Shown here: in pieces, positions 1-64,000 of the stretch
How positions within the stretch are numbered: position 1 is the stretch's first letter
How the letters are laid out: each line of letters opens with the position of its first letter
DNA from: Candidatus Saccharimonadales bacterium
GTDB lineage: Bacteria; Patescibacteriota; Saccharimonadia; Saccharimonadales; 2-12-FULL-41-12
Direction of reading: 5' to 3'
NCBI GenBank assembly: GCA_041600715.1
Contig: JBFIJM010000001.1
Coordinates: forward strand, 448,387 to 512,386
Length of the DNA: 64,000 bases
Made by a program: the position numbers and the translations under genes
Notes under the pieces: generated by a model
The model's input: only the letters and a program-made list of their open reading frames with translations
Database searches by the model: none
Told to the model about the DNA's origin: nothing

Positions 1-622
1 CATACGCACTAGGTTCAAATATAAAGTTAGCTTCACTAATAATATCTTCCCCCTGATCAGACTTCTTACCCTGTTCAGACACTGCTTTACTTAGCTCTAT
101 ACGCTTTACGTCCTGCACCATCAATGATATGTACTGCTGGTAATATACTGATGCCGTCTTGTACTTCTGAACATATTTGATAATTGGAGTCACGTTAATA
201 TTCTGATCTTTTTCTGGTAGTTTGAAATATTTCTCAAAACTAATGCCTTTTTGACTTAGCTGTATAGCACCATGATGTCCAATAACAATAATGTCTTGCT
301 TATTTGCATCATAAGTTTCTAGCATGTAACGAATAAGTTTTTGGTCAATATCGCCACTAAAACCACCCTCTGCTGTGATTACTATAAATAACTCTTTATC
401 AATAACATCCGTGTCACTAGTACTTCGACCAAATCTAAATAAGCTATCTACTCGGAGTTGGGTGTATATAGCCCAAAGAGCATCAAAAAACTCGGTAGCT
501 TGAAGTACCTGGTTCTTGATTTTGGCAATCTTCATGCTGGCAATTCCTTCAAATACGCTACTCATCTGAACCATGGCAGACACGCCGGCGCGTTTCTTTT
601 CAAGCTCTTGTAGTCTGCTCAT
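1..622 (-). CDS. atpG: F1 ATP synthase gamma subunit, N-terminal ~207 codons (gene runs off the window start)
   Basis: Not in the ORF track. Manual minus-strand translation from ATG 622-620 is open to position 1: [22 protein letters not shown]...[18 protein letters not shown]...[14 protein letters not shown] start/stop overlap with atpA; gamma-like ITxxxGxxG and FIFEPS motifs; canonical position after alpha. Confidence 0.8.
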
Positions 623-2046
623 CTTTTAAGCTCCACCACACACTTGGTCCTCAGTTCGTCACGAACCGCGTCAAAGTCCTCTTCTTTTTTGATTTTTGCA
701 CCGTATTCTTTAATGTTCGCCTTCAAGGCATCGATGTCCAGTTTTAAACTATCATCAGAATTAAGCACAATATCCATCATGAGTTGTTGCTCGTATAACG
801 AAAAAGTTTCTGACGGGCCCTGGTTAAGAACTTTAAAAATATTCTTTCCTTTCTCTAGGGCAATTTTTCCTTCTAGAGCTAACTCTGATCCAAAATGAGA
901 GAATTCTTCTGCTTCACGATAAGCAGCTAAGGTCTTTAATGTTTTTGCGGCTAGACCCTTTTGTCGCTTGTTGTGGCCTACTCCACCAATACGCGTCACA
1001 CTCAGCCCAGTATTAATCGCAGGTCTAATTCCGCCACGGAATAAGTCCATATCAAGAATCCACTGACCATCAGTGATAGACATAATGTTTGTCGGTAAGT
1101 AAGCAGTGATATCGCCATTCGCAGCATGAACTAGTGGCACGCTAGTTAAGCATTTTCCGGTACTATCCAGACGGCCAGCTCGCTCTAGCAAGCTAGAGTG
1201 AGCGAAGAACATATCACCAGGGTATGAATCACGACCAGGACTAGTACCCACCATTAGGGCCATCTCTCGAACCGCATGGGCATGTGAGGTCAGATCGTCA
1301 TAAATAATAATCGTATCGTTATCGCATTCTTGCCAGAAGTACTCTGCCATTGCACAGGCCACATATGGCGCAAGATAGCTCATAACCAAAGATTCAAACA
1401 TAGTAGATACAACCACCACAGCCGTCTCTAGAGACCCGGTCTCTTGTAATTTTGATAGCAGGTCATCTATATCGCTTCGTCGCTTTGCTATCAAGCAGTA
1501 GACCACAAGTTGATCTGTGTTCTTCTGATTGATCGTAAGCTGAGTTGCAAGGGTACTTTTCCCAGACTTTCCATCCCCAAGAGCAGCGATACGCTGACCG
1601 CGAACCACTGGGAAGATAGCATCTATCGCTGTTATGCCACTCTCTAGCTGAGATTCTAACAATTTACGCTCATATAAAGGTGGGGCAACATTAAACACCT
1701 TACGTGTGCCGTCTGGGGCTATAGAGCCCTTTCCGTCTAGCGGTTCACCATTCACAGAGATTACTCTACCGACAAAGTCTTTACCAACTTTGCAGACTAG
1801 CTCCTGATGCTGAACAACAGCGAGCATGCCAACGCGAAGGTTTTTACTCCCGAGATGCAAAATAATTACCAACTCTTCAGTAACTTCCTGTACAAAACCC
1901 TTACTTCCATCCTCAAACATGATTAGCGCCTGCACGCTTACCGGGTGAAGTCCTTTAACGTTTATCAAGAACTTATCTACAGCTACAACTTCGCCAACCG
2001 GCTGACCACTAGCAACCATTTTATCGAAATGTTGGTTATTATCCAT
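619..2046 (-). CDS. atpA: F1 ATP synthase alpha subunit
   Basis: 475-aa ORF. P-loop GDGKSGKST; alpha-type C-terminal motif [32 protein letters not shown]; sits between delta-like and gamma-like genes. Confidence 0.9.
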
Positions 2047-2563
2047 TGGATTCCTCGGTCTTAGCTCTAGTAACCTCAGCTATACTCTTGATTAACTCTG
2101 CCCTGCTTTCCACAAAACGGTGCCTCAGGCTCATATCGAACAATTTATTTGTAGTGCGGACTGTGCATCCCGCAGCGATGGTTGGCTGTAATCCTACCTC
2201 AAGTAACAATACTGGATTGATATTACTTCTAAGCCACGACACCGTCTGTAGAAGAAACTGAGCTGATGGCTCAACAGCAAAACTCATGTGTATCCGGGGC
2301 GCGTGAACACTAAACCCAGTAAGAGCGTTCAGTAACTGTGTACGATGTGACGCATCAAGAAGTGAAACGCCATTTATAGATGCGACCTCCTCTAAAGATA
2401 CACTGGTTTTAGGCATCGTAACCGCCTTACCGCCAGATCGTAATGACGCCTGATTTAGCCAATCATCTAGGTTTTTTAGCTCCCGTATTACACGAGAAAG
2501 ATCAACCGAACTCACTAGTCGCGATGGAAGCTTTAGCCCTTCTTGTTTGTGTTGGTCGCTCAT
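2039..2563 (-). CDS. atpH: ATP synthase delta (OSCP) subunit, divergent
   Basis: 174-aa ORF. Size and position between the b-like gene and atpA; 8-nt overlap with atpA. Sequence is too divergent for motif-level proof. Confidence 0.6.
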
Positions 2564-2576
2564 AATATTTGTTGTT

Positions 2577-3197
2577 TTAAGTTCCTAAATTAATATCATC
2601 AATTATCGCCTGCTTATTCCTCTCTAATTCGGCCATGATAAACTCAAGTTGATCTTCAAGGCTTATCTGGTTTCCAATTGCACTTAACACATAGTGGTTA
2701 ACAATGGCAGCCATATTGGTACTAAACTGCTCGGTCAAACGCTGTTTCTCAGCGCCCATCTGGTGTTCTAGCTGTTGACCCATCAACTCACGTTGTTGCT
2801 CTACTGTAGCCTGGGTCTTTTCTATGGACTCTAGTGCAAGTTGTTTAGCGTCATTAATCGATTCTTCATACTTAGTGAAAGCTTCTGTCAGAGTTTTTGT
2901 TATCTCTGTCTTCATGTAATCATTAATCTGTGAAGTAGTAAGCCGAAGATCCTGTTGTAGAAACATGGCATTTTCGCCAATAATTTTCTCGAAGTGCAAT
3001 CTTCCCCTGTTTCTAAGTTCTTCTCTAAACTCGTCGTTGAATATATGCTCAATATCGGTTTCTGCTACTTTTGCATAGTCTGGGTCTTCTATTGGAGTAG
3101 CAGTACCCTTACCTAGTCTTACTGCAACCCAAATAAATGCGAAAGTTGCAGACAGTAACGATCCGACGATCAGCCCTGTCTGTATCCATGATTCCAT
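2577..3197 (-). CDS. atpF: ATP synthase F0 subunit b-like (one N-terminal TM helix plus long charged coiled coil)
   Basis: 206 aa. N-terminal hydrophobic helix (IQTGLIVGSLLSATFAFIWVAV) followed by E/K/Q-rich helical sequence; located immediately upstream of atpH. Confidence 0.6.
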   Translation of the reverse strand: MESWIQTGLIVGSLLSATFAFIWVAVRLGKGTATPIEDPDYAKVAETDIEHIFNDEFREELRNRGRLHFEKIIGENAMFLQQDLRLTTSQINDYMKTEITKTLTEAFTKYEESINDAKQLALESIEKTQATVEQQRELMGQQLEHQMGAEKQRLTEQFSTNMAAIVNHYVLSAIGNQISLEDQLEFIMAELERNKQAIIDDINLGT

Positions 3198-3245
3198 TTG
3201 TCCGCACCCCCTAGATTGTTCTGTTGCTACAAAACGAGCAAAACG

Positions 3246-4091
3246 TTAAAGCTTTAGTAGTAAATATACCCCAAAAATGCCTGTAATGAAAACTATTAAG
3301 CTCATTATTACCACTTGAAATAGTCCTCGGTAGATGGATGCTTTAGAAAGTGGATTACGTCCAACAGAGATCACACTGCTTCTAACCCCGCTATACAGCA
3401 TGGTGCCAGCAATAATCGATGCCCCCGCAAAAACGGCTAAACCAATAAATAGTTTAGTGCTACTAACAGGTTTATCCGCCACATCTTCGGCGAATTTCTG
3501 TAAAGCATCAGGTACTTTGTCTTTTTCAGGAATTTTGAGAGAGGGGTTCTTCCCAAAAGCCACATCTACTTGAATACGTCCTATTTGTACTTTTTTATTA
3601 TTTTTTCCGTCAACTTCGCCAATAGAGTCGCCACCTCCCTTAAAGTCACCCGCTGCGACACCAATAACATAGGGCGACTTCTCTGTAGCTTTTGCGCCTA
3701 TACCAGGGGAGGACGACACGCTAATGTAATCGCCTCGTTTAATAGACCCATTTTCATTGCTTACTAGAACCTCGTAAGGGCCCGCACTAGCAACAAATAT
3801 ACGACGATCTTCACTACTTATAGTTACTGGGGAATCATTCTGTTCTGCAACCACTCCCTTGAACCTCTCAGCGGACTCTTTTGTTAGTGCACTAACTTTG
3901 GTCTCGTCGCCTTCTACTCCTACTACCAACATACCCCTTTGGAGTTTTTCATCTGAGGCATAACCCTGAAGTACGGTCTGAGCAGATCCCGGCAGGACAA
4001 CGCTCATCATTATCAATATTACTAGCGCACCAAAAGCTAGACCCCGCTGGCTATATACTCTTCTTTTAACAGATGTGTTTATTTTTGGCAT
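3246..4091 (-). CDS. Exported/membrane protein of unknown function with C-terminal two-helix hairpin
   Basis: 281 aa. N-terminal signal/anchor (GLAFGALVILIMMSVVLPGSAQT), ~190-aa soluble domain, then two C-terminal TM helices joined by the polar loop VGRNPLSK. Occupies the slot where atpB/atpE normally lie. Confidence 0.7.
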   Translation of the reverse strand: MPKINTSVKRRVYSQRGLAFGALVILIMMSVVLPGSAQTVLQGYASDEKLQRGMLVVGVEGDETKVSALTKESAERFKGVVAEQNDSPVTISSEDRRIFVASAGPYEVLVSNENGSIKRGDYISVSSSPGIGAKATEKSPYVIGVAAGDFKGGGDSIGEVDGKNNKKVQIGRIQVDVAFGKNPSLKIPEKDKVPDALQKFAEDVADKPVSSTKLFIGLAVFAGASIIAGTMLYSGVRSSVISVGRNPLSKASIYRGLFQVVIMSLIVFITGIFGVYLLLKL

Positions 4092-4127
4092 AGTGTTGCA
4101 ATCTTATGCATAGTATAGCGCTGTAGT

Positions 4128-5279
4128 TTAGTTTTGGGCAAGTGTCTCAGCAATCGAAGCCACTAATCTCTCAACATCCTGTTGGCTAGTCTGGCGACCC
4201 ATTGTAAACCTAAGCGACCCTGATATTTGCTGGTCGCTTAGGTTCATAGCCTTCAGAACATGTGACGGAACATCACTACTGGCGCTACATGCAGAACCGG
4301 TTGATGCACTAAAACCCATCTCATCGAGCATCATAATTATTCGCTCGTTATCCTGCCCCTCAAGAGTAATATGTAAATTGTTTGGCAAACGGTGCTTCCT
4401 GTGGCCATTAATTTTTGCTCCTGGAATACGGCTTATTAACTGATCAAAAAATAAATGTTGCAAAATCTGAAGTCTGTCGACTTCAATACTTCTTAGCGCT
4501 TGGGCCTTTTGTAGTGCAACACTAAAACCAACAATTTGTGCTAAGTTCTCGCTCCCGCTTCTTAAACCTCTCTCCTGGCCACCTCCGTATAAAATTGGCT
4601 CCAGTTGCAAACCCGACTTTACATAAAGTATTCCTGATTGCTTTGGGCCGTACATTTTACCCCCGTTCAGGGTTAACATATCTACGCCCAATCTATGTGC
4701 ATGAATATCTAGATAATTAGACGCTTGGGCACCATCAGTATGAAAATATAGCGGAGTAGGATTTCCGACTTCTTTACGCTGTTTACGTATAATTTCTAGC
4801 TCTTTAGCAATCTTAGCGATTGGTTGGACTGTCCCTACTTCGTTACTTGCGAGTATTATACTGATCAACACAGTCTCTTCATCGATTTTACCTATCAAAG
4901 ACTCAATATCTACAAGGCCTTTATCGTCTACATCTGCAGTTTTAACTTGATACTTTTCCGCAGGAGCGCTTATCGACTCATGCTCTATGGCCGATATTAC
5001 AATATTCCCAGATGGAAACTGGCTCATTACTCCTCTAATCGCTAAGTTGTTTGCCTCGGTAGCCCCTGCTGTAAATATTATGTCGACCGGCTTAACTCCA
5101 ATTACTTCAGCTACAGTTTTTCGCGAATCTTCAAGCACGCTTTTTGATTTTCTAGCTGACTCGTATATTGCTGAAGGATTAAAAAAACAACCTTCTAAAA
5201 AAGGTGTCATTGCGTTAATCACATCTGTGTCCAGAGGCGTTGCAGCCGCATAATCAAAATATCCTGATGGTACCGACAT
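4128..5279 (-). CDS. Cysteine desulfurase (NifS/IscS class V aminotransferase)
   Basis: PLP-lysine context LNGGKMYGPKQSG; active-site Cys in STGSACSA; FDYAAATPL N-terminus. Start moved to ATG at 5279 (MSVPSGYFDY) because the longer ORF overlaps the upstream gene that stops at 5281. Confidence 0.85.
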   Translation of the reverse strand: MSVPSGYFDYAAATPLDTDVINAMTPFLEGCFFNPSAIYESARKSKSVLEDSRKTVAEVIGVKPVDIIFTAGATEANNLAIRGVMSQFPSGNIVISAIEHESISAPAEKYQVKTADVDDKGLVDIESLIGKIDEETVLISIILASNEVGTVQPIAKIAKELEIIRKQRKEVGNPTPLYFHTDGAQASNYLDIHAHRLGVDMLTLNGGKMYGPKQSGILYVKSGLQLEPILYGGGQERGLRSGSENLAQIVGFSVALQKAQALRSIEVDRLQILQHLFFDQLISRIPGAKINGHRKHRLPNNLHITLEGQDNERIIMMLDEMGFSASTGSACSASSDVPSHVLKAMNLSDQQISGSLRFTMGRQTSQQDVERLVASIAETLAQN

Positions 5280-5280
5280 G

Positions 5281-5661
5281 CTACCGATTATAAATTGGTT
5301 CGTAGATTTCGGCCATGACCCGACGCTCGTATGCATTTACAGCATCACGGATTCTTAATGCCTCTTGATCAGAAATAGACTGATAAGCACGTCCATCCTG
5401 CGCTTTCACAATACCATTTGGTCGTATATCATAACGGGTTGTTCGTGATTGTTTATTCCCTTTTGTGTCAGTCCACTCTTCGTACCATACCCATGTGTGC
5501 TCATCCAAACAAAAAAAATCTCTTCGACCGCCTTTTGGAACAGGCCCAAATAACTGTCCGCCAATCTTAGCCTCATGTCGCAAAAGATCACGCTGTAATT
5601 TATCAGCACGTTCTTGTGGTGTTTTGGTTACTTTCGCGACATGTAAGATTTTTTTTAACAT
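5281..5661 (-). CDS. Hypothetical protein (126 aa)
   Basis: Intact ORF tightly packed between neighbours. No recognisable motif. Confidence 0.55.
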   Translation of the reverse strand: MLKKILHVAKVTKTPQERADKLQRDLLRHEAKIGGQLFGPVPKGGRRDFFCLDEHTWVWYEEWTDTKGNKQSRTTRYDIRPNGIVKAQDGRAYQSISDQEALRIRDAVNAYERRVMAEIYEPIYNR

Positions 5662-5679
5662 AATTAAATTATGATTAAA

Positions 5680-6024
5680 CTATTTATTCTCTAATGCCTT
5701 CGCTACGAGGGCTTGGGCGGACTCAACGAAGGTAACCGGATCAACAGGAGAATTATCTTGATGCTCTACCGGCGCCACTACGCCAGGCATATTTGCAATT
5801 AGCTCAGCGTCATACTGCCTTCGGTCATCAATCTCTCGTTTGACTTTTATTGCCTCTGCCACCCTTTTATCAATATCACTTACAGCGCGTCTAACATTAT
5901 TAGCCCCAAACTGAACTGTCCGTACTCGATCATTTATGGTACTACCTACCTCTGGTGAAAAGCCACGAATCTCACGCTGTGCGCGTAGAATCTCACCAGA
6001 ACCATCTAAACTACCATCTATCAT
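5680..6024 (-). CDS. Hypothetical protein (114 aa)
   Basis: Intact ORF in the co-oriented gene string. No recognisable motif. Confidence 0.5.
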   Translation of the reverse strand: MIDGSLDGSGEILRAQREIRGFSPEVGSTINDRVRTVQFGANNVRRAVSDIDKRVAEAIKVKREIDDRRQYDAELIANMPGVVAPVEHQDNSPVDPVTFVESAQALVAKALENK

Positions 6025-6038
6025 AAAACTCTTTCCTC

Positions 6039-6827
6039 TTACTTCACGTTAAATAAACTACATGCATTGCCTGTGGTCGTACGCGCTAGTAACCCGATCT
6101 CTTCTTTCCGTAGTTCACTTAGAAACTTAGCGGTAAGAACGATATGTTCGGGCCTACATATCTTACCACGAAATGGCTTTGGAGTCAAGTACGGGGCGTC
6201 CGTTTCCAACAGAAGTTTTTCTAGGGGCACTTCTTTTGCAGCTAGAAGTTGTTCTTCGTCTTTTGTAAACGTCATGATGCCATTCAAGGCTACGTACAAA
6301 TTTCTCGCAAGCGCATGTGATAGATCTACACGCGTACCAGTAAAGCAGTGTACCACACCCTTGAGACTTTGACTAGTGTTAAACTGATCAAATATTGGCC
6401 AAAAGTCATTGTAGGCTTCTCTTATATGCAACACTATTGGCAAATTTGTTTCTTGTGCTAATTGAAAGTGTAGCTTTAGTAATTTAAGCTGGTCTTCTTT
6501 TGTCGAGTGTTCGTAGTAATAATCCAGCCCAAATTCCCCGATTGCCACGATCTTATTCTTTGATTGTTCATTCAGTAAGTCTCTTAGTTTAGCCTCGTTC
6601 AAAGCATCTGCAAGAAAACTAGATGCTTCGTGAGGATGAACGCCGACCACAGCCCACACATTGTCGTGCTTTGAAGCAAATTCTACAGCCCTAACGCTAC
6701 TATCGACATCACAGCCTACAGCCAGCATACGTGTAACACCTGCTTTTACAGATGCCTCCCATACTTCGTCAGCGTTTAGAGAATAATCAGCAAAATGAAT
6801 ATGCGCATGGGTATCAAAAAATTCCAT
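6039..6827 (-). CDS. tatD: TatD-family metal-dependent hydrolase/DNase
   Basis: FDTHAHIHF N-terminal His motif, GEFGLDYYY, VLHIREA, ETDAPYL. This is the classic TatD signature set. Confidence 0.85.
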   Translation of the reverse strand: MEFFDTHAHIHFADYSLNADEVWEASVKAGVTRMLAVGCDVDSSVRAVEFASKHDNVWAVVGVHPHEASSFLADALNEAKLRDLLNEQSKNKIVAIGEFGLDYYYEHSTKEDQLKLLKLHFQLAQETNLPIVLHIREAYNDFWPIFDQFNTSQSLKGVVHCFTGTRVDLSHALARNLYVALNGIMTFTKDEEQLLAAKEVPLEKLLLETDAPYLTPKPFRGKICRPEHIVLTAKFLSELRKEEIGLLARTTTGNACSLFNVK

Positions 6828-6871
6828 TACTCCCTATTATCCCATACCTTTGCTGTGATACCCTTTGATAT

Positions 6872-7723
6872 ATGCCCAAAACTCCTTTTCAGATTTGTTG
6901 GAATCAAGCCAAGCAACGTGCATTAGCCGACGGACTTAAGATTGTTGAGCATGGATGGGAGCAACATGTAATTATTGACGAGCCTAACGGGCTTGTTTAC
7001 CGCTATCCACGCCATCAGGACGCATCAAATAAGCTTGCAGACGAGGTTGCTCTCTTAAGAACGCTAAATCAGTCTGAATGGACGGTTCGTATACCTTTCT
7101 TACGCCATCATACTAACCAATATTCTGTTTACGATTATATCCCTGGGTCAGTAGTAGACAGTAAAGTAGCCCGGCTTCTTAGCGATAACGAGACCGCAAA
7201 TCTGGGTCATGACCTAGGGCTTTTCCTCGCCCAATTACATGGAGTGAGCACCAAAATTATTGAAGAAAAGATGACAAAACAAACTATGAGCTTGCTTAAC
7301 TACTACTGTCAAAGGATTAATCACGGCAAAAAATCTGAGTTTTATAAAAAAGCCTGCCAAGATCTTGACCAAATAATTGGTCATCCTGCTGTAGCCCACA
7401 CTGTAGTTCACGGCGATCTTCATGGATTAAATATGGTTATTGACTCTAAAACCAAGCAGTTGGTGGGAGTAATCGATTTTAGCGAACTGGAAATTGGTGA
7501 TCCACACCAGGACTTTCGTAAATTATTCATGACTGACGAGCGTCTTCTTGCTCCGAGTCTCGAGAAGTACGGTGATGTGACGGGCAAAAAACTATCCGAG
7601 GAAATTGTAAAAGCATGGGCATATGTAAACGAATGGGCCAATGTATGTTTTTATTATCAGACGCCTAGCAACCCAACCTACAGGCGCGCATATGGCCATC
7701 TTAAAAAATGGTCTCGGCTCTAG
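6872..7723 (+). CDS. Aminoglycoside/choline-kinase-like phosphotransferase (APH family)
   Basis: Catalytic loop VVHGDLHGLNMVID and downstream VIDFSELEIGDPHQDF (Brenner/DFG-like motifs of the APH fold). Confidence 0.65.
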   Translation: MPKTPFQICWNQAKQRALADGLKIVEHGWEQHVIIDEPNGLVYRYPRHQDASNKLADEVALLRTLNQSEWTVRIPFLRHHTNQYSVYDYIPGSVVDSKVARLLSDNETANLGHDLGLFLAQLHGVSTKIIEEKMTKQTMSLLNYYCQRINHGKKSEFYKKACQDLDQIIGHPAVAHTVVHGDLHGLNMVIDSKTKQLVGVIDFSELEIGDPHQDFRKLFMTDERLLAPSLEKYGDVTGKKLSEEIVKAWAYVNEWANVCFYYQTPSNPTYRRAYGHLKKWSRL

Positions 7724-7726
7724 TTC

Positions 7727-9175
7727 TTACTCGGGCTGATCGTGCTTAGGGAACAACGTGTCATCTAGTTTTTGGACTACCCCTGCAGAAAATGTATTGT
7801 TAATTTTCTTTGCAGTATCGGGCATAAATGGCTGTAATAACTGAGCTATTTCTAGCAAACAGCTCGACATGTAGGCCAACACTTCTCGCAAGTGATCTTC
7901 CTCATTATTCTTTGCTAGCACCCACGGCTTTTCTTCTTCTATGTATTGATTTAACCCACGTACCTGTTCCCACACTTCTTCAAGAGCTTTATCGAATCGA
8001 CATTCAGAAAGCGCAGAATGATACTTAGCAACATCATGTTCTGCGCCAGGAATATCACCTATGACACCGTCTTGATACTTAGTTATCATTGCAGTGGTAC
8101 GACTAACAGCATTACCTAGCTCGTTTGCTAGTTCATTGTTGTAGACCGCTTCAAACCTTTCCCATGTAAAATCACCGTCATCATAACTTGGCATATGCCG
8201 AAGCAAGTAATAACGTAATGCATCTATTCCATACTTATCTACAATTTCTTTAGGATGAATTCCATTATCTAATGACTTGCTCACCTTTTGTCCGTCAATA
8301 TTCAAGAACCCGTGGACATACAAAGTTTTGGGCAATGGCAATCCCAGGCCTAGTAACATTCCTGGCCAAATCGCAGCATGAAAACGAGAAATGTCCTTAC
8401 CAACTACTTGCACATCTGCCGGCCAAAATGTCTTAAAGTCCTGGTGTTCTGGGTAGCCAAGTACTGTTATGTAGTTCATCAACGCTTCAAACCATACATA
8501 CATAACCTGAGTTTCGTCATCAGGCACCGGTACACCCCAGGTAATCTTATCCTTCGGTCGAGAAATACTGATGTCATGCAATCCCTCTTTTACAACACTG
8601 AGGATTTCATTCTTTCGGCTGGTGGGAATAATTTTAAATTCACCCTTCATGATAGACGCACAAATAGTGTCAGAAAAAGCACTCAGCTTGAAGAAGTAGT
8701 TTTCTTCTAACAGCTTTTCGTATGAGCGGTTATGTTGTGGGCATACATTATTGTTCTCTTTTACTACAGCCTCTGTAACAAAGGCTTCACAACCCGTACA
8801 GTACCAACCTTCATAGTTTTTCTTGTAAATATGTTTCGATAGAGCTTTCCATATCAAAGAAGCCCTCTGTTCATGCCCAGGGTCGGTTGTCCTAATAAAT
8901 CGGTCGTTGCTCATGTTTATCAGTGGACCAAGCTCACGCCAACGATCACTCATTTCTTTAGCGTATTCTTTAACAGGCTTACCTAGCTCATTAGCCTTTT
9001 CTTCTACCTTGCCTCCGTGTTCGTCTGTGCCGGTGCTCAGTAGCACATTCTTACCCTGAGAACGTGCGTATCTGGCCAGCACATCAGCCGTCAACAACTC
9101 ATAAGTATGCCCTATATGAGGATCGCCGTTAATGTACGGTATGGACGTAGTTATATAAAATTTTTCTTGATTCAT
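7727..9175 (-). CDS. metG: Methionyl-tRNA synthetase (minimal form, no C-terminal tRNA-binding domain)
   Basis: HIGH motif (PYINGDPHIGH), KMSKS variant (KVSKSLDN), Cys knuckle CTGCEAF...CPQH. Confidence 0.95.
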   Translation of the reverse strand: MNQEKFYITTSIPYINGDPHIGHTYELLTADVLARYARSQGKNVLLSTGTDEHGGKVEEKANELGKPVKEYAKEMSDRWRELGPLINMSNDRFIRTTDPGHEQRASLIWKALSKHIYKKNYEGWYCTGCEAFVTEAVVKENNNVCPQHNRSYEKLLEENYFFKLSAFSDTICASIMKGEFKIIPTSRKNEILSVVKEGLHDISISRPKDKITWGVPVPDDETQVMYVWFEALMNYITVLGYPEHQDFKTFWPADVQVVGKDISRFHAAIWPGMLLGLGLPLPKTLYVHGFLNIDGQKVSKSLDNGIHPKEIVDKYGIDALRYYLLRHMPSYDDGDFTWERFEAVYNNELANELGNAVSRTTAMITKYQDGVIGDIPGAEHDVAKYHSALSECRFDKALEEVWEQVRGLNQYIEEEKPWVLAKNNEEDHLREVLAYMSSCLLEIAQLLQPFMPDTAKKINNTFSAGVVQKLDDTLFPKHDQPE

Positions 9176-9291
9176 TAGGTTACTTTCGATTGGTTAATAA
9201 TTTACTATGTGCAGACTAAGAAATTATGCCCAGTCAGGCATCCTGCGACCAAAGTTATTAACACTTATAATCATACTAATAGTATAGCAGA

Positions 9292-9447
9292 TCAACTTGA
9301 GGACAAGTGCCACCACTCACATTGTCGACACTCGTACGTCTTGAGGACAATTCCACGTTGATGTTTGATTGTAGTAGCAACAGCCTGTGCTTCTTTCTGA
9401 GTTGCGAATCGCAACTTATCTGCACATTCCAACTGTTCGGAATCCAT
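9292..9447 (-). CDS. Small Cys-containing hypothetical protein (51 aa)
   Basis: Start trimmed to the ATG at 9447 (MDSEQLECADKL...). The longer ORF overlaps the upstream membrane gene that stops at 9452. Contains CRQC plus one further Cys. Confidence 0.4.
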   Translation of the reverse strand: MDSEQLECADKLRFATQKEAQAVATTIKHQRGIVLKTYECRQCEWWHLSSS

Positions 9448-9451
9448 ATTA

Positions 9452-10501
9452 TTACTTAGGCTCGGCATGACTAGTTCTATTTTCTGCCCAAGACTGTGCC
9501 AAAGCAGTAATAATAATTGAAAGTCCAATTAGCCCGGTAATGATTTCGGGTACCTCAAATTTCAATGAAGTTAACATAATCACCCCTAGAGCTAAGATTG
9601 CATAATGCGCTCCATGTTCCAGATATTTGTATTGATCCAGAATTCCCCGACGAAGCATATGAATGGTAATGGTGCGAACGTACAAGGCTCCTATGCCCAA
9701 GCCAATAGCAATAAGTAATATTTGATTGGTGATCGCAAAGGCACCTATTACACCATCGAGACTGAAACTGGCGTCTATAACTTCAAGATAGATGAAACCA
9801 ATAAGCCCCGCTCTAAATGTTGCCTTACCGCTTGCAGAGAGATTCTTTTCTATACCTACTCTGTGTAGCAATCGATCAGCTGTATGTATGGCAAGATATA
9901 CGCCCATGCCAGCCAATCCAGCTGTAATCACGGTACTAACCTCTTCCCCGTGGACTGCTCGAGATGCTAACAGTAAAGCAACCAATGCAATCACTACACT
10001 CGCAGGACGAAAATAGTCTTTTACTCTTTGGAGTGGTCTTTCGATTGGTGTGAGCCATAATATTTTGCGTTTCTCAAAAAAGTAATCCAGGGCAATCAAA
10101 AGTAAAAACATACCACCGAATGATGCAATCATAGGATGGGCAAGCTCTAGTTGATGGCCATATTCAGTCGGATTATTGAGCGCTAGATCTACGACACTGC
10201 TAAAGCTCTTGTTGATGGCAACTGCTACTAATAAGACTGGGAGCAGGACTCGAACACCAAATACAGCGATTAAAATACCCACCGTCAAAAATACTTGTTG
10301 CCAAGCTGGACTCATTCTTTTGAGAATCTTCGCGTTTATAACAGCGTTGTCAAAACTGAGACTTATCTCGAGTACGGCAAGAGCAAGCACCAAGAAAAGG
10401 CCTTTTAGCCCAGTTTCGATACCAGCAAATACAATGAGTCCGAGGGACACAATGGTAGAAAAGGCGTAAATACGCCATAAAGATGCCTGTCTAGCGGTCA
10501 T
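9452..10501 (-). CDS. Polytopic integral membrane protein, TerC/DUF475-like
   Basis: 349 aa, about 9 predicted hydrophobic helices. The EISLSFDNAVINA motif is reminiscent of the TerC/DUF475 family. Assignment is from memory of the motif only. Confidence 0.5.
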   Translation of the reverse strand: MTARQASLWRIYAFSTIVSLGLIVFAGIETGLKGLFLVLALAVLEISLSFDNAVINAKILKRMSPAWQQVFLTVGILIAVFGVRVLLPVLLVAVAINKSFSSVVDLALNNPTEYGHQLELAHPMIASFGGMFLLLIALDYFFEKRKILWLTPIERPLQRVKDYFRPASVVIALVALLLASRAVHGEEVSTVITAGLAGMGVYLAIHTADRLLHRVGIEKNLSASGKATFRAGLIGFIYLEVIDASFSLDGVIGAFAITNQILLIAIGLGIGALYVRTITIHMLRRGILDQYKYLEHGAHYAILALGVIMLTSLKFEVPEIITGLIGLSIIITALAQSWAENRTSHAEPK

Positions 10502-10576
10502 TATCTATTAGTATACAAGATTTAGTAAGCTACTAGATCATCGTCCTTTCCGTTTTTTGTTTTTTCTTGCGTCTAG

Positions 10577-10839
10577 CTACACGATGCGGGCGGTAATGCC
10601 ATATAAGGTACAGCATGTTGTATAGAAAATTATCCAAAGAAGATTGATAATAATATAAGGGATAACCCAGATGTATATGCCGTAAATAAGTGCCACAATT
10701 TGATACGCTAGTCAGCCAGTCCAGCTAGTCATACTGAACTCATGTGAGGATTTTACTCGTAGTAATTTTGTGACAGAAGGAAAAGATATTCCAATCGCGA
10801 AAAAACCAGCAATCAAATAAATAGGTACAGTTAATTCCA
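10577..10839 (-). pseudogene. Disrupted SemiSWEET/PQ-loop-like small 3-TM transporter gene
   Basis: Manual translation: ATG 10839 gives MELTVPIYLIAGF, then a stop after 28 codons. Shifting frame at the homopolymer (plus-strand A5 at 10800-10804) gives FAIGISFPSVTKLLRVKSSHEFSMTSWTG, then an in-frame TGA (10714-10712), then LAYQIVALIYGIYIWVIPYIIINLLWIIFYTTCCTLYGITARIV* ending at 10577. The joined ~88 aa resembles the SemiSWEET layout. Confidence 0.5.
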
Positions 10840-10873
10840 TTATTTCTTTAACTATACACTAACCATGAGCGTA

Positions 10874-10902
10874 TTGAAGTTTATAGACATTAGTGGTATA
10901 AT
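10874..10902 (+). promoter_or_regulatory. Sigma70-type promoter for ssrA
   Basis: TTGAAG (10874-10879), 17-nt spacer, TATAAT (10897-10902). The mature tmRNA 5' GGGG starts 8 nt later. Confidence 0.6.
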
Positions 10903-10910
10903 AAAAGGAT

Positions 10911-11313
10911 GGGGCTGACTTTAAGCTCGACATTGAACCTTTACAGATAAATCCGCGTGTCGCTTGTCCAGCGTTATAGGACAAACCCTTTAAATGCAAC
11001 ATTTAAAGACGCACGTGCAGCAGTAGCTAACCTCTTTGAGCGCAGTAACTTTGCATTTGCAACAGCCTAAGTTAATTCTTAGTGCCACCTACTACTACGA
11101 CACCAGATAGAAGTAGCAGGTGTTATATCATCTGGTTGCTGTAAGTCCCGTATGTTTTCCGGAATTTACCTAAGACTTTGAAAACTGCTGATTCTGTATT
11201 TTTGTTTGTTTACCGTATAGGGTCAAAAGAAATTTCAAGCAAACTACGCACGTAGAATATTTATCAATGTATAGTCGATGGACGCGGAGGGCAGTGCTCC
11301 GCCAGCTCCACCA
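10911..11313 (+). ncRNA. ssrA: tmRNA (transfer-messenger RNA)
   Basis: 5' GGGGCTGACTTTAAGCTCGAC and 3' GGACGCGGAG-GGCAGTG-CTCCGCCAGCTCCACCA, giving an acceptor stem with the G3:U pair and encoded CCA. Internal tag frame ends ...ANLFERSNFAFATA-TAA (stop 11068-11070). Flanked by a promoter and a terminator. Confidence 0.9.
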
Positions 11314-11346
11314 AAAAAAACACCAACAAGCATTGGTGTTTTTTTG
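11314..11346 (+). terminator. Rho-independent terminator of ssrA
   Basis: A-run, CACCAA-caagca-TTGGTG hairpin, then a T8 run. Confidence 0.8.
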
Positions 11347-11607
11347 TTACTTAATGTAGTTATTTACGCTTCTTCTTGATTCCGCCTATCAGGCGACTAT
11401 CGAATCGCCATAGTTCAAATGTTTCCGAATCCCTTATGTAGTACCTGTATAATCCCGTCATAAGACCCCCTCTTACACCCCTACTATAACGCTCAGTTAG
11501 CAGTTAGAGTGTGATATATATTACACAAATATTTACTAGTGGAACTAATGTTGTAGAATATTTTGATCTATTGCCCCCTCGGTAGGAATGTAGCAGAATA
11601 CTAGACA

Positions 11608-11991
11608 ATGAGGACTACAAAGAATGGCGCTCTTTTTCCTATCAACTCTCTAGAGAAAGTAGCCGTCTTTGATGCGGTAGAGTTTTATCTACATGAACAA
11701 CAAGATAATCCATATGATAAAGGTGAGTCATGGCTCGGAGACGAGCTATCATTACTAAGAATTCGTGAGCGATTAAGACCACACGTAGATAGGTTCTACT
11801 CTGGAATGTACAGTAACTTAGACGTGACAATTGACGATAGACTACTTTTCAACCCTGAGGATACACGTTTGCTCGGCAACGTTATGCTCCACACAGCATA
11901 TTTTAATTCCAACCAAGTCTTGGGTAACTATTGCCTAACATTACTCGACGAAGTACGAAAAGATTCTAGCGATCGAATTAATATTTCCTAA
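11608..11991 (+). CDS. Hypothetical protein (127 aa), orphan-like
   Basis: Intact ORF. Plus strand within a long minus-strand run. No motif recognised. Confidence 0.5.
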   Translation: MRTTKNGALFPINSLEKVAVFDAVEFYLHEQQDNPYDKGESWLGDELSLLRIRERLRPHVDRFYSGMYSNLDVTIDDRLLFNPEDTRLLGNVMLHTAYFNSNQVLGNYCLTLLDEVRKDSSDRINIS

Positions 11992-12088
11992 TCTCATTTA
12001 CGGGCAATAACCCCAGAAACCATTAAGAAGTCCGGTTACTAAGTGACATAAATCACCGTGAACTTTAGTCTTATCGGTCATTATATAA

Positions 12089-12625
12089 ATGGGATGGTAT
12101 GCAATGTTACAGAATGAATCAAATAATTCCAGTGGTCAGGAAACATTAGAAAACCAGGTGTTTTCTATTTATGAATCTGTGGCACAAGAAGTCGACAAGA
12201 TTGCAAATGGACATAACGATAATGCCCGGGAGCAATTCCGGCTAGTTGTACGCGAATTACTCCAATCTGGAGTAGATCGGGTTGAGAATGGCCTTAAGAA
12301 CGGGCACCCCAGCATGATTCACAGGCAGTGGGTTATCAGCGAAAGAAATGCGATAGTAAATGAAGAACGAGTAGGTCTTATTGGTGAGCGTGCAGACGCA
12401 GAACTTGGTAAGTTAATTGTCGGAAAATGCGTATCCGTAAGCTCAGAAGACACCATTTCGCCAATAAGAGGCCGTGTAGAGAAGACAAACGCTCTGCTAG
12501 GGGTGTTAACTATTCGCTCAGATCAAGAAGACGCACCAACAGAAGTTTTTCTTTTTGACGAAGAGGACAACGGAGAACGATCAAGTAGAGTTAACCTGCA
12601 ATTTACTGATCAATCAGACAAATGA
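12089..12625 (+). CDS. Hypothetical protein (178 aa), orphan-like
   Basis: Intact ORF. Its 3' end overlaps the convergent rsmA by 12 nt. No motif recognised. Confidence 0.5.
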   Translation: MGWYAMLQNESNNSSGQETLENQVFSIYESVAQEVDKIANGHNDNAREQFRLVVRELLQSGVDRVENGLKNGHPSMIHRQWVISERNAIVNEERVGLIGERADAELGKLIVGKCVSVSSEDTISPIRGRVEKTNALLGVLTIRSDQEDAPTEVFLFDEEDNGERSSRVNLQFTDQSDK

Positions 12626-13423
12626 CTTGGTTAATTTATTAGTTAATTTGAGCCAATCCTCCAAAGAAAGTTCTTGCGGTCTTGCGGTTAAAGATATCTG
12701 AGATAACTGTAATATATCGGCAACATCAGACTTGCTCATATGAAGTCCTGAAGCCAAAGAATTATGTAGTGTTTTACGTTTATTACTAAAGCCTGCTTTT
12801 ATTATCCTTTTCAATTTTTTATGATCAGTACTCCCAAATACTGGTTGGTCTCGCCTTCGCATGTGAACAACCTGAGAATCAACTTTTGGTGGAGGTGTGA
12901 ATAAGACTGCCGGCACCACATCTCCCAGACTACAGTCAAAATACATTTGAGCCCACACACTAAGAAGTGACATATTGCCTGGTCCCGCACATAAACGTTC
13001 TGCTACTTCCTTTTGTATAAGTAAGGTTACTGAGACAGGCGGATTGGGCGTTTCTGATAAAACCCGAATTAAATTGCTTGTAAGATAGTAAGGTATGTTG
13101 GCCACCACTTTATAATCTGCTGGAAGATTAGAAAAATTAAAGGTCAGAATATCGTGCTGAACTAGAGTTAAACTCTTAGTATCGTTTGTAAAAAGTTTAT
13201 TAGATTCTTTTTTTAAATAATTATATAATTCTCTGTCAAACTCAATCGATGTGACTCTAGCTCCACTTTTAAGCAAGCGTTGAGTTAATGTACCCAAACC
13301 AGGACCAACTTCAACAACTGTATCCTCGGACTTTATACTTGCTAGATTGACGATATGTTCAAGTGTAGTGGCGTCATGTAGCCAATGTTGTCCTAGAGTT
13401 TTTTTAGGGACAGGTGAATTCAT
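12614..13423 (-). CDS. rsmA: 16S rRNA (adenine1518/1519-N6)-dimethyltransferase
   Basis: KKTLGQHWL start, SAM motif VVEVGPGLGTLT, VANIPYYLTS. Confidence 0.9.
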   Translation of the reverse strand: MNSPVPKKTLGQHWLHDATTLEHIVNLASIKSEDTVVEVGPGLGTLTQRLLKSGARVTSIEFDRELYNYLKKESNKLFTNDTKSLTLVQHDILTFNFSNLPADYKVVANIPYYLTSNLIRVLSETPNPPVSVTLLIQKEVAERLCAGPGNMSLLSVWAQMYFDCSLGDVVPAVLFTPPPKVDSQVVHMRRRDQPVFGSTDHKKLKRIIKAGFSNKRKTLHNSLASGLHMSKSDVADILQLSQISLTARPQELSLEDWLKLTNKLTKSFV

Positions 13424-13430
13424 CTGGATA

Positions 13431-14648
13431 TTACCACCAGTGATTCACAGACCAAAAATTGTAAGCCTCGTTCCAGCTACCATAACGACCAACAGCGTAA
13501 GAATTAAAATGGTTTAACTGGCACACCGCGTCTGTTTCCCAGGATGGACAAGCCGAAATAAGTATCTGGGCGTTGCATCTCTGCCCAAGACCAATACAGT
13601 TATTTGCGCTTCTTGCTCCTGGACGCCAGCCAGACTCTTTGGAAATAATATAATCTGCAGAGCTATGCTGATCTGCCGGTATGCCAGCTTGAGCCAGTAA
13701 ACGTGCTTTATCTGAAGCAACACTTACATTCGGAGTGGCAGATTTTGTTCCACGAACAATCACACGTTTTACAGGCGCAGTTATAACAACTTCCTGAAGC
13801 ACTGTTTTATCTCCATTCGGTCCAATCTCATAAACTATGGCTTTTCGACCAGCAGAACCTTCTACTCGTACCTGAGTTTCTCCAGAGGTTAATCCAGGGT
13901 CGTCAGACTTCTCTGTTTCAAATGGAATCTCTTCCTCTGAAGTTGCGATCTGCTTTCCTGGCTCTGTAACAAACACCACTTGATCTTTTTCTATGGGAGT
14001 TTCAGGTGCAGGCAGAATTGAGGCTTCATCAAAGCTTACACTCCGCTCTTTTGCTAATTCTCCGACTGTTTCGGCATGAGTGCGAATCTCGTAAGTAGTC
14101 CCGTACAAGTTCATCTTTACAGGAATCGCTCGATCTATTACCATCTGAACCCCTATAATGCCCTCTTGCAGACTCTGAGCTGGGGTTATAACATCTATTT
14201 TATCCTCTGGATATAAATCGTACCCAGCTTCTTTTGCGACAATATTTGTGACTGTCTCAGCAGTTTTAATCTGAGTCTTCTGACCCTTTTCGTCGACTAT
14301 AGTCACCGGACGCGCTCGATACACGTTTATACTAAATTCTTGCTCGACGATTGGCGTATCTACCGATGGTTCAACTATATCTTCAGGGCTTAATCGTACG
14401 TCAATACGCTTTAAAGCTTCGCCGACGGTTTTTGCACGACTCGGTATAGACTGTTTGCGCCCGTCTACATGTAGTTGCAAAACCTTAGTATCGTTGGGTT
14501 CAACTGTACTACCTCCCAAAAATAAAAAACCAAAAAGCGATATGACGAGTAGCCCGAACAATGTAACGACGGGTACTACAAAAGGGTGCCTATCATTAAA
14601 GGATAGTCGATTTCTAATAGATGAATCTTTGTTGGATTGCTGTTTCAT
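13431..14648 (-). CDS. Cell-wall-associated protein: TM anchor, 3x DUF348-like repeats, G5 domain, C-terminal Apf/transglycosylase-like domain (YabE/RpfB architecture)
   Basis: Repeated ~45-aa DUF348-like units; G5-like EIPFETEKSDDPGLTSGETQVRVEGSAGRKAIVYE...VIVRGTK; C-terminus ISKESGWRPGA...GLGQ...GRYGSWNEAYNFWSVNHWW. Confidence 0.7.
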   Translation of the reverse strand: MKQQSNKDSSIRNRLSFNDRHPFVVPVVTLFGLLVISLFGFLFLGGSTVEPNDTKVLQLHVDGRKQSIPSRAKTVGEALKRIDVRLSPEDIVEPSVDTPIVEQEFSINVYRARPVTIVDEKGQKTQIKTAETVTNIVAKEAGYDLYPEDKIDVITPAQSLQEGIIGVQMVIDRAIPVKMNLYGTTYEIRTHAETVGELAKERSVSFDEASILPAPETPIEKDQVVFVTEPGKQIATSEEEIPFETEKSDDPGLTSGETQVRVEGSAGRKAIVYEIGPNGDKTVLQEVVITAPVKRVIVRGTKSATPNVSVASDKARLLAQAGIPADQHSSADYIISKESGWRPGARSANNCIGLGQRCNAQILISACPSWETDAVCQLNHFNSYAVGRYGSWNEAYNFWSVNHWW

Positions 14649-14737
14649 AGATGTGGCGCAAATTGAATATTTAAGCAGGCTGAGAGTACAGTTAGGCTAC
14701 TAAATTCCCAGATGCATGTTAATCCACTATAGCATTT

Positions 14738-15187
14738 TTAGTCTAATTCCACAACGTCAAGAACATCGGTGAGAGTATCTGATTTGCTGATAGACGACAA
14801 GGTTTTTGTATTAGCCCATTGTGCTCCAGTAAGTTCTTTTCTCTGAATTTTTATACTAGGTTTGGATTTTAGTTGTACTTCATAAACAATAGCCTGCATT
14901 TTCACAAAACGCGAAACTAGCTGAATCTCTTTTATGAATCTCAGCTCCTTAGGCTTTATGGTAATACTCAACTCTTCAGACACTTCTCGACAAGCAGAAA
15001 CTGCAGGATCTTCTCCACTGTTTATACCGCCACCTGGTAAATCCCACCTGCCATTGTTTAAGATAGGACGAACCAGTAAAATTTCATTTTTATGCCTGAT
15101 AACCACACGTGTTCGTCGAGTATTGTTGATCACCAGATAAATGAACGGCCAAGACAACCAGTAAACGATGGTTGATATTAACTTCAA
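14738..15187 (-). CDS. NUDIX hydrolase
   Basis: Nudix box GGGINSGEDPAVSACREVSEELSI. Apparent TTG start overlaps the pcrA stop. Confidence 0.75.
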   Translation of the reverse strand: MKLISTIVYWLSWPFIYLVINNTRRTRVVIRHKNEILLVRPILNNGRWDLPGGGINSGEDPAVSACREVSEELSITIKPKELRFIKEIQLVSRFVKMQAIVYEVQLKSKPSIKIQRKELTGAQWANTKTLSSISKSDTLTDVLDVVELD

Positions 15188-17331
15188 AGTTTCTCCAACG
15201 GGGCTAGTGAAATGCTAAGTTTTTTTGTTCCTACACCTTTAAAATATATAACAGCAATGTCTTCGGAGATTTCAAGAACTGTCCCCTTGCCAAATAGTTG
15301 GTGCTTAACACCGTCACCCTCAGACAGATCAGGAACATAGCGGGGCTCACTAGCAGGAGTAGATGCTTTAAGCGAATCAACAAATGCAGAGCCAAAAGGT
15401 TGTGGCTCTGGGATATGAGTGGAGCTCGGTTCTATCTCTGACAGAAACCGACTCGGGGGGTTGTGTTGAACGCCTCCATAAAGCATTCTTGACACGCAGT
15501 GAGTCATGTAAAGCTCTTCTCTAGCTCGTGTCATACCCACATAACAAAGTCTCCGCTCTTCTTCCATTTCTGACTGATCGTATAATGCCCTGGAATGAGG
15601 TAGTAAGGTTTCCTCAAGTCCTGGCATGAATACAACTGGGAACTCTAAGCCTTTAGCTGAGTGTAGAGTCATTAAAGTAACGGCTTGTCCATGTGATTGT
15701 TTTGACTCCACATCACTGACTAATGCGACCTCTTCCAAGAACGACTCAAGACCTTCGTCCTGGTACTCCTTTGCTACGGTTAGTAGTTCTCTAACATTTT
15801 CTTGCCGGGCTTCTCCTTGAGGTGTCCTGTCATCAAGATACGCCATATACTCTAACTTTCTAATCAATGCGTCTATTAATGTGGCCGGGGGAGCCTCATT
15901 TATTAAGCTACGAATACCTGAAACCAAATTACTAAACTCTACGAGGCTTTTTCTAGCCCTTGGTGTTAGTTCAGAGCATTCTCCCGCTCTCTCTAATGCG
16001 AACTGAAGAGTCAGCCCACTTGTAGCCTGCCATGACAGAAATGTTTGAACAGATTTTGCCCCAACACCACGAGCAGGAACATTGATAATTCTCTCGAAAC
16101 TGATCCTGTCCTCAGGCTGGAATAGCAACCTAACATATGCCATCAAATCTTTGATCTCTTTGCGATCATAAAATCGCTGACCGCCCACAATCCTATAGGG
16201 TACTCCGTACCGAATACACGCTTCTTCTAATGATCTACTCTGTGCGTTTGTGCGATATAAAACTGCAAAGTGATTATAGCCTCGTAGCCCAAAATCAAGC
16301 TGATTCTGAATACGCCTGATGATTGCCTCGCCCTCAGCACGCTCGTTAGATAACTGCATTATCTGTACAGGTGCTCCATCGCCAGCATCGGTCCATAGTT
16401 TTTTATCTGAGCGTTTACTGTTTTTTGTGATTACTGCGTGAGCTGCGTTTAGTATATGTTTCGTACTACGATAGTTTTGCTCGAGTTTAATTACAGTCGC
16501 ATTTTTGTAATCTTTTTCAAACTTTAAAATATTTCGAAAATCAGCACCACGCCACGAATATATACTCTGCCAATCATCTCCGACGACAGCGATATTTTGT
16601 TGTTCATTAACTAGCAATTTTATTAGTCGATACTGAGCTGAGTTAGTGTCCTGATACTCGTCGATCATTATATACCGGAACTGTGCCTGCCACCTGCTTC
16701 GTACCTCTGGATTAGTATCGAATAATTGCACTGTTTTGGCGATCAGATCATCAAAGTCAAGCGCCCCTGCGTCATGTAATGAGCGTTCGTATCTAGGGAA
16801 AATTTGCCCAACCACCTTTGATAACGGGTTAGTGCTCATAGATACATAGTTAGAGCTAGTCATGAGCTCATTTTTAGCGCTACTAATCATTGAACTAATC
16901 TGTCTTGGAGGATATAATTTCTCGTCAATCATCAGCTCACGACATATCTGCTTGATGGCAGATAACCTGTCGGACTCATCGAAGATAACAAAATTTGCGG
17001 GGACGCCAATACGATTACCATCTGACCTAAGTAGACGAACGCATATACCGTGGAAAGTTCCCATGAACGGCAAGAATGTGCGATCTTGCGCACTGTGACC
17101 TAACATTGTGCCAAGCCTTTCGCGCATCTCCTTAGCTGCCTTATTAGTGAAAGTTACAGCTAGAATCTGGTATGGAGTAGCCTTCTGCTGACTCAAGATA
17201 TATGCTATCCGATGGGTAAGTGTTTTAGTCTTACCACTCCCTGCACCTGCTTGTATCAAAAGGGGGCCTTCGGTGGTTACAACAGCGCGTGCTTGCTCAG
17301 GATTAAGTTGGGAAAGTAGGTCAGTCACCAA
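15184..17331 (-). CDS. pcrA: ATP-dependent DNA helicase PcrA/UvrD (SF1)
   Basis: Walker A AGAGSGKTKTLTHR; DEYQDTN; NYRST; LMTLHSAKGLEFPVVF; VGMTRARE. Confidence 0.92.
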   Translation of the reverse strand: MVTDLLSQLNPEQARAVVTTEGPLLIQAGAGSGKTKTLTHRIAYILSQQKATPYQILAVTFTNKAAKEMRERLGTMLGHSAQDRTFLPFMGTFHGICVRLLRSDGNRIGVPANFVIFDESDRLSAIKQICRELMIDEKLYPPRQISSMISSAKNELMTSSNYVSMSTNPLSKVVGQIFPRYERSLHDAGALDFDDLIAKTVQLFDTNPEVRSRWQAQFRYIMIDEYQDTNSAQYRLIKLLVNEQQNIAVVGDDWQSIYSWRGADFRNILKFEKDYKNATVIKLEQNYRSTKHILNAAHAVITKNSKRSDKKLWTDAGDGAPVQIMQLSNERAEGEAIIRRIQNQLDFGLRGYNHFAVLYRTNAQSRSLEEACIRYGVPYRIVGGQRFYDRKEIKDLMAYVRLLFQPEDRISFERIINVPARGVGAKSVQTFLSWQATSGLTLQFALERAGECSELTPRARKSLVEFSNLVSGIRSLINEAPPATLIDALIRKLEYMAYLDDRTPQGEARQENVRELLTVAKEYQDEGLESFLEEVALVSDVESKQSHGQAVTLMTLHSAKGLEFPVVFMPGLEETLLPHSRALYDQSEMEEERRLCYVGMTRAREELYMTHCVSRMLYGGVQHNPPSRFLSEIEPSSTHIPEPQPFGSAFVDSLKASTPASEPRYVPDLSEGDGVKHQLFGKGTVLEISEDIAVIYFKGVGTKKLSISLAPLEKL

Positions 17332-17345
17332 TTAATTATATCAGT

Positions 17346-18584
17346 CTAGAGCTCTTTGAGTGACTGTAAAATTGACACAAATGAACGGTAAGAATCTGTA
17401 GATTTAAAGCGTTCTTTTGTAATGACTACACCACTGGCCTGAGCGATTTTAATACTGTCTTGATTAGTAGTACCTATGCTTTTAAGGTGTGCTTCACTGA
17501 ATATATATTCTGCTTGAGCCCTGTAAAATCCAGTCTTTGTTGCAAGCTGGAATTGATCGCCCGGGGTGAATATGTCTCCCTCTTTAATGCAATTGTCGGG
17601 TGATACATTAACGCTAGTGATACTACCCGCTTGTTCCTGCACAGAAATAAACAATAGTCTTAAAGATTGAGAATCTAGAGTAATGTCTTCGCTTGAGCAT
17701 GTCTGCACTCCAGTAAGTAGGGTGGGGTATTTTTCTGTTGTGGTTATATTCTGGACGAATATCTTTGTTCGCATAAATACCTCTGACTCAACTTCTGGCA
17801 CATCTTTAAAACTGGTAGTAATTTTTTGTGTCGGAGCATCGATTGTCACTACATTTACTCCAGATCTTAGCTCATCCTTAGCAGAAAAAACTTTCCAATC
17901 AGCAGGATGCTGAAAAGCTATCCCAAGTTCCTCGTTTTTATAATCGACCAAACCACTGGCGGAGTCTGTTTTCTGGACAATTTTATCAGGCTGATCCTTG
18001 CTAGCAGAGTTGACCAGTGCAGGTTGATCACTATTAGGACTGATCATATCCTTGCCTGGACCTGCTAATAAATACCATGCTAACAACGTGGCTACTAAAA
18101 GAATTAGTAATACTACTAACCTCAGATGTCTCTTGCTTTTAGGTACGCGTGTTTTTACAAAGTATTTTTTAGAATTAACTAAGCCATTAATCTTTTCTGC
18201 GTATTTTCGTGCTTCTTGATCAGCAATTTTTTGATCATTTTTAGTACCCACATCGCCTACCAAATCGTTTACAACTGCGCTATTAGCTCCAACATTTTCT
18301 TCAGAGGCAGGCTCAATAATAGTATCTTCTTCTGGGACTGTATCAGTTGGCGAATCAGGTGTTTCTATCTCTTCATTTGAAGGGTTAATAACAAATTCAG
18401 GCTTAGATTTCTTACTCGGAGGCGCTTCTCCTTGGTTTGTGTCAACATCCTCTACTACAACCATTGGGTCATCTATAGTTTTTTTGTGACCTACAATGAT
18501 AGGCCTAGATGTTGCATCAGCTGGGGTTTGACCAGGTTTAGTAACATCAAATACCTTAGGTTTTTGTGATCGCTTATCAGCCAT
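17346..18584 (-). CDS. Hypothetical single-pass membrane protein with acidic/Pro-rich N-terminal region
   Basis: Start trimmed to ATG 18584 (MADKRSQKPK), 4 nt after the tpiA stop. TM helix LRLVVLLILLVATLLAWYLLA followed by a ~230-aa extracytoplasmic domain. Confidence 0.6.
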   Translation of the reverse strand: MADKRSQKPKVFDVTKPGQTPADATSRPIIVGHKKTIDDPMVVVEDVDTNQGEAPPSKKSKPEFVINPSNEEIETPDSPTDTVPEEDTIIEPASEENVGANSAVVNDLVGDVGTKNDQKIADQEARKYAEKINGLVNSKKYFVKTRVPKSKRHLRLVVLLILLVATLLAWYLLAGPGKDMISPNSDQPALVNSASKDQPDKIVQKTDSASGLVDYKNEELGIAFQHPADWKVFSAKDELRSGVNVVTIDAPTQKITTSFKDVPEVESEVFMRTKIFVQNITTTEKYPTLLTGVQTCSSEDITLDSQSLRLLFISVQEQAGSITSVNVSPDNCIKEGDIFTPGDQFQLATKTGFYRAQAEYIFSEAHLKSIGTTNQDSIKIAQASGVVITKERFKSTDSYRSFVSILQSLKEL

Positions 18585-19371
18585 TTGTCTTTTTCTCTCT
18601 GTTATAACGATACACCGCGTCAACTATGCCAGCAAACTTATGATAATTTAGGCTTGCGCTTCCTACCAACACACCATCACACCCATCTAAGGTTATGTAG
18701 CCTCGCACAATCTGATCGTCAACACTGCCCCCATAGAGGATTCTGACACTTTTAGATGCATTATCGCCGTAGAGATCACGCACTTGTTCTCTGATATAAG
18801 CTAGACTTTTTAGTACATCGTTTGGTTTTGCCAGCTCACCTCCAAAATTACTTATTGCCCATACTGGCTCGTAGGCAATAGCCATCGTAGCCACATCATC
18901 AGCGGTAAGATTGCTAAGCGCACTCACTACCTGATCGTGTAAAACTTGTCTTGTTTGACCGTCTCGCCGTTCTGCTGACGTTTCTCCTACACAAAGTATC
19001 GGGGTTAAACCATTCCTAACACATGAAGCTACTTTATCTCTCACAGTTTCGAGTGATTCATTAAAAAAGATTCGTCGTTCAGAGTGACCGATAATCACAT
19101 AATGAACGAGGTCTCTGAGCATAGCGAAAGATACTTCACCGGTGAATCCTCCTTCGTCCTTGTGGTAAGCATTTTGGGAAGCTAACCTAAAACGACGTCT
19201 GTCTATCTCGTGACTCAAAGGCTGAAGCGATAGCGTACTTGGTGCTAAAACTACTTCTATATCTTTGTGTCCGGCGATATGTTTGTGCATTCGCGCACTC
19301 AATAAGCTTGCTTGGCCAGTAGTAAGATGCATTTTCCAGTTAGCTACTACCAATGTTCTAGATGTGTGCAT
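18577..19371 (-). CDS. tpiA: Triosephosphate isomerase
   Basis: VVANWKMH, IIGHSERR, AYEPVWAI, YGGSV motifs. Confidence 0.92.
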   Translation of the reverse strand: MHTSRTLVVANWKMHLTTGQASLLSARMHKHIAGHKDIEVVLAPSTLSLQPLSHEIDRRRFRLASQNAYHKDEGGFTGEVSFAMLRDLVHYVIIGHSERRIFFNESLETVRDKVASCVRNGLTPILCVGETSAERRDGQTRQVLHDQVVSALSNLTADDVATMAIAYEPVWAISNFGGELAKPNDVLKSLAYIREQVRDLYGDNASKSVRILYGGSVDDQIVRGYITLDGCDGVLVGSASLNYHKFAGIVDAVYRYNREKKTNG

Positions 19372-19372
19372 A

Positions 19373-20659
19373 TTACTCCTTACCTACTAAAGATTCTACG
19401 CCTGGTAGTGTCTTGCCACTCATCAGCTCCATACTTGCTCCACCGCCGGTAGATACATGATCAAAATGCTCAGTAAGTTTTTTGTGCTCGATATATCCCA
19501 CTGTATCGCCTCCACCTAATATGGTGTAAGGTCGGTGTCCAAACTGACCTAACATTGCTTCTACTATTAATTCTGTACCATGAGAAAATGGGCCAGTACT
19601 GTGCTGTATTCCATCTACCTCAGTGACGCCCATCGCTCCGTTCCAGATAACAGTATTTGCAAGTTGCATACTTCCTGCAATGAAAGCTCCTGAAAAAGGA
19701 CCGATATCCAAGATCTTTTCGTTTGTTCCGACTGAACTAGCTTCATGCGGTGGAGTTTTTGGGTAATGCTCTATATCTGCTATCGCATGAGTGCCCCAGT
19801 CAACAATTCTGGTTTTTGCCCCAGAACTTACATCTGTCGCAACAACTCCATCCTGCGGAATATAAAATACAAAATGGCCGTTTTTAGCCTTTTCTTGGGC
19901 GAGGGCAATTATCTCTTTTGCGAGCGGAACGTCATCCTTATCTGCCATACTTGCACCTATTTCTCGCCCACTAGCAAGAAGAAACGTATTACTCATGGCC
20001 CCACCTACTGCAACTACGTCAGCAATATCGATAAATCTTTTTATCATTTCCATCTTATCGCTAATTTTTGCGCCACCAACGACTGCCATTAATGGTCTCT
20101 TCGGTTGTTCCATTGCGTTGTTGATAGCTGAAACTTCCTGTTCTAGCAATAATCCTGCCACGCTATGTATGTGACGAGTTATCGCGTCAGTGCTTGCGTG
20201 CGACCTATGAACTACTCCAAACCCATCCTGCACAAATAGCTCGATACCTTCGGCAAGTTGCCTAGCGAAGTCATCGTTATTTTCTTCCTCTTCGGCGTAA
20301 AAACGCAAATTTTCTAGGAGTAAAACCTCCCCATGCTGTAAGTTTTGTATTTTTTCACGGCTTTCTTGGCCAATACAATTAGTAGCAAACCCGACTTGCC
20401 TATGCAGTAGTTCTCCTAGACGTATAGCCACACTGGCAAGCGAATAATCTTTATTTATTGTTCCTTCAGGGCGACCCAAATGACTACAAATTACAACTTT
20501 ACAATTTTGATCTAGAAGATACCGGATAGTAGGTAGGGATTTTTGGATTCGATAATCATCAGTAATAAGCCCGTCTTTTAGAGGAACATTATAGTCAGCT
20601 CGTACCAGTACAGTCTTACCTTGAACATCGATATCTCTAATTGTCTGCTTGTGAAACAT
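19373..20659 (-). CDS. pgk: Phosphoglycerate kinase
   Basis: VLVRADYNVP, SHLGRP, GGAKISDK, STGGGASMEL motifs. Confidence 0.95.
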   Translation of the reverse strand: MFHKQTIRDIDVQGKTVLVRADYNVPLKDGLITDDYRIQKSLPTIRYLLDQNCKVVICSHLGRPEGTINKDYSLASVAIRLGELLHRQVGFATNCIGQESREKIQNLQHGEVLLLENLRFYAEEEENNDDFARQLAEGIELFVQDGFGVVHRSHASTDAITRHIHSVAGLLLEQEVSAINNAMEQPKRPLMAVVGGAKISDKMEMIKRFIDIADVVAVGGAMSNTFLLASGREIGASMADKDDVPLAKEIIALAQEKAKNGHFVFYIPQDGVVATDVSSGAKTRIVDWGTHAIADIEHYPKTPPHEASSVGTNEKILDIGPFSGAFIAGSMQLANTVIWNGAMGVTEVDGIQHSTGPFSHGTELIVEAMLGQFGHRPYTILGGGDTVGYIEHKKLTEHFDHVSTGGGASMELMSGKTLPGVESLVGKE

Positions 20660-20716
20660 TGTCTAAGTTTGCCACCCTATCTTGCTTCACATTTTATAGT
20701 ATTTTTACTATAAGCA

Positions 20717-22153
20717 CTAGAGTACTCTAACTTTTATTGTGTCAGTGGTGCCGATGACTCCTGGATACTTCCCAGAGGCAGTAACCACTACATCGCCTTT
20801 CTTAAGAACATTAGACCGATGGAGCCAGTTTGTAAGTTTTGTTGCTTGCAGTTTATCATCTGGTCGAACATAGCTCTTTGTCCCATAAACAAGAGCAAGT
20901 TGTTGAGCAACTCGTGGCGTGGATGTCACCGCAATTACCGGCATATTAGGTCTACTCGATGCAACATGTAGGGCTGTCGAGCCAGATTTAGTCTCTGCCA
21001 CAATTGCAACTGCTCGCATTTTTTCGGCGAGTTCTATAACTACACTAGAAATTGACCGCGAACGAAGCTCAGTATCCTCTATCTCGATTACACTTGGCGA
21101 ATGAAGTGCGTGTTGCTGAGTATAATTCACTACTCTTTTCATGACATTAACTGACTCAATTGGATACCGACCATTTGCTGTCTCGTCGCTCAACATTACC
21201 GCATCTGCCCCTAAAAGCACTGCCGTAGCAACATCTGATACCTCAGCTCTGGTCGGTTCGGGTGCTTCGGTCATACTGGCAAGCATCTGAGTGGCTACTA
21301 TTGTTGGCTTAGCGTATTTTAACCCTAACTCAATAATTTGACGCTGAATTATAGGCACTGATTCAGGAGTTGTCTCAATAGCAAGATCGCCCCTGGCAAC
21401 CATTAGTGCATCTGTTTCTTTAGCGATAGACTCTAGCTCTTCCACACCTCGTTTTGTCTCGATTTTAGCTATGATCTTAGCATTAGACCCGAGATTTTTG
21501 AGCATTCGCCGTAGTTTTACAATATCTTGTGCTGTTTGCACAAAACTAAGTGCCACATAATCAATATCTGCGGTTGAACCGAAAGTTATATCCTTTTTGT
21601 CCTTGGTAGTTATGATATCTCCACCAAAGTCTGTGTCAGGTACATTGATTCCTTTGCGTTTGATCAGAATTCCGTCGTTTTCAGCTCTAACATGAACTAA
21701 GCCACTGCTTACTGAACTAACTATCGTCTTAATCTTTCCGTCATATAGATATAGTGCTTCGCCTCGTTTCACCTTTTTACTTAGATCGTACTGAGTAGGG
21801 ATAACGCCGGTATTCGAATAGTCTGATTTGAAGCCAAAAACTAGATGTTGACCGGCAATAACATTAATAATTCCCTCGAAGTCTCCAAGCCTGATCTTTG
21901 GTCCTTGCAAGTCCTGTATGATTGCTACTGGCTTGCCATATTCCAAAGAAGCCTTACGAATCCATTTAATTTGTTCTTCACGTTCTGCGTGAGTTCCATG
22001 ACTAAAATTCAACCGCAGGCCATTAGCTCCAGCTTCGATTAAAGATTTTACCCCAGTATAAGAATTGGTCGAAGGACCAACTGTAGCAACAATCTTTGTA
22101 CGCTTAAAAGATTCTATCGGAATATTTGGAATTTTATTCGTAGTGCCCACCAT
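20717..22153 (-). CDS. pyk: Pyruvate kinase
   Basis: TKIVATVGPS, NFSHG, IAKIETK, MVARGDLAIE, MLSDETANGRYP motifs. Confidence 0.93.
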   Translation of the reverse strand: MVGTTNKIPNIPIESFKRTKIVATVGPSTNSYTGVKSLIEAGANGLRLNFSHGTHAEREEQIKWIRKASLEYGKPVAIIQDLQGPKIRLGDFEGIINVIAGQHLVFGFKSDYSNTGVIPTQYDLSKKVKRGEALYLYDGKIKTIVSSVSSGLVHVRAENDGILIKRKGINVPDTDFGGDIITTKDKKDITFGSTADIDYVALSFVQTAQDIVKLRRMLKNLGSNAKIIAKIETKRGVEELESIAKETDALMVARGDLAIETTPESVPIIQRQIIELGLKYAKPTIVATQMLASMTEAPEPTRAEVSDVATAVLLGADAVMLSDETANGRYPIESVNVMKRVVNYTQQHALHSPSVIEIEDTELRSRSISSVVIELAEKMRAVAIVAETKSGSTALHVASSRPNMPVIAVTSTPRVAQQLALVYGTKSYVRPDDKLQATKLTNWLHRSNVLKKGDVVVTASGKYPGVIGTTDTIKVRVL

Positions 22154-22192
22154 TTACCTTTAGTCTATATGTTTATACTAACTACGGGCAAG

Positions 22193-22771
22193 TTATTTTG
22201 AGACATGAGGGTTGTCCTCTATCCAGAACCGCCAGGGTTTATCCACCTCTTTTGTTATTCCAATCCTTTTTCCAGTCTGTATTTTTGGGACGTCTTGGCG
22301 ATTAATAATATATAAGTTACCTCCGTCCAAAGGTTTGCCGTAATCAGATTTTGTGATTCCCATTGCCTGAACTAATTTTGCTGGACCACTGCATAGATTT
22401 CTTACGTCATTTTGGCCCCGCCTTTGTCTCATAATATCTATACCTTTAACCGGCTCTAAAGCCCTTATTAGGACGCCCTCTCCATGTCCTTCACGGCCAG
22501 AAACGACGTTGAAACAATAGTGCATGCCATAAGTAAAATAAATATAAGCAAAACCTCCAGGGCCAAACATCACCTTATTACGCTCTGTAATGCCCCGGTG
22601 GCTGTGACTAGCAGGATCGTCCTGTGTGTAGGCTTCTGTTTCTACGATTATTCCAGAGGTAACTCCTTCGGAGGTCTCGTGTACTAGTTCACATCCTAGC
22701 AGTGTCTGGGTAAGTCCAAGCGCTTCTTGCCGGAAAAATTCGGCATTTAATATCGAGTTATCTACTTCCAT
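22193..22771 (-). CDS. mpg: DNA-3-methyladenine glycosylase (MPG/AAG family)
   Basis: IVETEAY...DPASHS...GITERNKVMFGPGGFAYIYFTYGMHYCFN. Confidence 0.88.
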   Translation of the reverse strand: MEVDNSILNAEFFRQEALGLTQTLLGCELVHETSEGVTSGIIVETEAYTQDDPASHSHRGITERNKVMFGPGGFAYIYFTYGMHYCFNVVSGREGHGEGVLIRALEPVKGIDIMRQRRGQNDVRNLCSGPAKLVQAMGITKSDYGKPLDGGNLYIINRQDVPKIQTGKRIGITKEVDKPWRFWIEDNPHVSK

Positions 22772-22968
22772 AATTACCTCTGTTATGATACAATGATTCG
22801 GTTACTAAAACTACGTAATCGTTGCATTAACTTGTTACTATCTTCAAAAATGAGTTAGTTCAAGACATACGGTACGCCCGCTAGCTTTATCTCTACGAGA
22901 ACAAGCTAGCCAGCACCTAACACATATGGATCCTACAAAACCATATGAGCCCGCCTTACTCAGATAAT

Positions 22969-23043
22969 GGCCTCATCGTCTAACGGTTAGGACACCAGGT
23001 TTTCATCCTGGCAATCGGGGTTCGATTCCCCGTGAGGTCACCA
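22969..23043 (+). tRNA. tRNA-Glu (anticodon TTC), CCA encoded
   Basis: Manual cloverleaf: GGCCTCA/TGAGGTC acceptor, anticodon stem CCAGG/CCTGG with loop TTTTCAT, T arm CGGGG-TTCGATT-CCCCG. Confidence 0.9.
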
Positions 23044-23079
23044 ATCTAAAAACCCCAGCTTCGTCTGGGGTTTTTAGAT
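23044..23079 (+). terminator. Hairpin terminator directly after tRNA-Glu
   Basis: ATCTAAAAACCCCA / TGGGGTTTTTAGAT 14-bp arms with 8-nt loop; A/T tracts on both sides. Confidence 0.8.
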
Positions 23080-23080
23080 T

Positions 23081-23206
23081 GGCAGGCTCACTCGAGCCAG
23101 CCCGAAACCCGCAGTGGTTCGTTCATGACGATCACGCACAGGAGTTTACTCCGAGCATGTGAGGGGAAATGGTTGTCGCTAAGCGACAACGGATTCCGTG
23201 AGGTCA
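23081..23206 (+). other. tRNA-Glu-linked structured insert ending in a degenerate copy of the tRNA 3' end
   Basis: Ends with GATTCCGTGAGGTCA (23192-23206), against tRNA GATTCCCCGTGAGGTCA (23024-23040). Contains hairpins at 23032-23062 and GTTGTCGC-taa-GCGACAAC (23172-23190). Confidence 0.45.
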
Positions 23207-23357
23207 ATAAAATATTCCCAGCAAAAAAGACCTTTTGTAAGGATTTATTATTTTTTCTGATTATTTTTTAGTTTCTAGAGCGGTCAGTCATGCTCGTACA
23301 ACTAGCGTTATCCTAGCATATTTACTACATTTTTGCTAGTGGTTATGCACAGCTTTC

Positions 23358-24122
23358 TTATATCCTACTCAGACGCCGAGTAAATAAGTGGTGACCAGCT
23401 GTCGCAAGAGTGACAGTACTAGCAAAAAGTACAAAGACTCCTCCCGCACCAGCTTCCGGCAGTACACTCGGCTGGGATGACTGCGATGACGGACTTGTTC
23501 TATCTGTAGGTTTTATTGGTGTCGAAGGAGTGGGCGGAGGAGTTACTGGTGGGGTTACAGGAGGTTGTTCTGGTGGCGTCACTGGTGGCTGAGGACAATC
23601 TACCTTTGCTTTAAATTGGACAAATCGTTTTTCGTTAACCGATACGCCAACGTCGCCTATTGGTACCCCTGATCCACTAGTTACGTCTGAGATACCACGA
23701 ATAAACTCACTGTTTGGCCCAAGCAACTGACTACTTCCTGGAATATAAGCAATCTTTTGGGGTGTAGAGAGATTAACAGTGGCAGTGTCAGACGTATTTG
23801 ACGGACTAGCGTTGCTTGCTCTAATCACAATAGATGAAATATTTTGCGCAGATGAAGCTGTCCCAAACACTGCCTGAACTGTCACACCGGTTAAAGCCTC
23901 GTCTGGCCCAGGATTATGTATTCGTACTTTATATTGCAGAATATCGCATTTATCAGCCAAGGCTGGGTCACTAAAATCGGTACCTTTTGTAACATTACGA
24001 ACCCTATAGATATCTCCACCCTCTGCATATGGCGCCGCAAAAGTCTGTGCCGGCATAGCGGTAATTAACACTGCCAGCCCGAGGACCGCCATAAAACTTT
24101 TGATTGATGCTTGGACCCTCAT
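23358..24122 (-). CDS. LPXTG-type cell-wall-anchored surface protein (254 aa)
   Basis: Signal peptide; beta-rich domain; PPVTPP-rich stalk; C-terminal sorting signal LPEAG plus hydrophobic stretch plus RRLSRI. Confidence 0.8.
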   Translation of the reverse strand: MRVQASIKSFMAVLGLAVLITAMPAQTFAAPYAEGGDIYRVRNVTKGTDFSDPALADKCDILQYKVRIHNPGPDEALTGVTVQAVFGTASSAQNISSIVIRASNASPSNTSDTATVNLSTPQKIAYIPGSSQLLGPNSEFIRGISDVTSGSGVPIGDVGVSVNEKRFVQFKAKVDCPQPPVTPPEQPPVTPPVTPPPTPSTPIKPTDRTSPSSQSSQPSVLPEAGAGGVFVLFASTVTLATAGHHLFTRRLSRI

Positions 24123-24145
24123 TTTATTCTCCTTTACTTCATCTG

Positions 24146-25498
24146 TTAAAACTGATCAGCTAAAACTGGAAATGTGTCCTGTACAATCACGTCTGTTGAG
24201 TTATCTGATGTTCGTTTACTATTGACTATAGTTACTCCATCGAGCAATTCTGCCGAGGCAACTACACTTCCTGGACTTGACGGTGCCTTCACTTGTACGC
24301 ACCTAGTAGTTGCAGACTCGGCATAAACATCGCTTGTAACCTGCCCTATAGCATTGCCATTATTATCACGGAGTCTAAAATTGCGCGCTGTAACTTGATC
24401 GCCGTCAGGATCATAGAGGTTTTTAACGCAAATCTTCCCTATGCCATTGACATACATATGCTGTGGAACCACCATTTCTCCTTGCGGGGGAGAATTCCTT
24501 TCTGGGGTAGGCTGAGGCGAAGGACTAGGACCTGGACTCGGCTGAGGCGTTGGTGATGGTGACGGCGAAGGAGCAGGAGCAGGGCTTATTGTGCTAGATT
24601 CTGAACAGTATGCACTAGCTAACGCTATAGCCTTTGACCGTGCTTCACCACTAGCTTTTAGACTTCCGTTAGATTTCAAAGAACTAATGCGTGATCTAAG
24701 CTTTTTCAACCCGCTTTTTAGGTTCATAGTGGCTTTTGCGTAACCCTCACCTCTCCCATAACCAAAAGCAGAAGTTCCAGCGGTTCTACACTCTGCTCTT
24801 GCCGTGGCTTCAGACCTGGCTACCACGCTTAAATGAGCCTTCCGGTAGTCGTTAACCCAAAATACTTTGCCCCTAATAGCGTGTTTTGGCATCTTTAAAC
24901 GAGCTGCGTTACCGCACGCTTTTCTATACCATTGCCAACCTTTGGATGTTTTAATCTTACAAAAAACAGATCTCCTGGTATCCCTGCCATAAGGTCTGCC
25001 GGATTCTTGGCGACCCTGAGTCCATATATTTACTTTTTTGCCATCAATCACTCTGCAACGATTCTGTTTTTCAGCGCTCTTTAGCCTTTGAGTAGATACT
25101 GTACGGTAATTGCCTAGCACGGTGGCCTTGCTGATAGTTTCTTCAGAAGCTTTACTACCAGCAATCCTGAACTCGAACTTGTTGTTTAGGCTAGTGATCT
25201 CTGTCGATGGTTGCTGAGCTTCCGCCTTCTCGGTATTAATAGACCCTTTTACAGCCGAACTTAGGGCTAAAGTCGCCACACCGATAGTCATAAGCCGTGT
25301 AGCACGATTATGTTTAATGTCATCAAATAATGACGAGGTACCCTGTTCTCCGATATCGCTTGGCGGTATTTGATGACCAGCAAAATCTCTGGAGGAAATA
25401 TCCTGGTTATAGGGAGGTTGTATAGTCTCCTCAAGCCCGATGTCAGGCATAGCCATTGTTTCTAGCGTTCTTGTCATGGTCGACCCCTTCTCGGACAC
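24146..25498 (-). CDS. Single-pass membrane protein with Cys/Arg/Lys-rich ectodomain, PS-rich linker and C-terminal beta domain (450 aa)
   Basis: TM helix LMTIGVATLALSSAV; linker PAPAPSPSPSPTPQPSPGPSPSPQP. Start uncertain (several early Met). 23-nt gap to the downstream LPXTG gene. Confidence 0.65.
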   Translation of the reverse strand: MSEKGSTMTRTLETMAMPDIGLEETIQPPYNQDISSRDFAGHQIPPSDIGEQGTSSLFDDIKHNRATRLMTIGVATLALSSAVKGSINTEKAEAQQPSTEITSLNNKFEFRIAGSKASEETISKATVLGNYRTVSTQRLKSAEKQNRCRVIDGKKVNIWTQGRQESGRPYGRDTRRSVFCKIKTSKGWQWYRKACGNAARLKMPKHAIRGKVFWVNDYRKAHLSVVARSEATARAECRTAGTSAFGYGRGEGYAKATMNLKSGLKKLRSRISSLKSNGSLKASGEARSKAIALASAYCSESSTISPAPAPSPSPSPTPQPSPGPSPSPQPTPERNSPPQGEMVVPQHMYVNGIGKICVKNLYDPDGDQVTARNFRLRDNNGNAIGQVTSDVYAESATTRCVQVKAPSSPGSVVASAELLDGVTIVNSKRTSDNSTDVIVQDTFPVLADQF

Positions 25499-25616
25499 AC
25501 CGAGTTTACTCTAGTTTTCTCCACCAAATAACAAAATATATTCTCGTATCAGGAACGTTCTGTGCCTAAAGAGACTACTTTAGTTACTGTTGCAGATCTA
25601 AATGTACTCCCAATGC

Positions 25617-25654
25617 AAACTGCCCACTGTGAATTAATTTACAGTGGGCAGTTT
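25617..25654. terminator. Perfect 14-bp hairpin (bidirectional terminator) after the 544-aa LPXTG gene
   Basis: AAACTGCCCACTGT - gaattaattt - ACAGTGGGCAGTTT, flanked by A/T runs. Confidence 0.75.
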
Positions 25655-25690
25655 TTAGAGCGATCAGTCAGTGATATGTCTAATGTTGTT

Positions 25691-27304
25691 TTAGGCGACT
25701 GAACGTCGGGCTACAACATAGTAGTAAGCCATAGTACTCGCAGTTGTTACTGCTAAGAACGTAAGTACTGCACTTCCAGCACCTGTCTCAGGCAATTTAC
25801 CTGGGGTTGTTGATACAGGAGTAGTTGGAGTTCCAGGAGTCGTAAATGTAATTGATGTAGCACACTGGTTTCCATCTACTATGAATGTCTCGTTATCTAC
25901 TGCGATCTGAACTTTGAGTCGAGTAGCATACTGACCATCACGTGCATATGTATGCTCAACAACTCTCTGGTCAGTAACGAATTCTTCGCTACCATCACCG
26001 TAGTTAAAGATATAACGCTGGATAGTTGCACCATTGATAGCACTTGCGTTAGCGGTAAATCGTATTTTTCGCCCGCCAATTTTTTCTGCTGTTAATGAGT
26101 CACAGCTATATTCTGGAGTTATGTCTTCATCGCAATCTTCACGAGTGATAACCACGTCTGCAGTATCTCTTACTTCAGTAGGTGTTTGCTTAGAACGAGC
26201 TAGTGCAATATTTCGCACTCGCTTCTGACATTCCTCAAAATCGCCAGATACTGTAGTGTCGAAGATTACGTATCGTCCGCCACCCGAGTTATAAGTCCCG
26301 AGACCTATACCGCCGTTACTGAATACCGGCGCATCTGCTTGTACTCGATCGCCATTCTCATCAATAACTCTTACTGAGCCGTTAACTAAACTTACATGAG
26401 GAGGAAGAACATCGCGTACTGCAACCTCATCTATAGTATCAAGGCCAAGGTTTTTGGTAGAAAGTAGCCATTGAACTCGATCACCTGGCTTTGTCTGAAC
26501 TTCTCGCTTCCAGTCTGTTTCACCAGCTTTTCTTACTTCTTTTACAAGTTGAAGTTCATTGCTTTGTTCTGGGGTAATTTTCAATCGTAACTCGACAACA
26601 CCTTCGTACTCGAAACAGCCAGGAAGGTTACCGTTGAGTGAATCCCATCCGATCTGAGTACCACCGCTAACAATAGAGTCGCTAAGTTGTACTCCGCCAG
26701 CAAATGGCCCGTTGTTATAGAAGGTAGCTGAACCTGGAACGAATTGAACATTGAAAGGTCGGCTAGCGGTCATATCAACTGAGTCAACCACTTCTCTTGG
26801 AGTAGCATTGTCAGCAGTGATTGAAGCTACTGCACGAAGTGCGCTACCTGTGTTTGTTGGTAGCTCTACGCTTACTCGTGTGTTCTTGGCAACACCAAGT
26901 CCACTTGCATTGGTTGTTTGGTTTGCATTGTTGTGAACATACATTCGCAATACAACTTCTTTAGTACCTTCAGTAACATCTGTTACTACATCATATGCAA
27001 CACCTGGCTGATCAGCACGACGGCCGTCAAAGAAGGCTCGTTCGTCTCCGTAACCTGGAGTATTAACAAATGAGTTAAATACAGGACCATTTAATGAGCC
27101 ACAGCGACCATTCTGTGCGCCTGGATCGTTAGGGTCGTTACAGTTACTACTATCGCTACCTTTATTGTAGTCAAATGTTGGCCTATCAGCTGGGAAGAAC
27201 CCTGCGCTTACTGCGAACGGAGCAACGGCTATGCCGACTACCGCTACTGCAACCGCCAACTTAGCCTTACTGCTAAGAGAACGGATTTTATTTAAAATAT
27301 TCAT
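25691..27304 (-). CDS. LPXTG-anchored surface protein with PKD domain
   Basis: Start set to ATG 27304 (MNILNKIRS), which has a GGAGA Shine-Dalgarno 8 nt upstream. Signal peptide; domain homologous to the 254-aa protein; PKD-like IRFTANAS...YIFNYGDGS...HTYARDGQY; C-terminal LPETG plus hydrophobic stretch plus RRSVA. Confidence 0.85.
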   Translation of the reverse strand: MNILNKIRSLSSKAKLAVAVAVVGIAVAPFAVSAGFFPADRPTFDYNKGSDSSNCNDPNDPGAQNGRCGSLNGPVFNSFVNTPGYGDERAFFDGRRADQPGVAYDVVTDVTEGTKEVVLRMYVHNNANQTTNASGLGVAKNTRVSVELPTNTGSALRAVASITADNATPREVVDSVDMTASRPFNVQFVPGSATFYNNGPFAGGVQLSDSIVSGGTQIGWDSLNGNLPGCFEYEGVVELRLKITPEQSNELQLVKEVRKAGETDWKREVQTKPGDRVQWLLSTKNLGLDTIDEVAVRDVLPPHVSLVNGSVRVIDENGDRVQADAPVFSNGGIGLGTYNSGGGRYVIFDTTVSGDFEECQKRVRNIALARSKQTPTEVRDTADVVITREDCDEDITPEYSCDSLTAEKIGGRKIRFTANASAINGATIQRYIFNYGDGSEEFVTDQRVVEHTYARDGQYATRLKVQIAVDNETFIVDGNQCATSITFTTPGTPTTPVSTTPGKLPETGAGSAVLTFLAVTTASTMAYYYVVARRSVA

Positions 27305-27333
27305 AGTAATTTCTCCTCTATTCATTTCTTAGA

Positions 27334-28890
27334 TTAAGGCTTCGCTGGTAGCGTTGTTGCTGGTTTATTGATAGTTTCAGGATCTGCGTTAATTGCAGGC
27401 TCAGGTAATACAGGAACAGGATTTGAATCTGCAGGACCTTGAGTTTCTGGTGTGTGAGGATCAGCAGTGACTAGTGCTGGCTTAGGAGTCTGTCCTTGTT
27501 TAGGAACTTCTATTGGAGAACTACCGGCTTGTGGACGAACCGCATCACCAGTACCGCCTGCGCTAGGAGCTTTGTTGGGGCCTGGTATTTTGCCGTCGCT
27601 TGTTTTAGGGGGCTTAACAGGTGGTTTTTCTGGAGCTGGACGCTCTGTTTCGTTCTCGCCTGGTTTTGGCTGTGTCGGCTGAACAGGTTTTTCTGGAGCT
27701 GGATTCTCTATTTTATTCTTGCCTGGTGTAGGAGTTTCTGTGGTAGTAGTTGTAGGAGGAGTTACTCTTTCTCCACCGCCTGGCTGAGATACTTTTGGAG
27801 TTGGAGCTTTACGGATAAGGTTAAGGCAGATTTTGCCATCACTATCTTTTGTTACTTTCCACATAAGGGTACCCATTCCTTTTACTTCACGAACAAGCAC
27901 TGTTTCACCGTCGAAGTACTCTAGCTGTTCGTTTATTTCTCCACCATCTTCCATGTATCCGTTATAAACATATCCGGTATAAGACTTCTCGTAGTTCTTA
28001 GCGTTATCGGCTGTCATGAACTTAGCATTAAAAGCTTCTTGCTCTTTAGCTGACATGCCAGTTTCTGCATTGATCGATCGATTATTCTTAGTATTAAAGT
28101 TAATCGATGCTTTTCCGTATTGGTTACCTTCAGTAGTGTCACTGAACATAGCAAGACCAACTGCTGTAAGCTTCTTGTTAATACCAGTACCTTCTGCAGA
28201 CATAGCGTTCATCTTGTTATGAATATTATTTAATTCAAGATTAATATTGCCATTTGCATAGTGCTTAAGAACTTCTGCGCGTCTGTCGCTAGAGTCAATA
28301 TTTAAGCTCTTTACTGCGCTAGCAACGTTGCTTGAATTACCAATAGTTATTTTTTGCTTCTGTGTTGTTGAAGCAGAAGGGTCATTTTCTTTACTCTTAG
28401 TAGTTGGGCTAGGAACTGCACCAAGACTTGTCTGAGCACCAAACTGTGATTGTTGCACTGTACTCTGATTACTCTTACTATTATCATTATTTGTTTGAGC
28501 AGAATTAGCTGGTGTGCCAACACGCTCAACAGTTCTGTCACCAAACGGGCTCCAAACTGCAACTGCAGAAAGAGCCACAGCGACACCGCCAAGTACTTTG
28601 TTAAGACGGCGTGATCTACGTAGCTTATCTTTTAGATGAGTAGACTCGCTCTCTAGTTGAGCAACTTCACCTGTCAAAGAACCAACACGCTTTCTTAATT
28701 CGTTATTATTTTCATTTGATGTTGCGATCTGTTCTTTCATATCTACAAGTTGCTCAGCAACCGGCTCAGCAGTACCACCGTCAACAAGCTTCTGCACATC
28801 AATATTACGCTTCATCGCCAACGCTTCATCACGCATCTCTGGTGTTTCTGCTGGACGACCTTGGTTTGGGTCTTGGTTTGGATTAGTCAT
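27334..28890 (-). CDS. Single-pass membrane protein with N-terminal coiled coil and Pro-rich C-terminal tail (518 aa)
   Basis: Cytoplasmic coiled coil; TM VLGGVAVALSAVAVW; ectodomain; tail with repeated PAPEKP units. 8-nt gap to the downstream LPXTG gene. Confidence 0.7.
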   Translation of the reverse strand: MTNPNQDPNQGRPAETPEMRDEALAMKRNIDVQKLVDGGTAEPVAEQLVDMKEQIATSNENNNELRKRVGSLTGEVAQLESESTHLKDKLRRSRRLNKVLGGVAVALSAVAVWSPFGDRTVERVGTPANSAQTNNDNSKSNQSTVQQSQFGAQTSLGAVPSPTTKSKENDPSASTTQKQKITIGNSSNVASAVKSLNIDSSDRRAEVLKHYANGNINLELNNIHNKMNAMSAEGTGINKKLTAVGLAMFSDTTEGNQYGKASINFNTKNNRSINAETGMSAKEQEAFNAKFMTADNAKNYEKSYTGYVYNGYMEDGGEINEQLEYFDGETVLVREVKGMGTLMWKVTKDSDGKICLNLIRKAPTPKVSQPGGGERVTPPTTTTTETPTPGKNKIENPAPEKPVQPTQPKPGENETERPAPEKPPVKPPKTSDGKIPGPNKAPSAGGTGDAVRPQAGSSPIEVPKQGQTPKPALVTADPHTPETQGPADSNPVPVLPEPAINADPETINKPATTLPAKP

Positions 28891-29088
28891 CGTAGTTTAT
28901 TCCTCCCCTAGAAATCTCTAGGATCTTAGTTCCTTATTCCCACACCTCTTGTGCTTTACAGCTCAAAATGTGTTCTAGGTACAATATATCACAACAGTTC
29001 TATATTGTCAAGTATATTGAATACTAATAGTTATTAGCATTTTGCAATAATTTGACGTAAAGATGAGCTAAGTAAATTAACCATCACT

Positions 29089-30516
29089 CTAAGATGTTGG
29101 TTCAGGTTGCGAATCTGGTACTGCAAGGTTCTTTTTACTAAATGAAAAGCCGAATGTACTTCCTCTGCCTTCTTCGCTTTCAAATAACAAATTACCCCCT
29201 TGAGCAGTAATGACCTTTTTAGCCATAAATAAGCCTAACCCGGTACCATCAGGACGAGCTTTTCTAGCATTTCTTGCTCTATAAAATTTAGTGAATAGCC
29301 TCTTTTGCTCGTCTGCTGGGACACCTAGTCCATTATCTTTAACTCTAAAATATATGTGGTTCTTATCCGAGGTTAAATTGATATCTATCCTACCTCCGCT
29401 TGGAGTGTAATACATAGCGTTATCTATAAAATTCATTATGACTTGTCTAAGCTTAGTCTCGTCTATCATAAGCTTAGGGAAATCCTTAGGTTTATCATAT
29501 GACAGTGTCAGACTCTTGATCTTAGCTTGTTCAGTAAGTTGCTTTACTTCACCCTCTACAACATCTGCCAGATTAGTAGGATGCGCGTCAATTATAAATT
29601 TACCTGTCTTAAGTCGTGAGACATTAAGAAGATCTGCTATCAGATAAACCATACGCTGTGAACTAACAAATGCCTGATCTAGAAGTTTTCGTTGCGTATC
29701 TGTTACATCACCGGCGTCGCCCTCTATTACCATACTCAAATAACCCTTAACACTAGTAAGTGGTGTTCTAAGTTGATGAGAAGCCATACTAATGAATTCG
29801 TCTTTAGTCTCGTCCATTGATTTCAGTTTTTCATTAGTTTTTTGGAGTTTTCTCAAAACATACTGATTTTCTTCGAAGAGTAGACTGTTTTCAATCGCTA
29901 TGCCAACGGCCTCACAAAGACGCGTTACTGCCTCGCGCTGTTTTTCGGTTATATGAGCCGAATCTTCAATAAACCCTGCGACTAGAACACCAACTATTCG
30001 GTGACGAGCCAGAAGCTTTACGACCATTACAGACTTTAGCGGGCTCATCTCTCTTAGAGACGCAACCTTAGCAGGACCGATATTAATAACGCTAGCGAGT
30101 GTCTCGTCTGACAAGGCAGAGATGTCGATTATTCTATTAACTTCTGGACTCACAATCCAAGGATGGTGATCATCTAGAGTCACTTGATAATTGATTTTGC
30201 TTAAAGACTCGAGCGTACTAGAAAACCCCAGTAGCTCAAGTTTATCTTTCCTAGCAGGAATAGCCATTATGCCCACTGTTGATATATTAGAGTTATCAAT
30301 TATTGTTTTCGCTATAGCCTGACATAGTTTATCAAGTTTGTTGTGAGATTCTAGAACAAGCTTATCAATATTCCTTAATAACTGTAGCGTCTGATTAGTT
30401 TCAGCTAATTCAAGATTGCGCTTGTACATATCCTCAGTTGCCTGGGCATATAACGCTTTGAGATTCTTTTTACGGCCAAAAATACTTCGATTTTTGGATG
30501 AGTTAGTATTTTCCAC
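29089..30516 (-). CDS. Soluble sensor histidine kinase (GAF-like N-terminal region + HisKA + HATPase_c)
   Basis: H-box MASHQLRTPLTSVKGY; N-box NFIDNAMYYTP; G1 VKDNGLGV; G2 GTGLGLFMAKK. No TM helix. Confidence 0.88.
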   Translation of the reverse strand: MENTNSSKNRSIFGRKKNLKALYAQATEDMYKRNLELAETNQTLQLLRNIDKLVLESHNKLDKLCQAIAKTIIDNSNISTVGIMAIPARKDKLELLGFSSTLESLSKINYQVTLDDHHPWIVSPEVNRIIDISALSDETLASVINIGPAKVASLREMSPLKSVMVVKLLARHRIVGVLVAGFIEDSAHITEKQREAVTRLCEAVGIAIENSLLFEENQYVLRKLQKTNEKLKSMDETKDEFISMASHQLRTPLTSVKGYLSMVIEGDAGDVTDTQRKLLDQAFVSSQRMVYLIADLLNVSRLKTGKFIIDAHPTNLADVVEGEVKQLTEQAKIKSLTLSYDKPKDFPKLMIDETKLRQVIMNFIDNAMYYTPSGGRIDINLTSDKNHIYFRVKDNGLGVPADEQKRLFTKFYRARNARKARPDGTGLGLFMAKKVITAQGGNLLFESEEGRGSTFGFSFSKKNLAVPDSQPEPTS

Positions 30517-30529
30517 CTGTTCCCATTAC

Positions 30530-30814
30530 CTAACTAAGTAATTTAGGTATTTGTTCTGGCTGTAGCTCAGACAGGTACCGCGACGCAGAATCTTTGCATG
30601 CCTGAACTGCAATTTCTCCGAATAGCTCGCGGTATTGCTCGACAAGACTATCGATAGCTTGAGCACCATTTCCGGCTATATCTACATTATGCTTTGACCA
30701 ATCGATCGTTAACCCATTCACTAATTCTGCTTGATCAATAGCGATCGGGCCAATGATCTGTTCTTGTTGCAAAATAATAGCTTCTGCAATCTGGTTGTAA
30801 ACCTCTTGATCCAT
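30530..30814 (-). CDS. Small acidic hypothetical protein (94 aa)
   Basis: Intact ORF, 2-nt gap from the upstream membrane gene and 13 nt from the kinase gene. Confidence 0.55.
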   Translation of the reverse strand: MDQEVYNQIAEAIILQQEQIIGPIAIDQAELVNGLTIDWSKHNVDIAGNGAQAIDSLVEQYRELFGEIAVQACKDSASRYLSELQPEQIPKLLS

Positions 30815-30816
30815 AT

Positions 30817-31638
30817 TTATTTAGAGCTCCTGGACTTGAGCCTAAATGCAACAGTTCCAATACTTACCATAGCTAGTACCATTACGAAATATGACAGCTG
30901 ATAAATCAAGTCGGTAAAACCTCCTGTAACCCATTGATCACGAGAAAAACGGTATAAGAACGCAAAGTCCGCAATATATTGAATTACCAAAGCGCAAAGA
31001 AGCAAGAGAACCTTAGTACGCATGACACCCCCAAGAGCTTTGAAGGACAGAAGGTAGATCATGAGAGCGAGCGATATATAGACTGCTTGACCAAGAGGAT
31101 AGCCAAAGTCTAGAAAAGCAACAACCCAGTTACCCCCACCTTCGTAGCCGTTTAGGAATACATAGTAAGAGCACCCAAGTAGAAGCGCAGGAACTACCAA
31201 ACTTAACAGTTTTACTCCAGAAGAAAGAGCTGACAATTTAATACCCAAAGCTTTTTTAAGCTGTATTAGCCCAAGAATATAAAAGATGATACTACCAAAG
31301 AAACCAACATCCCCAAGCGATGGATAAGGAGCTTCTACTCCTTTGACAAAAGCAAAATAAGAATAGGTGACCTGTCCAAATACTTGGGCAACCAAACCTA
31401 AGCTCAAAAATATGAGCGATCTCCCAAAGAGACTTTTTACACCGCCCCAGCGTCTTGAAACAAACAAACCTATGACTGCGCCAACTAGCGCAATAACCCA
31501 GTATGAATCGCTGTACAATTCAAAGGACTTGGCTTCAGGATCTAGGAAAAGATTATTGTAGAGCCACCATCCAGCAAAACCTATTGAAAGTAAGGTAGCA
31601 GTAATGAGTGATAATTTTTCAGGATTATTTTGTTTCAT
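30817..31638 (-). CDS. Polytopic membrane protein (about 8 TM, 273 aa), possible sensor module
   Basis: Hydrophobicity pattern. First gene of the three-gene string ending in the kinase. Confidence 0.6.
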   Translation of the reverse strand: MKQNNPEKLSLITATLLSIGFAGWWLYNNLFLDPEAKSFELYSDSYWVIALVGAVIGLFVSRRWGGVKSLFGRSLIFLSLGLVAQVFGQVTYSYFAFVKGVEAPYPSLGDVGFFGSIIFYILGLIQLKKALGIKLSALSSGVKLLSLVVPALLLGCSYYVFLNGYEGGGNWVVAFLDFGYPLGQAVYISLALMIYLLSFKALGGVMRTKVLLLLCALVIQYIADFAFLYRFSRDQWVTGGFTDLIYQLSYFVMVLAMVSIGTVAFRLKSRSSK

Positions 31639-31747
31639 GATAATACTTATCCTTAATTATCGCCATCGTGCAATACGATGTCAAGCAAAGGTAGCCAACA
31701 CCACTTGGGTGGGTTATGATGTATGAACGTAACTTCAATACACAAAC

Positions 31748-32632
31748 ATGATCTCAAATTACCCTGTCCTTACCAAGTTATCGATTGAACACAAACCTGC
31801 TATCCAAGAGTTCGTAGCACAATTTGAGCCGTACTCGGACTTTAACTTTATAAGCTTATTCTGCTGGAATATTGACGGTTCAACTCAAGTTGCTATGTTT
31901 AACAGTAATCTAGTTATACAAGTGCCCGATTATTTAACGGGGGAACCTGTCATTTCTGTACTCGGCAATAACGAGATAACAAGCACAATCGAAACACTCC
32001 TCGAGAAAACTACCCTATTGAAACTTGTACCTGAAAATACAGTCCATAACATTACCGAGCCTGCTACTTTCGACATTCAAGAAGATCCTGACAATCACGA
32101 CTATATATTTGACCTTCAAGATCATGTGACCTTTAGTGGCAGTCAGTTCAAGACGAAACGCAAACATTTGAGTCGTTTTGTTAAAGACTATGGCCACCGA
32201 GTACATGTAAGATCAGTCGATCTAAGCAACCATGATAATTTAGACACACTTGAGCACGTATTCTTGCAGTGGGCACATGAAAAACAAAGAGACAATACCG
32301 ATATAGAGAATGAAAGAATCGCAATTGTACGCTTTTTAGAACATGCATCAGCCTTCGAAAATCGATGTTACGAAATATTAATCGATGGCAAGCTTGTCGG
32401 TTTTTCTCTCAACGAAGTATTGCCCGGGAAGATGGCAAATTGTCATTTTCAAAAATGTTTAACCAACTATACCAACATTGATATTTTCTTCACCAACTAC
32501 GTTGCACAGCAACTTGTCGACGAAGGCTGTATGTATATCAATTGGGAACAGGATTTAGGTATCGATGGGTTGAGACAACTTAAGCAATCTTACAAGCCTA
32601 TGAAAATGCTCAAAAAATATCTAATAATCTAG
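31748..32632 (+). CDS. DUF2156-like protein (stand-alone homolog of the MprF/LPG-synthase C-terminal aminoacyl-transferase domain)
   Basis: N-terminal YSDFNFISLFCWN-type motif and ~290-aa size recalled for DUF2156. Assignment not verifiable without an HMM search. Confidence 0.5.
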   Translation: MISNYPVLTKLSIEHKPAIQEFVAQFEPYSDFNFISLFCWNIDGSTQVAMFNSNLVIQVPDYLTGEPVISVLGNNEITSTIETLLEKTTLLKLVPENTVHNITEPATFDIQEDPDNHDYIFDLQDHVTFSGSQFKTKRKHLSRFVKDYGHRVHVRSVDLSNHDNLDTLEHVFLQWAHEKQRDNTDIENERIAIVRFLEHASAFENRCYEILIDGKLVGFSLNEVLPGKMANCHFQKCLTNYTNIDIFFTNYVAQQLVDEGCMYINWEQDLGIDGLRQLKQSYKPMKMLKKYLII

Positions 32633-33529
32633 TGTGGACATATACACACCCGCTATAATTACTAAGCCCATACAAATCTTAAGAGTCATTTTGCCTGCTT
32701 TTGCTTCTGGAAACCACTTAGGAACTAATGGATATAACAGCACAGATATTACTAGTACATATAGTATCTGGGTATTTTCAAACGCTTTTACCAGGGACAA
32801 GGGACCTATACTTAAAGCGTAGTTACGCACATAGTCAGCAGATAGACCAATAACTTCCACGAGCGCAAGGAGGAGCAATAATAATTTTGAATTTTTTCGG
32901 ATGATTCCTTTCAAATCTTTGCCATTGTTCTGGAATATCAGAAGATACATAAAATACAATCCAGCCAAAAACATTCCAAAAGAAAAATATAGATATGCTT
33001 GATAGAAGTCTACCCTATCAAAAACAAACTTGTTTGCGAGTGAAACAACATCAAAAATTCCCGCTGCTATTAATGCTGGAATCAGTGCTGGAGAAAACTT
33101 GAAACGTTTTACATCTGTCATGGAATAGATAATAGATGCCAGAATTATTGTACTAAACCCAATAATCTGCCATGTAGACAAACGCTCGTCCACTATAAAA
33201 TATGCCAATAGCGGAAGGATGGCAGGAGTTAAGGCGAATAAAGCTACTACTACTGACGGATCAGCACGCTGTAGTGCCTTAAAGTAAAAGAAGAAAGAAA
33301 CTACATTTAAAAAACCTGCGGTTGATATTATCAAGATTAACCTAGGATCAATGTATATATCGACTCTAGCAAAAACTAAAATTAAAATTGCAGGTATTAG
33401 ACCAAATAATCCTGATATTACCGATCCTGCAAGCGCACCTTTGTAAACATGCCTTACTAAATTATCGTCTAATAAATTTACAATTGCCCACAAAAGTGGC
33501 GCCAATAATGCCGGTAAAATCCATTCCAT
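32621..33529 (-). CDS. EamA/DMT-superfamily transporter (10 TM)
   Basis: 302 aa, two 5-TM halves, typical EamA-like hydrophobic profile. Confidence 0.65.
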   Translation of the reverse strand: MEWILPALLAPLLWAIVNLLDDNLVRHVYKGALAGSVISGLFGLIPAILILVFARVDIYIDPRLILIISTAGFLNVVSFFFYFKALQRADPSVVVALFALTPAILPLLAYFIVDERLSTWQIIGFSTIILASIIYSMTDVKRFKFSPALIPALIAAGIFDVVSLANKFVFDRVDFYQAYLYFSFGMFLAGLYFMYLLIFQNNGKDLKGIIRKNSKLLLLLLALVEVIGLSADYVRNYALSIGPLSLVKAFENTQILYVLVISVLLYPLVPKWFPEAKAGKMTLKICMGLVIIAGVYMSTLDY

Positions 33530-33595
33530 GTATGTTGCTTTATCCTTAAAATTAGTATAACCTAATTCTTACATACAACGAACAAAAAGCATAAA

Positions 33596-34072
33596 ATGAA
33601 TATTTACCTCACCACTGCAGTAGGAGAAGGACCAACAGAACTTGCATCATTTGACCATGCATTAGTCCAATCAGGAATTGCTAACTTCAATCTTCTGTAT
33701 CTCAGCTCTGTTATTCCGCCTAACAGTACCATCATCCCAACTAAAAAAGCAGAAGTTACAGGATCTGAGTGGGGGGACAAACTTTATGTTGTAATGGCTC
33801 AGCAGAGGACTAGTATTCCTAACCAGCAAGTGTGGGCTGGCATTGGATGGGTTCAAGATCCTGAAACCAAAAAAGGTTTGTTTGTAGAGCACGAAGGTCA
33901 TAGTGAACAAGAAGTAAGAGCAGATATCGAGAACTCTCTTAATGCTCTCATGAGCAACAGAAATATGAATTTTGGAGAGATTAAGATGCAGGTTGTTGGA
34001 GGCACATGCTTAGACAAACCCATCTGCGCAATGACTGTTGCAGTTTTTCAACCTGTCGGCTGGAAGAAATAA
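33596..34072 (+). CDS. pdaD: Pyruvoyl-dependent arginine decarboxylase
   Basis: 158 aa. Self-cleavage context NLLYLSSVIPP (Ser-Ser), size and overall pattern of the PvlArgDC family. Confidence 0.75.
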   Translation: MNIYLTTAVGEGPTELASFDHALVQSGIANFNLLYLSSVIPPNSTIIPTKKAEVTGSEWGDKLYVVMAQQRTSIPNQQVWAGIGWVQDPETKKGLFVEHEGHSEQEVRADIENSLNALMSNRNMNFGEIKMQVVGGTCLDKPICAMTVAVFQPVGWKK

Positions 34073-34127
34073 TGGACAAACCACGGTTGGCTCACCTGTG
34101 TGTAATAGTCTACAATAGGGGTTAACT

Positions 34128-34508
34128 ATGGTTGATAACGCTCCTAAAGTCGCAATTATCGAAGATGATCTCGCTATATCTCAGATGTACCGTATTAAGT
34201 TTGAGGCTGAAGGGTTCCAGGTAGAAACAGCAGAAAACGGTAAGCTTGGCCTAGCTCTCGCAGAAACTATGAAACCAGATATTATTCTGTTGGATCTTAT
34301 GATGCCTGAAATGTCAGGAGATGAAATGCTCGCCAAGTTGCGGGCAAGTGAGTGGGGTGCAGATATAAAAGTCATCATCCTTACTAACATGGGAGAACAA
34401 GAAGTCCCAGAATCTGTACGGGCGCTCAATGTGAGCGCTTTTATTTTAAAGGCGGATATGACCCCACGCCAAGTTGCCGACCTAGTCAAAGTGCAACTTG
34501 GTTTATAG
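34128..34508 (+). CDS. Stand-alone response-regulator receiver domain (CheY-like)
   Basis: IIEDD acidic pocket, phospho-acceptor context IILLDLMMPEMSG, ILTN, conserved Lys in ILKADMTP. No output domain. Confidence 0.85.
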   Translation: MVDNAPKVAIIEDDLAISQMYRIKFEAEGFQVETAENGKLGLALAETMKPDIILLDLMMPEMSGDEMLAKLRASEWGADIKVIILTNMGEQEVPESVRALNVSAFILKADMTPRQVADLVKVQLGL

Positions 34509-34649
34509 TGAACCTATCGTATAAGCTTCTTCCAGCTTCTACTTAATTTAGTGGCGCAGATCATTGGGTTTACTCATCATCGTATCTTCAGATGTGTTTT
34601 CTAATATAAACTTTCGCTTAACAGAAGTACCATATAAAATAGGTTAATA

Positions 34650-35966
34650 ATGAACATAGCAATTATCGGCTACGGTAGCCAAGGCGCATCTGCATACAAC
34701 TATTGGCAGGATTCAGAAAACTCTATCACAATTTGTGACAGCAATCGTGACGTAATGATCCCAGAAGGAGCATCGACTCAGCTCGGCGAAGATTATTTAA
34801 AGAATCTGGATAAATACGATTTAATCGTCCGCAGTCCATCCATACACCCTAAAAACATTATATCTGCTAACCCTGATGTTACTATACAAAGTAAAGTTAC
34901 TACTAACACAAACGAATTCTTTCGAGTATGCCCAACAAAAAATATTATTGGAGTAACAGGAACCAAGGGTAAAGGAACAACTTCTACCCTTATCACTAAA
35001 ATGCTTGAAGCGTCTGGATACCGCGTGCATCTAGGTGGTAATATCGGCACCCCTCCTCTGGAAATGCTTAAGAATGATATTAAGCCTGATGATTGGGTGG
35101 TCTTAGAATTAGCGAATTTCCAGCTTATAGACCTGCTGTATTCTCCACATATAGCAGTGTGTCTAATGATCACAAGCGAACATCAAGACTGGCACACTGA
35201 TTTTAATGAGTACACTCGTGCGAAGCAACAACTATTTACTCACCAAACTCAAGATGACTATGCTATATATTATGCATTTGACCAGAATTCTCGCGACATA
35301 GCATCTGTCAGTAAGGCAAAGCAGATTCCATACATGGAAAAGCCTGGTGCATACGTAGTAGACGACACTGTGGTCATAAACGACAAGAAGATTTGTGTCA
35401 TTAATGATATAAAATTGCTAGGCAAACACAATTTGCAAAATATTTGCTCCGCTATAACTGCCGTCTGGCAAGTGAGCCCTAATGTGAGCGCTATAAAACA
35501 GGCGATTGTTAACTTTAGTGGCATGGAATACCGCTTAGAATTAATACGCGAACTCGACGGTGTTAGCTATTACAATGATAGTTTTGGCACAACTCCAGAA
35601 ACAGCAATTGTAGCAATTCAAGCCTTTGATAAGCCTAAAATACTAATTGCGGGCGGATCAGACAAGAGCGCTTCCTATACCGAACTTGCACAGGTTATAG
35701 CATCAAATAACGTAAAGACTCTCATAACCATCGGCATAACTGGTAAAGTAATTGCAGAATTAGTTAAATCGCAGTCAAAATCCATAAAGATCATCGAGAA
35801 TCCGCCGTCTATGCAAGAAGCGGTCGAACTTGCCCAAAAAGAAGCAGACACAGGAGATATCGTCCTATTGTCTACTGGCTCAGCAAGTTTTGGAATGTTT
35901 GAAAATTACAAAGATCGCGGGGATCAATTTAATCAAGCTGTGAAAGGACTCGCACCAACCGAGTAA
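34650..35966 (+). CDS. murD: UDP-N-acetylmuramoylalanine--D-glutamate ligase
   Basis: Mur ligase P-loop GVTGTKGKGTTSTL; LGKHNLQN; overall MurD length and layout. Confidence 0.8.
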   Translation: MNIAIIGYGSQGASAYNYWQDSENSITICDSNRDVMIPEGASTQLGEDYLKNLDKYDLIVRSPSIHPKNIISANPDVTIQSKVTTNTNEFFRVCPTKNIIGVTGTKGKGTTSTLITKMLEASGYRVHLGGNIGTPPLEMLKNDIKPDDWVVLELANFQLIDLLYSPHIAVCLMITSEHQDWHTDFNEYTRAKQQLFTHQTQDDYAIYYAFDQNSRDIASVSKAKQIPYMEKPGAYVVDDTVVINDKKICVINDIKLLGKHNLQNICSAITAVWQVSPNVSAIKQAIVNFSGMEYRLELIRELDGVSYYNDSFGTTPETAIVAIQAFDKPKILIAGGSDKSASYTELAQVIASNNVKTLITIGITGKVIAELVKSQSKSIKIIENPPSMQEAVELAQKEADTGDIVLLSTGSASFGMFENYKDRGDQFNQAVKGLAPTE

Positions 35967-36576
35967 TAACAGCCTGTTCAGGTTGCAAGATAATTGCCTT
36001 ACCTCTGGTGAACTTTTCTAGTTTTTCCTCAATCCAATGATAATGGGTGCATCCCATGACAATAACATCACTTTTTTTAGACAACGAATCTTCAATAATT
36101 TCATTTAAATGCTCTTGATCAATTCTGTCATCCTCTATCATGGTAGCCCATGTACTACAGTCAGGTTCAATCACTCTTGTGTTACTTGCGTATTTATTCT
36201 TTAGTTCCAGATATCGGGCACTTTTTAATGTTGTAGGTGTAGCACATACTGTTATCACTTTTGTCTTAGATAGTTGAACGGCTGGCTTAATCATTGGCTC
36301 AATACCAATAAGTGGTACAGAGATCACCCGCCGAAGCTTCTGAATAATGGTTGTTGTGACAGTATTACACGCAACCACAATTACTTTGCACCCCTCGGCT
36401 TCAAGTCCTTGTAAAATAGGTACGACCAACTCGTATAGTTGGTCTTCAGTTTTATTACCATATGGCAGATTCTTTTTGTCTTGTCGATAAACGACCTCAT
36501 GTTCAGGAACGGCTTTTTTTATTGCATTAGCTACCGAACGACCCCCTGCGCCAGAATCAAATACCCCTATCTTCAT
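35929..36576 (-). CDS. murI: Glutamate racemase (short, 215 aa)
   Basis: GVFDSGAGGRSV, catalytic Cys motifs VVACNTVT and GCTHY. 3' end overlaps the convergent murD by 38 nt. Confidence 0.8.
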   Translation of the reverse strand: MKIGVFDSGAGGRSVANAIKKAVPEHEVVYRQDKKNLPYGNKTEDQLYELVVPILQGLEAEGCKVIVVACNTVTTTIIQKLRRVISVPLIGIEPMIKPAVQLSKTKVITVCATPTTLKSARYLELKNKYASNTRVIEPDCSTWATMIEDDRIDQEHLNEIIEDSLSKKSDVIVMGCTHYHWIEEKLEKFTRGKAIILQPEQAVITRLVRVLSQLD

Positions 36577-37392
36577 TTACTCATCCTTGCTAGATTTCCG
36601 TGAAGCTGAGATCACATTCTCGAATAGTGCAGTGACAGTTAACGGACCAACACCACCTTTTACAGGTGTAATTGTTAGATCGTCACGTTCATAAACCTCA
36701 GGCGCAACATCCCCTACCGTTTTCCCGTCTTCACTGGCAACTCCTGCGTCAACGACTACCGCTCCCCGCTTTATCATATCTGGGAATAAAAGCGCTGGAC
36801 TGCCCGCGCATGTAATTATAATGTCTGCAGAAAGGGTGAGGGATGCGAGATCTGCTGTACTTCGATCTGCAACGGTCACGTCATGGCCAGCAGATATAAG
36901 CTGTTTAGATAAGGGTTGTCCCACTAGTTTACCGTTTCCAATAAGAACTATCTTCTTCCCTTGGATATCTATGTTATATCCTGCAAGTAACCACATGATC
37001 GCCATTGGCGTTGCTGGATCGTGAATTGCATTAACCCCCAGTGCGTCAACATCCTTTTCTGGCGCTACCAAATTACATAACTCATCAGTCTCTTTCGGGT
37101 CTTCTAGAGGGAGTTGCAAAATAATACCGTGGACAGATGCGTCCTTATTTAATTGCTCTATGCACTGACGCGCATCTGCTTGAGCAATGTTATGAACATC
37201 TACATCAATTAATATATCGGAACCATATCGTTGCTTTAAACCCACATAGGTATTAATAACTGGATCATCTTTTACTTGCACGATCGCCAACTTAGGGTCT
37301 ACTCCATAGGCCTGTCTTAGCCCACGCACAGCGCGTGACTGTCGCTCTTTTATAAATCCAGCTAGTTCTGACCCATTAAGTATTTTCATCAA
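36577..37392 (-). CDS. folD: Bifunctional methylenetetrahydrofolate dehydrogenase/cyclohydrolase
   Basis: YVGLKQR, HGIILQLPL, GKLVGQPL, PVKGGVGPLTV motifs. Confidence 0.88.
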   Translation of the reverse strand: MMKILNGSELAGFIKERQSRAVRGLRQAYGVDPKLAIVQVKDDPVINTYVGLKQRYGSDILIDVDVHNIAQADARQCIEQLNKDASVHGIILQLPLEDPKETDELCNLVAPEKDVDALGVNAIHDPATPMAIMWLLAGYNIDIQGKKIVLIGNGKLVGQPLSKQLISAGHDVTVADRSTADLASLTLSADIIITCAGSPALLFPDMIKRGAVVVDAGVASEDGKTVGDVAPEVYERDDLTITPVKGGVGPLTVTALFENVISASRKSSKDE

Positions 37393-37495
37393 CGTCTATC
37401 ATACTCTGTCTCACCTATTCTGGTAAACAGATAAGACCTAGCTAATATAAATAAAGGCAAGTAAAAAAATCTTCTCAGCAGACGATTATCAAGTA

Positions 37496-37572
37496 TGGTA
37501 CACCCGGACGGATTCGAACCGCCGACCCTCTGTTCCGAAGACAGATGCTCTAATCCGCTGAGCTACGGGTGC
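37496..37572 (-). tRNA. tRNA-Arg (anticodon TCG), CCA encoded
   Basis: Manual cloverleaf: GCACCCG/CGGGTGT acceptor (G1-U72), anticodon loop CTTCGGA, T arm GGCGG-TTCGAAT-CCGTC. Confidence 0.88.
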
Positions 37573-37610
37573 ATATTGCAACATCTGCTCATTTTAACAG
37601 ATTAAAGCAC

Positions 37611-37639
37611 TTGCTACAACAGGGGTAATCTGCTATTAT
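37611..37639 (+). promoter_or_regulatory. Sigma70-type promoter upstream of tRNA-Lys
   Basis: TTGCTA (37611-37616), 17-nt spacer, TATTAT (37634-37639). tRNA starts at 37659. Confidence 0.5.
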
Positions 37640-37658
37640 CGCTTGGTTAGTAATATTA

Positions 37659-37735
37659 GGGCCAGTAGCTCAGCTGGTTAGAGCACCTGCCTCTTAAGCA
37701 GGGTGTCGAGGGTTCGAGTCCCTCCTGGCCCTCCA
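37659..37735 (+). tRNA. tRNA-Lys (anticodon CTT), CCA encoded
   Basis: Manual cloverleaf: GGGCCAG/CTGGCCC acceptor, anticodon loop CTCTTAA, T arm GAGGG-TTCGAGT-CCCTC. Confidence 0.9.
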
Positions 37736-37739
37736 CGCA

Positions 37740-37767
37740 AGAACCGTCCTTCTGGGCGGTTTTTTCG
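37740..37767 (+). terminator. Hairpin + T-run terminator directly after tRNA-Lys (proximal)
   Basis: AACCGTCC-ttct-GGGCGGTT followed by TTTTT. Confidence 0.7.
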
Positions 37768-37904
37768 TGATTGATCTTTGGGGTCACGAATTCATGACAC
37801 GCCAAAGGGTGGAGAGGGTGAGGATTGCCTGTGGCAATCTGCAAGGGAGACAACTCTTGCAAACTGGTTTGCAGAGATGTTGCGACGGGGTCGCAGAATG
37901 TGAC

Positions 37905-37925
37905 CGAGTCCCTCCTGGCCCTCCA
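37905..37925 (+). repeat. Second copy of the tRNA-Lys 3' end (21/21 identical to 37715-37735)
   Basis: Direct reading of both copies. Confidence 0.95.
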
Positions 37926-37963
37926 AACTAAAATACCCTACCTTGCCGTAGGGTATTTTAGTT
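37926..37963. terminator. Second (distal) hairpin terminator following the duplicated tRNA-Lys end
   Basis: AAACTAAAATACCCTAC-cttgcc-GTAGGGTATTTTAGTTT, 17-bp arms. Confidence 0.75.
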
Positions 37964-38063
37964 TGGTGTTTTGGGCGGACTCAAACCTGAGACTTGGATT
38001 TTCTTCAGAAAATACAGTTATCGAGCGGTTCGGTCGACAAAGTCGTGCGCTTGCCCCTCCTTG
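37964..38063 (+). other. Second, older-looking tRNA-linked insert (related to the one after tRNA-Arg-TCT)
   Basis: Shares GGTTCGGTCGACAAAGTC (38027-38044, 16/18 with 43867-43884) and GTGCGCTTGCCCCTCC (38045-38060) with the 43.9-kb insert. Ends in a degenerate T-arm/acceptor-like CCCCTCCTTGG. Confidence 0.35.
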
Positions 38064-38100
38064 GGTGTTTTTAATCTAGATCCACAGCAATTAAATTAGA

Positions 38101-38646
38101 CTACTTATCGGAATCTGGTGCTTGCAAGCGTTTTTGAGGCTTATTTTCTTCGTGGGCTTTAAGAGTTTGGGTAAGGACATTGATCATACTTTGGGCATGT
38201 TCACGACTCATCCCTATTCTACTCACTACCGCTGGTTGTTGCATACCAGGGGCTTGCTGTAAGAACTGAAGTATAACGCCGTGATCATTTACATTAGCCT
38301 GCATGGAATCGCTGTATACAACACGATTATCAACCGGCATATACATAACAACTTGCTTATTAATAATATCTTCTAAGACGCTAGATACAACGTCTGCTGT
38401 ATCCTGACTTCCTTCTGCAAGTTCTCTTAGATCATCTGCTTGGTCTTCAGTAAGTAAGAAATGACTAATCAACATATCTAGCATTTCTGCAGAAGGGAGT
38501 TGCTTACCAGATTCAATAGAATGAAGTGCACTCTGATCTATCTCAAGAGTTCCTGATACTTCATCAACAGATTGTTGCCATTGCTCTCGCAGGAACTTTA
38601 TGCGAGCCCCAAAGGCAGAATAAGGTTGGTCGTTCTGATTTCCCAT
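38101..38646 (-). CDS. XRE-family HTH protein with uncharacterised C-terminal domain (181 aa)
   Basis: N-terminal HTH_3-like segment FGARIKFLREQWQQSVDEVSGTLEIDQSALHSIESGKQLPSAEML. Confidence 0.6.
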   Translation of the reverse strand: MGNQNDQPYSAFGARIKFLREQWQQSVDEVSGTLEIDQSALHSIESGKQLPSAEMLDMLISHFLLTEDQADDLRELAEGSQDTADVVSSVLEDIINKQVVMYMPVDNRVVYSDSMQANVNDHGVILQFLQQAPGMQQPAVVSRIGMSREHAQSMINVLTQTLKAHEENKPQKRLQAPDSDK

Positions 38647-38740
38647 ACAGACTATATTGTACGCCGGTTTGTGATGGATTCAAGTTATAGCGCTATATAT
38701 AACAACATCTACGAAGATAAAACTTGTTATACTAACGGTT

Positions 38741-39775
38741 ATGCTTCCTGGATTAAAAGAAAACATGTCCTTAAAAAACTATTCAACCATGCGTCTTGGT
38801 GGACCGGCGCGATACTTATGTGAAATCCAGGATTATCACGACATTACCTTAATCGATGAATGGGCTACAAAGAACAACCTTCCTATCATAATGATCGGCA
38901 GTGGGAGTAATATAGTCTGGAGCGATGAAGGATTTCCGGGCGTAGTGCTGGTCAATAAAATACCCGGTTATGACTTGCAAGACCAGGGAGAGCAACAGTA
39001 CTTAATGATCGGCGCTGGAGAAGAATGGGACTCAGTTGTAGAGCGAAGTGTAGCTAGTGGGCTTTCTGGTCTAGAATCATTATCACTTATCCCAGGAACG
39101 GCCGGTGCAACACCTATACAGAACGTGGGAGCTTACGGTAGCGAGATAGCCAACGTACTGGTGTGCGTACAAGCTTATGATCGTACAGAGAAGAAAATGG
39201 TTGTTATCCCTAAGTCCGACTGTGGATTTAGTTACAGAAATAGCCGATTTAAGTCTGAAGATAAGGGTCGATTCTTTATTACCTCACTAACTGTTTCGTT
39301 ATCAAGAGGCTTACCCACCCCGCCTTATTACGCAAGTGTTGAAGCGCGTATTAGAGCAAAGGGGTTAAATAATAATCAGATTACGGCTCAAGCTATTCGA
39401 GATATCGTAATAGCAATTCGTAGCGAAAAATTACCAGACCCGTCGCAAGTAGCTAACTGTGGTTCATTCTTTCATAATCCGATCATTCCCTTATATCAAC
39501 TAGACGAAATTCGTGGCAACTATCCTGGTGTTGTCTACTGGACTGTTGGAGATGATCAAGCCAAAGTTTCGGCCGGCTGGCTTCTAGAGCAACTGGGTCT
39601 CAAGGGTTACCACGAACCTAACACAGGCATGGCAATTTGGGACAAGCAAGCTTTGGTCTTAGTTAACGAACACGCTCCAAGCACTGCGCATTTGCTAGCC
39701 TTTAGAGATGCGATAATTAAGTCTGTCCAGGAAAAATACGGAATAACACTAATACAAGAACCGGAACTAATTTAA
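38741..39775 (+). CDS. murB: UDP-N-acetylenolpyruvoylglucosamine reductase
   Basis: FAD-binding N-terminus (LKNYSTMRLGGPARY, IGSGSNI), SYRNSRFK, GSFFHNP. The true start may be ATG 38765. Confidence 0.82.
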   Translation: MLPGLKENMSLKNYSTMRLGGPARYLCEIQDYHDITLIDEWATKNNLPIIMIGSGSNIVWSDEGFPGVVLVNKIPGYDLQDQGEQQYLMIGAGEEWDSVVERSVASGLSGLESLSLIPGTAGATPIQNVGAYGSEIANVLVCVQAYDRTEKKMVVIPKSDCGFSYRNSRFKSEDKGRFFITSLTVSLSRGLPTPPYYASVEARIRAKGLNNNQITAQAIRDIVIAIRSEKLPDPSQVANCGSFFHNPIIPLYQLDEIRGNYPGVVYWTVGDDQAKVSAGWLLEQLGLKGYHEPNTGMAIWDKQALVLVNEHAPSTAHLLAFRDAIIKSVQEKYGITLIQEPELI

Positions 39776-40548
39776 TCTTCTAAAATGCTTTGCCCGTGTT
39801 GCGCCTTGTAAACAAGTTGCATTTCTATACGAGGCAAACCTGCAATAGCTTCTACGCGATCGAGCAACTCTGCCTTTGTGGCTTTTTTTCCTGCATTTAA
39901 CTTTGCCTTTAACCCTATTGCCAGCGCACCAAGAGTACCGACCTTATCGTCGTGTAACTGCTTTTTGAGACGAGCCATATTCTTGTCTTCTGCATACATG
40001 TCAAAAGCCCTTCTTAGGTTGTCAATCTTCATATTCCATGAATCGATGCGTGCTAACACACTTTTCACATCCCCCGCGATCAAGTGAGGATAGTTCTGCT
40101 TTTTGCCGTAGTACGTATTGTTGAACTTTTCTGCGAACCAAGGATCGTTCATTGTTTCCATCACACTAAAGAACGTATCAAAATTTGATTGATTCAATGA
40201 TTTTTTCATTATTGCAGAATAAGCCATTGAGCGGTTATGATAGTATGCGTCTACATAATCTGGCTTACCACGATTTGCTATAAAGTCATATTTATAGCTA
40301 GCAGGCACCCCATTAATCCAGGCCACTGTTTCTTTCCTAATATGTGGCATATACGAATTACTTTCGTAAGCTAATGCGACGTCAGCCTCAATGCCCCTAA
40401 GCATAAACTCATAGGAGTCAACCAACCCATCACCAATAAGAGCTTCGTATTCATCAGTTCCTGTACGTTCATGGAATATTGACTGAAATGAACTTAGTTC
40501 CACGTTCATTCTACCTAAATCATTGCGTAACTTTTCTCTGTTATCCAT
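39772..40548 (-). CDS. Hypothetical protein (258 aa)
   Basis: Intact ORF. No motif recognised. 4-nt convergent overlap with murB. Confidence 0.5.
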   Translation of the reverse strand: MDNREKLRNDLGRMNVELSSFQSIFHERTGTDEYEALIGDGLVDSYEFMLRGIEADVALAYESNSYMPHIRKETVAWINGVPASYKYDFIANRGKPDYVDAYYHNRSMAYSAIMKKSLNQSNFDTFFSVMETMNDPWFAEKFNNTYYGKKQNYPHLIAGDVKSVLARIDSWNMKIDNLRRAFDMYAEDKNMARLKKQLHDDKVGTLGALAIGLKAKLNAGKKATKAELLDRVEAIAGLPRIEMQLVYKAQHGQSILED

Positions 40549-40604
40549 TTAGTTATTCTAGCTTGAGAATTCACTTTAACCATGAGCACTTAACATTCTA
40601 GGTA

Positions 40605-41882
40605 TTACTCATCACTTGGTAAGGGAAACTGTATTGCAAATTTCTTAACTTCATCGTTCAAGTCGCTAAGTTTTGAATTATCTTCACGGTGAGTAATAGC
40701 TTGGAGCATCCATTCGGCTATTTTTTCCATATGCTGTTGCTTCATCCCGCGTGAAGTTATTGCCGGTGTTCCTAGACGAATTCCGCTTGGTCGAAACGGC
40801 GGTAGTGGGTCGTCTGCAATAGCATTTTTATTGAGAGTTAATCCAATCTTATCCAACGCTTTTTCTGCAATATCGCCGTCAATCCCAAAACTACTATGCA
40901 CGTCACACAAGATTAGATGATTACTAGTTCCGCCAGTTATGAGCTTAAAACCACGTTTCTGAAGTTGATCAGCGAGTTCTGAGGCATTGTCCACAACTTG
41001 TTTAGCATAATCTTTGAACTCTGGTTTTAGCGCTTCGCCAAATGCCACTGCCTTTCCTGCGATTACATGCATTAGTGGGCCACCTTGAACTCCAGGGAAA
41101 ACCGTACGATCTATGAGAGTAGGAATATTATCAATGGTTTTTTCTGGCGCACGTAGAGGTGTACTAACAGTCCCTTTACTAAGAATTAAACCACCCCTCG
41201 GTCCACGAAGGGTTTTATGTGTAGTTGTCGTGATTACATGAAAGCCATGATCAAAAGGATTTTCAGCTACCCCACCAACAATAAGTCCAGCGATATGAGC
41301 CATATCAGCAACTAAAAGCGCCCCTACTTCATTCCCGATTTCTGCAAACTTACCATAGTCTAATTCTCTTGGGTAAGCACTAAAACCTGCCAGAATAATC
41401 TTTGGTTTATGCTTTAAAGCCAACTCTCTGAGCTCTTCATAGTCGATCTCGCCAGTCTTGGGATCCTTCATTTTATATCTGACAAAGTTATATATTCTTG
41501 CGAGAACAGTAACCGGCGCACCGTGCGTTAAATGACCACCGTGACTAAGATCCATTGCTAAAACCGTATCTCCTGGATCAAGCCAAGAATGATAGACTGC
41601 TTCGTTTGCTTGAGCTCCAGAATGAGGCTGAACGTTTGCATGGTCTGCTCCAAAAAGTTCCTTTGCTCGGTCAATTGCTAACTGTTCAACTTGATCAGTG
41701 TTTTCTTGACCACCATAATACCTCTTACCAGGAAATCCCTCGGAGTATTTATTGGTAAAAATACTCCCGTTAGCAGTTAGCACGTCTCTAGAAACATGAT
41801 TCTCGCTTGGAATAAGCTCTAATCCTTCGCGTTGTCTTTGTTCTTCTGCAGATATTAGGTTCGCAATAATAGTGTCGTTCAT
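40605..41882 (-). CDS. glyA: Serine hydroxymethyltransferase
   Basis: ELIPSENHVS; PLP-Lys motif TTTTHKTLRGPRGG; SGIRLGTPAITSRG. Confidence 0.96.
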   Translation of the reverse strand: MNDTIIANLISAEEQRQREGLELIPSENHVSRDVLTANGSIFTNKYSEGFPGKRYYGGQENTDQVEQLAIDRAKELFGADHANVQPHSGAQANEAVYHSWLDPGDTVLAMDLSHGGHLTHGAPVTVLARIYNFVRYKMKDPKTGEIDYEELRELALKHKPKIILAGFSAYPRELDYGKFAEIGNEVGALLVADMAHIAGLIVGGVAENPFDHGFHVITTTTHKTLRGPRGGLILSKGTVSTPLRAPEKTIDNIPTLIDRTVFPGVQGGPLMHVIAGKAVAFGEALKPEFKDYAKQVVDNASELADQLQKRGFKLITGGTSNHLILCDVHSSFGIDGDIAEKALDKIGLTLNKNAIADDPLPPFRPSGIRLGTPAITSRGMKQQHMEKIAEWMLQAITHREDNSKLSDLNDEVKKFAIQFPLPSDE

Positions 41883-42013
41883 AATTTCGGTCTCCTTGTT
41901 AGATGTAATCAGTTGGCTCAGTAGTAACGATCATAACTAAATCATACTCATATTGTAGCTGATTTTAGCAAAAAAATCTGACTTGATTCACATATCATGA
42001 GTGGTATATTATT

Positions 42014-43540
42014 GTGATCATGACCAACACAAACGAAAAAATAGGACAGTTAATTTATCAGATCAGGCAAGAGCGTGGTTTTACACAAGCTGAGTTTGCA
42101 AGAAGACTTGGCACCAGTCAATCAGCCGTAAACCGTATCGAAAAAGGTCGACAGAACCTCAGTCTAGAGACATTAGGTAGAATTAGCGACGTACTCAATA
42201 AGCAGATCATTAGCCTCGGTGGAGGTGCGGTAAACCTAAGGATAGAAGGCGGACATGAACTCAAAGGGAGCATAGAAACTAAGGTTTCTAAAAATGCTGC
42301 GGTTTGTTTGTTATTCGCTGCGCTTCTAAACAAAGGCACCACAAGACTTAAGCGTATGCCGAGAATAGAAGAAGTAAACCGACTTATAGAAGTACTGACA
42401 AGCATAGGAGTAAAAGTCCGATGGATGGCTAATAACGACTTAGAGATTCGACCACCAGAAGTCCTGCTACTCGACAAGATGGATAAAACCGCTGCCCGAA
42501 AAACACGTAGTGTGATCATGATGCTAGGTCCTCTAATGCATCTGTTTGATGAGTTCAAAATCCCCTATGCAGGGGGGTGTAAACTTGGGAGCAGGACTGT
42601 TCAGCCACATCTCTTCGCTCTTGAAGAATTTGGAGTTAACATTACTGCTAAGACCGGTCATTATCATGTTGTCGCCAAACACAAAATTCCTGAAACAATA
42701 ATATTATACGAATCTGGCGATACAACCACAGAGAACGTCATCATGGCAGCATCCCGCGTAGACGGAGAGGTAACAATTAAGATGGCTAGTGCTAATTATA
42801 TGGTTCAGGATCTCTGTTATTTCTTAAAAAAACTTGGCGTTAAGATTTCAGGAATAGGCACCAGTACTCTTGTTATTCGTGGCGTAAAAAATATTCGAAA
42901 GAACGTTACTTATCATCCATCTGAAGACCCAATAGAGTCAATGACATTTATAGCAGCAGCGGTTACTACAAACTCCAGTATTACAGTTAAGCGTGCACCG
43001 ATAGAGTTTGTGGAGTTAGAACTTTTAAAACTTAAAAAAATGGGTCTTTCTTTTGATGTCAGCCCTCATTACAAGGCTAACAATGGGTACACAGACCTTG
43101 CCGATATTACTATCCATAAACATGACGGTAAACTTACAGCTTTAGAGGAAAAAATTTATGCTCGTCCATTCCCTGGCCTAAACATCGACAATCTACCGTA
43201 TTTCGTGCCGATTTCTGCAGTAGCGAAAGGTCGCACTCTTATACACGACTGGGTGTATGAAGAAAGAGCACTTTATTATACCGAGATGCGCAAACTTGGA
43301 GTGAATGTCACGCTAGCTGATCCTCATAGAGCTTACATAGATGGGCCAACAAAATGGAGCGTTGCAGACGTAGTATGCCCTCCCGCCCTTCGTCCAGCGG
43401 TCCTACTGCTCATTGGTATGCTAGCAGCACCTGGTACTTCTATCCTACGTAATGTCTATTCTATCAATCGTGGATACGAGGATCTTGCCGAAAGACTAAA
43501 TCAAATCGGTGCTCAGATAGAAATTATCAACGATCTATAA
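42014..43540 (+). CDS. murA: XRE-type HTH domain fused to UDP-N-acetylglucosamine 1-carboxyvinyltransferase
   Basis: Residues ~8-65 are HTH_3-like (IRQERGFTQAEFARRLGTSQSAVNRIEKGRQNLSLETL). The remainder is MurA-like (SKNAAV Lys motif, catalytic Cys in PYAGGCKLGSRTVQPHL, two-lobed EPSP-synthase-fold length). Confidence 0.8.
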   Translation: MIMTNTNEKIGQLIYQIRQERGFTQAEFARRLGTSQSAVNRIEKGRQNLSLETLGRISDVLNKQIISLGGGAVNLRIEGGHELKGSIETKVSKNAAVCLLFAALLNKGTTRLKRMPRIEEVNRLIEVLTSIGVKVRWMANNDLEIRPPEVLLLDKMDKTAARKTRSVIMMLGPLMHLFDEFKIPYAGGCKLGSRTVQPHLFALEEFGVNITAKTGHYHVVAKHKIPETIILYESGDTTTENVIMAASRVDGEVTIKMASANYMVQDLCYFLKKLGVKISGIGTSTLVIRGVKNIRKNVTYHPSEDPIESMTFIAAAVTTNSSITVKRAPIEFVELELLKLKKMGLSFDVSPHYKANNGYTDLADITIHKHDGKLTALEEKIYARPFPGLNIDNLPYFVPISAVAKGRTLIHDWVYEERALYYTEMRKLGVNVTLADPHRAYIDGPTKWSVADVVCPPALRPAVLLLIGMLAAPGTSILRNVYSINRGYEDLAERLNQIGAQIEIINDL

Positions 43541-43576
43541 ATAGAGGTCACCATCTGTTATAATTTGCGTTAGTCT

Positions 43577-43651
43577 GCGGGATTCGTATAACGGCTAATA
43601 TATAAGTTTTCCAAACTTAGGACGGGGGTTCGATTCCCCCATCCCGCACCA
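43577..43651 (+). tRNA. tRNA-Gly (anticodon TCC), CCA encoded
   Basis: GCGGGAT/ATCCCGC acceptor, anticodon loop TTTCCAA, T arm GGGGG-TTCGATT-CCCCC. Extended -10 TGTTATAAT at 43556-43564. Confidence 0.88.
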
Positions 43652-43721
43652 CAATCATTTATCAAACCGCATTTCACATTATATAAATGAAAAATGTTGA
43701 CTGTTAAATGAACGCTTGTGT

Positions 43722-43798
43722 GCCCCGGTAGCTCAGTGGATTAGAGCAATGGGCTTCTATCCCACAGGTCGGGGGTTCGAGTCCCTCCCGGGGTACCA
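43722..43798 (+). tRNA. tRNA-Arg (anticodon TCT), CCA encoded
   Basis: GCCCCGG/CCGGGGT acceptor (G1-U72), anticodon loop CTTCTAT, T arm GGGGG-TTCGAGT-CCCTC. Confidence 0.88.
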
Positions 43799-43835
43799 AA
43801 ATAAAACACCTATTATTTGATAGGTGTTTTATTTT
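43799..43835. terminator. Hairpin terminator directly after tRNA-Arg-TCT
   Basis: AAAATAAAACACCTAT-tatttg-ATAGGTGTTTTATTTT. Confidence 0.8.
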
Positions 43836-43937
43836 GACAGCTAGCTGAAGCGGGCATCGAACCACAGGTTCGGTCGCCCAAGTCACGCACAAGAATGAAT
43901 TCCGAGCATGACTGCAGGCGTGCGCTACCCCTCCCGA
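43836..43937 (+). other. tRNA-Arg-TCT-linked structured insert, related to those after tRNA-Glu and tRNA-Lys
   Basis: Contains TCACGCACAAGAATGAATTCCGAGCATGAC (43883-43912, ~80% identical to 23032-23061) and blocks shared with 38027-38060. Ends in CCCTCCCG (43930-43937), matching the tRNA T-arm/acceptor junction 43783-43790. Confidence 0.4.
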
Positions 43938-43986
43938 TTGATCATCACCCACTCTACGCCTCCTTAGATCTTATTTATTACAGTAG

Positions 43987-44015
43987 TTGCTATAGACGTA
44001 ACTTTACGCTATAAT
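43987..44015 (+). promoter_or_regulatory. Sigma70-type promoter upstream of tRNA-His
   Basis: TTGCTA (43987-43992), 17-nt spacer, TATAAT (44010-44015). Confidence 0.55.
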
Positions 44016-44052
44016 CACCCCTGTTTTACTGACCATTTCAGTACAAATATTT

Positions 44053-44130
44053 GGTGGCTATAGCTCAGTTGGTTAGAGCGCCGGGTTGTGGTTCCGGAGG
44101 TCGTGGGTTCAATTCCCATTAGCCACCCCA
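44053..44130 (+). tRNA. tRNA-His (anticodon GTG) with genomically encoded G-1, CCA encoded
   Basis: G-1 (44053) opposite discriminator C73; GTGGCTA/TAGCCAC acceptor; anticodon loop TTGTGGT; T arm GTGGG-TTCAATT-CCCAT. Confidence 0.9.
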
Positions 44131-44140
44131 TTCAAGAGAA

Positions 44141-44163
44141 GTCAAGAGTTGCTTGGCTTTTTT
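44141..44163 (+). terminator. Terminator after tRNA-His
   Basis: GTCAAG-agtt-CTTGGC hairpin followed by T6. Abuts the convergent gene end. Confidence 0.55.
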
Positions 44164-44800
44164 AAATTACGCTTAATAAAATAATTACAGCTACCGGGAC
44201 TGTGATATTGTCCGAACCAAACCATGAAATATTTTCGAGCAGTGTAAGTATTAACGGAAACATTACTAGTAAAGTAAGTAAGTTTGGCCTGTTCTCTGGT
44301 GCAACAAAGTACAACGCGCCCGCAAAAATAGCCATAGATGTATAGAAAAATGTCATTGACCCGAGTAGGGTTTTACCGTGGCTGAGTAACATGTAACGGG
44401 TTCTCTTACCCCATTTGAGCCCAACGATTGCTGCCAGTGCATCTGCAATCGCGAGATGCAATATGGATGCTGTAAAGATCCAGGGAGCTGGCTCAAGTAA
44501 TGCGCATATGCCAATACCGATCGGATACAGTACTTCGCCTCTCGTAATACGATTAACGTCGTGTATAGAGCTAAATATATTGAGTTTATAAGATGCTAGT
44601 ATGACCACTAAAAAGCCAACGCTGAGTAGCTGTATATAAGTCCATGATAAAAAAAATGGGCAAAACGCCACAATCACGCCTGTCCCCATATGTATTAGTT
44701 TACGACTGAGTTCAACTTGCACTATTTTACGGCGCCACAAGATCTCTGCGAACATAATAAGAAATAGTATGCATAGACATACAAGTATTAATTCAATCAT
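44162..44800 (-). CDS. Polyprenol/dolichol/phytol-kinase-like CTP-dependent membrane kinase family protein
   Basis: 212 aa, about 6 [10 protein letters not shown] and [18 protein letters not shown] motifs typical of the DGK1/SEC59/VTE5 and CdsA-like family. Confidence 0.55.
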
Positions 44801-45576
44801 AGATTTTTGGGAGGTAAGGGCACGAATTTACTAGTTTGCTTTGCATATTCTTGGTAAGTTTTATTCTTTTTATAGCGCTCTTCAAGTAGGGGCACTCCAG
44901 AAACGAACAAAATTAAATAAGTAATCGTTAAAGGTCCTACGATCGACCACCATACGGGGTTAATACTCAGACTAATAAGCCATATTCCCCACCAGAGGGT
45001 TACTTCCCCAAAGTAGTTCGGGTGTCGGCTATAGGCCCATAGACCTTTATTCATTACCTTCCCGCTTTTCTTTTTTAGGAAGTCTGCGAGTTGCTTGTCT
45101 GCAATCGCCTCAATCGTGATACCTGTAAGCCACACTGCAAAACCAAGCCCGAGCAGAAAATCAGAGTTAAAAGGATCTTTGGAGGATGCGATCGCCACCA
45201 ACGGAAGAGCAATCACAGTCAGTAGGATAGCCTGGAGCATATAAACCCTTAAGAAGGCTTGAAGAACAGGCATACGTCTCCATTTTTTTCGCATCGCTAC
45301 ATACCTAGCATCTTCTGGCTTATTCCAGTTTCTAGATAAAATATGATAACTAAGACGCATCCCCCATACTATTACAAGAGTAGTAGTCAAAACTTGAGCA
45401 TAGGATAGATCGCCCTGATTAGCATAAGCCAAGACCATCACCGCAACTATAAAACCTCCGCCCCAAGCGATGTCAACCAGATCTAATCGATTTTTAACCT
45501 GCGCTAGGCCAAACCATAAGGTAAAGTAAAGTATTACTGCCACTACAGTAACCAAGTAATAATCTAGTGCGTTCAT
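44797..45576 (-). CDS. DUF1295/steroid-5-alpha-reductase-like membrane protein
   Basis: [20 protein letters not shown] motif. Start set at ATG 45576 (MNALDYYLV), which sits 6 nt after an extended -10 (TGTTACAAT). Confidence 0.65.
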
Positions 45577-45689
45577 GTGAATATTGTAACAGCTTGAGAC
45601 ATTCAAATGACCCGTTTTATGTAGGAAATGTTACAGCCTTTAACTGTAGAAGTGCGTATAGTTACATATGTTAACCAGGAGTCAGATAT

Positions 45690-45797
45690 ATGAAGCAAAG
45701 AAATTGGGATAAGATTGCAACAGAACAGTTCAAGTCTATGCCTAAAGACTTTCAGGACGATTGGAAAGATTTAAGAAACACTGTGAATAGTCGGTAG
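45690..45797 (+). CDS. Possible small protein (35 aa)
   Basis: ATG preceded by AGGAG 7 nt upstream; MKQRNWDKIATEQFKSMPKDFQDDWKDLRNTVNSR. No other support. Confidence 0.3.
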   Translation: MKQRNWDKIATEQFKSMPKDFQDDWKDLRNTVNSR

Positions 45798-45816
45798 TTA
45801 TTTGGAGACTTATTTA

Positions 45817-45845
45817 AAATACCCGGGGTAAACCTGGGTATTTTT
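45817..45845 (-). terminator. Distal hairpin terminator following the duplicated tRNA-Pro end
   Basis: AAAATACCCGG-ggtaaa-CCTGGGTATTTT (plus-strand reading), symmetric A/T tracts. Confidence 0.7.
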
Positions 45846-45849
45846 AATA

Positions 45850-45865
45850 GTCGGGGTGAAAGGAC
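45850..45865 (-). repeat. Second copy of the tRNA-Pro 3' end (16/16 identical to 46021-46036)
   Basis: GTCGGGGTGAAAGGAC read directly at both positions. Similarity continues imperfectly into the flanks. Confidence 0.95.
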
Positions 45866-46020
45866 ATTGCACTTTGTGCTCCTCCGCTCAATCGTGCTCA
45901 ATGCAAGCTTTTGCGCGCGATTTCGCTACGCCAAACCTTCCGTTCGCTTTGCTCACTCATCAGGTTATTGTCACTTCGGAAAAATTAATATAGCCTAGCA
46001 AAGCTAAGCTATATTAATTG
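45850..46020 (-). mobile_element. 171-bp insert between tRNA-Pro and its distal terminator, bounded by duplicated tRNA 3' end
   Basis: Same architecture as at tRNA-Lys: tRNA, proximal terminator (45978-46018), ~110-nt GC-richer hairpin-rich segment, repeat, distal terminator. No ORF. Confidence 0.35.
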
Positions 46021-46094
46021 GTCGGGGTGAAAGGACTCAAACCTTCGACCTCTCGGTCCCAAACCGAGCGCGCTATCAACTGCGCCACACCCCG
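46019..46094 (-). tRNA. tRNA-Pro (anticodon TGG), CCA encoded
   Basis: CGGGGTG/CACCCCG acceptor, anticodon loop TTTGGGA, T arm GAAGG-TTTGAGT-CCTTT. Confidence 0.9.
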
Positions 46095-46152
46095 TCGTCG
46101 GAGCATTATGGCTAAGCCATATTCAACAACAGGGGTAAGTATACGATATTTC

Positions 46153-46956
46153 TTAGACAGATTCAATGACTTGATGGATATGTTCAACGTTTGTAGCCAA
46201 ACCCGTTATCTCATCTACTGCAACAAGTAGCGCATTAAATTGAAACGGTGGGTTAAATTCTATCTCGTTCTTACTAACTTTTCCTGACTTCCACCTCTCT
46301 ATAATCACACTCGTCTTTACACCTAAGGAGCTGTGTAACGCTCCACACATGCCAACATCTGTAACATGCGCGGTCCCCCTAGGAAGAATCATTGCGTCTG
46401 CAGTTGGCACATGCCAGTGGTCGCCCACAACGGCGCTTACTCGACCGTCTAGATAGTACCCAAAGACACGTTTTTCGCTAGAATAATCTCCATGAAAATT
46501 AACAATTCGGGCTACTAAATTTGTTTCTGAAGTATGCTCTAAAATTTCATCAATTACCGTGAGCGGGTTCACTAAATCATGCTTACGTGACCCTACAGTT
46601 TGCCCCAAAATACTAGCTACAAGAATTTTGCCTTTTGGAGTACTAACTATCTTATATCCATGCCCCTGAGTATTAGCTAAATTAGCAGGTCTAATTATTG
46701 GCATTAAGTCGTCGCTATATACATCTGACGAGCCACTACCTAGTAAGCTATGATTACCTCCAGTGAAAAAATCGACGCCAGCAACGCGCATTTGTTCCAG
46801 GTGTTGAAGGCCAGGGCCTTTGCCAGTATCATCACTATTTTCTGCCTGGGCAATAACGAAATCCACTGAGTAAGATTTTTTTATACTAGGTAGTAAGGCG
46901 TCAACAACACCCCTCCCTGGCTCTGCCATCACGTCGCCAACATAGAGTATATTCAT
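46153..46956 (-). CDS. ymdB: YmdB-family metallophosphoesterase (2',3'-cyclic-nucleotide phosphodiesterase-like)
   Basis: ILYVGDVMAEPGR, AQAENS, GGNHS, NFHGDYSSEK, GDHWHVPTAD motifs. Conserved linkage with rny. Confidence 0.82.
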   Translation of the reverse strand: MNILYVGDVMAEPGRGVVDALLPSIKKSYSVDFVIAQAENSDDTGKGPGLQHLEQMRVAGVDFFTGGNHSLLGSGSSDVYSDDLMPIIRPANLANTQGHGYKIVSTPKGKILVASILGQTVGSRKHDLVNPLTVIDEILEHTSETNLVARIVNFHGDYSSEKRVFGYYLDGRVSAVVGDHWHVPTADAMILPRGTAHVTDVGMCGALHSSLGVKTSVIIERWKSGKVSKNEIEFNPPFQFNALLVAVDEITGLATNVEHIHQVIESV

Positions 46957-47591
46957 GACCGGAACTCCACATGATCTCCGCCACCAACAAATTGCATCAT
47001 ACTTCCCTGAACCAACACAGCCGTATTATCATCTATTAAATACGTGGTGTAAGGAAAATCCTTTACTTTGCCACCAATAATCTCTGGGGTTCTATCCTTG
47101 AAACGCTCTGAATTCATATGAGGAACAATGCAGAAATCAGTTATACGCAATCCTTCTGGATTTTTAGATGGATCGTAATGAAGTGCCGCGATACTAATAT
47201 CAGGGTTAAGTAAGCGACTCCCAGCACTTATTCCTACATATATCTTGCTTTGCAATAACCTCGGCAATTCATTGCCTAAACCTGACCTCACTACCTGATC
47301 TCTGAGATAGTACACATCACCACCCGGCACAAATATTACGTCGCAAGTCTCAAGTTGGGGTAGCCATTCAGACTTTTCCAGCTCGGATATTTCTACTGTC
47401 CGTACATCACCCACGCCAGTGCTTTTAAGATCTGCAATATCTCTATCAAACCAATCCCTACCCTCCATATTCTTTGAAGCAGTCGGAATTACGGCAACCT
47501 TAGTTTCTGAAGGCGCTTTGCTTAAGAGGCTTACAAAGTTTCGCCGTAGTTCGTCATTCCTAAGTCCACCAGAAGTAAGAAGTAGGTTCAT
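46953..47591 (-). CDS. Peptidase S51 (dipeptidase E-like) family protein
   Basis: LLLTSGG N-terminus, nucleophile context YVGISAGS, His in IVPHMN. Confidence 0.7.
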   Translation of the reverse strand: MNLLLTSGGLRNDELRRNFVSLLSKAPSETKVAVIPTASKNMEGRDWFDRDIADLKSTGVGDVRTVEISELEKSEWLPQLETCDVIFVPGGDVYYLRDQVVRSGLGNELPRLLQSKIYVGISAGSRLLNPDISIAALHYDPSKNPEGLRITDFCIVPHMNSERFKDRTPEIIGGKVKDFPYTTYLIDDNTAVLVQGSMMQFVGGGDHVEFRS

Positions 47592-47596
47592 GAGTG

Positions 47597-49111
47597 TTAC
47601 TTGGCGAACTCTATGGCGCGGGTCTCGCGGATGACATTTACTTTGATTGTGCCCGGATACTGCATGGTTGATTCGATCTTAGTTGCGACATCACGAGCGA
47701 GCTTTATAGCACCTAAGTCATCAAGTGCGGTTGGCTTCACAAATACGCGAACTTCACGTCCGGCGCTAATGGCATAAACTTTTTCAACACCCTTAAAGCC
47801 TGAGGCTACGTTTTCTAGATCGCGCATACGTTCTGCAAAGTTTTCTGCACTAACATTGCGTGCACCTGGTCGCGCAGCGCTAATCGCATCTACAACTCGC
47901 ACTACCAATGCCTCAAGTGTAGTTGCCTCAATGTCATCATGGTGGGCTTCAACGGCGTGACAAATTGCCTCGGGCACTCCGTATTTTCGAGCAATCTCTG
48001 CGCTAATATGGTGGTGCTTACCTTCCATCTTGTGGGTTAGAGCCTTGCCCATGTCATGAAGTAATGCAGCGTACTTTACTGTCTTGGTATCTGCCCCGAT
48101 TTGCTCAGCGATCACCCCAGCCATGTGCGCCATTTCTGTGCTGTGCTTCAACACATTCTGCCCGTAACTTGTGCGGAATTTTAGCTCACCAAGATACTGC
48201 AAGATTTCTTTAGGAATACCTACAATTCCGACTTCTCGCGCTGCGTCTTCTGCTGTTCGCATAACATCTTTTTGGACTTGTTTTTGGGCTTTTTCTACAA
48301 CTTCCTCAATGCGACCTGGATGCACCCGACCGTCCTTGAGCAACATTTCCATAGCAACTCTCGCAACTTCACGTCGAACTGGATCAAATGAGCTAAGAAT
48401 GATCATGCCCGGTGTGTCATCAACCATAATATCAACACCAGTAGCACGCTGTAAGGCCTGAATATTTCTGCCTTCTTTGCCGATTATACGACCCTTCATT
48501 TCTTCATCCTCTAGCTTTACAGATGTGACGGTTCGCTCAGCAGTAACTTCGCTTGCCATGCGCTCCATTGCTTCTGTAATAATCACAGCTGCTTTCTCGT
48601 CGGCTTGATCGCGAGCTTCGTTTTGGATCTTAGCAATCAGACCAGTAAGATCGTTACGGATATCACGCTCAGTCATCTGCATTAATTTGTCGGCAGCGTC
48701 GCTTTTGCTTAATTTTGCAATCTTTTCTAGTTTTTCTTGCTGACGAGTCCTGATCTCACGAATCTCGTTTTTTAGTGCATCAACTTCTACTTCACTCTTG
48801 CGTAGTTTATCAGCGCGTTTATCTATATCGTCTAGCTTACGATCTAAATTCTCTTCACGAGCCAGTAAACGAGACTCGATGTCTTTATATTCATTACGTC
48901 TGGTCTTATCTTCTTTTCGTGCAGTTTCTGCCAACTCGTTGGCTTCATCGCGAGCTTTTTGCACCAGCTTTTCAGCCTCTTTCTTGGCCTTAGAAAGCTC
49001 TTTTTCGGCCTGAGCCTCTGCAGTTCCTAGCTTGCGCTTTGTTACAGTAGTGCTTGCGCCATAACCAGCTACAATACCAGCAATAGCCAGTACTATGGTA
49101 ATTGGATCCAT
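47597..49111 (-). CDS. rny: Ribonuclease Y
   Basis: N-terminal TM helix, long coiled coil, KH domain (GRIIGKEGRNIQALQ), HD domain (LLHDMGKA...HH). Confidence 0.92.
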   Translation of the reverse strand: MDPITIVLAIAGIVAGYGASTTVTKRKLGTAEAQAEKELSKAKKEAEKLVQKARDEANELAETARKEDKTRRNEYKDIESRLLAREENLDRKLDDIDKRADKLRKSEVEVDALKNEIREIRTRQQEKLEKIAKLSKSDAADKLMQMTERDIRNDLTGLIAKIQNEARDQADEKAAVIITEAMERMASEVTAERTVTSVKLEDEEMKGRIIGKEGRNIQALQRATGVDIMVDDTPGMIILSSFDPVRREVARVAMEMLLKDGRVHPGRIEEVVEKAQKQVQKDVMRTAEDAAREVGIVGIPKEILQYLGELKFRTSYGQNVLKHSTEMAHMAGVIAEQIGADTKTVKYAALLHDMGKALTHKMEGKHHHISAEIARKYGVPEAICHAVEAHHDDIEATTLEALVVRVVDAISAARPGARNVSAENFAERMRDLENVASGFKGVEKVYAISAGREVRVFVKPTALDDLGAIKLARDVATKIESTMQYPGTIKVNVIRETRAIEFAK

Positions 49112-49396
49112 CTTACTCCCCTTCTTTGTATCGGAGACTGTTCGTTTTCGTTCTATCTTAGCTTTGCATCACTATCACTTCTTTAGCAATAACCGAGACA
49201 TGATCGAGCAGTAATCGAAATAGTTACATTGGTTTTCATCATCAGCCTGTGCGTAGTTAAACATTGCGACAGTAATGGCTGACTTAATATAAATAATACG
49301 ATGTTTTAAGCAAGTCCGGCAATAGTATTAATCATTATATATATGCAAACTACCCCATCTGCTTTAGGTCTAGCTACTTATTAAAGCCGTATTCAA

Positions 49397-49786
49397 TTAT
49401 TTTTTGGGTTGGGTAACGCGTGGTGGCTCACTATATTTTGGCACTGCAGAAGCACTAACTCCTGAATGCAGTGCCTGGATGCCTTGATTAATCCAGTCCT
49501 GACCGCCCATAGAAACTATCGGGGCAGTACACGAGTACCCAAGGGCGTTTGCAACCGAAGCGCCAATCCTTAGGCCTGTGAAACTGCCTGACCCTTCATA
49601 GAATATAATTCCCTCAATATTGACTAATGAGATGGGTTGAGCCTCTAAGACCATATCTATTTTTTTATGTATGGTCTCGCTAAGTTGCCTGTGAGCCTCC
49701 CAGGTGTGATATTCCAGTCTATCGTTACCACGATATAAGCCAATCTCCGCAACAGGCTTATCTGTCCTAATCGTCAAAATAATCAT
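49397..49786 (-). CDS. tsaB: tRNA t6A biosynthesis protein TsaB, truncated form (N-terminal half only, 129 aa)
   Basis: GSGSFTGLRIGASVANAL motif aligns with YeaZ/TsaB GPGSFTGVRIG. The gene ends about 100 aa earlier than typical TsaB. 4-nt overlap with tsaE. Confidence 0.7.
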   Translation of the reverse strand: MIILTIRTDKPVAEIGLYRGNDRLEYHTWEAHRQLSETIHKKIDMVLEAQPISLVNIEGIIFYEGSGSFTGLRIGASVANALGYSCTAPIVSMGGQDWINQGIQALHSGVSASAVPKYSEPPRVTQPKK

Positions 49787-50229
49787 CTTATTAAGTACTC
49801 ATAATTTAAGTCACCGCTAGTAACGATCTTACGTTTAGTGTCGTCAATATATGTAAAAGTCAGTGATAAGATGTCTTTTTCAATAACGTTAGTTACGTCG
49901 TCGGCCCATTCCATTACAATTACGTCATTCTCGTCAGTGCTGTCAGCAAGCTCATGACGGATCATTTCATCACCTTGCAACCTATAAAAGTCAAAGTGCC
50001 TAACAGTTACCCGACCTGGGTAAACCTGACTAATAGTGAATGTTGGGCTCGATACTGCCGTGGTTGAACCTGCACCCACAGCCAATCCACGAACAAAAGT
50101 TGTTTTACCAGACCCCAAATCGCCAATAAGCTGAATTACTTCTCCACCCTTTAGCTTAGACCCTATGTCGCGTCCAAGTGATTCTGTCTCTTGGCTATCG
50201 TTGGTTAAAAATTGTTTTTCCATTTTCAT
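49783..50229 (-). CDS. tsaE: tRNA t6A biosynthesis ATPase TsaE
   Basis: P-loop GDLGSGKTTFVRG, SPTFTI, HFDFYRL motifs. Confidence 0.85.
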   Translation of the reverse strand: MKMEKQFLTNDSQETESLGRDIGSKLKGGEVIQLIGDLGSGKTTFVRGLAVGAGSTTAVSSPTFTISQVYPGRVTVRHFDFYRLQGDEMIRHELADSTDENDVIVMEWADDVTNVIEKDILSLTFTYIDDTKRKIVTSGDLNYEYLIR

Positions 50230-50257
50230 CCATAATACCAGGTATAATAAACAAACA

Positions 50258-50779
50258 ATGCTTAAGCTGTATGAATCCTTTCAGAGTGTGAGTGTCTTGT
50301 CCCTCAGAATTGGAGGTCCAGTTGCTCGAGTAGTCTCTCCTATCATCAACCCGAATAATCTATATATAGAGGGGTGGCATGTTGTCGATAACCGAAGCGG
50401 AGAAGATCTAATACTCCTCAGTCAAGAGATACGAGATGTTATGTCCCAGGGTCTAGTAATTAATGATGTGGATGCTCTTAGCCCGATAGAAGACCTAGTG
50501 AGACTCCAGAAGATTTTAGATCTTGATTTCGAACTGCTTAAATTAAAAGTCCAATCACAAAGCGGTAAGCGTTACGGCAAGGTAAGTGACTTCGCCTTTG
50601 AAACACAGAACTTCTTTGTTCAAAAATTGTATGTCGCACCTTCACTACGCGCATTCTCAGGTGGGACTTTAAGTGTTGATAGATCACAGATTATCGAGAT
50701 TACAAATCGTCGAATCATCATAGAAGACCCAACAGAAAAATCCAAAAATGCAGTACCCTCGCCTAGTCCTGTTGGATAG
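50258..50779 (+). CDS. Hypothetical protein, possibly two PRC-barrel-like repeats (173 aa)
   Basis: Start trimmed to ATG 50258 (MLKLYESF), since the longer ORF overlaps tsaE. Two repeats of a G..VG.V.D-type pattern. Weak assignment. Confidence 0.45.
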   Translation: MLKLYESFQSVSVLSLRIGGPVARVVSPIINPNNLYIEGWHVVDNRSGEDLILLSQEIRDVMSQGLVINDVDALSPIEDLVRLQKILDLDFELLKLKVQSQSGKRYGKVSDFAFETQNFFVQKLYVAPSLRAFSGGTLSVDRSQIIEITNRRIIIEDPTEKSKNAVPSPSPVG

Positions 50780-51377
50780 ACTCTTCTGATAGTACTGTCT
50801 TTATATCGCCGTAGCTATAACCCTGGCGCGCCAAATACTGCATGAGTTTCTGATTATCCTGGTATCTTGATTGAGTTCGTCGTCTAGCTATTTCTGTCCG
50901 CAGTACGTCAAGTTCATCAGTTTCATCTTCAGCCATTACGGCTTGGATGACTTCATCGGCCAGCCTTTTAGATCTTAGTTCCATCGTAAGCTTGCGTGCG
51001 CTCATATTTTTTAGCAATCTGCGATTACTCACCCAGGCCTTTGCAAAAGCAACGTCATCTACGTAACCGCGAGCACGTAACTTATCAAGAATAGTTTCGA
51101 TTTTGTGAAGTTCCAGTTTTTTGCGCTTTAAATATTCTTTTAGCTCCCATTCACTGCGTGGTCTTCGCGCCAACAAGCCAAGTGCCATATTGTAGGCTTT
51201 GTCGGTGTTAGCTTCTTCTTTCAGACGAACGAGCTCTGCATCGTCGATCTCTAGCCCGACCTTTATACCAGAATCGATTAACCCAAGCTCACTCAGACCA
51301 AAAGAGAACTTGCCGTCAACAAATACAGAGTAGCGCCCCTCTGTTTTAACTTGTTTTTGAATATCAGTAATTTTCAT
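50763..51377 (-). CDS. recX: RecA regulator RecX
   Basis: 204 aa, three-repeat helical pattern (LLARRPRSEWELKEYLKRK..., YVDDVAFAKAW). Linked to recA. Confidence 0.7.
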   Translation of the reverse strand: MKITDIQKQVKTEGRYSVFVDGKFSFGLSELGLIDSGIKVGLEIDDAELVRLKEEANTDKAYNMALGLLARRPRSEWELKEYLKRKKLELHKIETILDKLRARGYVDDVAFAKAWVSNRRLLKNMSARKLTMELRSKRLADEVIQAVMAEDETDELDVLRTEIARRRTQSRYQDNQKLMQYLARQGYSYGDIKTVLSEESIQQD

Positions 51378-51829
51378 AAGTTCTTAGTCACTATATAAAG
51401 TAAAGTGACAGTGAAGGGGAGTTCAAAGTAGGCTCCACGGAGCTTTTGATACCACTGGATATCAGTATGAAATTGATTAAATGTATTTTGAGTGGCAATT
51501 TTGGTTTTCTTGATTTTCTCTATAATCACATACTGATACGCCCATACAAAATCTGGTGCCCCTGCTAAGAACAGGCAAGCAAAGACCAGCCAAGAAGCAC
51601 CCGATGCTAGCAGAAATACGACAAATAGAGTAAGTAAGACGGCGTCAATTATCAATATTTTATGAAATAAACCCGGCTTCTTATTATGACCGCCGTACTC
51701 GTCTAGCCCAATATGAGGCAACGCATCACACGCAAAGTGCGATGCAAGCGCCAACGGTAATGCCAAAATTGGCTCCTTGACCGCTATCGCTATCACTGCA
51801 CCACACACAGCGTGACTCGTCGCCATCAT
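51374..51829 (-). CDS. Small membrane protein (151 aa, about 4 TM), His-rich metal-dependent-hydrolase-like (YdjM/DUF3307-like?)
   Basis: Hydrophobic profile with conserved-looking His/Asp (SHAVCGA, SHFACDALPH). Confidence 0.45.
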   Translation of the reverse strand: MMATSHAVCGAVIAIAVKEPILALPLALASHFACDALPHIGLDEYGGHNKKPGLFHKILIIDAVLLTLFVVFLLASGASWLVFACLFLAGAPDFVWAYQYVIIEKIKKTKIATQNTFNQFHTDIQWYQKLRGAYFELPFTVTLLYIVTKNL

Positions 51830-52131
51830 ACGTCGACTTTGTAATCCCGACTCTGATTTATTTCTTCTTTATCTGCAAATGCTTTATCTAGATCTATATC
51901 AAATTTATTTGCTATATCAACGACTAACCAAAATACGTCTGCTAATTCATGCTCTATTGCGTGTTTTTTAGAATGGTCAGAAATTTTCATACCTGTTGAT
52001 TTTCTGATCGCTTTACCAAGCTCACCTACTTCCTCTACGAGAAGCAGAAATGCTTCGCTGGGAGTTTCCGAATCATAGCCTCGTTCTTTGGCAAGTTTAG
52101 CGATTAGCTCTTGGTACTCAGCAAGTGTCAT
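51826..52131 (-). CDS. MazG-like nucleotide pyrophosphohydrolase (single domain)
   Basis: EEVGELGKAIRK and ELADVFWLVVDIANKFDIDL match the EExxE...ExxD MazG motifs. Confidence 0.75.
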   Translation of the reverse strand: MTLAEYQELIAKLAKERGYDSETPSEAFLLLVEEVGELGKAIRKSTGMKISDHSKKHAIEHELADVFWLVVDIANKFDIDLDKAFADKEEINQSRDYKVDV

Positions 52132-52134
52132 TGT

Positions 52135-53160
52135 CTACTCTGCGCTAGCGGCTTTTTCGACTTTTTTAGCTATTTCTTCGAGCACTTTTGGATTTTCCTC
52201 GAGATAAGTTTTTGTTGCTTCTCTGCCTTGGCCGATCTTGCCCTCACCATATGCAAACCAAGCTCCGGCTTTTTCTACTATGTTGTGCTGTACAGCGAGG
52301 TCGAGCACGTCACCAGAACGTGAAATTCCTTTATTATACATAATGTCGAATTCTGCCTGACGGAACGGGGGTGCAATCTTGTTCTTCACCACTTTAACCC
52401 TTGTGCGGTTACCTATTATCTCGTCTCCCTGCTTAATCTGCGAAATACGCCGGATGTCGATGCGTACTGAAGCGTAAAACTTAAGCGCATTACCGCCAGT
52501 TGTAGTTTCTGGGTTGCCGAACATAACACCGATCTTCATACGAATCTGATTGATGAATATTACCGTAGTGTTAGAGCGATTAATAATACCTGTTAACTTA
52601 CGGAGGGCCTGACTCATTAGACGTGCCTGGAGACCCATGTGGCTGTCTCCCATATCGCCTTCTATTTCAGCTCTAGGCACTAGCGCAGCGACTGAGTCAA
52701 CCACTACAAGATCGACCGCACTGCTACGCACCAATGTTTCTGCAATTTCGAGCGCCTGCTCGCCGTTGTCTGGCTGGGAAATAAGTAGATTATCTGTATC
52801 TACGCCTAGTCTCTTAGCGTAGGCAGGATCAAGTGCGTGCTCTGCGTCAATAAACGCTGCAGTACCACCCTGTCTTTGTACTTCTGCAATAGCATGAAGG
52901 GTTAGAGTAGTCTTACCAGAGCTTTCTGGACCATATACTTCGATAATTCTGCCCTTTGGTATTCCTCCGCCTAATGCTAGATCAAGACTTAGAGAGCCGG
53001 TTGACACTGTCTCTACATTCACCTTATGAGCCTCACCAAGTTTCATGATAGAGCCTTTACCGAATTGTTTTTCGATAGATTCTAAAGCTAATCCTAGAGC
53101 CTTGGATTTACCCTCTTGCTCGCTCTTCTTATCGCCAGTAGTCGCCGGTTTATCTGCCAT
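52135..53160 (-). CDS. recA: Recombinase RecA
   Basis: [13 protein letters not shown] Walker [25 protein letters not shown] motifs. Confidence 0.97.
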
Positions 53161-53254
53161 AGTTATCCCCTCTAAATGCTCTGTATTACTTTCTCATCTA
53201 AGTATACCACCTGGGGCGGACTGTCGGAATTTCATAGTCATAAGTACTTAGAAT

Positions 53255-55102
53255 ATGCTTATGATTTGCTGTATACTAATGCCAAGTATGCGTATATCTG
53301 ATAGTCTGGTGGAACAATTACTCCGTGACGCGCAAAAGGTCACTGAGGATCAGTTAGTGAGCCTGCGTGATCAGGAAAAGACAGAAAAAAAGCCGTTACA
53401 AGATCTAGTGGTTCGTAACGGCATTATCAACGAAAAAGATCTCACGAAACTTTATTCTGAAGCTATCGATATCCCCTATATAGAGCTAAACGCTAAGGAA
53501 ATTCCGAGAGAAATATTACGTCTCATCCCTGAAAGAATTGCCCGTCAATATAAAGTTATATTGTTTTCAGTAGAGGACGACGGCTCAAAACTTCTAGCCA
53601 TGGAAGATCCTGACGATATTCAGGCGCTCAACTTCCTACAAAAACAACTAGGAACCGACATTAAGGTACACGTTACAACCAGTAGCAACATATCTTCCGG
53701 TCTCGATCAGTACAGAGGCAGTTCTGCTACCGAGCTTACTAAGGTTCTTGACTCAGAGGTCGACAATGAGGAAGCTGATGACGGTATAAGTGATGAAGAT
53801 ATTGCAGAAGATTCTCCAATCGCACAGACAGTGAATTTAGTGATTGAATACGCCATAAAATCTGGCGCCAGTGATATCCATATAGAGCCACGCGAAGATC
53901 ATGTACTAGTTCGCTACCGTGTGGACGGTATTCTTAAAGAAGCAAACAAACTGCCTAAAAAAGTTCATAACGCCTTAGTAAGTAGAATTAAAATATTAAG
54001 TAACCTAAAGATTGATGAACGTAGAGCTCCGCAAGACGGCAGGTTCAAGATACAAGTTGGTGAGGGTGTGTTCGCACTACGAGTATCTACCCTTCCTATC
54101 AACGAAGGCGAAAAAGTCGTTATGCGTATTCTTAATGAATCAAGTAAGGCAATTACTCTCGAGGAGCTAGGCTATTGGGGACCATCGCTAAACACTATTA
54201 ACCAAGCGATTGTCCAGCCTCACGGGATGATACTAGTGACAGGCCCTACAGGTTCTGGTAAATCAACGAGTTTATTCAGCGTGCTCAGCTCGCTCAATAA
54301 ACCCTCCGTAAATATTTCTACTGTAGAAGATCCGGTCGAGTACCGCATACCAGGTGCTAATCAGACACAAGTAAACCCTAAGGCAGGCATGACGTTTGTC
54401 AATGGCCTCCGTGCATTACTCAGGCAAGATCCTAACATCATCATGGTAGGAGAAATCCGTGACAGCGAGACGTCTGGTTTAGCTGTGCAGGCGGCACTAA
54501 CAGGACATTTAGTCTTTGCCACACTACATACAAATAACGCAGCTACCTGTCTTCCACGATTGCTGGACATGGGCATTGAACCGTTTCTCATCGCTTCTAC
54601 TGTTCGGGCAGTTGTTGGCCAACGATTAGTTAGGCGACTATGTGTTGACTGCCGTGAGTCTTACACGCCAGATGAAGCCGACCTCAAGCGCCTAGATGCC
54701 ATATTCCATGTCAGCGATCTGGCTCACATGAAAGCTATTCACCATCTAGAAGAAGTTGCTCTAAAAGGAGGTATCGGAAAGAGTAATACTAGTAAGATTA
54801 ATAAAGCTGATACCGCTAATCTATCTACCACCGAAACCAAAATTAACTCGCTATGGAAACCAAAGAAAAATGGTTGTGATGCATGTAGTCACACAGGATA
54901 CAAAGGACGCATTGGTATATACGAAGTGCTCGGTAACTCTGAGTCAGTCCAGCACCAAATAGTTGGCAATGCTACAAGTGACGAAATTCAAAAACAAGCA
55001 ATTGATGATGGTATGGTAACTATGCAAATGGACGGATTCATAAAAGCCCTTCGTGGCCAAACTAGCATAGAAGAAATCTTACGCGTGACCTCTGAGGATT
55101 AA
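53255..55102 (+). CDS. pilB: Type IV pilus assembly ATPase PilB/GspE family
   Basis: Walker A GPTGSGKST, Asp box, Walker B IIMVGEIRD, His box, tetracysteine CVDC...CDAC. The true start is probably internal (ATG 53279 or 53288). Confidence 0.9.
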   Translation: MLMICCILMPSMRISDSLVEQLLRDAQKVTEDQLVSLRDQEKTEKKPLQDLVVRNGIINEKDLTKLYSEAIDIPYIELNAKEIPREILRLIPERIARQYKVILFSVEDDGSKLLAMEDPDDIQALNFLQKQLGTDIKVHVTTSSNISSGLDQYRGSSATELTKVLDSEVDNEEADDGISDEDIAEDSPIAQTVNLVIEYAIKSGASDIHIEPREDHVLVRYRVDGILKEANKLPKKVHNALVSRIKILSNLKIDERRAPQDGRFKIQVGEGVFALRVSTLPINEGEKVVMRILNESSKAITLEELGYWGPSLNTINQAIVQPHGMILVTGPTGSGKSTSLFSVLSSLNKPSVNISTVEDPVEYRIPGANQTQVNPKAGMTFVNGLRALLRQDPNIIMVGEIRDSETSGLAVQAALTGHLVFATLHTNNAATCLPRLLDMGIEPFLIASTVRAVVGQRLVRRLCVDCRESYTPDEADLKRLDAIFHVSDLAHMKAIHHLEEVALKGGIGKSNTSKINKADTANLSTTETKINSLWKPKKNGCDACSHTGYKGRIGIYEVLGNSESVQHQIVGNATSDEIQKQAIDDGMVTMQMDGFIKALRGQTSIEEILRVTSED

Positions 55103-55106
55103 AAAC

Positions 55107-56312
55107 ATGGCTCAATTCATATATACAGCATCCAGAAACGGCAAAACAATAAAGGGCACTATAACTGCCAGTACCAAGGAAGTGGCACAAGCTACCCTTG
55201 AGCGACAAGGCATTAGACCAATAGTCCTAAAACAGTCGTCAGCCAAACAAAAGAAGTTACGAGGCAAGGTAAAAGGCAAAGATATAGTCGTATTCACCCG
55301 TCAGTTATCTACTATGATTTCTGCTGGAGTGCCCCTCAACCGATGCTTCGCTACGCTTCAGGAGCAAACCACTAACAAATACTTTAAAGAAGTAATAAGC
55401 ATTATCGCCCATGACATAGAGGGTGGAAGTGCTCTTGCTGACGCACTCGGGAAACACCCTAACGTTTTTAGTGACGTATACGTTAACATGGTTCGAGCCG
55501 GTGAGTCTGGGGGTATTCTAGAAGAAATTCTCAAGCGTATCGCAACTCAGGTAGAAAAAGATGCTTCAATCCGGAAAAAAATAAAGAGTGCGTCTACCTA
55601 TCCGACAGTTGTTTTTGGAATCACTATTTTAGCCTTTTTCGGCATTATGATTGCGGTAATTCCTAGGCTTGGAAAAATAATTAAAGATCTTGGCGGTGAA
55701 GACGCAAGACTCCCTATATATACAGAAGTTATGTTATCCATGAGTGAATTTATGCAAAAAAACGCAATATTTATTGCAGTAGCAACATTCCTTTTTATAT
55801 ATTTGCTCCGAAGATATATAAAAACGCCAAAAGGAAAGTATCAATTCCATGCTTTACTACTGCGCACCCCTATTCTTAAAACAATTATTATAAAAATAGC
55901 CATAGCCAGGTTCTCCAGAACTTTTGCCTCACTAATGTCAGCAGGAGTGAGCGTCCTTGACGCACTAGAAGCAACGGGTGGGGCTATGGGGAATAAAGTT
56001 ATTGAAGAAGAGTTACACATGGCCGCAAAAGAAGTTAAGAACGGCAAGCAGTTGTCCGAGCCCTTATCTAAGAGTAAGTACTTCCCTGCAATTGTTAGTC
56101 AGATGCTCTCCATTGGTGAAGAAACAGGACAAGTAGATACTGTTCTTATTAAAGTAGCTGATTTTTACGAAGAAGAAGTTGATGCCGTAATTGATGGGAT
56201 TAGCTCTTTAATTGAGCCTTTGATGATCGTAGTGTTAGGCGCAATGGTAGGGGTTATCGCTGCTAGTGTTATGGGGCCAATATCATCACTAAGTAAGAAT
56301 GTTGGCAACTAG
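55107..56312 (+). CDS. pilC: Type IV pilus platform protein PilC (GspF family)
   Basis: 401 aa, duplicated T2SSF domain, three TM segments. Follows pilB by 4 nt. Confidence 0.88.
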   Translation: MAQFIYTASRNGKTIKGTITASTKEVAQATLERQGIRPIVLKQSSAKQKKLRGKVKGKDIVVFTRQLSTMISAGVPLNRCFATLQEQTTNKYFKEVISIIAHDIEGGSALADALGKHPNVFSDVYVNMVRAGESGGILEEILKRIATQVEKDASIRKKIKSASTYPTVVFGITILAFFGIMIAVIPRLGKIIKDLGGEDARLPIYTEVMLSMSEFMQKNAIFIAVATFLFIYLLRRYIKTPKGKYQFHALLLRTPILKTIIIKIAIARFSRTFASLMSAGVSVLDALEATGGAMGNKVIEEELHMAAKEVKNGKQLSEPLSKSKYFPAIVSQMLSIGEETGQVDTVLIKVADFYEEEVDAVIDGISSLIEPLMIVVLGAMVGVIAASVMGPISSLSKNVGN

Positions 56313-56439
56313 TCCACAGGTTTAAGCGAACAAAAACTTGATTTGTTAATACTTATGCTTAATAATCATTAACAGATATCCGTCATAGGAATCAGTATTA
56401 CTAAACAATAAAAGTAAAATTCAAGGAGGGTGGGTCCTT

Positions 56440-56865
56440 ATGACTTCACTACAACGTAAAGAAAAAGGTTTCACAATCATCGAACTATTGATTGTGATAG
56501 TCGTAATCGGTATTTTGGCAGCACTTGTCATTACAACATTCACAGGGATACAGCAACGTGCTCGAAACACAGAGCGTGAAACAGACATAAAGGCTCTACA
56601 CAGCCAGCTCGAGGCATACTACGCACAAAATGGAGCATATCCAGCCTTAGCTGACCTCAATACTACGACCCTAAAAGGTCTTGATGCTGGCGCACTAACC
56701 CCTCCAGGGAGTAGCACTACACCAGGTGCAAGCGCAGCTACAATCAATCAGTACCAGTACCTAACAACACCTGGAAGTTGTGACACCGCTGCAAAGACAT
56801 GTACAGCTTACGTACTAAGTGCACAAGGCGAAAATGCAACGTACAGCAAGAATAGCTTAAATTAG
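56440..56865 (+). CDS. Major type IV pilin (prepilin)
   Basis: Class III signal KG/FTIIELLIVIVVIGILAA with Glu5. Strong SD (AAGGAGGGTG). C-terminal Cys pair. Followed by a strong terminator. Confidence 0.88.
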   Translation: MTSLQRKEKGFTIIELLIVIVVIGILAALVITTFTGIQQRARNTERETDIKALHSQLEAYYAQNGAYPALADLNTTTLKGLDAGALTPPGSSTTPGASAATINQYQYLTTPGSCDTAAKTCTAYVLSAQGENATYSKNSLN

Positions 56866-56887
56866 TTTAGTTTTTTAGCAGTACTCT

Positions 56888-56917
56888 AAACCGAGGGTGT
56901 TTATCCCTCGGTTTTTT
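56888..56917 (+). terminator. Strong terminator/attenuator after the major pilin gene
   Basis: AAACCGAGGG-tgtttat-CCCTCGGTTT followed by T-run. TATAAT follows at 56921-56926. Confidence 0.8.
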
Positions 56918-56937
56918 GTTTATAATACAAATTAAGC

Positions 56938-57336
56938 ATGAGTGGTATTTTAAAGACTGAAGATGGTTTAACAATTGTTGAACTAATTGTTGCAATGATT
57001 GTAGGGACAATACTTTTAGGGTCGGTTAATGTGATTTACATGAATCAGGTATACCTATCGCAAAATGCTCGAGATCGATCACAGGCCAACGCTTATGCAG
57101 AAGGAAAAATTGAGTCACTTAGAAGCGCCGGTTATCTTCAGGTCAATAATGGAGTCACTGACATTACCTCAGAATTACCAACCGAACTTAACCCACCCCG
57201 TAATGCTAGCATGACAGTAACTAACCAAAGTAATGGGATGAAGAAAGTAGTAATTGCTATCTCATACAACAGTCAGGGCAAGAACCTACAGGAAACTTAC
57301 ACAACTTATGTCGGAGAACTAGGTGCTGGGCAATAA
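56938..57336 (+). CDS. Minor pilin-like protein (132 aa)
   Basis: Prepilin-like N-terminus DG/LTIVELIVAMIVGTILLG. Confidence 0.7.
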   Translation: MSGILKTEDGLTIVELIVAMIVGTILLGSVNVIYMNQVYLSQNARDRSQANAYAEGKIESLRSAGYLQVNNGVTDITSELPTELNPPRNASMTVTNQSNGMKKVVIAISYNSQGKNLQETYTTYVGELGAGQ

Positions 57337-57991
57337 TCAAAAAGGCTTTACCCTGGTAGAACTACTGATAACAATCAGTTTGTTCGGAATAATTTCTGTT
57401 ACATTCCTTGGGGCTATAACTATATATTTTGCGAATATTACTAGAAACAACGCAAGTATAGATATGACCGTTAACTCTCAGAATCTGCTAAGATCAACAG
57501 TTGATGAGCTTCGCTACAGTGCAGGAGTCCGCCAAACTAACACAATATCTGACCCAAACGGCCCAGGAGGCGGTTGGAATACTAGTAATAGCGCCTTTGT
57601 AATAATCATAGCTAAGCCAGCCGAAGACAGTAGTAGAAACTATATCATCAACCCCTTAACAGGGGTTCCATACATTAATGAGTTAGTTTATTTTAAGCAA
57701 GGCGCTACTCTATATAGAAGAACTCTTGCCAATAGTAGTGCTCCCGATAACTCAAGCCGTACTACCTGCCCCGCTACAAGCGCTTCAGCATCGTGTCCGG
57801 CTGACAGTAAGCTTATAGAATATCTTGATGATATGGTTTTCACGCTTTACGATCAAGATGATGCACCAACTACAAATACAGCTCTGGCGAGATCTGTGAA
57901 AATTGATTTATTTATGAAGCGTGACACTTTCGGTGATCCACTACTTCTCCAGAATAATATTCGTGTCACTTTAAGGAATAACTACCCGTGA
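57323..57991 (+). CDS. Minor pilin-like protein (222 aa)
   Basis: Prepilin N-terminus KG/FTLVELLITISLFG. 14-nt overlap with the upstream gene. Confidence 0.72.
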   Translation: MLGNNQKGFTLVELLITISLFGIISVTFLGAITIYFANITRNNASIDMTVNSQNLLRSTVDELRYSAGVRQTNTISDPNGPGGGWNTSNSAFVIIIAKPAEDSSRNYIINPLTGVPYINELVYFKQGATLYRRTLANSSAPDNSSRTTCPATSASASCPADSKLIEYLDDMVFTLYDQDDAPTTNTALARSVKIDLFMKRDTFGDPLLLQNNIRVTLRNNYP

Positions 57992-59361
57992 ATAATTTGA
58001 AATCGATAAAACTTAATCAAAGAGGTGGAGTTCTTCTCGCCATAGTGATAATGCTACCGTTTTTGATAATGATCGTAGCTTCATACACCGAACTGACGAT
58101 ATCGAGTATTCAGTTGTCCAGAAAAGACCAGTTAAGAACACACGCTCAACTTGCAGCCGATGGGGGTGTAGATAAAGCTGTGTGGCAAATAAACCAAACG
58201 AATACGTGGACAGGTACGGCAGGGCAAATTGAAGTGCAGAATGTCAATAATGTCAGAACGACCTACGATATAACAGTTAATAGCGTAAGTAGCACCCAAA
58301 AAGTCATTACATCGATAGGAAGGTCATACCAAGGAGCGAGCACTAACCCTAGCTCATCGGTTAAAGTTGAAGTAAAATTACGCGCTATCCAAACAGGAGA
58401 TTATAGTGTGGTCACTGGTGTTGGTGGGCTTATAATGCAAAATAGCTCTAAAATCATCAATGGAAGTGTGTATGTAAATGGCACATTATCATTGTCTAAT
58501 TCGGCACAAATTGGCTCTGAGAGTATCGTTCCTGTAAACGTGAAGGTAGCCCACCAGGCATGTCCTAATCCAGCTAATGCGACCTTTCCAAGAGTATGTA
58601 ACTCTGGCGAGAATGGACAGCCTATAAGCATTTCTAACCCTGCGCACATTTACGGTAAAGTAGAAGCTACCAACCAGACTAACGGATCGGGTATGTCGAA
58701 TACCGGTTTAGTACCAGGTAGTTCTGTTCCTCCAGTAGCCCTACCTACATACGACCGAACACCACACAAAAATGCAGTAGCATCGCAAATGTCAGGAAGC
58801 TCCGCAGAGTGCTCATCACAGCCAACCAAAACTTGGCCAGCAAATCTAAAAATAAACGGCGATGTCGATATATCAGGGAACTGCACCATCACACTTGAAG
58901 GTAATGTTTGGATTACAGGTAGCTTAACAATGAGAAATTCGGGCCAGCTTGTTGTTAAAGAGAATCTTGAGACACCACCAGTTGTCATGATTGATGGGCA
59001 GAGCGGAGTACGAATGCGCAATGGTTCTGCAATGAACCCTAACTCAGATGGTAAGGGAATGCGCGTTATTACCTTTGCTAGCACAGCTTCCTGCACTCCA
59101 GAATGTGTAGATGTTACTGGGGTAGACTTAAAAAACAGTCAGTCACTCTTAACTGTAAACATTGACAATGTCTCAAGTGCTCCACGGACCGAATTTTATG
59201 CGAGGTGGTCTAAGTTAAGTGCCGGAAACTCAGGTAGCGTGGGTGCACTCGCAGGCCAAACTGTTGAGCTTAGAAATAGCCTAGCTATCACATTAGGAAC
59301 AAGTATCACCGGTTTTGGGGATCAAATCTGGTTGATTGACAACTACAGAAGAACCTTCTAG
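57988..59361 (+). CDS. PilX-N-like large pilus-associated protein (457 aa)
   Basis: N-terminus QRGGVLLAIVIMLPFLIMIV resembles the PilX N-terminal anchor. Large beta-rich ectodomain. 4-nt overlap upstream. Confidence 0.6.
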   Translation: MNNLKSIKLNQRGGVLLAIVIMLPFLIMIVASYTELTISSIQLSRKDQLRTHAQLAADGGVDKAVWQINQTNTWTGTAGQIEVQNVNNVRTTYDITVNSVSSTQKVITSIGRSYQGASTNPSSSVKVEVKLRAIQTGDYSVVTGVGGLIMQNSSKIINGSVYVNGTLSLSNSAQIGSESIVPVNVKVAHQACPNPANATFPRVCNSGENGQPISISNPAHIYGKVEATNQTNGSGMSNTGLVPGSSVPPVALPTYDRTPHKNAVASQMSGSSAECSSQPTKTWPANLKINGDVDISGNCTITLEGNVWITGSLTMRNSGQLVVKENLETPPVVMIDGQSGVRMRNGSAMNPNSDGKGMRVITFASTASCTPECVDVTGVDLKNSQSLLTVNIDNVSSAPRTEFYARWSKLSAGNSGSVGALAGQTVELRNSLAITLGTSITGFGDQIWLIDNYRRTF

Positions 59362-59427
59362 CAATTTCGCTTATGGTATATACTTGTATCCAGATATCTA
59401 TAGAGTACAAATAGTAAATAGGGTGGC

Positions 59428-60492
59428 ATGAATTCTAAGTTTTTTTATCACGATAAACCAGTTTTTGGTCTTGACATTGGCTTCAGTACCATAAAAGTCA
59501 TGCAAGTTGAGCCTCGTGGCAAAAATTATCATATCGCTGGATACGGAGTTGGTGGCTTCGATAGCTCTGCAATTAAAGATGGAGTGATTGTTGACCACGA
59601 GTCTATTGCAGAAGCGACAAAGCATTTGTTTGACCACAATATAGTGGGAGAAATTAACACAAGACGCGTCGCTCTAGCCATCCCAGCATCGCGTACTTAT
59701 ACAAGAACAATCACCTTGCCAATAGTGGAAGATGAAGAAATCAACGAAGCAGTCCGCATGGAAGCAGAGCAGTACATTCCGATGCCAATCGAAGAACTAT
59801 ATCTTGATTACACGATTATATCCAAGGATAAAGAAGGTATGGAAATCCTCGCCGTCGCTGCCCCTCGTAAAATTGTTGATTCACAAATAGAACTTACCAG
59901 AATTCTCGGGTTAGAGACTGTTGGTGTCGATACAAGTATTCTTGCTGCTACCAGATTGTTCGAACGACAAAATGAACATGAAGATATACCTGCGGTATTG
60001 ATAGATTTTGGCTCTGTTTCAGCCGACATTACTGTCCATGACAAGACTGTCATCGTTACCGGTACAATTCCCCAGGGTGGCGATACATTTACAGAACTTA
60101 TTGCTAAAAAACTGAAAGTTTCCGCCGAGGAAGCTCACGTCATAAAGTCTAAATATGGTATAGGTATAAGTAAGAAGCAAGCCGAAATATTAGAGGTAGT
60201 AGGGCCTCCTATCGAACAGCTCACTAAAGAAATTAGACGCATGATCCGTTATCACGAAGAACGGTCTGGGTCAGAACAAAAGATAGGTCAAATTATCACT
60301 ATGGGTGGCGGAGCAAACATGCCAGGTCTTAGCGAACTTTTAACAGACACTATTCGCTTGCCAGTACGAACCTGTGAGCCATGGCACAACTTAAAGCTAG
60401 GTAATCTTAAGTCCCCTAATTCTTATGAGAGGTCATTGTACGTTACGGTAGCTGGGCTGTCTCTGATAAATTCCAAGGAGTTATTCACATGA
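59428..60492 (+). CDS. pilM: Type IV pilus assembly protein PilM (actin-like ATPase fold)
   Basis: 354 aa. GLDIGFSTIKV phosphate-1 motif, LIDFGSVSADI, GGGANMPGL. Confidence 0.85.
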   Translation: MNSKFFYHDKPVFGLDIGFSTIKVMQVEPRGKNYHIAGYGVGGFDSSAIKDGVIVDHESIAEATKHLFDHNIVGEINTRRVALAIPASRTYTRTITLPIVEDEEINEAVRMEAEQYIPMPIEELYLDYTIISKDKEGMEILAVAAPRKIVDSQIELTRILGLETVGVDTSILAATRLFERQNEHEDIPAVLIDFGSVSADITVHDKTVIVTGTIPQGGDTFTELIAKKLKVSAEEAHVIKSKYGIGISKKQAEILEVVGPPIEQLTKEIRRMIRYHEERSGSEQKIGQIITMGGGANMPGLSELLTDTIRLPVRTCEPWHNLKLGNLKSPNSYERSLYVTVAGLSLINSKELFT

Positions 60493-61100
60493 TAAACCTA
60501 CTCCCCACTCAGGTTAAAGAAGACTTCCAGTATGCGCACCGCAACACCAAACTATCCGGATGGGCTACTGCCCTGTTGGTTGCTTTATTTGGGGCGTTAT
60601 TAATCACTATTGTTGGATTTTTATACCTAGAGAGGTCTATCAGTAACCAACGTCAAGCAGTAGAAGTCGCTAGATCTAACCTCAACGCCAAGGAACTTGT
60701 GGAAACACAAAAGAAAGTAGAAGAAATATCCACCAACACTAAGCTAGCTACTCAAGTACTTTCCAAGGAAGTACTATTCTCTGACCTATTACGGCAACTG
60801 GGCGCAACATTGCCTGCGAATACAGCTTTAACTCAATTAAAGATAGACCAAGTACAGGGAGGTATCACCCTGACTGCTACTGCTTCTGACATCACGTCAG
60901 CTACTCAGATTCAGGTTAACCTTCAAGATCCGACAAATAAAATATTTGAAAAGGCAGACATAGAAAGTATTGATTGCACCGAACCAACGCCAGATCAACT
61001 ATATCCATGCACAGTACAGATACGAGCATTATTCGCAAAAGACAATCCATTCCTTTACATCACGCCGACCCTGCCTATAACACAAGGAGCCACGCCATGA
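60489..61100 (+). CDS. pilN: PilN-like bitopic pilus assembly protein
   Basis: MINLLP start typical of PilN, single TM, 4-nt overlap with pilM. Confidence 0.75.
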   Translation: MINLLPTQVKEDFQYAHRNTKLSGWATALLVALFGALLITIVGFLYLERSISNQRQAVEVARSNLNAKELVETQKKVEEISTNTKLATQVLSKEVLFSDLLRQLGATLPANTALTQLKIDQVQGGITLTATASDITSATQIQVNLQDPTNKIFEKADIESIDCTEPTPDQLYPCTVQIRALFAKDNPFLYITPTLPITQGATP

Positions 61101-61741
61101 CCTCAAAGCGCGTATTTTATATTATGATCGCTTGTATAGCTATACTATCTATCGCGATTGCTAGTTCTGCGTACGGTGGCAGTCAGCTGATAGGCAGTCA
61201 AGGCAGAAAATTATCTAACCTCAAGGCAGAGAGCGCATCTATTGAGACCCAGCAGGCATCATTAGTGCGGGCTAAAAAAGATATTCAGCAGTATGACGAG
61301 CTTAACACCATCACTAAATCTATAGTCCCTCAGGACAAAGACCAGGCTAGAACAGTACGAGAAATTACAAAAATTGCTAACGAAAGTGGTATTGAGTTAA
61401 AGACCATAGCTTTTCAAAATTCCAATCTCGGACAAACACCAACGCCTGCGCCAAAACCAGAAGCAAACTCTGATGACAAAACCAAACAACCAACTTCGCC
61501 TGCAGTGCCAACTATAAGCCAAGTAGTGCCAGTAGAGGGAATCCCTGGGGTATTCAGTTTACCTATAACAATAAGCACCCCTGATGATGCTCCAGTTTCA
61601 TACCAAAACTTCCTGGATTTTCTGCAAAGACTTGAATCCAACCGACGAACTGCTCATGTTGACCAGATTTCTATTACACCGAGTGGTGGGGGTAGGAAAC
61701 TAACATTTACATTAACCTTAAACGCATACGTAAAACCATGA
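61097..61741 (+). CDS. pilO: PilO-like bitopic pilus assembly protein
   Basis: Start trimmed to ATG 61097 (ATGA overlap with the pilN stop). TM plus coiled coil plus C-terminal domain. Confidence 0.6.
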   Translation: MTSKRVFYIMIACIAILSIAIASSAYGGSQLIGSQGRKLSNLKAESASIETQQASLVRAKKDIQQYDELNTITKSIVPQDKDQARTVREITKIANESGIELKTIAFQNSNLGQTPTPAPKPEANSDDKTKQPTSPAVPTISQVVPVEGIPGVFSLPITISTPDDAPVSYQNFLDFLQRLESNRRTAHVDQISITPSGGGRKLTFTLTLNAYVKP

Positions 61742-62052
61742 AAAATATAGAACTTAGTACAGATAATCTAGTAATCTTCGGACGAAGTAGTCTGGTTAAA
61801 ATAAAAAGATTCGCTCCGATTATCACAATTATAGGCATAGTCGCAGTATATGTATTCTTAATCCTGCAAATAAGTAATGCAACCCAGCAAACACCAAGTG
61901 AAGAGTTAACTTCAGCTCAATCAGAGGGTAACATTAAACGGCTTAAGATTGATCAAGAGTCAGTTACGAAGATTCAACAATTAGAGGATCAAAGCGTAGG
62001 AGTGCAGGCGCTATTTAATGAGGCCCGTCAAAACCCGTTCCAGGGTCAGTAA
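61738..62052 (+). CDS. Small bitopic protein ending the pilus operon (104 aa)
   Basis: Single TM IITIIGIVAVYVFLILQI. 4-nt overlap upstream. Confidence 0.55.
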   Translation: MKNIELSTDNLVIFGRSSLVKIKRFAPIITIIGIVAVYVFLILQISNATQQTPSEELTSAQSEGNIKRLKIDQESVTKIQQLEDQSVGVQALFNEARQNPFQGQ

Positions 62053-62054
62053 AT

Positions 62055-62690
62055 CTAGTTACCGTGCTGTTTGATAAACTCAACCCGTGCGTCCTGGATA
62101 GCTTTGGCATATGCGTTAGGATTAGGACAATATATAAAATCATAATTATTCTGCTCGCCGGCCGTCTCTATATGGACTCGACCATAATTAAAGATAGTCT
62201 GGAATACCCCTTTTTGATGCGCGGTAACGTCTTCCACATTACCCATGGATACTTCTGAGACTTTGCGATGAAACAGACCGACCTGAATTATCTGAGTAAC
62301 GTTTTCTGTAGTAATTATTAGCTGGCTGGTCTGATAAATACGAGTAGCTAAGATTATAAAGATGAAACCAAGCATAGCAGTAAAGACCGCAAAAAATCCT
62401 GCAACAGCATTTCCCGAGGCTGTGGAAACGCTCAAAACTTTGAGCAAATCTGGTAAAAATGCAAATATTAGAATGAAGCTCAAGCCTAGTCCAACTAATA
62501 CCTGTAGATAGATAAAAAACAAGCCTATTGGGTGTCTTCGAACGTCTGCTATTCTTACTTCGTCCTGATTAATTTGCTCTACACGACCCGTGGGGTCGAA
62601 TACAGGGGCTCTCTGCTCCTCTGCTTTAGGCATTATTGAGCTTTGTTGTGGCTCATCTTTTTTGACTTGGTTCTGATCGTCCGGTTGCAT
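62055..62690 (-). CDS. Membrane protein with bacterial PH (bPH_2/DUF304-like) domain
   Basis: RRHPIGLFFIYLQ followed by two TM helices and a ~90-aa C-terminal domain, as in YdbT/YdbS-type proteins. Confidence 0.55.
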   Translation of the reverse strand: MQPDDQNQVKKDEPQQSSIMPKAEEQRAPVFDPTGRVEQINQDEVRIADVRRHPIGLFFIYLQVLVGLGLSFILIFAFLPDLLKVLSVSTASGNAVAGFFAVFTAMLGFIFIILATRIYQTSQLIITTENVTQIIQVGLFHRKVSEVSMGNVEDVTAHQKGVFQTIFNYGRVHIETAGEQNNYDFIYCPNPNAYAKAIQDARVEFIKQHGN

Positions 62691-62698
62691 TGCTATGA

Positions 62699-63733
62699 TT
62701 ATACCAGCTTGGTCTGGTCTGTATTAGCTCGAGGTTCTCTACCGAGATGTTTGTAGGCCTTATTGGTTGCTTTACGTCCCCGTGGGGTTCGTTCAAGTAG
62801 ACCAATCTGCATAAGGTAGGGCTCAAAAAAATCTTCTAGTGTAGCTCGTTCATCCCCTGTCAAAGCGGCTAATGTTTCTACACCTACTGGACCACCGTCA
62901 TGATGTTCGATAATAGCTTCAAGAACTCGTCTATCTGCCGGATCAAGGCCTAATTCATCAATTTCTAGTAACTGCATTGCATCGTGAGTAATCTTTGTAT
63001 CTATAATTCCATCACCGTTTACGTCAGCATAGTCGCGCACTCGCTTAAGCAAACGGTTGGCTATTCGTGGTGTCAAACGAGCACGTTTAGCTAGATGCTC
63101 GGCTGCATCTTCACGTACTTCCGTCTCTAATATCTCCGCTGCTCTTCTTATTATTTGGGCAATTTCTTGATCATTATAAAATTCTAATCGATGCTGAATC
63201 CCAAAACGATCTCTCAGCGGAGCGGCTAAGGATCCAGTGCGTGTGGTGGCACCAATAATTGTGAACTTCGGTAAATCTAATCTTAAACTTCTTGCACTAG
63301 GTCCTTTCCCGAGCATAATATCCAGCTTGAAATCCTCCATAGCGCTATAAAGAACTTCTTCTACGCTTCTGTGCAGTCTGTGTATTTCATCGATAAACAA
63401 AATGTCACCATCCTGTAAATTAGTAAGTAGGCTTGCGAGATCTCCAGCGCGCTCTATTGCAGGACCACTCGTTATACGAATATTCGCACCCATCTCATGA
63501 GCGATAACACTCGCCATAGTTGTCTTTCCCAGCCCTGGAGGACCATACAAAAGCACATGATCAATAGGTTCTTTTCTCTTCTTTGAGGCGTCTATTGCCA
63601 ACTTTAATGCTTTTTTGAGTCGTTCTTGGCCTATGTAGCTAGCAAAATCTTTTGGCCTAAGGGTTACTTCAATCAGCTGTTCTGTGTCATCACTGCCCGC
63701 TGGGTCTGGTTGCATTATGCGTTCTACTGCCAC
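62699..63733 (-). CDS. ruvB: Holliday junction branch-migration ATPase RuvB
   Basis: [12 protein letters not shown], Walker [10 protein letters not shown], Walker B FIDEIHR, ATTR sensor. GTG start overlapping the ruvA stop by 1 nt. Confidence 0.96.
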
Positions 63734-64000
63734 TACGTTCTACTCCTGAGAGCTTGTTTAATGCGCTCTTCTGTCGAAAGAGTTTTATCTACTCCTTTAA
63801 GCGCACTCTGTGCATCAAACTCGTTATACCCAAGTGCTACCAGGCCATGCACAGCATCATCTGCAAGATCGATTGAGCCTCGGCTTACAATCCCCTCTGC
63901 ATCGACCGTACTTACTAAGCCAACCTTATCTCTAAGTTCAACAACCATCTGTTCTGCGGCTCGCTTACCAACACCTTTAGCCGACTGAAGCACTCTCACA
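63733..64000 (-). CDS. ruvA: Holliday junction DNA helicase RuvA, C-terminal part (gene continues beyond window end)
   Basis: HhH motif [22 protein letters not shown] and C-terminal domain III. Adjacent to ruvB. Confidence 0.85.

Follow-up and report, generated by a model that had tools for sequence, protein, structure and literature searches.

A degenerate copy of the tRNA-Glu 3' end closes a member of a previously undescribed family of structured, gene-less elements in Saccharibacteria

The tRNA-Glu locus and its element

The window, that is the whole 64-kb stretch of DNA that was analysed, carries an intact tRNA-Glu(UUC) gene and, downstream of it, a degenerate repeat of the tRNA 3' end. 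The repeat closes a discrete element (23044-23206) composed of a terminator hairpin, two hairpins, a structured core and a tRNA tail. The features are:

22969-23043, + strand: tRNA-Glu(UUC), intact, CCA encoded (ARAGORN; Rfam tRNA, 62.4 bits)
23024-23040, + strand: upstream repeat copy GATTCCCCGTGAGGTCA, consisting of the 3' part of the T-loop, the 3' strand of the T-stem, the 3' strand of the acceptor and the discriminator (from the sequence)
23044-23079, + strand: term1, terminator-like hairpin with 15-bp arms (ATCTAAAAACCCCAG / CTGGGGTTTTTAGAT) and a 6-nt loop
23085-23098, + strand: P1, small hairpin GGCTC-ACTC-GAGCC
23103-23121, + strand: P2, hairpin CGAAACCC-GCAG-TGGTTCG
23122-23171, + strand: conserved core of type A ("TTCATGA" subfamily; motif, covariation and covariance model)
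23134-23159, + strand: 26-nt core motif ACGCACAGGAGTTTACTCCGAGCATG
23172-23190, + strand: P4, hairpin GTTGTCGC-TAA-GCGACAAC (from the sequence)
23192-23206, + strand: tail, a decayed copy of tRNA-Glu positions ~58-73 with a 2-nt deletion in the T-stem strand and loss of CCA

A sequence-only reading of this DNA had taken GATTCCCCGTGAGGTCA (23024-23040) and GATTCCGTGAGGTCA (23192-23206) for copies that differ by a 2-nt CC deletion, and this was borne out. The downstream copy reads GATTCC--GTGAGGTCA, lies 168 nt 3' of the first and is followed by ATA, not CCA; its exact 15-mer occurs once within the 64-kb window. The locus shows the arrangement of the T-loop class, namely a direct repeat running from the T-loop to the 3' end of a tRNA with an intact tRNA at one copy, the Glu match being 15/17 with a 2-nt deletion. 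A chance test of this match, which had also been called for, was run: the best local match between the last 25 nt of tRNA-Glu and the 400 nt downstream scored 24, a value that 0.08% of 5000 dinucleotide-preserving shuffles attained (P~8e-4 for the repeat taken by itself). Far stronger support than this statistic alone is provided by the recurrence of the layout at other tRNAs. It was seen at tRNA-Lys (copy of 21/21 nt, +169) and tRNA-Pro (16/16, +153), as had been proposed, in decayed form at tRNA-Arg(UCU), and at dozens more tRNA genes elsewhere.

The hairpin reported earlier at 23044-23079 is real, with 15-bp arms and a 6-nt loop; it has GGGG-TTTTT embedded, and the inverted repeat reaches 23032-23091, i.e. 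into the tRNA-Glu end. By eye, a CCCCAG/CTGGGG stem followed by TTTTT is recognised; a simple consensus terminator scan calls none here, in our own reading because the T-run sits inside the extended stem. A hairpin of this type opens every unit of the family. At the place of P1, the homologue in a distant Saccharibacteria MAG (L002) has GTTCGC-ACTA-GCGAAC, i.e. a changed stem sequence with pairing retained. The 3' arm of P2 repeats the T-arm 5' half in sense orientation (..GGTTCG), and the 5' arm is complementary to it. The core is located between G57 and A58/59 of the T-loop copy, and the tRNA-Glu 3' end lies 90 nt upstream of the 26-nt motif. The TCAC..GGAG-TTTA-CTCC..GTGA hairpin of the sequence-only reading exists, but its position of 23032-23062 was off by 100 and had to be corrected to 23132-23162. 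The perfect 8-bp hairpin at 23172-23190 (P4) was found as described, and most type A members have a hairpin at this position. No ORF is present within the 148-nt interval between the Glu repeats, and hence no integrase or recombinase gene lies inside.

Four elements were identified in the window, those behind tRNA-Glu, tRNA-Pro and tRNA-Arg(UCU) with a core of type A and that behind tRNA-Lys with a core of type B:

37736-37925, + strand: element behind tRNA-Lys(CUU); core of type B (GTGAG-hairpin-TGCAAGG...); perfect 21-nt tail at 37905-37925
37926-38075, + strand: second, degenerate unit behind the Lys element, with a terminator, a ACTCAAACC...GGTTCG hairpin, a short core and the diverged tail CCCCTCCTTGGGTGT (read from the sequence)
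43799-43936, + strand: decayed element behind tRNA-Arg(UCU); core of type A with a diverged apical hairpin; tail reduced to CCCTCCCG
45850-46018, - strand: element behind tRNA-Pro(UGG); core of type A; perfect 16-nt tail at 45850-45865

The window copies are strongly diverged among themselves, the three type A copies sharing core motifs only. Near-identical copies within one genome, as expected of PATEs, are absent among them, and nothing therefore points to recent transposition within this genome.

A family of structured elements behind tRNA genes

The Glu copy belongs to a previously undescribed family of ~150-190-nt, gene-less and highly structured elements in Saccharibacteria, which end in a copy of the last ~18 bases of their own tRNA. 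They were found behind about half of the tRNA genes examined (4/7 in the window, 3/6 related tRNA-Glu loci). A search with the 26-nt core motif yielded 98 instances on 94 metagenome contigs; the sample was retrieved by the exact motif and is biased towards core-bearing units. A tRNA on the same strand ended about 85-120 nt upstream of the motif in 66 of the 98 instances, the linked tRNAs representing 14 amino-acid specificities and 23 anticodons. Instances with no tRNA nearby were mostly located at contig ends or behind inserted islands. Most instances terminate in a copy of the 3' end of their own tRNA, with tails of 14-24 nt that mostly stop exactly at CCA, where the similarity ceases. The tail matched its own tRNA far better than other tRNAs in 36/52 units (at least the 95th percentile), which upholds the earlier derivation of the 15-mer from the tRNA end.

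The core helix P3 was paired in 91% of cells, compared with about 35% for slid partners, and both sides were changed in 12 of 18 pairs. It contains conserved G.A oppositions, and G.U outnumbered A.C by 29 to 13 on the tRNA-sense strand. This covariation supports the folding of a single strand, that of tRNA sense. A covariance model built without the Glu copy matched it at 23113-23187 (E=4e-8), and also matched the Arg-UCU copy, which was outside the training set (43864-43933, E=1e-6), and the Pro copy, which was included in it (45859-45940); 14 non-Saccharibacteria control loci gave no match. The Glu copy combines a match to the type A model, a place behind a tRNA and a tRNA-derived tail.

Type A cores always follow GGTTCG (GTTYG in copies away from tRNAs) and type B cores follow GGT. 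As in PATE-type elements, the cores, taken by themselves, have a fixed motif on their 5' side, one orientation and no target duplication. Cores at different tRNAs were 94% identical with unrelated left parts, one locus (L105) contains the two core types at two different positions of one T-loop copy, and away from tRNAs the same core is also found capping long hairpins. In tandem arrays the tRNA-proximal tail was the best or equally well preserved: five arrays had decayed distal tails, in five all tails were perfect and in none was the order reversed. Copies of the left half-site were tRNA-specific in 15 (sense) and 11 (antisense) of 52 units, with 2.6 expected. Strict tRNA-specificity of P2 was rejected, tRNA-specific bases on both arms being found in a subset of family members only. 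A better conservation of the antisense P2 arm is contradicted by the count (antisense above sense in 14 units, below it in 28). An interpretation of the TGGT after the terminator as antisense ACCA was dismissed because the CCA:TGG clamp is shared by a terminator at a tRNA that has no element (L003) and by the downstream Lys terminator.

Comparison of the related tRNA-Glu loci, as suggested by the sequence-only reading, gave three occupied (L002, L004, L008) and three empty sites (L003, L006, L007), i.e. occupied and empty sites among distant relatives, not strains. At the same tRNAs, syntenic relatives differed in the subfamily or the number of units. Exact-protein look-ups for strain polymorphism returned the same assembly only. 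Two contigs end 27 nt apart inside the 3' part of tRNA-Glu, which was attributed to repeated T-arm k-mers. The homologue in L002 is located at an identical tRNA-Glu and shows 85% identity to the Glu copy in P2, 82% in the core, 61% in the terminator and 58% in the flank. Its tail has decayed differently, in agreement with the earlier view of an old and decayed repeat. The Glu copy is old, its core and P2 being kept by purifying selection and its displaced tail decaying. Strong purifying selection acts on the core even in copies with dead tails and in copies far from any tRNA.

Downstream of the element, the presence of LPXTG-type neighbours was confirmed, the ORFs at 23358-24122 and 25691-27325 having LPEAG/LPETG sorting-type ends. 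The only related locus that shares the MPG/tRNA-Glu arrangement (L007) is unoccupied and is followed by another gene; with proteins about 65% identical, it gives little information on whether the tRNA might bound a hotspot for the LPXTG cluster. In relatives (L111, L119), tRNA-Glu 3' ends harbour islands with large serine recombinases, so that the site is a real integration target. The junction of these islands is not that of the elements, lying in the last ~6 nt (..TCACCA), and their end motif differs as well.

Searches for known families and partner genes were carried out at several levels. Rfam gave tRNAs and tmRNA only for the whole window at the gathering threshold, no match to the elements and no guide-RNA family for the Glu and Lys regions at E<=10, and only tRNAs, plus one LOOT RNA elsewhere, for 17 related loci. 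The literature search gave no match to the element family. No recombinase, transposase or reverse transcriptase was found in or adjoining the elements, and none was seen among the window ORFs that were scanned or read. Clustering of all ORFs of the 94 loci (520 kb) gave housekeeping synteny only and no recurrent protein family near the elements. On the contigs with the exact motif, none of the 98 instances had an ORF inside or abutting the core, and no TnpA- or TnpB-encoding relative was found. Phage, plasmid and IMG/VR collections contained no free or autonomous form; one phage hit (L081) was a chance match inside a phage gene. Small peptide genes were discarded, since the ORFs running through the Lys and Glu elements into their tails are not conserved in L002 or L004. 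A hammerhead or other self-cleaving ribozyme was likewise discarded, the CUGAUGA of the Pro copy not being conserved in other members and Rfam giving no support. Resemblances to group II intron domain V, K-turn and box C/D are loose and by eye only.

Interpretation of the units

The explanation that we consider best, and to which we give about an even chance, is that the units are non-autonomous site-specific insertion modules at tRNA genes, which rebuild the tRNA end and add a terminator. On the tRNA strand, a unit consists, in this order, of tRNA 3' end, terminator hairpin, P1, P2 (3' arm ..GGTTCG), core and tRNA copy from ~59 to CCA. The module would enter the tRNA gene at the T-loop/3' end, and its insertion would rebuild the tRNA 3' end, supply a new terminator and displace the old 3' end downstream, which would be the logic of tRNA-using integrative elements shrunk to gene-less size. 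The core may be a module that is exchanged separately and always inserted at one fixed point of the T-loop sequence. No core-less unit was found in the sample, which is biased by its retrieval with the core motif, and a two-layer picture of unit and inserted core is for this reason not directly demonstrated. Anatomy, family membership, linkage to tRNAs, covariation, turnover among relatives and the lack of linked genes are observed; mobility, past or present, the point of entry and a trans-acting enzyme are what we infer. Several points speak against insertion modules: the absence of a recombinase, transposase or reverse transcriptase in or adjoining the elements, of a recurrent protein family near them and of a free or autonomous form in the collections searched, the divergence of the window copies and the strong selection on the core. 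In addition, one enzyme acting on >20 tRNA targets is hard to reconcile with classical integrases, and the element must already bear the right 3' end for its target.

A chance similarity or meaningless local duplication has next to no probability as the source of the repeat. A 15/17 match with one gap is short and T-arm sequence is common, but this reading is already refuted by the shuffle test, by the match of the interval between the repeats to the covariance model and by a layout seen four times in the window and dozens of times beyond. We regard it as very improbable that the interval is the eroded attL...attR remnant of a larger island or prophage in tRNA-Glu with its interior deleted. 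The direct repeat from the T-loop onward would suit this origin, such repeats belonging to the T-loop class of integrase sites reportedly described by Williams in 2002, as would the serine-recombinase islands at tRNA-Glu in relatives and the accessory LPXTG cluster nearby. The family data already contradict it, however: independent erosion would not yield the same 150-190-nt architecture and 26-nt motif behind >20 tRNAs in many genomes, covarying helices are not expected of it, and the serine-recombinase islands use another junction and end motif. The sequence-only picture of a mere terminator and hairpins left by integration is not supported, the interval being a complete member of a conserved family with covarying structure.

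It is rather unlikely that the units are functional RNA genes, host-beneficial or domesticated, whose expression comes from read-through of the tRNA or from a promoter not recognised as such. The tRNA-derived pieces would then be functional and not scars, and a structured scaffold would carry a single-stranded 3' tail with the sequence of the tRNA 3' end, possibly acting as a decoy or spare part for damage to the tRNA 3' end or T-loop, as a precursor resembling 3' tRNA fragments or as a regulator of tRNA processing. Such a role is suggested by the covariation and the conserved, non-canonical oppositions of purines in the tRNA-sense strand, by the retention of core and P2 between distant lineages, by the same core tipping long hairpins away from tRNAs, and by the many tails that run perfectly to CCA in otherwise diverged units. 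It is also suggested by the recurrent tandem G.A motifs (P3; P2 apex GUGAGC..GCGAAC), such motifs being typical protein-binding RNA modules. The strong selection on the core, even with a dead tail or far from a tRNA, suits a functional RNA at least as well as a selfish element. Yet a strong terminator-like hairpin precedes each unit and no promoter-like site was found; presence, number and type vary at the same tRNA among relatives, half of the tRNAs have no unit, and tandem copies pile up and decay. In the Glu and Arg copies of the window and in L002, tails decay while cores stay, which means that the tail is not essential to whatever conserves the core. We think it improbable that the unit supplies the guide RNA of an enzyme whose gene lies elsewhere and which is of the TnpB/IscB OMEGA, TIGR-Tas or IS110 bridge-RNA kind. 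In this case the core would be the scaffold, the 3' tail the guide to the tRNA gene and the T-loop bases (GGTT / TTCG) the adjacent motif; some P2 antisense arms would, across the T-loop, read the opposite DNA strand, and the junction would differ by type because each enzyme has its own adjacent motif. The arrangement of a scaffold followed by a 16-21-nt 3' segment identical to DNA beside a fixed short motif agrees with this, as do the type-specific starts after GGTTCG and GGT, which can share one T-loop copy, and the tRNA-specific half-site copies on both strands. IS200/IS605 elements and their guide RNAs have the same order of motif, element and matching flank with no target duplication. Against it stand the absence of a tnpA, tnpB, iscB, tas or IS110 gene adjoining any unit and of an Rfam match to IS605-orfB, HEARO or other guide families; moreover, the intact tRNA gene would itself be a perfect target, with a lethal outcome in the case of a nuclease, cores are conserved where the guide is dead, and the antisense arm, which by prediction pairs inside P2, is no better kept than the sense arm. 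In favour of guide RNAs, TIGR systems with dual-strand guides are documented in CPR bacteria (PMC12045711). With a similarly low probability, the units may be programmable homing or targeting devices, in which an RNA or folded strand pairs with the cognate tRNA gene on both sides of the T-loop and directs an unlinked enzyme. Pairing would take place between the 3' tail and the bottom strand of positions ~59-76 and, for a part of the units, between the antisense arm of P2 and the top strand of ~44-57; the adjacent motif would be provided by the invariant bases of the T-loop, and the RNA would direct the enzyme to insert or maintain the unit at the tRNA gene. Such devices, if real, would add to the OMEGA, TIGR or bridge-RNA systems a relative in CPR bacteria that has no genes and is directed by tRNAs. 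In a second variant of this low-probability kind, the tail would be set free to serve as a replacement 3' piece for tRNAs that have been cleaved in the T-loop.

To our knowledge, Saccharibacteria and other CPR bacteria have tiny genomes with few recognised mobile elements, and about half of the tRNA genes examined here bear a conserved gene-less element. If they are insertion modules, as we prefer, the units are among the smallest site-specific mobile elements known and imply that some enzyme recognises the universal T-arm; if they are RNAs instead, they make up a new and abundant class that is coupled to tRNAs physically and in sequence. Either way, the elements account for the recurrent tRNA-end repeats, can be used as a marker for Saccharibacteria contigs and should be masked when genomic islands are called from tRNA-end repeats.

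Comparison with known systems

Like IS200/IS605 derivatives (PATEs) and omega RNAs, the units are small, hairpin-rich and strand-specific, the core lies directly 3' of a fixed motif with no target duplication, and a scaffold is followed by about 16-20 nt of flank. Unlike these, they have no tnpA/tnpB relative that could be found, no Rfam match and cores of only about 50-100 nt, and in their case the flank is invariably the 3' end of a tRNA inside a partial tRNA copy and not a random genomic site. With IS110 bridge RNA and the tigRNA of TIGR-Tas, a subset of units shares one segment that is complementary left of the target point and another that is identical to the same strand on its right; in the units the two segments reach about 12 and 18 nt, which is much longer, the antisense one pairs inside the unit, and there is no Tas or IS110 gene nearby and no short-repeat array.

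Integron attC sites and CTX-phage attP resemble the units in a one-strand structure that is conserved over sequence, with imperfect hairpins and unpaired bases, and in tandem accumulation at one chromosomal site with the newest copy beside the entry site. The units differ from them in having no integron integrase or attI, in the tRNA T-arm as target and in the very high conservation of part of the core sequence.

Tycheposons are integrative elements at tRNA genes of Prochlorococcus (bioRxiv 10.1101/2020.12.28.424599). Their repeated insertion is said to generate arrays of partial tRNA repeats beside the tRNA. Like prophages, islands and tycheposons, the units have an intact tRNA at one end and a displaced T-loop-to-3'-end copy at the other, would supply a new 3' end and terminator, and would stack partial tRNA repeats on repeated insertion. 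Unlike them, the units measure 150-190 nt with no integrase and no cargo, and belong to one family at >20 tRNAs; the T-arm copy at their far junction is split inside the T-loop by a structured core, and an antisense T-arm 5' half is present.

Units behind the tRNA genes of the window

The window comes from a Saccharibacteria genome (TM7, CPR) and has a G+C content of 42 %. Its features are listed here (positions counted within it):

22969-23043: tRNA-Glu(UUC)
23024-23040: upstream repeat copy GATTCCCCGTGAGGTCA, within tRNA-Glu
23044-23079: terminator-like hairpin, 15-bp arms
23132-23162: TCAC...GTGA hairpin enclosing GGAG-TTTA-CTCC
23172-23190: 8-bp hairpin
23192-23206: downstream repeat copy with 2-nt deletion, 168 nt beyond GATTCCCCGTGAGGTCA
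37736-38075 (+): Lys element, type B, then a second unit; perfect 21-nt tail at 37905-37925
43799-43936 (+): type A element, decayed, in the gap from tRNA-Arg(UCU), which it follows, to tRNA-His

The echo of the tRNA-Glu end with its deletion, the terminator-like hairpin and the 8-bp hairpin are present as the sequence-only reading had described; the TCAC...GTGA hairpin also exists, at 23132-23162 and not at 23032-23062 as stated there. The layout was said to resemble that of Lys and Pro, and tRNA-Lys(CUU) and tRNA-Pro(UGG) are indeed followed by perfect copies of their own ends (21 nt at +169 and 16 nt at +153, respectively). A second, degenerate short unit with the diverged tail CCCCTCCTTGGGTGT lies behind the Lys unit. 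The tail of the Arg(UCU) element has shrunk to CCCTCCCG; this element was absent from the earlier reading, which named Lys and Pro only. Four of the seven tRNA genes in the window are occupied; no unit was found behind tRNA-His, Gly, Arg(UCG) or tmRNA. Estimates of occupancy draw on this single window and on a few MAG loci.

In the region 10911-12625, a terminator and two ORFs (127 and 178 aa), neither with a Pfam match, come after the tmRNA gene; they might represent a short insertion at its 3′ end, and no repeat of that end was found within 1.5 kb. In Logan assembly SRR29257392 of the same organism, two contigs stop within the 3′ part of tRNA-Glu and overlap there (window ~23005-23032). These ends are attributed to repeated T-arm k-mers, and tRNA/element loci may be places where assemblies of such genomes are prone to break.

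Anatomy and age of the units

On the tRNA strand, a unit is ordered as follows:

1: tRNA ending in CCA
2: terminator hairpin, its stem often clamping CCA with TGG
3: small hairpin P1
4: hairpin P2; 3′ arm ends ..GGTTCG (T-stem 5′ strand and first T-loop bases), 5′ arm complementary
5: core
6: tail; tRNA resumed at about position 59 (ATCC...), usually exactly to CCA

Similarity ceases at the end of the tail (CCA). The CCA:TGG clamp is also found at the terminator of an element-less tRNA (related locus L003). Because P2 ends in ..GGTTCG before the core and the tail resumes at about position 59, the partial tRNA copy in a unit looks like a T-arm and acceptor 3′ strand with the core within the T-loop. 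The tRNA-derived pieces of 52 units were compared with their own and with other tRNAs by permutation; against a chance expectation of 2.6 units each, the tail was specific to its own tRNA in 36, the P2 sense arm in 15 and the P2 antisense arm in 11. The copying of the T-arm 5′ half in both orientations is thus real, and tRNA-specific in a subset only. A conserved G(U/C)GAGC-N3-4-GCGA(A/G)C motif (tandem G.A and two G-C pairs) is frequent at the P2 apex and is seen irrespective of core type in many units, such as window 45941-45975 (-), L122, L171 and L129.

The comparison with relatives that the sequence-only reading had proposed was made on loci fetched from species-representative genomes around homologues of the methylpurine glycosylase adjoining the tRNA-Glu repeat (≤65 % identity to Saccharibacteria MAG proteins). 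Six Saccharibacteria tRNA-Glu loci were obtained: three are occupied, with perfect copies of 20 nt at +177 (L004) and 18 nt at +193 (L008) or an 11-nt remnant at +131 (L002), and three (L003, L006, L007) have the terminator only. One block, ACGCnCAGRAGT..ACTYCGAGCATG, is common to the inserts of L002, L004 and the window, and its hairpin shows compensatory changes. At L012, tRNA-Gln is directly followed by an incomplete copy of another tRNA-Gln allele, whose T-loop is split by the core type of the tRNA-Lys of the window.

The tRNA-Glu of L002 is identical to that of the window and its unit is homologous:

Identity of the Glu unit between the window and L002
P2: 85 %
core: 82 %
P1: 67 %
terminator: 61 %
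downstream flank: 58 %

The P1 stem differs in sequence and keeps its pairing; the tails have decayed differently (2-nt deletion and loss of CCA in the window, 11-nt remnant in L002). Conservation of P2 and core beside differently decayed tails indicates that the Glu unit is old, in agreement with the older, decayed event suggested earlier, and that its structured part is under purifying selection and its tail is not.

Core types, folding and distribution

Type A cores directly follow GGTTCG (in the window Glu, Pro and Arg-UCU) and type B cores directly follow GGT (Lys). Five aligned type B members, behind Lys, Glu, Gln, Arg and Pro tRNAs, show compensatory hairpin changes; further core types are also present. 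Locus L105 (4649-4925) has two cores in one partial T-arm copy, B after GGT and A after the following CGG, each at its own position of a single T-loop copy. Cores behind tRNA-Ala and tRNA-Glu are 94 % identical with unrelated left parts. The Glu copy belongs to a 'TTCATGA' subfamily that also turns up without a tRNA nearby, at the tips of long palindromes, after GTTTG:

L084: ~1070-1230
L151: ~870-1030
L093: ~9050-9270
L113: ~7170-7390

The palindrome arms in L093 and L113 are about 24 bp long and TCGGCCTGTTGCTGGAAGCTACAAC-like; these tRNA-distant cores may belong to a related repeat element or form an RNA of their own. Given the shared T-loop copy, the 94 % identical cores and the occurrence of 'TTCATGA' elsewhere, the cores behave as exchangeable modules having a fixed entry point.

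In an alignment of 31 type A cores, cells of the proposed helix P3/P4 were paired in 91 % of cases against 33-38 % with slid partners, double changes were found in 12 of 18 pairs (77 cells), and the covariation score was reached by no shuffle. Purine oppositions (A.G, G.A) and a single C.A hardly vary, and G.U exceeds A.C by 29 to 13. Pairing, covariation and G.U excess point to folding of a single strand with tRNA-sense polarity, either RNA or single-stranded DNA. A covariance model built from this alignment, with the Glu and Arg-UCU copies outside the training set, matched both (Glu, 23113-23187, E=4e-8; Arg-UCU, E=1e-6; home-made, rough E-values) and had no match in 14 non-Saccharibacteria control loci.

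A pattern search with the 26-nt block of the type A core matched 94 metagenome contigs, a set biased towards type A by its retrieval; viral contigs gave one match, by chance. A same-strand tRNA (ARAGORN) ends upstream of the block in 66 of 98 instances, about 85-120 nt away (about 200-300 nt for tandem pairs), with 14 amino-acid specificities and 23 anticodons represented; most of the others stand at the end of a contig or beyond an insert. Several loci are relatives, being syntenic with the window (pyruvate kinase 67 %, RNase Y 83 %, SHMT 71-73 %, a 508-aa ORF at 42014-43540 70 % in L117 and L126, and a 267-aa ORF at 46153-46956, adjoining tRNA-Pro, 53 %); their orthologous tRNAs carry other subfamilies or unit numbers. 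By eye, the 508-aa ORF (+) fuses an XRE-type HTH N-terminus to a MurA-like enzyme.

Arrays, islands and interpretation

Within tandem arrays, no tail is better preserved than the one nearest the tRNA: distal tails are decayed in five, all tails are perfect in five, and the order is reversed in none, which fits entry beside the tRNA. Real islands also occur at unit sites, between tRNA-Glu and the unit:

L111, 1309-6857: 5.6 kb; large serine recombinase abutting the tRNA; PvuII-type R-M pair
L119, 2295-6668, reverse strand: 4.4 kb; large serine recombinase abutting the tRNA

Their junction lies in the last ~6 nt of the tRNA (..TCACCA), and both share a right-end motif, GGTTCCA-N16-GGTTCACCA, also found in L109 and L085; this junction chemistry differs from that of the units. 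The L119 island contains a LOOT RNA (Rfam RF03000, 73 bits; L119 2566-2679 (-)), which precedes an ORF of 202 aa. In the window, the gene that comes directly after the Lys elements (38101-38646 (-)) encodes an HTH_31 + DUF3467 protein and may derive from an island; a similar HTH protein was seen by eye towards the right end in L119.

The tRNA-end direct repeat, a terminator that belongs to the element itself, turnover among relatives, proximal-fresh arrays and exchangeable cores together argue for non-autonomous site-specific insertion modules, a reading to which an even chance is given. Such modules would be mobile, would enter at the T-loop and would be served by a trans-acting enzyme. The two main rivals are less likely. 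A functional RNA class is favoured by the selection on the core; terminators, turnover and tails that can be dispensed with speak against it. A guide-RNA device, less likely still, is attractive in that each core type has its own junction position, as would be expected of adjacent motifs, but it has no partner gene and would have the essential tRNA gene itself as its target. That the interval is the remnant of an eroded island, the sense given here to the older event of the sequence-only reading, is so improbable as to be effectively excluded, and chance similarity, which that reading had named as a refutation, is negligible, the tRNA-Glu end repeat by itself having P~8e-4 against dinucleotide shuffles.

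Around the units no cis-linked gene was found, and the window showed no mobility gene (30 ORFs by Pfam scan, the others housekeeping by eye). No Rfam family matches the units, the phage and plasmid collections hold no relative, and literature searches returned no description of them, nor did one on the LOOT RNA bring any information; the closest concepts are tRNA-integrating islands (tycheposons), PATE/omega-RNA elements and the dual-strand guide RNAs of CPR bacteria.

Follow-up and report, generated by a model that had tools for sequence, protein, structure and literature searches.

A class-wide two-gene surface cassette in Saccharimonadia: a probably secreted, cysteine-bearing partner and a CLIPPER-type LPXTG protein, from comparative sequence analysis

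The csc gene clusters of Lactobacillus, Enterococcus and Listeria encode CscA (DUF916), CscB/C (WxL) and CscD, a small LPXTG protein (Siezen et al., 2006, PMC1534035). The Saccharimonadia locus described here resembles them as a conserved cluster that encodes exported proteins only, in its variable partner proteins, and in an unusually small LPXTG protein (here LP2), which in csc was proposed to be the wall anchor for non-covalently held subunits (PMC1534035). The likeness would be functional only, as no DUF916 or WxL match was found in the four window proteins or in nine partner homologs. There are two genes here versus four families in csc, the csc clusters come from another phylum, and where CscD is an unconserved peptide of 40 to 60 residues, the putative LP2 anchor has a folded CLIPPER-type domain of high conservation. 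The second comparison is with LPXTG-anchored fibrillar adhesins, whose stalks contain the CnaA-like domain DUF11/CLIPPER (PF01345; Costa et al., 2025, PMC12617251). The CLIPPER/PKD adhesins and the proteins of our locus have in common Ig-like stalk domains on wall-anchored proteins; LP1 carries a DUF11/TIGR01451 repeat, a PKD domain and a sortase signal, and seven of 13 LP2-type family members match PF01345 (best E=5.4e-7). They differ in that LP2 carries only one domain, on a stalk rich in Pro, instead of long tandem repeats, that no adhesive head domain was recognised here, and that such adhesins have not been described with an obligate partner gene upstream. Gram-positive sortase-dependent pilus loci also have CnaA-like LPXTG proteins encoded beside accessory surface proteins.

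The window (the whole 64-kb stretch of DNA analysed) contains two surface-protein gene pairs on the minus strand, TM1 + LP1 and TM2 + LP2. All four ORFs of the earlier note were found where it had placed them: TM1 (27334..28890, 518 aa), LP1 (25691..27304, 537 aa), TM2 and LP2 (23358..24122, 254 aa). The 450 aa given there for TM2 result from a GTG at 25498, an alternative to the start in the public assemblies of this genome, which call a 443-aa protein (24146..25477); the other three lengths stand. The 23-nt gap between TM2 and LP2 was borne out. The 8 nt claimed between TM1 and LP1 fits a 544-aa ORF starting at 27325, and the gap to the 537-aa gene, whose start at 27304 is preceded by an AGGAG ribosome-binding site, is 29 nt. 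A HisKA/HATPase_c histidine kinase gene (Pfam; 29089..30516, minus strand) lies upstream. The 198-nt gap from its stop to the TM1 start contains a TG-extended promoter-like site (28983..29011, minus strand; TTGACA-17-TATATT, 11/12 matches, a consensus match only). A 14-bp hairpin followed by UUUGC (25617..25654, minus strand) is found 36 nt past the LP1 stop. Its folding energy is -27 kcal/mol (z = -6.3, a value that none of 200 shuffles reached); its U-tract is weak, and a consensus scan did not list the hairpin. This candidate intrinsic terminator probably splits the two pairs into two transcription units.

LP2 begins with a signal peptide (aa 1-29, ending TFA|A, judged by eye and hydropathy), followed by one highly conserved CLIPPER/DUF11-like domain (aa 30-178; nt 23589-24035) and a Pro-rich stalk (aa 179-220). 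The sorting signal is LPEAG (nt 23448-23462), with Ala in place of Thr, and is followed by a hydrophobic segment and an RR tail (TRRLSRI); relatives have LPNTG, LPTTG, LPATG, LPQTG or LPAAG. LP2 itself scores below every Pfam threshold, including those of PF00746 and PF01345. An intramolecular Lys-Asn isopeptide bond with a catalytic Asp occurs in many DUF11/CLIPPER members, though not in all. N43 and K173 of LP2 are invariant, and no Asp is seen at the usual catalytic position, as judged from the alignment.

LP1 is longer. Its signal peptide, which like that of LP2 starts basic, turns hydrophobic and closes with an A-x-A-like site, ends VSA|G (by eye and hydropathy), and an N-extension GFFPADRPTFDY...FNSFVNTPGYGDERAFF leads into the CLIPPER-like domain common to LP2 (approximately aa 85-245; nt 26570-27052). 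A DUF11/CLIPPER repeat (Pfam match aa 270-312; nt 26369-26497) and a PKD domain (aa 411-466; nt 25907-26074) follow, and then the LPETG sorting signal (nt 25781-25795), a hydrophobic stretch and an RR tail (ARRSVA). The repeat scores 28.1 bits against TIGR01451 (cut-off 24) and 21.4 bits against PF01345 (cut-off 24.6); its K, D (VRDVLP) and N (VRNIA) are plausibly placed for a Lys-Asn isopeptide. The description of LP1 as an LPETG/PKD protein held: the sorting signal was seen and PKD_4 matches with 37.8 bits (cut-off 27, E=1.9e-9). In a test with PF18911 and PF00801 the PKD model gave 24.9 bits, above its gathering score (23.5). For the sorting signal, PF00746 (Gram_pos_anchor) gave 19.3 bits (cut-off 20). 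The homologous domain claimed for the two LPs was also confirmed (BLASTP E=4e-5 over 81 aa), and a joint profile found 180 relatives. At the sequence level, both LPXTG proteins carry a common DUF11/CLIPPER-type domain.

The upstream proteins are a different matter. TM1 has a coiled-coil-like N-terminal cytoplasmic part (aa 44-99), a hydrophobic segment (aa 99-117), an S/T/N/Q-rich linker, a conserved globular region (about aa 180-362) and a Pro-rich tail some 155 aa long; the only Cys of the protein is C355, within K-I-C-L-N. TM1 matched no family of Pfam, NCBIfam or PADLOC, and its sole homolog in a search of 5.8 billion proteins, P0002 (48% identity), likewise precedes an LP1-type gene. The similar segment that the earlier note had seen in TM1 and TM2 is without statistical support (best BLASTP E=1.3; hhalign probability 1.5% and 0.6%). 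TM1 scored negative bits against the TM2-family HMM, and its membership of that family was rejected, no link having been found by BLASTP, hhalign or HMM search. Because the two partners are not detectably homologous, the pairs in the window are not a duplicated module as had been proposed. At the class level homologous modules have indeed been duplicated: one locus (L006) has a long partner with an LP2-type gene followed in tandem by a short partner with an LP1-type gene, and L043 likewise has the short partner with an LP1-type gene. LP1 belongs to a second LP type, which elsewhere is preceded by a short TM2-family partner. TM1 was seen together with LP1 in two genomes only, that of the window and one close relative. 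Their pair is a lineage-specific variant, in which the unrelated orphan TM1 holds the place of the usual short partner.

TM2 belongs to an unnamed partner family that we define by export, a beta-rich ectodomain with five near-invariant Cys and an invariant C-x-N, and a gene directly upstream of a CLIPPER-type LP gene. TM2 has these features (C141, C173, C188, N190, C230, C291) and TM1 does not. The family comprises 127 clusters at 50% identity (E<=1e-3), and no Pfam or NCBIfam model covers it. TM2 starts with an unstructured 61-aa pre-sequence and an A/G-rich hydrophobic segment (aa 62-76, about 15 residues). The ectodomain (aa 91-292; nt 24602-25207) is predicted to be beta-rich with a long hairpin and a 30-residue helix; a Pro-rich linker (aa 297-331) and an Ig/PKD-like C-terminal domain (aa 332-443, ending FPVLADQF) follow. 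The AF2 model from a 67-sequence alignment has a mean pLDDT of 79, with values above 90 over aa 91-240 and 331-410. Foldseek gave structural matches for the C-terminal domain only, and these were generic Ig-like folds.

The label of single-pass membrane protein is doubtful for TM2, in which the 15 or so A/G-rich hydrophobic residues are followed by a conserved A85-x-A87. Within the family, A85 (82%), A87 (94%) and P90 (81%) are conserved just ahead of the confident fold that begins at aa 91, and six of 67 relatives have short classical signal peptides. Given the A-x-A immediately ahead of the folded domain and the classical signal peptides of some relatives, secretion is more probable for TM2 than anchoring in the membrane. 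About 11 residues separate the A-x-A from the hydrophobic stretch, a greater distance than usual for cleavage. The long pre-sequence is conserved at the protein level among close relatives and would also suit a functional cytoplasmic tail of a membrane-anchored protein.

We checked whether other genomes also pair the partner with LPXTG genes, a test that TM2 + LP2 passed strongly. A TM2-family ORF is found immediately upstream on the same strand in 26 of the 28 LP2-type genes with enough upstream sequence (L003, L006, L007, L009, L011-L015, L019, L020, L022-L025, L028, L029, L031-L033, L035-L038, L040, L041). In the remaining two cases the gene is a second copy of LP2 at a locus where one partner is still present. 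The reverse check agreed for both TM2-family genes whose surroundings were looked up (2/2): P0153 precedes P0020, and an LP2-type gene begins 2 nt after P0141. The adjacency exceeds chance. No such cassette was found beside PK/TIM in Southlakia epibionticum, and thus the pair is not universal in Saccharibacteria. We conclude from these comparisons that TM2 + LP2 is, as far as its sequence tells, the local copy of a vertically inherited two-gene cassette that is class-wide in Saccharimonadia.

Adjacency could partly be a product of slow rearrangement in a reduced genome. In the strong form of this explanation, the four genes encode independent surface proteins kept side by side by inherited synteny without functional coupling, which we consider unlikely. 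The entire stretch of HisKA, partner, LP, tRNA-Glu and PK/PGK/TIM is indeed syntenic, and a hairpin stands between pair 1 and pair 2. The partner-LP2 gap is 140-360 nt in most loci, which leaves room for separate promoters and means that co-translation is not general. However, the two genes come close to overlapping in some lineages (gaps of 2, 23 and 24-27 nt), L006 duplicates them as a pair, and the pair is intact across at least three unrelated neighborhoods (HisKA...PGK/TIM; UvrC...MFS/DUF1801; PaaX_M with PGK/TIM upstream). Independence is also at odds with three family representatives (P0181, P0168 and P0177) in which the partner ectodomain is fused in cis to an LPNTG or LPDTG sorting signal.

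The usual gene order is histidine kinase, partner, LP, tRNA-Glu and PK/PGK/TIM. tRNA-Glu(UUC) (22969..23043, plus strand, in the window) adjoins the LP gene on its downstream side in 14 of 27 other related loci. The suggestion of a tRNA-Glu hotspot did not survive this comparison: the tRNA is an ancestral neighbor, with syntenic HisKA and PK/PGK/TIM flanks, and the conserved neighborhood indicates that the locus is core and vertically inherited, not a hotspot island. HisKA orthologs are found directly upstream of the partner gene in ten loci (L001, L006, L011, L019, L020, L031, L037, L040, L041, L042) and beside the cassette in L029 and L032, and a response regulator is nearby. This position could be taken to mean that the pair is an envelope-signaling accessory module of the kinase, by analogy with extracellular accessory proteins that tune cell-wall kinases, for example YycH/YycI and WalK. 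We regard this as improbable: the pair occurs without the kinase in L007, L013 and L012, two other genes separate kinase and pair at the P0153 locus, and we found no known kinase accessory protein that is related in sequence or fold.

The comparative genomics is solid overall, and from it we infer a mechanism. The TM2-type partner and LP2 probably form a two-part envelope complex, and for the best explanation, in which the conserved, wall-anchored LP2 serves as the docking subunit for a secreted partner that varies, we see about even chances. LP2 would be exported and its LPEAG cut by a sortase encoded elsewhere; joined to peptidoglycan, it would present its one CLIPPER-type Ig domain at the wall surface on the Pro-rich stalk. 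The partner would be exported via its unusually long pre-sequence, probably released by signal peptidase at A85-x-A87, and would dock on LP2 through either the beta-rich cysteine-bearing ectodomain or the C-terminal Ig-like domain. LP2 would then be the invariant wall anchor and the fast-evolving partner the variable, outward-facing subunit of a structural envelope element or else of a contact/attachment device. These roles are assigned because of the cis fusions to LPXTG-type signals and the different rates of divergence: in each of the 21 loci compared across the class, the LP2 domain retains 40-70% identity over about 145 aa, whereas partner ectodomain identity is at most 35% or undetectable beyond the closest relative.

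The same conservation argues against LP2 as a host-specific binder. In a host-attachment adhesin system, the wall-anchored LPXTG proteins would bind the host cell and the upstream proteins would be their membrane partners, and we think this quite unlikely. PKD and CLIPPER are typical stalk domains of adhesins, variability like that of the partner family befits a specificity determinant, Saccharibacteria live as epibionts, and Southlakia has several adhesins that are essential (PMC10633639). But few parts of the locus are better conserved than LP2 across lineages from soil, groundwater and sludge, whose hosts presumably differ, the partner is probably secreted and not a membrane protein, and Foldseek returned only generic Ig-like matches with no recognised adhesin head. 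The ectodomain itself has a predicted fold without a match among solved structures, an odd number of conserved Cys and the invariant Cys-x-Asn. These features lie behind a long-shot reading, in which it would be a reactive module that bonds, for example covalently or through a disulfide, with LP2, with itself or with a target on the host surface, and with LP2 would form a Saccharimonadia-specific host-contact device, perhaps reporting to the adjacent 7TM histidine kinase.

The docking model places the sortase outside the locus. The earlier note had seen no sortase adjacent, and this agrees with a crude test in which ORFs of at least 90 aa in the window showed no TLxTC motif. None is annotated in the flanks of seven related loci with Pfam annotation, and Southlakia, another Saccharibacterium, has two sortases. 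The same result bears on a sortase-assembled pilus or fiber, with the LPs as polymerised pilin subunits and the upstream protein as tip or base component. Gram-positive pili are built of isopeptide-type, CnaA-like domains with LPXTG signals, but no sortase gene (pilus-specific or other) was found in the window or in the sampled Pfam-annotated loci, the LP2 alignment shows no YPKN-type pilin motif, and the partner normally lacks a typical sorting signal, which makes a pilus locus highly improbable.

Saccharibacteria live attached to other bacteria and, to our knowledge, little is known of their envelope parts beyond type IV pili and a few adhesins of one oral model organism. This work defines a two-gene surface cassette in the core genome of the class Saccharimonadia, a partner family without a Pfam or NCBIfam entry whose fold is confidently predicted and has no solved relative, and a testable model of a conserved wall anchor holding a variable secreted subunit. 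Should the partner decide what the cell binds, host range might be mirrored in partner diversity; a structural complex would be a marker of the Saccharimonadia envelope.

The two gene pairs lie on the minus strand, each with the partner gene upstream of the LP gene. Pair 1 comprises TM1 (27334-28890, 518 aa) and LP1 (25691-27304, 537 aa), and pair 2 comprises TM2 (24146-25477, 443 aa) and LP2 (23358-24122, 254 aa). These are real genes: the four ORFs are found where the earlier note had placed them, and products of 518, 537, 443 and 254 aa are called identically in public assemblies of the same genome, including one 771-kb NCBI contig. An alternative GTG start at 25498 would extend TM2 to 450 aa. 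A Shine-Dalgarno-like purine run is found upstream of each gene. Since the purine run of LP1 falls within a longer 544-aa ORF starting at 27325, position 27304 is the likely LP1 start, and the TM1-LP1 gap is 29 nt, not the 8 nt reported previously. TM2 and LP2 are separated by 23 nt. A promoter-like TTGACA-17-TATATT upstream of TM1 and a 14-bp hairpin 3' of LP1 (-27 kcal/mol, z = -6.3) suggest that the two pairs form two transcription units.

LP1 and LP2 are predicted surface proteins with putative sortase signals. LP1 opens with a signal peptide and an N-extension (GFFPADRPTFDY...FNSFVNTPGYGDERAFF), which is joined to a first Ig-type domain. Next come a DUF11/TIGR01451 repeat (28.1 bits against a cut-off of 24) and a PKD domain (37.8 bits against a cut-off of 27), and the protein ends with LPETG, a hydrophobic stretch and an RR tail. 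In LP2, a single domain lies between the signal peptide and a Pro-rich stalk, and the C-terminal end is laid out as in LP1, with LPEAG as the motif before the hydrophobic stretch and RR tail. The single domain of LP2 is homologous to the first domain of LP1, as the earlier note had proposed (BLASTP E=4e-5; joint alignment A2). The A2 profile retrieves 180 proteins, most of 220-290 aa; several carry JGI names (TIGR01451-family and/or LPXTG protein), and the named homologues belong to Candidatus Saccharimonadales/Saccharibacteria. PF01345 is matched by 7 of 13 LP2-type proteins. This family (DUF11) was recently given the name CLIPPER; in fibrillar adhesins it has been shown to form a CnaA-like stalk domain, frequently with an isopeptide bond (PMC12617251). 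A contig scan with LP1 as the query gave unrelated PKD matches only.

The window clade uses non-canonical sorting motifs, LPEAG in the window LP2 (23448-23462) and LPAAG in the LP1 and LP2 homologues of the related locus L003, and most other Saccharimonadia LP2 proteins end in LPNTG, LPTTG, LPATG or LPQTG. The deviating motifs may reflect another sortase specificity. The C-terminal side of LP-type proteins is variable; in L041 (3456-4475) an LP2 protein carries an additional PKD-like module ahead of IPNTG. In L033 (164-1375) a further DUF11/LPQTG protein of 403 aa is encoded upstream of the partner gene, a gene order resembling LP1 – TM2 – LP2 in the window.

Co-occurrence of TM2 with LP2 in related genomes was borne out. 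The gene of the closest TM2 relative (P0004, 59%) has an LP1 homologue on one side and an LP2 homologue on the other. Distant LP2-type genes were sampled by exact look-up and by scanning metagenomes with conserved LP2 peptides (28 loci from the scan), and partner genes were found by a jackhmmer search from TM2 against all ORFs of the sampled LP2 loci. Among LP2-type genes with sufficient sequence on the upstream side, 26 of 28 have a TM2-family ORF immediately before them on the same strand; the adjacency is class-wide. Both exceptions are second LP2 copies (L029 and L032), in loci where the other copy retains its partner. Searching from the partner side, we found P0153 followed by P0020, and P0141 followed by an LP2-type gene after a 2-nt gap. 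The papers searched on Saccharibacteria/Patescibacteria surface proteins (LPXTG, sortase, DUF11, adhesins) yielded no description of the pair.

The usual neighbourhood is conserved: HisKA kinase – partner – LP – tRNA-Glu(UUC) – (PK) PGK TIM. The tRNA is part of this neighbourhood and is therefore an ancestral neighbour rather than evidence of an insertion hotspot, as the earlier note had it. A horizontally acquired island was also rejected: the GC content of the gene-pair region (0.44-0.45) is inside the window's range and the synteny is conserved. A Southlakia locus beside PK/TIM is without the TM2 + LP2 pair. The adjacency could reflect mere synteny; the main argument for functional coupling of partner and LP is that the pair is intact in other neighbourhoods, namely between UvrC and MFS/DUF1801 (L007, L013) and beside PaaX_M (L012).

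Upstream of the cassette, the kinase seems to be split in the window into three minus-strand ORFs (29089-31638): ORF 30817-31638 encodes a multi-pass membrane protein, ORF 30530-30814 a 94-aa protein, and ORF 29089-30516 a soluble HisKA/HATPase_c kinase. The same three-ORF layout is found in L029 and L032, and L006 and the P0153 locus encode a single protein of 721-726 aa with HisKA_7TM, HisKA and HATPase_c. Elsewhere in the window, a plus-strand gene run with pilin-like N-termini (53255-62052; e.g., GFTIIELLIVIVV and GFTLVELLITISL) stands after genes for 615-aa and 401-aa proteins. Judging from the ORF list, this run resembles a type IV pilus cluster.

The partner family is unannotated. A HMMER search of 1.84 billion representatives found 127 partner clusters at E<=1e-3 (76 at E<=1e-10). 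Searches against Pfam, NCBIfam and PADLOC returned only Pro-rich low-complexity or coiled-coil noise, and no PDB match was found by sequence. In the AF2 model of TM2 (67-sequence alignment, mean pLDDT 79), the N-terminus is disordered (aa 1-82). A beta-rich domain spans aa 91-210 and is followed by a long hairpin (aa 215-252) and a 30-residue helix (aa 257-286); a Pro-rich linker then leads to a C-terminal beta-sandwich (aa 332-439). Foldseek matches in PDB and BFVD are confined to this sandwich, which resembles generic Ig/PKD-like domains (ColH PKD 4jgu, ZirS and InvE). Among the 127 representatives, 52 have ectodomain and C-domain, 46 the ectodomain only, 20 the C-domain only and 9 neither. 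In P0181, P0168 and P0177 the ectodomain is preceded by a short classical signal peptide and fused to an LPNTG or LPDTG sorting signal of its own, making these proteins a single-gene counterpart of the gene pair. In some loci, genes downstream of LP2 encode exported proteins with nothing but the Ig-like domain of the partner's C-terminus (L019 4666-5583; L020 4487-5326, with two copies of the domain; L025 4677-5129); no LPXTG gene is found 3' of them in these three loci.

The hydrophobic segment of the partners consists of about 15 A/G-rich residues after a pre-sequence with a median of 43 residues; short classical signal peptides are present in 6 of 67 family members. Right ahead of the start of the fold, A85 (82%), A87 (94%) and P90 (81%) are conserved, which points to signal-peptidase cleavage near A85/A87. 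TM2, described earlier as a membrane protein, is thus probably secreted rather than membrane-embedded. In TM2 (aa 50-76) and homologues, many long pre-sequences end in a pattern close to [IL]-[RK]-x-[ST]-R-x-G-[RNK] before the A/G-rich stretch. Its Ile-to-Gly spacing resembles the Gram-positive YSIRK-G/S signal-peptide motif, a speculative analogy; a Pfam YSIRK match was not found in the pre-sequences.

Five partner cysteines are near-invariant (C141, C173, C188, C230 and C291) and N190 is invariant (alignment A7; window about 24605-25057). Total cysteines are typically seven, and five in minimal forms, both odd numbers. C141 and C173 are both absent from one sequence, suggesting that they pair with each other; one of C188, C230 and C291 would then be left unpaired. 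A thiol enzyme of the sortase, L,D-transpeptidase or NlpC/P60 type is unlikely, since the family has no conserved His alongside the invariant Cys.

TM1 shows no detectable kinship with TM2. The short similar segment noted earlier found no support in BLASTP (best E only 1.3), in hhalign of full-length profiles (probability 1.5%) or of the TM1 globular region against 67 TM2-family sequences (0.6%), or in the TM2-family HMM, which scores TM1 with negative bits with filters off. The sole Cys of TM1 is part of a C-x-N, recalling the invariant C188-x-N190 found in TM2-family proteins; we regard this as a lead only. Among 5.8 billion proteins, the only TM1 homologue is P0002 (48% identity), whose gene in L001 is flanked by the same kinase on one side and by an LP1 orthologue on the other; TM1 and LP1 are seen together in the window genome and this one relative. 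In L003 the gene upstream of the LP1 homologue is visible as its last 22 codons only. At L001 (3855-4266) tRNA-Glu lies directly 3' of LP1, and TM2 and LP2 are missing from this site. As L001 carries TM1 and LP1 only, the number and content of modules between kinase and tRNA-Glu vary between close lineages.

Duplication of the module holds at class level. L006 has two homologous modules in tandem. In one, a long partner is paired with an LP2-type gene; in the other, the partner is short, has no C-terminal domain and is paired with an LP1-type gene bearing a GFFPxxRxTY N-extension. P0134 is another short partner, and the gene that comes about 33 nt after it starts with the same N-extension. In the window the duplication claim fails, with the unrelated TM1 in place of the short partner. 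Overall, the earlier observation was partly confirmed and its interpretation partly supported.

The two components of the cassette change at different rates. In every one of the 21 loci compared, the LP2 domain keeps 40-70% identity over a length of about 145 aa. Partner ectodomain identity is 82% for the closest relative and 35% for L006; elsewhere it is <=33% or undetectable. We propose that LP2 would serve as a sortase-anchored, conserved docking subunit on which the variable partner would be held. The anchor reading is backed by the in-cis LPXTG fusions and by the lack of another retention signal in those partners that have classical signal peptides. The conservation of LP2 counts against LP2 itself being a host-specific binder, and the variability of the partner would fit such a role. 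Kinase adjacency would allow a signalling link, yet the pair is also found without the kinase. In function, the proposed system comes closest to the csc cluster of lactobacilli and enterococci, in which a small LPXTG protein was proposed as the anchor of WxL and DUF916 partners (PMC1534035); there is no homology between the two systems. It was concluded that TM2 and LP2 form a real, previously undescribed conserved cassette with a putative mechanism. It belongs with wall-anchored surface-protein systems, as a new variant, and the candidate roles of the complex are structural or in host contact.

Follow-up and report, generated by a model that had tools for sequence, protein, structure and literature searches.

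The tRNA-Lys gene in the stretch of Saccharimonadales DNA analysed here (64,000 nucleotides, hereafter the window) is followed by a second copy of its own 3' end, which raises the question of what the DNA between the two copies is and how it came to lie there. The first-pass annotation had recognised in this arrangement the attL/attR geometry of an integration into a tRNA gene, and had left three readings side by side: a miniature non-autonomous element, the scar of a larger element, or a small structured RNA with a tRNA-like 3' end.

The tRNA-Lys locus

The duplication is exact, as had been claimed. The window has two copies of CGAGTCCCTCCTGGCCCTCCA, one at 37715-37735 and one at 37905-37925, with 21 of 21 positions identical; when up to three mismatches were allowed there was no third match in the window, none of 100 shuffles matched and none was expected by chance. 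The first copy does lie at the 3' end of a tRNA gene, which has a promoter-like TTGCTA-17-TATTAT upstream (37611-37639). The parts of the locus are the following:

37659-37735, + strand: tRNA-Lys(CTT), intact (ARAGORN; Rfam tRNA 72.2 bits)
37715-37735, + strand: repeat copy 1, the last 21 nt of tRNA-Lys (C56 to A76)
37736-37767, + strand: T1, intrinsic terminator, 13-bp hairpin and T6, fold -17.2 kcal/mol
37768-37819, + strand: segment X, a CTTTGG...CCAAAG hairpin and then a degenerate copy of tRNA nt 44-54 (repeats and fold)
37820-37904, + strand: class II scaffold, at the position of T-loop nt 54-55 (RNAalifold, single-sequence folds, nhmmer)
37822-37840, 37846-37886 and 37888-37905: scaffold hairpins P1, long P2 and P4', respectively
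37905-37925, + strand: repeat copy 2 (C56 to CCA), 21/21, followed by the ancestral terminator as at empty sites
37923-37966, + strand: T2, bidirectional terminator, perfect 19-bp arms and then a T-rich tail, -28.6 kcal/mol
37967-38075, + strand: unit B, class I, 90% identical to the related locus L003 over 132 nt
37977-87, + strand: inverted T-arm motif of unit B, GGACTCAAACC (inverted repeat)
37995-38016, + strand: hairpin of unit B, then GGTTCGGTCG
3' part of unit B, + strand: 35-nt internal deletion, degenerate 3' copy GCCCCTCC and small terminator (38052-38067)

The hairpin with a T-run that had been placed between the copies corresponds to T1, and every one of the local hairpins listed there was found. 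The second terminator had been given 17-bp arms (37926-37963) and had to be corrected to the perfect 19-bp arms of T2, the CCA of copy 2 forming part of its stem. The insert had also been described as lacking an ORF; nothing beyond mechanical ORFs was present, although such ORFs, of 41-84 codons, do span it.

Just 5' of the structured part, AGGGTGGAGAGGGT (37806-37819) repeats AGGGTGTCGAGGGT (37700-37713) at 12 of 14 positions, these being the variable loop and the T-stem 5' strand of the tRNA (nt 44-54). The second copy is therefore a partial tRNA, consisting of nt 44-54 and nt 56-76, with an 85-nt structured segment in place of the T loop. This scaffold (~85 nt) is predicted to fold as a four-way junction that the T stem closes through pairing of about 37815-18 with 37909-12, and the unit shows the T-stem-closed junction, P1, long P2, P4' and junction at C56 by which the class II scaffold family is defined. 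The core of P4' is GTCGC/GTGAC, with an invariant G.T wobble, and other class II units have a segment equivalent to X (AAGGTCG..GGG).

Beyond T2 lies unit B, whose deletion was mapped against a full-length homologue in locus L213 and which is an older class I unit in a state of decay. A tRNA-Sec-like reading of 37995-38016 was rejected, this being merely a 6-bp hairpin with a 4-nt loop.

Empty sites and the insertion

An assembly artefact, which could also have produced the duplication, is ruled out because the identical structure is present in L001 (SRR29257392) and L002 (SRR29257383), Logan assemblies made independently from different runs. Moreover, the insertion geometry proposed at the outset is borne out by relatives with empty sites. 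The CCA of tRNA-Lys runs directly into a T2 homologue in L213 (complete), L003 and L004, therefore the window carries a 190-bp insertion behind tRNA-Lys, and the alignment of the window with the empty sites leaves exactly 190 extra nucleotides in the window. The tRNA-Lys of L213 is identical to that of the window (77 nt). As in an integrative element, a direct repeat of the tRNA 3' segment brackets the insert, the tRNA is restored and the three relatives present an attB-like site. Other copies of the 190-bp unit had been expected if it was mobile; searches of the window, of the related loci and of the collections of phages, plasmids and viruses turned up no donor or second copy, and neither an excised nor a circular form was seen.

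T1 is missing at the three empty sites and was brought by the insertion as a new terminator. Hairpins homologous to T2 lie directly 3' of tRNA-Lys in the same three loci, and from this comparison T2, not T1, is the ancestral tRNA-Lys terminator, and copy 2 is the displaced original 3' end of the gene. The 3' end of the intact tRNA-Lys would, on this insertion model, be part of the inserted module. Since T2 rather than T1 is ancestral, the T loop is the place of the insertion and not a point 60 bp further on; for this reason, and with no effector genes found, CAST homing and an omega-RNA were rejected.

A family of units at tRNA genes

Such units are found at four of the seven tRNA genes in the window and, across 80 related Saccharimonadales loci, at no fewer than 14 of about 135 tRNAs. 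Besides the unit at tRNA-Lys, the window contains these family members:

23044-23206, + strand: unit at tRNA-Glu, with terminator, class I scaffold and tRNA-Glu 3'-end copy GATTCCGTGAGGTCA
43799-43941, + strand: unit at tRNA-Arg(TCT), with terminator, class I scaffold and degenerate 3' copy CCCCTCCCG
45812-46018, - strand: unit at tRNA-Pro(TGG), with terminator, class I scaffold, 3' copy GTCCTTTCACCCCGAC and second terminator

The tRNA-Glu unit was matched by nhmmer with E=6.8e-19, but it is itself part of the class I seed. The 3' copy of the tRNA-Pro(TGG) unit agrees with its tRNA at 14/14 over the 14 nt preceding CCA; a hammerhead-like CUGAUGAG in this unit was discarded, being without Rfam support. 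When the 3' 17-mer of each of 135 non-redundant tRNAs was sought with up to two mismatches, it recurred downstream on the same strand 16 times, mostly 111-175 nt away, and the one upstream and two opposite-strand recurrences were all other real tRNAs. The duplication varies in length (about 17-23 nt), its far end being the tRNA 3' end in every case.

Three scaffold classes can be distinguished by nhmmer, with members outside the seeds among the matches (for class II these are in L043, L083 twice, L062 and L047), and the class does not correlate with tRNA identity. Scaffolds are known in the T loops of copies of Glu, Gly, Pro, Lys, Arg and His tRNAs, the junction of class II with the tRNA copy falling always exactly at C56, and tRNA fragments without scaffolds are present in the relatives L034 and L074. 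Full-text searches of the literature gave no description of the arrangement, and a family of small folded modules inserting at the T-loop end of many Saccharibacteria tRNA genes is apparently undescribed. The three classes, the position of the scaffold inside the T loop of a partial tRNA, and the 5'-side mirrors and cargo arrays presented below are features beyond the view of the first-pass annotation.

Conservation of the scaffold folds

Covariation had been named as a mark of a structured element, and compensatory changes were found in both classes aligned. For class I, 79.8% of cells are paired against 34-40% in slid controls, double changes occur in 16 of 23 pairs, and none of 500 shuffles matches the observed covariation score; the positions of a candidate pseudoknot (CGCGCA x UGCGC) are mostly invariant. 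Class II has compensatory changes in 19 of 38 pairs (RNAalifold, four members), and the pair tables of P1 and P4', in which the G.T wobble is invariant, hold 13 G.U and no A.C; this scaffold folds on the tRNA-sense strand only. Compensatory base changes keep the scaffold folds conserved. In the P0 covariation the sequence on both sides of the scaffold matches the local tRNA. As both flanks are specific to the local tRNA, a reading of the units as modules does not account for one class reaching different tRNAs.

Turnover, mirror-image units and cargo

The same tRNA carries differing scaffold classes, or none, in different genomes, and units at the same tRNA differ between relatives, decay with age and may bracket cargo in arrays. 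L083 has near-identical modules of T1 and class III at Arg-TCG and Arg-CCG, with compensatory hairpin changes. L045 and L043 are identical through ...TCGAATCCCTC within the 3' copy and unrelated beyond, which puts a breakpoint of recombination within the 3' strand of the T stem, a part of the conserved T arm.

Mirror-image units on the 5' side, composed of tRNA nt 1-53, a class II scaffold, a promoter and the intact tRNA, are found in L047, L062 and L083 (twice). They put the exchange on either side of the scaffold, so that a homology-driven crossover fits better than a single fixed cleavage site, and they count against the reading of the units as modules mobilised in trans. Cargo ORFs lie between units in L014 and L003, with the scaffolds of these arrays positioned after the ORF terminators. 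As recombinases the cargo ORFs were rejected, the searches of Pfam, PHROGs and NCBIfam giving a NYN domain, a kinase-like protein, a cupin, a membrane protein or nothing.

Searches for an enzyme, a donor or a known RNA

The absence of an integrase from the window, reported earlier, holds at the Pfam level: the 40 ORFs yielded no gene for an integrase, recombinase, transposase or reverse transcriptase, none of the Cas/TnpB kind, and no effector gene of the TnpB, IscB, Cas12k, Tns or Cas1 type. The HxLRH motif of tyrosine recombinases was present in no ORF of at least 120 aa in the window and the 80 loci (~0.8 Mb of flanks), the regular expression used being crude. Since neither a recombinase gene nor this motif was found, a mobilising enzyme is entirely hypothetical.

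Searches of the phage and plasmid collections with the insert (blastn) returned only short chance or terminator-like matches. The exact 21-mer, which elements carrying the corresponding attachment site had been expected to bear, is absent from viral contigs, where searches by the class I and class II patterns were empty or matched GC-rich coding DNA by chance (L091), and the class III pattern was too loose to be informative. A phage or plasmid origin of the insert was rejected on these results. The collection of genome contigs, from which the window species is apparently absent, yielded only three chance matches to the class I pattern, in Proteobacteria coding regions. With Rfam 15 only tRNA and tmRNA reach the threshold, the insert and the other units being at chance level; the Lys, Arg and Pro units, scanned at gathering and at permissive thresholds, gave no match, and a known RNA family was therefore rejected. 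A T-loop intron under selection was also rejected, as no unit keeps both exons intact.

Interpretation

On balance we lean towards the view that a miniature non-autonomous module, one of a tRNA-targeting Saccharimonadales family, was recently inserted into the T-loop/3'-end segment of tRNA-Lys and makes up the 190 bp. Among the three options first offered the miniature element fits best, having the recurrent compact architecture and the empty sites in its favour, but no mobilising enzyme was found. The tRNA gene would stay intact because the module would bring both a substitute 3' end (C56 to CCA) and a terminator, T1, and the original 3' end and original T2 would be displaced and remain downstream. 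The rest of the module would be the partial tRNA (nt 44-54 and 56-76) with the class II four-way junction for its T loop. Folded on the tRNA-sense strand, the scaffold may be a cis-acting site used by a recombination activity encoded elsewhere, the module pairing with the tRNA T arm and strands being exchanged there. New modules would enter at the intact tRNA, pushing the older ones outward to decay, and some would carry cargo genes. This reading builds on the insertion event, the family membership, the structural conservation, the strand asymmetry, the turnover and decay of units, the cargo arrays and the T-stem breakpoint documented above, no recombinase having been found near the units; in addition, we infer mobilisation in trans, the type of enzyme and a possible single-stranded-DNA state of the folded form.

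A more far-reaching possibility, advanced here only tentatively, is a hitherto unknown Saccharimonadales cassette-insertion system with the universally conserved tRNA T arm as attachment site. Small modules, of which some bear a gene, with a strand-specific scaffold of conserved structure in a T-loop mimic would be inserted by a trans-acting or host recombinase, perhaps as folded single-stranded DNA after uptake, to give polar arrays at many tRNAs, and the system would resemble integron attC x attI or Xer-exploiting elements in function while being mechanistically distinct.

It seems rather unlikely that no dedicated enzyme takes part and that tRNA::scaffold DNA, acquired by natural transformation or looped out as a small circle between direct repeats, integrates by a RecA-dependent single crossover. 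Such a crossover would fall in the tRNA flank that has kept its match to the resident tRNA, giving 3'-side (window) or 5'-side (L047) duplications, and gene conversion would keep neighbouring copies identical. Both types of arrangement do exist around the class II scaffold, the homology is perfect on the required side of exchange (21/21 in the window, 53/53 in L047), the L043/L045 breakpoint falls in the conserved T arm, and the window encodes RecA, RecX, RuvB, UvrD and a type IV pilus/competence-like apparatus. However, 21 bp is around the minimal homology for RecA-mediated exchange and so at its lower limit, and this account leaves unexplained the strand-specific fold with compensatory changes and the first entry of scaffolds, with cognate flanks, into the unrelated T loops of Glu, Gly, Pro, Lys, Arg and His tRNAs. 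A small-RNA role for the unit is less likely, and we regard as quite improbable a functional mimic of the tRNA-Lys 3' half, its T loop expanded and its acceptor-strand-CCA tail free, that is made by read-through of T1, ends at T2 and serves as decoy or partner for a toxin, a CCA-adding/repair enzyme or a tRNA 5' strand. The option of a structured RNA with a tRNA-like 3' end is right in that the 3' copy ends in CCA and then a terminator, as do genuine tRNA genes here, and this copy keeps 21/21 identity, in contrast to the diverged 5' partial copy; the multi-helix junction, the compensatory changes, the invariant G.U and the bias to the tRNA-sense strand also suit it. Against it, no promoter was found between T1 and the scaffold, the strong 13-bp/T6 terminator stands directly ahead of the unit, the whole insert reaches a fold z-score of only -2.1, and Rfam gave no match. 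Moreover orthologous sites do not share the units, close relatives lack them, older units decay with loss of scaffold and 3' copy, and in cargo arrays the scaffolds come after ORF terminators.

A direct repeat of the tRNA 3' end from T loop to CCA is the classical geometry of a tRNA-targeting integrase, and with the scaffold-free tRNA fragments of L034 and L074 it speaks for the simple scar of an integrase-bearing island or prophage in tRNA-Lys, nearly all of it later deleted to leave attL and attR about 170 bp apart. We nevertheless consider this very unlikely. The scar fits poorly because the same compact architecture, which independent deletions would not give, recurs at 14 or more tRNAs, with a terminator, the partial tRNA copy, the conserved scaffold and a 3' copy at a distance of 111-180 nt, and because the scaffold is kept by compensatory changes not expected in a scar; in addition, no integrase remnant lies between the copies, and a normal attR would not hold tRNA nt 44-54 split from nt 56-76 by a structured insertion. 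Insertion templated by RNA or by the target is extremely improbable, whether the scaffold and its 21-nt tail acted as guide RNA in homing of the TnpB/IscB or Cas12k kind or the 21 bp were a target-site duplication of a Cas1/casposase-like enzyme. The scaffold precedes copy 2, an order of scaffold and 3' guide like that of omega-RNAs and single-guide RNAs; in the tRNA the 21-mer comes after GGTT, in presumed likeness to the Cas12k PAM, but GGTT belongs to the universal T loop and Rfam gave no match to a known scaffold. The constant class II junction at C56 and an accretion with the newest unit next to the tRNA, as in CRISPR or casposon integration, would also agree with it. Yet no Cas, TnpB, IscB, Tns or Cas1 gene was found in the window, a nuclease so guided would cut the cell's own essential tRNA gene, the insert is without terminal inverted repeats, and a target-site duplication explains neither the cognate copy of nt 44-54 nor the 5'-side units.

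If the preferred reading of a miniature tRNA-targeting module is true, about half of the tRNA genes in an episymbiont genome of ~0.8 Mb would act as landing pads for tiny structured modules and for cassettes of a single gene. Gene flux in the Candidate Phyla Radiation, a group in which the biology of mobile elements is poorly known, would have a new route, and the modules could yield a compact recombination system directed at a sequence that every cell has. Whatever the mechanism, the units account for partial tRNA genes that confuse annotation and mark synteny breakpoints in Saccharimonadales genomes.

Comparison with known systems

Williams is said to have described in 2002, in Nucleic Acids Res, the integrative elements and islands that target tRNA genes by means of tyrosine integrases, with a P4-like sublocation in the T loop. 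The modules share with such elements the block of identity from T loop to tRNA 3' end, the restored tRNA and displaced 3' fragment, the tandem accretion at one tRNA and the empty sites in relatives. They differ in the small size of the module here (190 bp) and in the lack of an integrase, both within it and in the window and also, by the crude motif search, in ~0.8 Mb of related flanks; in that the far end of the module is a partial tRNA with a structured scaffold in the T loop; and in that there are 5'-side mirrors and one scaffold class serves many tRNAs. Like the CIMEs of Streptococcus ICEs and MITE-like elements, the module is short and would bear only cis sites, its enzyme presumably acting in trans, but the modules have no known autonomous parent and their cis site is a folded, strand-specific, multi-hairpin one. 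In contrast to MITEs and DDE elements, no inverted repeat joins the termini of the insert and the duplication, of about 17-23 nt, is not of fixed length.

Casposons and the Cas1-dependent acquisition of CRISPR spacers also show a long target duplication at a tRNA 3' end and new units next to the 'leader' (here the tRNA), whereas the modules lack a Cas1 gene and terminal inverted repeats and have cognate tRNA sequence 5' of the scaffold as well. Group I introns are structured insertions in tRNA genes of Patescibacteria, the same phylum (PMC13011429); the insertions described here differ from these: they measure 55-125 nt, the tRNA copies that host them in the T loop are partial and non-functional and stand next to an intact gene, and Rfam returned no intron match for them.

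The likeness to IMEX such as CTX-phi, which uses the host XerCD and a folded single-stranded attP, consists in the lack of an own recombinase, a folded site that mimics the target and tandem accumulation; the target of the modules is the tRNA T arm and not dif, and no phage genome is attached. Integrons differ in having an IntI gene beside the platform, whereas here the platform is any of many tRNA genes, with no recombinase near them, the cassette duplicates part of the tRNA, and the site is a multi-hairpin junction and not the single R''/L''/L'/R' hairpin of attC. With integron cassettes and attC, on the other hand, the modules have in common their small size, one ORF in some cases, an end site conserved in structure and not in sequence, strand-specific folding and polar arrays beside a fixed site, and the GGTT|CGA of the T loop resembles the attC crossover region G/TT.

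Structure of the insertion behind tRNA-Lys

The window contains two exact copies of the 21-mer CGAGTCCCTCCTGGCCCTCCA, with no third at up to three mismatches and none in any shuffle; the first copy represents nt 56-76 of tRNA-Lys(CTT). This bears out, at both coordinates, the exact 21/21 duplication of the tRNA 3' end described in the first-pass annotation, and every hairpin listed there between the copies is present. Both of its terminators were also found, although the arms of the second (T2) measure 19 bp and not 17 bp. Logan assemblies made independently for two different runs contain the identical sequence, which rules out an assembly artefact.

Segments at the tRNA-Lys locus of the window
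37659-37735, tRNA-Lys(CTT), with the first 21-mer at 37715-37735
37736-37767, terminator T1, new in the insert (unit A); 13-bp hairpin and T6, -17.2 kcal/mol
37806-37819, copy of tRNA nt 44-54, preceded by a hairpin; 12/14 (direct repeat D3)
37820-37904, structured scaffold of about 85 nt
37822-37840, scaffold hairpin P1
37846-37886, scaffold hairpin P2 (long)
37888-37905, scaffold hairpin P4', core GTCGC/GTGAC
37905-37925, copy of tRNA nt 56-76; 21/21
37923-37966, terminator T2; 19-bp arms, -28.6 kcal/mol
37967-38075, unit B, an older unit 3' of T2, common to the related loci L003 and L213

As the scaffold lies between copies of nt 44-54 and nt 56-76, the second "copy" is a partial tRNA with the scaffold in place of the T loop. 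Folded together with its relatives, the scaffold of unit A is predicted to form a four-way junction that the T stem closes. Folded singly, the complete insert outperforms shuffled sequences by a modest margin only (z = -2.1), and the 190 bp have no terminal inverted repeats. In unit B 35 nt of the scaffold are gone and the 3' copy is degenerate.

The empty site is found in three related loci. In L213 (neighbour protein 73% identical) an identical 77-nt tRNA-Lys is directly followed by a T2 homologue, as is the tRNA-Lys of L003 (74%), there at the contig end, and in L004 (69%) a diverged tRNA-Lys precedes the same conserved terminator. Exactly 190 nt are extra in the window in a three-way alignment, which identifies them as an insertion and indicates that T2 is ancestral and that T1 arrived with the insert. 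The tRNA-Arg/tRNA-Lys pair of L004 is inverted relative to the gene order of the window.

The tRNA terminators of the window and the related genomes, T2 among them, are long A/T-armed bidirectional hairpins. Their stems start inside the encoded CCA (CCAAAC...GTTTGG), and CCA is encoded by all seven tRNAs of the window.

Units at other tRNAs

Units accompany four of the seven window tRNAs (Lys, Glu, Arg(TCT) and Pro); tRNA-Gly, tRNA-His, tRNA-Arg(TCG) and the tmRNA have none.

Further units in the window, each made up of a terminator, a structured scaffold of class I and a duplicate of the tRNA's own 3' end
23044-23206, tRNA-Glu unit
43799-43941, tRNA-Arg(TCT) unit
46018-45812, minus strand, tRNA-Pro unit

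The comparison set, restricted to loci near MurA within one order, consisted of 80 related loci fetched with the MurA protein, in which 147 tRNAs (135 non-redundant) were called. The last 14 nt before CCA recurred within 700 nt downstream, at two mismatches or fewer, at 14 distinct tRNAs of the 135; no such recurrence was seen upstream or on the other strand, where the minimum was three mismatches. A 17-mer search over 9 kb gave 16 downstream matches; the single match upstream and the two on the reverse strand are other real tRNAs. Downstream 3' copies cluster at offsets of 111-180 nt.

Scaffold classes and their folds

Classes of scaffold
Class I, signature GGTTCG..CACGCGCAGGAnTTTAnTCCGAGCATG..; at tRNAs Glu, Gly, Pro, Lys, Arg
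Class II (includes unit A), T-stem-closed junction with P1, P2 and P4'; at tRNAs Lys, Arg-TCT, Arg-TCG, Arg-CCG
Class III, inverted T-arm motif..GAGTTTTCC..AACT; at tRNAs Pro, Lys, Arg, His

Members beyond the seeds were recovered by profile searches; a scan of the genome collection with the class I pattern gave chance matches only. The class is independent of tRNA identity, and the same tRNA in different genomes may have different classes or none.

In class I (14 sequences) 79.8% of cells are paired, against 34-40% with slid partners, and 16 of the 23 pairs show changes on both sides; the covariation score of 0.468 (versus about 0.11) was reached by 0/500 shuffles. The class II alignments are small: four diverse IIa members give 38 predicted pairs, 19 of them compensatory, and P1 and P4' of seven members comprise 88 Watson-Crick pairs, 13 G.U, no A.C and one mismatch, and one position of P4' is invariably a G.T wobble in all seven. 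This excess of G.U over A.C, along with the invariant wobble, indicates that class II folds, as RNA or single-stranded DNA, only on the tRNA-sense strand. Class I has no strand bias (G.U 6, A.C 5).

Turnover and rearranged forms

Presence or absence of the unit at tRNA-Lys is polymorphic between the window and L213, L003 and L004, and old units have decayed, as seen in unit B and in the window's copies at tRNA-Arg and tRNA-Glu. Locus L083 has near-identical modules of T1 and a class III scaffold at Arg-TCG and Arg-CCG, their hairpins differing by compensatory changes and each being followed by the local tRNA 3' end. In two near-identical genomes (L045, 2780-3060; L043, 4656-4935) the tRNA, T1 and the class II scaffold are identical as far as TCGAATCCCTC, which lies within the 3' tRNA copy. 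Beyond it the two are abruptly unrelated, L043 running on into a different tRNA-like acceptor end (TTGAGCACCA) and into unrelated DNA. The divergence places a recombination (rearrangement) breakpoint in the T-stem 3' strand.

Cargo genes can be bracketed by units. The array of L014 (3424-2270, minus strand) consists of tRNA-Arg, T1, a promoter, a 94-aa membrane ORF, a terminator, a unit, a cupin ORF, a second unit and a terminator, and at tRNA-Lys of L003 (6062-4616, minus strand) a kinase-like P-loop ORF lies between degenerate Lys copies. Single accessory ORFs, each followed by a scaffold and a tRNA 3' copy, resemble gene cassettes.

Mirror-image units (copy of tRNA nt 1-53, class II scaffold, T-arm stub, TATAAT-type promoter, intact tRNA)
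L047, 2656-2232, minus strand; nt 1-53 copy matches 53/53
L083, 2870-2477, minus strand
L083, 600-197, minus strand
L062, 190-463

These loci look as if a tRNA-carrying segment were seated within the T loop of an older tRNA. Their intact tRNA is flanked on both sides, with a class I or III unit and 3' copy downstream.

Other partial copies were noted. Those of the 5' part of tRNA-Lys in L004 (3557-3573, GGGTCATTAGCTCAGCT) and of tRNA-Arg(TCT) in L083 (about 13118-13100, minus strand, GCCCTGGTAGCTCAGCTGG) are broken in the D loop and followed by a hairpin, and possibly represent another type of partial copy beside tRNAs. In the class I unit of L074 (150-195) the tRNA-Lys 3' copy is split between T-stem 3' strand and acceptor strand by a 23-nt insertion (GTCCCAC-TTTATCCTGAGCCTGTCGAAGGA-CTGGGCCCCCCA). 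Scaffold-less partial 3' copies lie 63-74 nt downstream of tRNA-Arg in L034 (11829-11740, minus strand) and L074 (2908-2810, minus strand); that of L034 carries a T stem belonging to the tRNA-Arg of a different lineage, as an ordinary replacement or integration scar would.

Gene content and possible origin of the units

The 40 ORFs of the window are housekeeping or unknown, with Pfam matches including FolD, MurA/B, Mur ligase, SHMT, ATP synthase, MetRS, glycolysis enzymes, UvrD, RecA, RecX, RuvB and type IV pilus PilB/C/M; an HTH-DUF3467 protein, with a homologue that NCBI assigns to a Candidatus Saccharimonadales MAG, is encoded near the tRNA-Lys insert. None has an integrase, transposase, reverse transcriptase, Cas or TnpB domain, in agreement with the earlier remark that the window lacks an integrase. 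Recombinases were equally absent among the cargo and flanking ORFs tested (Pfam, PHROGs, NCBIfam), and a crude regular expression for the tyrosine-recombinase HxLRH box had no match in ORFs of at least 120 aa over about 0.8 Mb. MurA (EPSP_synthase fold, 42014-43540) bears an N-terminal Cro/C1-type HTH, a fusion kept in related loci. ORFs of 254-518 aa without Pfam match lie on the minus strand at 23358-25498, 17346-18623 and 27334-28890, and two such ORFs (254 and 450 aa) are directly downstream of the tRNA-Glu unit.

Among the three origins proposed in the first-pass annotation, the observations fit a miniature non-autonomous insertion module. Such a module would enter a tRNA at its T loop, the gene being repaired by the module's own 3' end and terminator and the old tRNA 3' end left behind; new units would enter beside the tRNA and older ones decay. 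A trans-acting recombinase may take the folded scaffold as its cis site.

Plain homologous recombination with "tRNA::scaffold" alleles is the chief alternative. It accounts for exchange lying on the side of the scaffold where the match persists, but neither for scaffolds reaching the T loops of unrelated tRNAs nor for why their fold is kept. The structured RNA of the earlier proposal is disfavoured yet alive: the conserved G.U pairs and the CCA-plus-terminator ending would suit an sRNA, whereas the lack of a promoter, the position behind strong terminators, the absence of orthologous conservation and the decay of old units speak against it. The remaining proposal, the scar of a large element, is jointly with an RNA-guided or Cas1-like mechanism the least supported.

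Comparison with known systems

No Rfam match to the units was obtained and no description of such an arrangement was found in the literature searched. Group I introns of Patescibacteria tRNAs occupy position 35/36 in the anticodon loop (PMC13011429) and are distinct from the T-loop scaffolds described here. The attL/attR-type geometry recognized earlier holds, being that of classical tRNA-targeting integrative elements. However, no integrase was found for the present units, and they differ from those elements in their 5'-side forms and cassette-like arrays, in their miniature size, in the scaffold inside a T-loop mimic and in their three modular classes.
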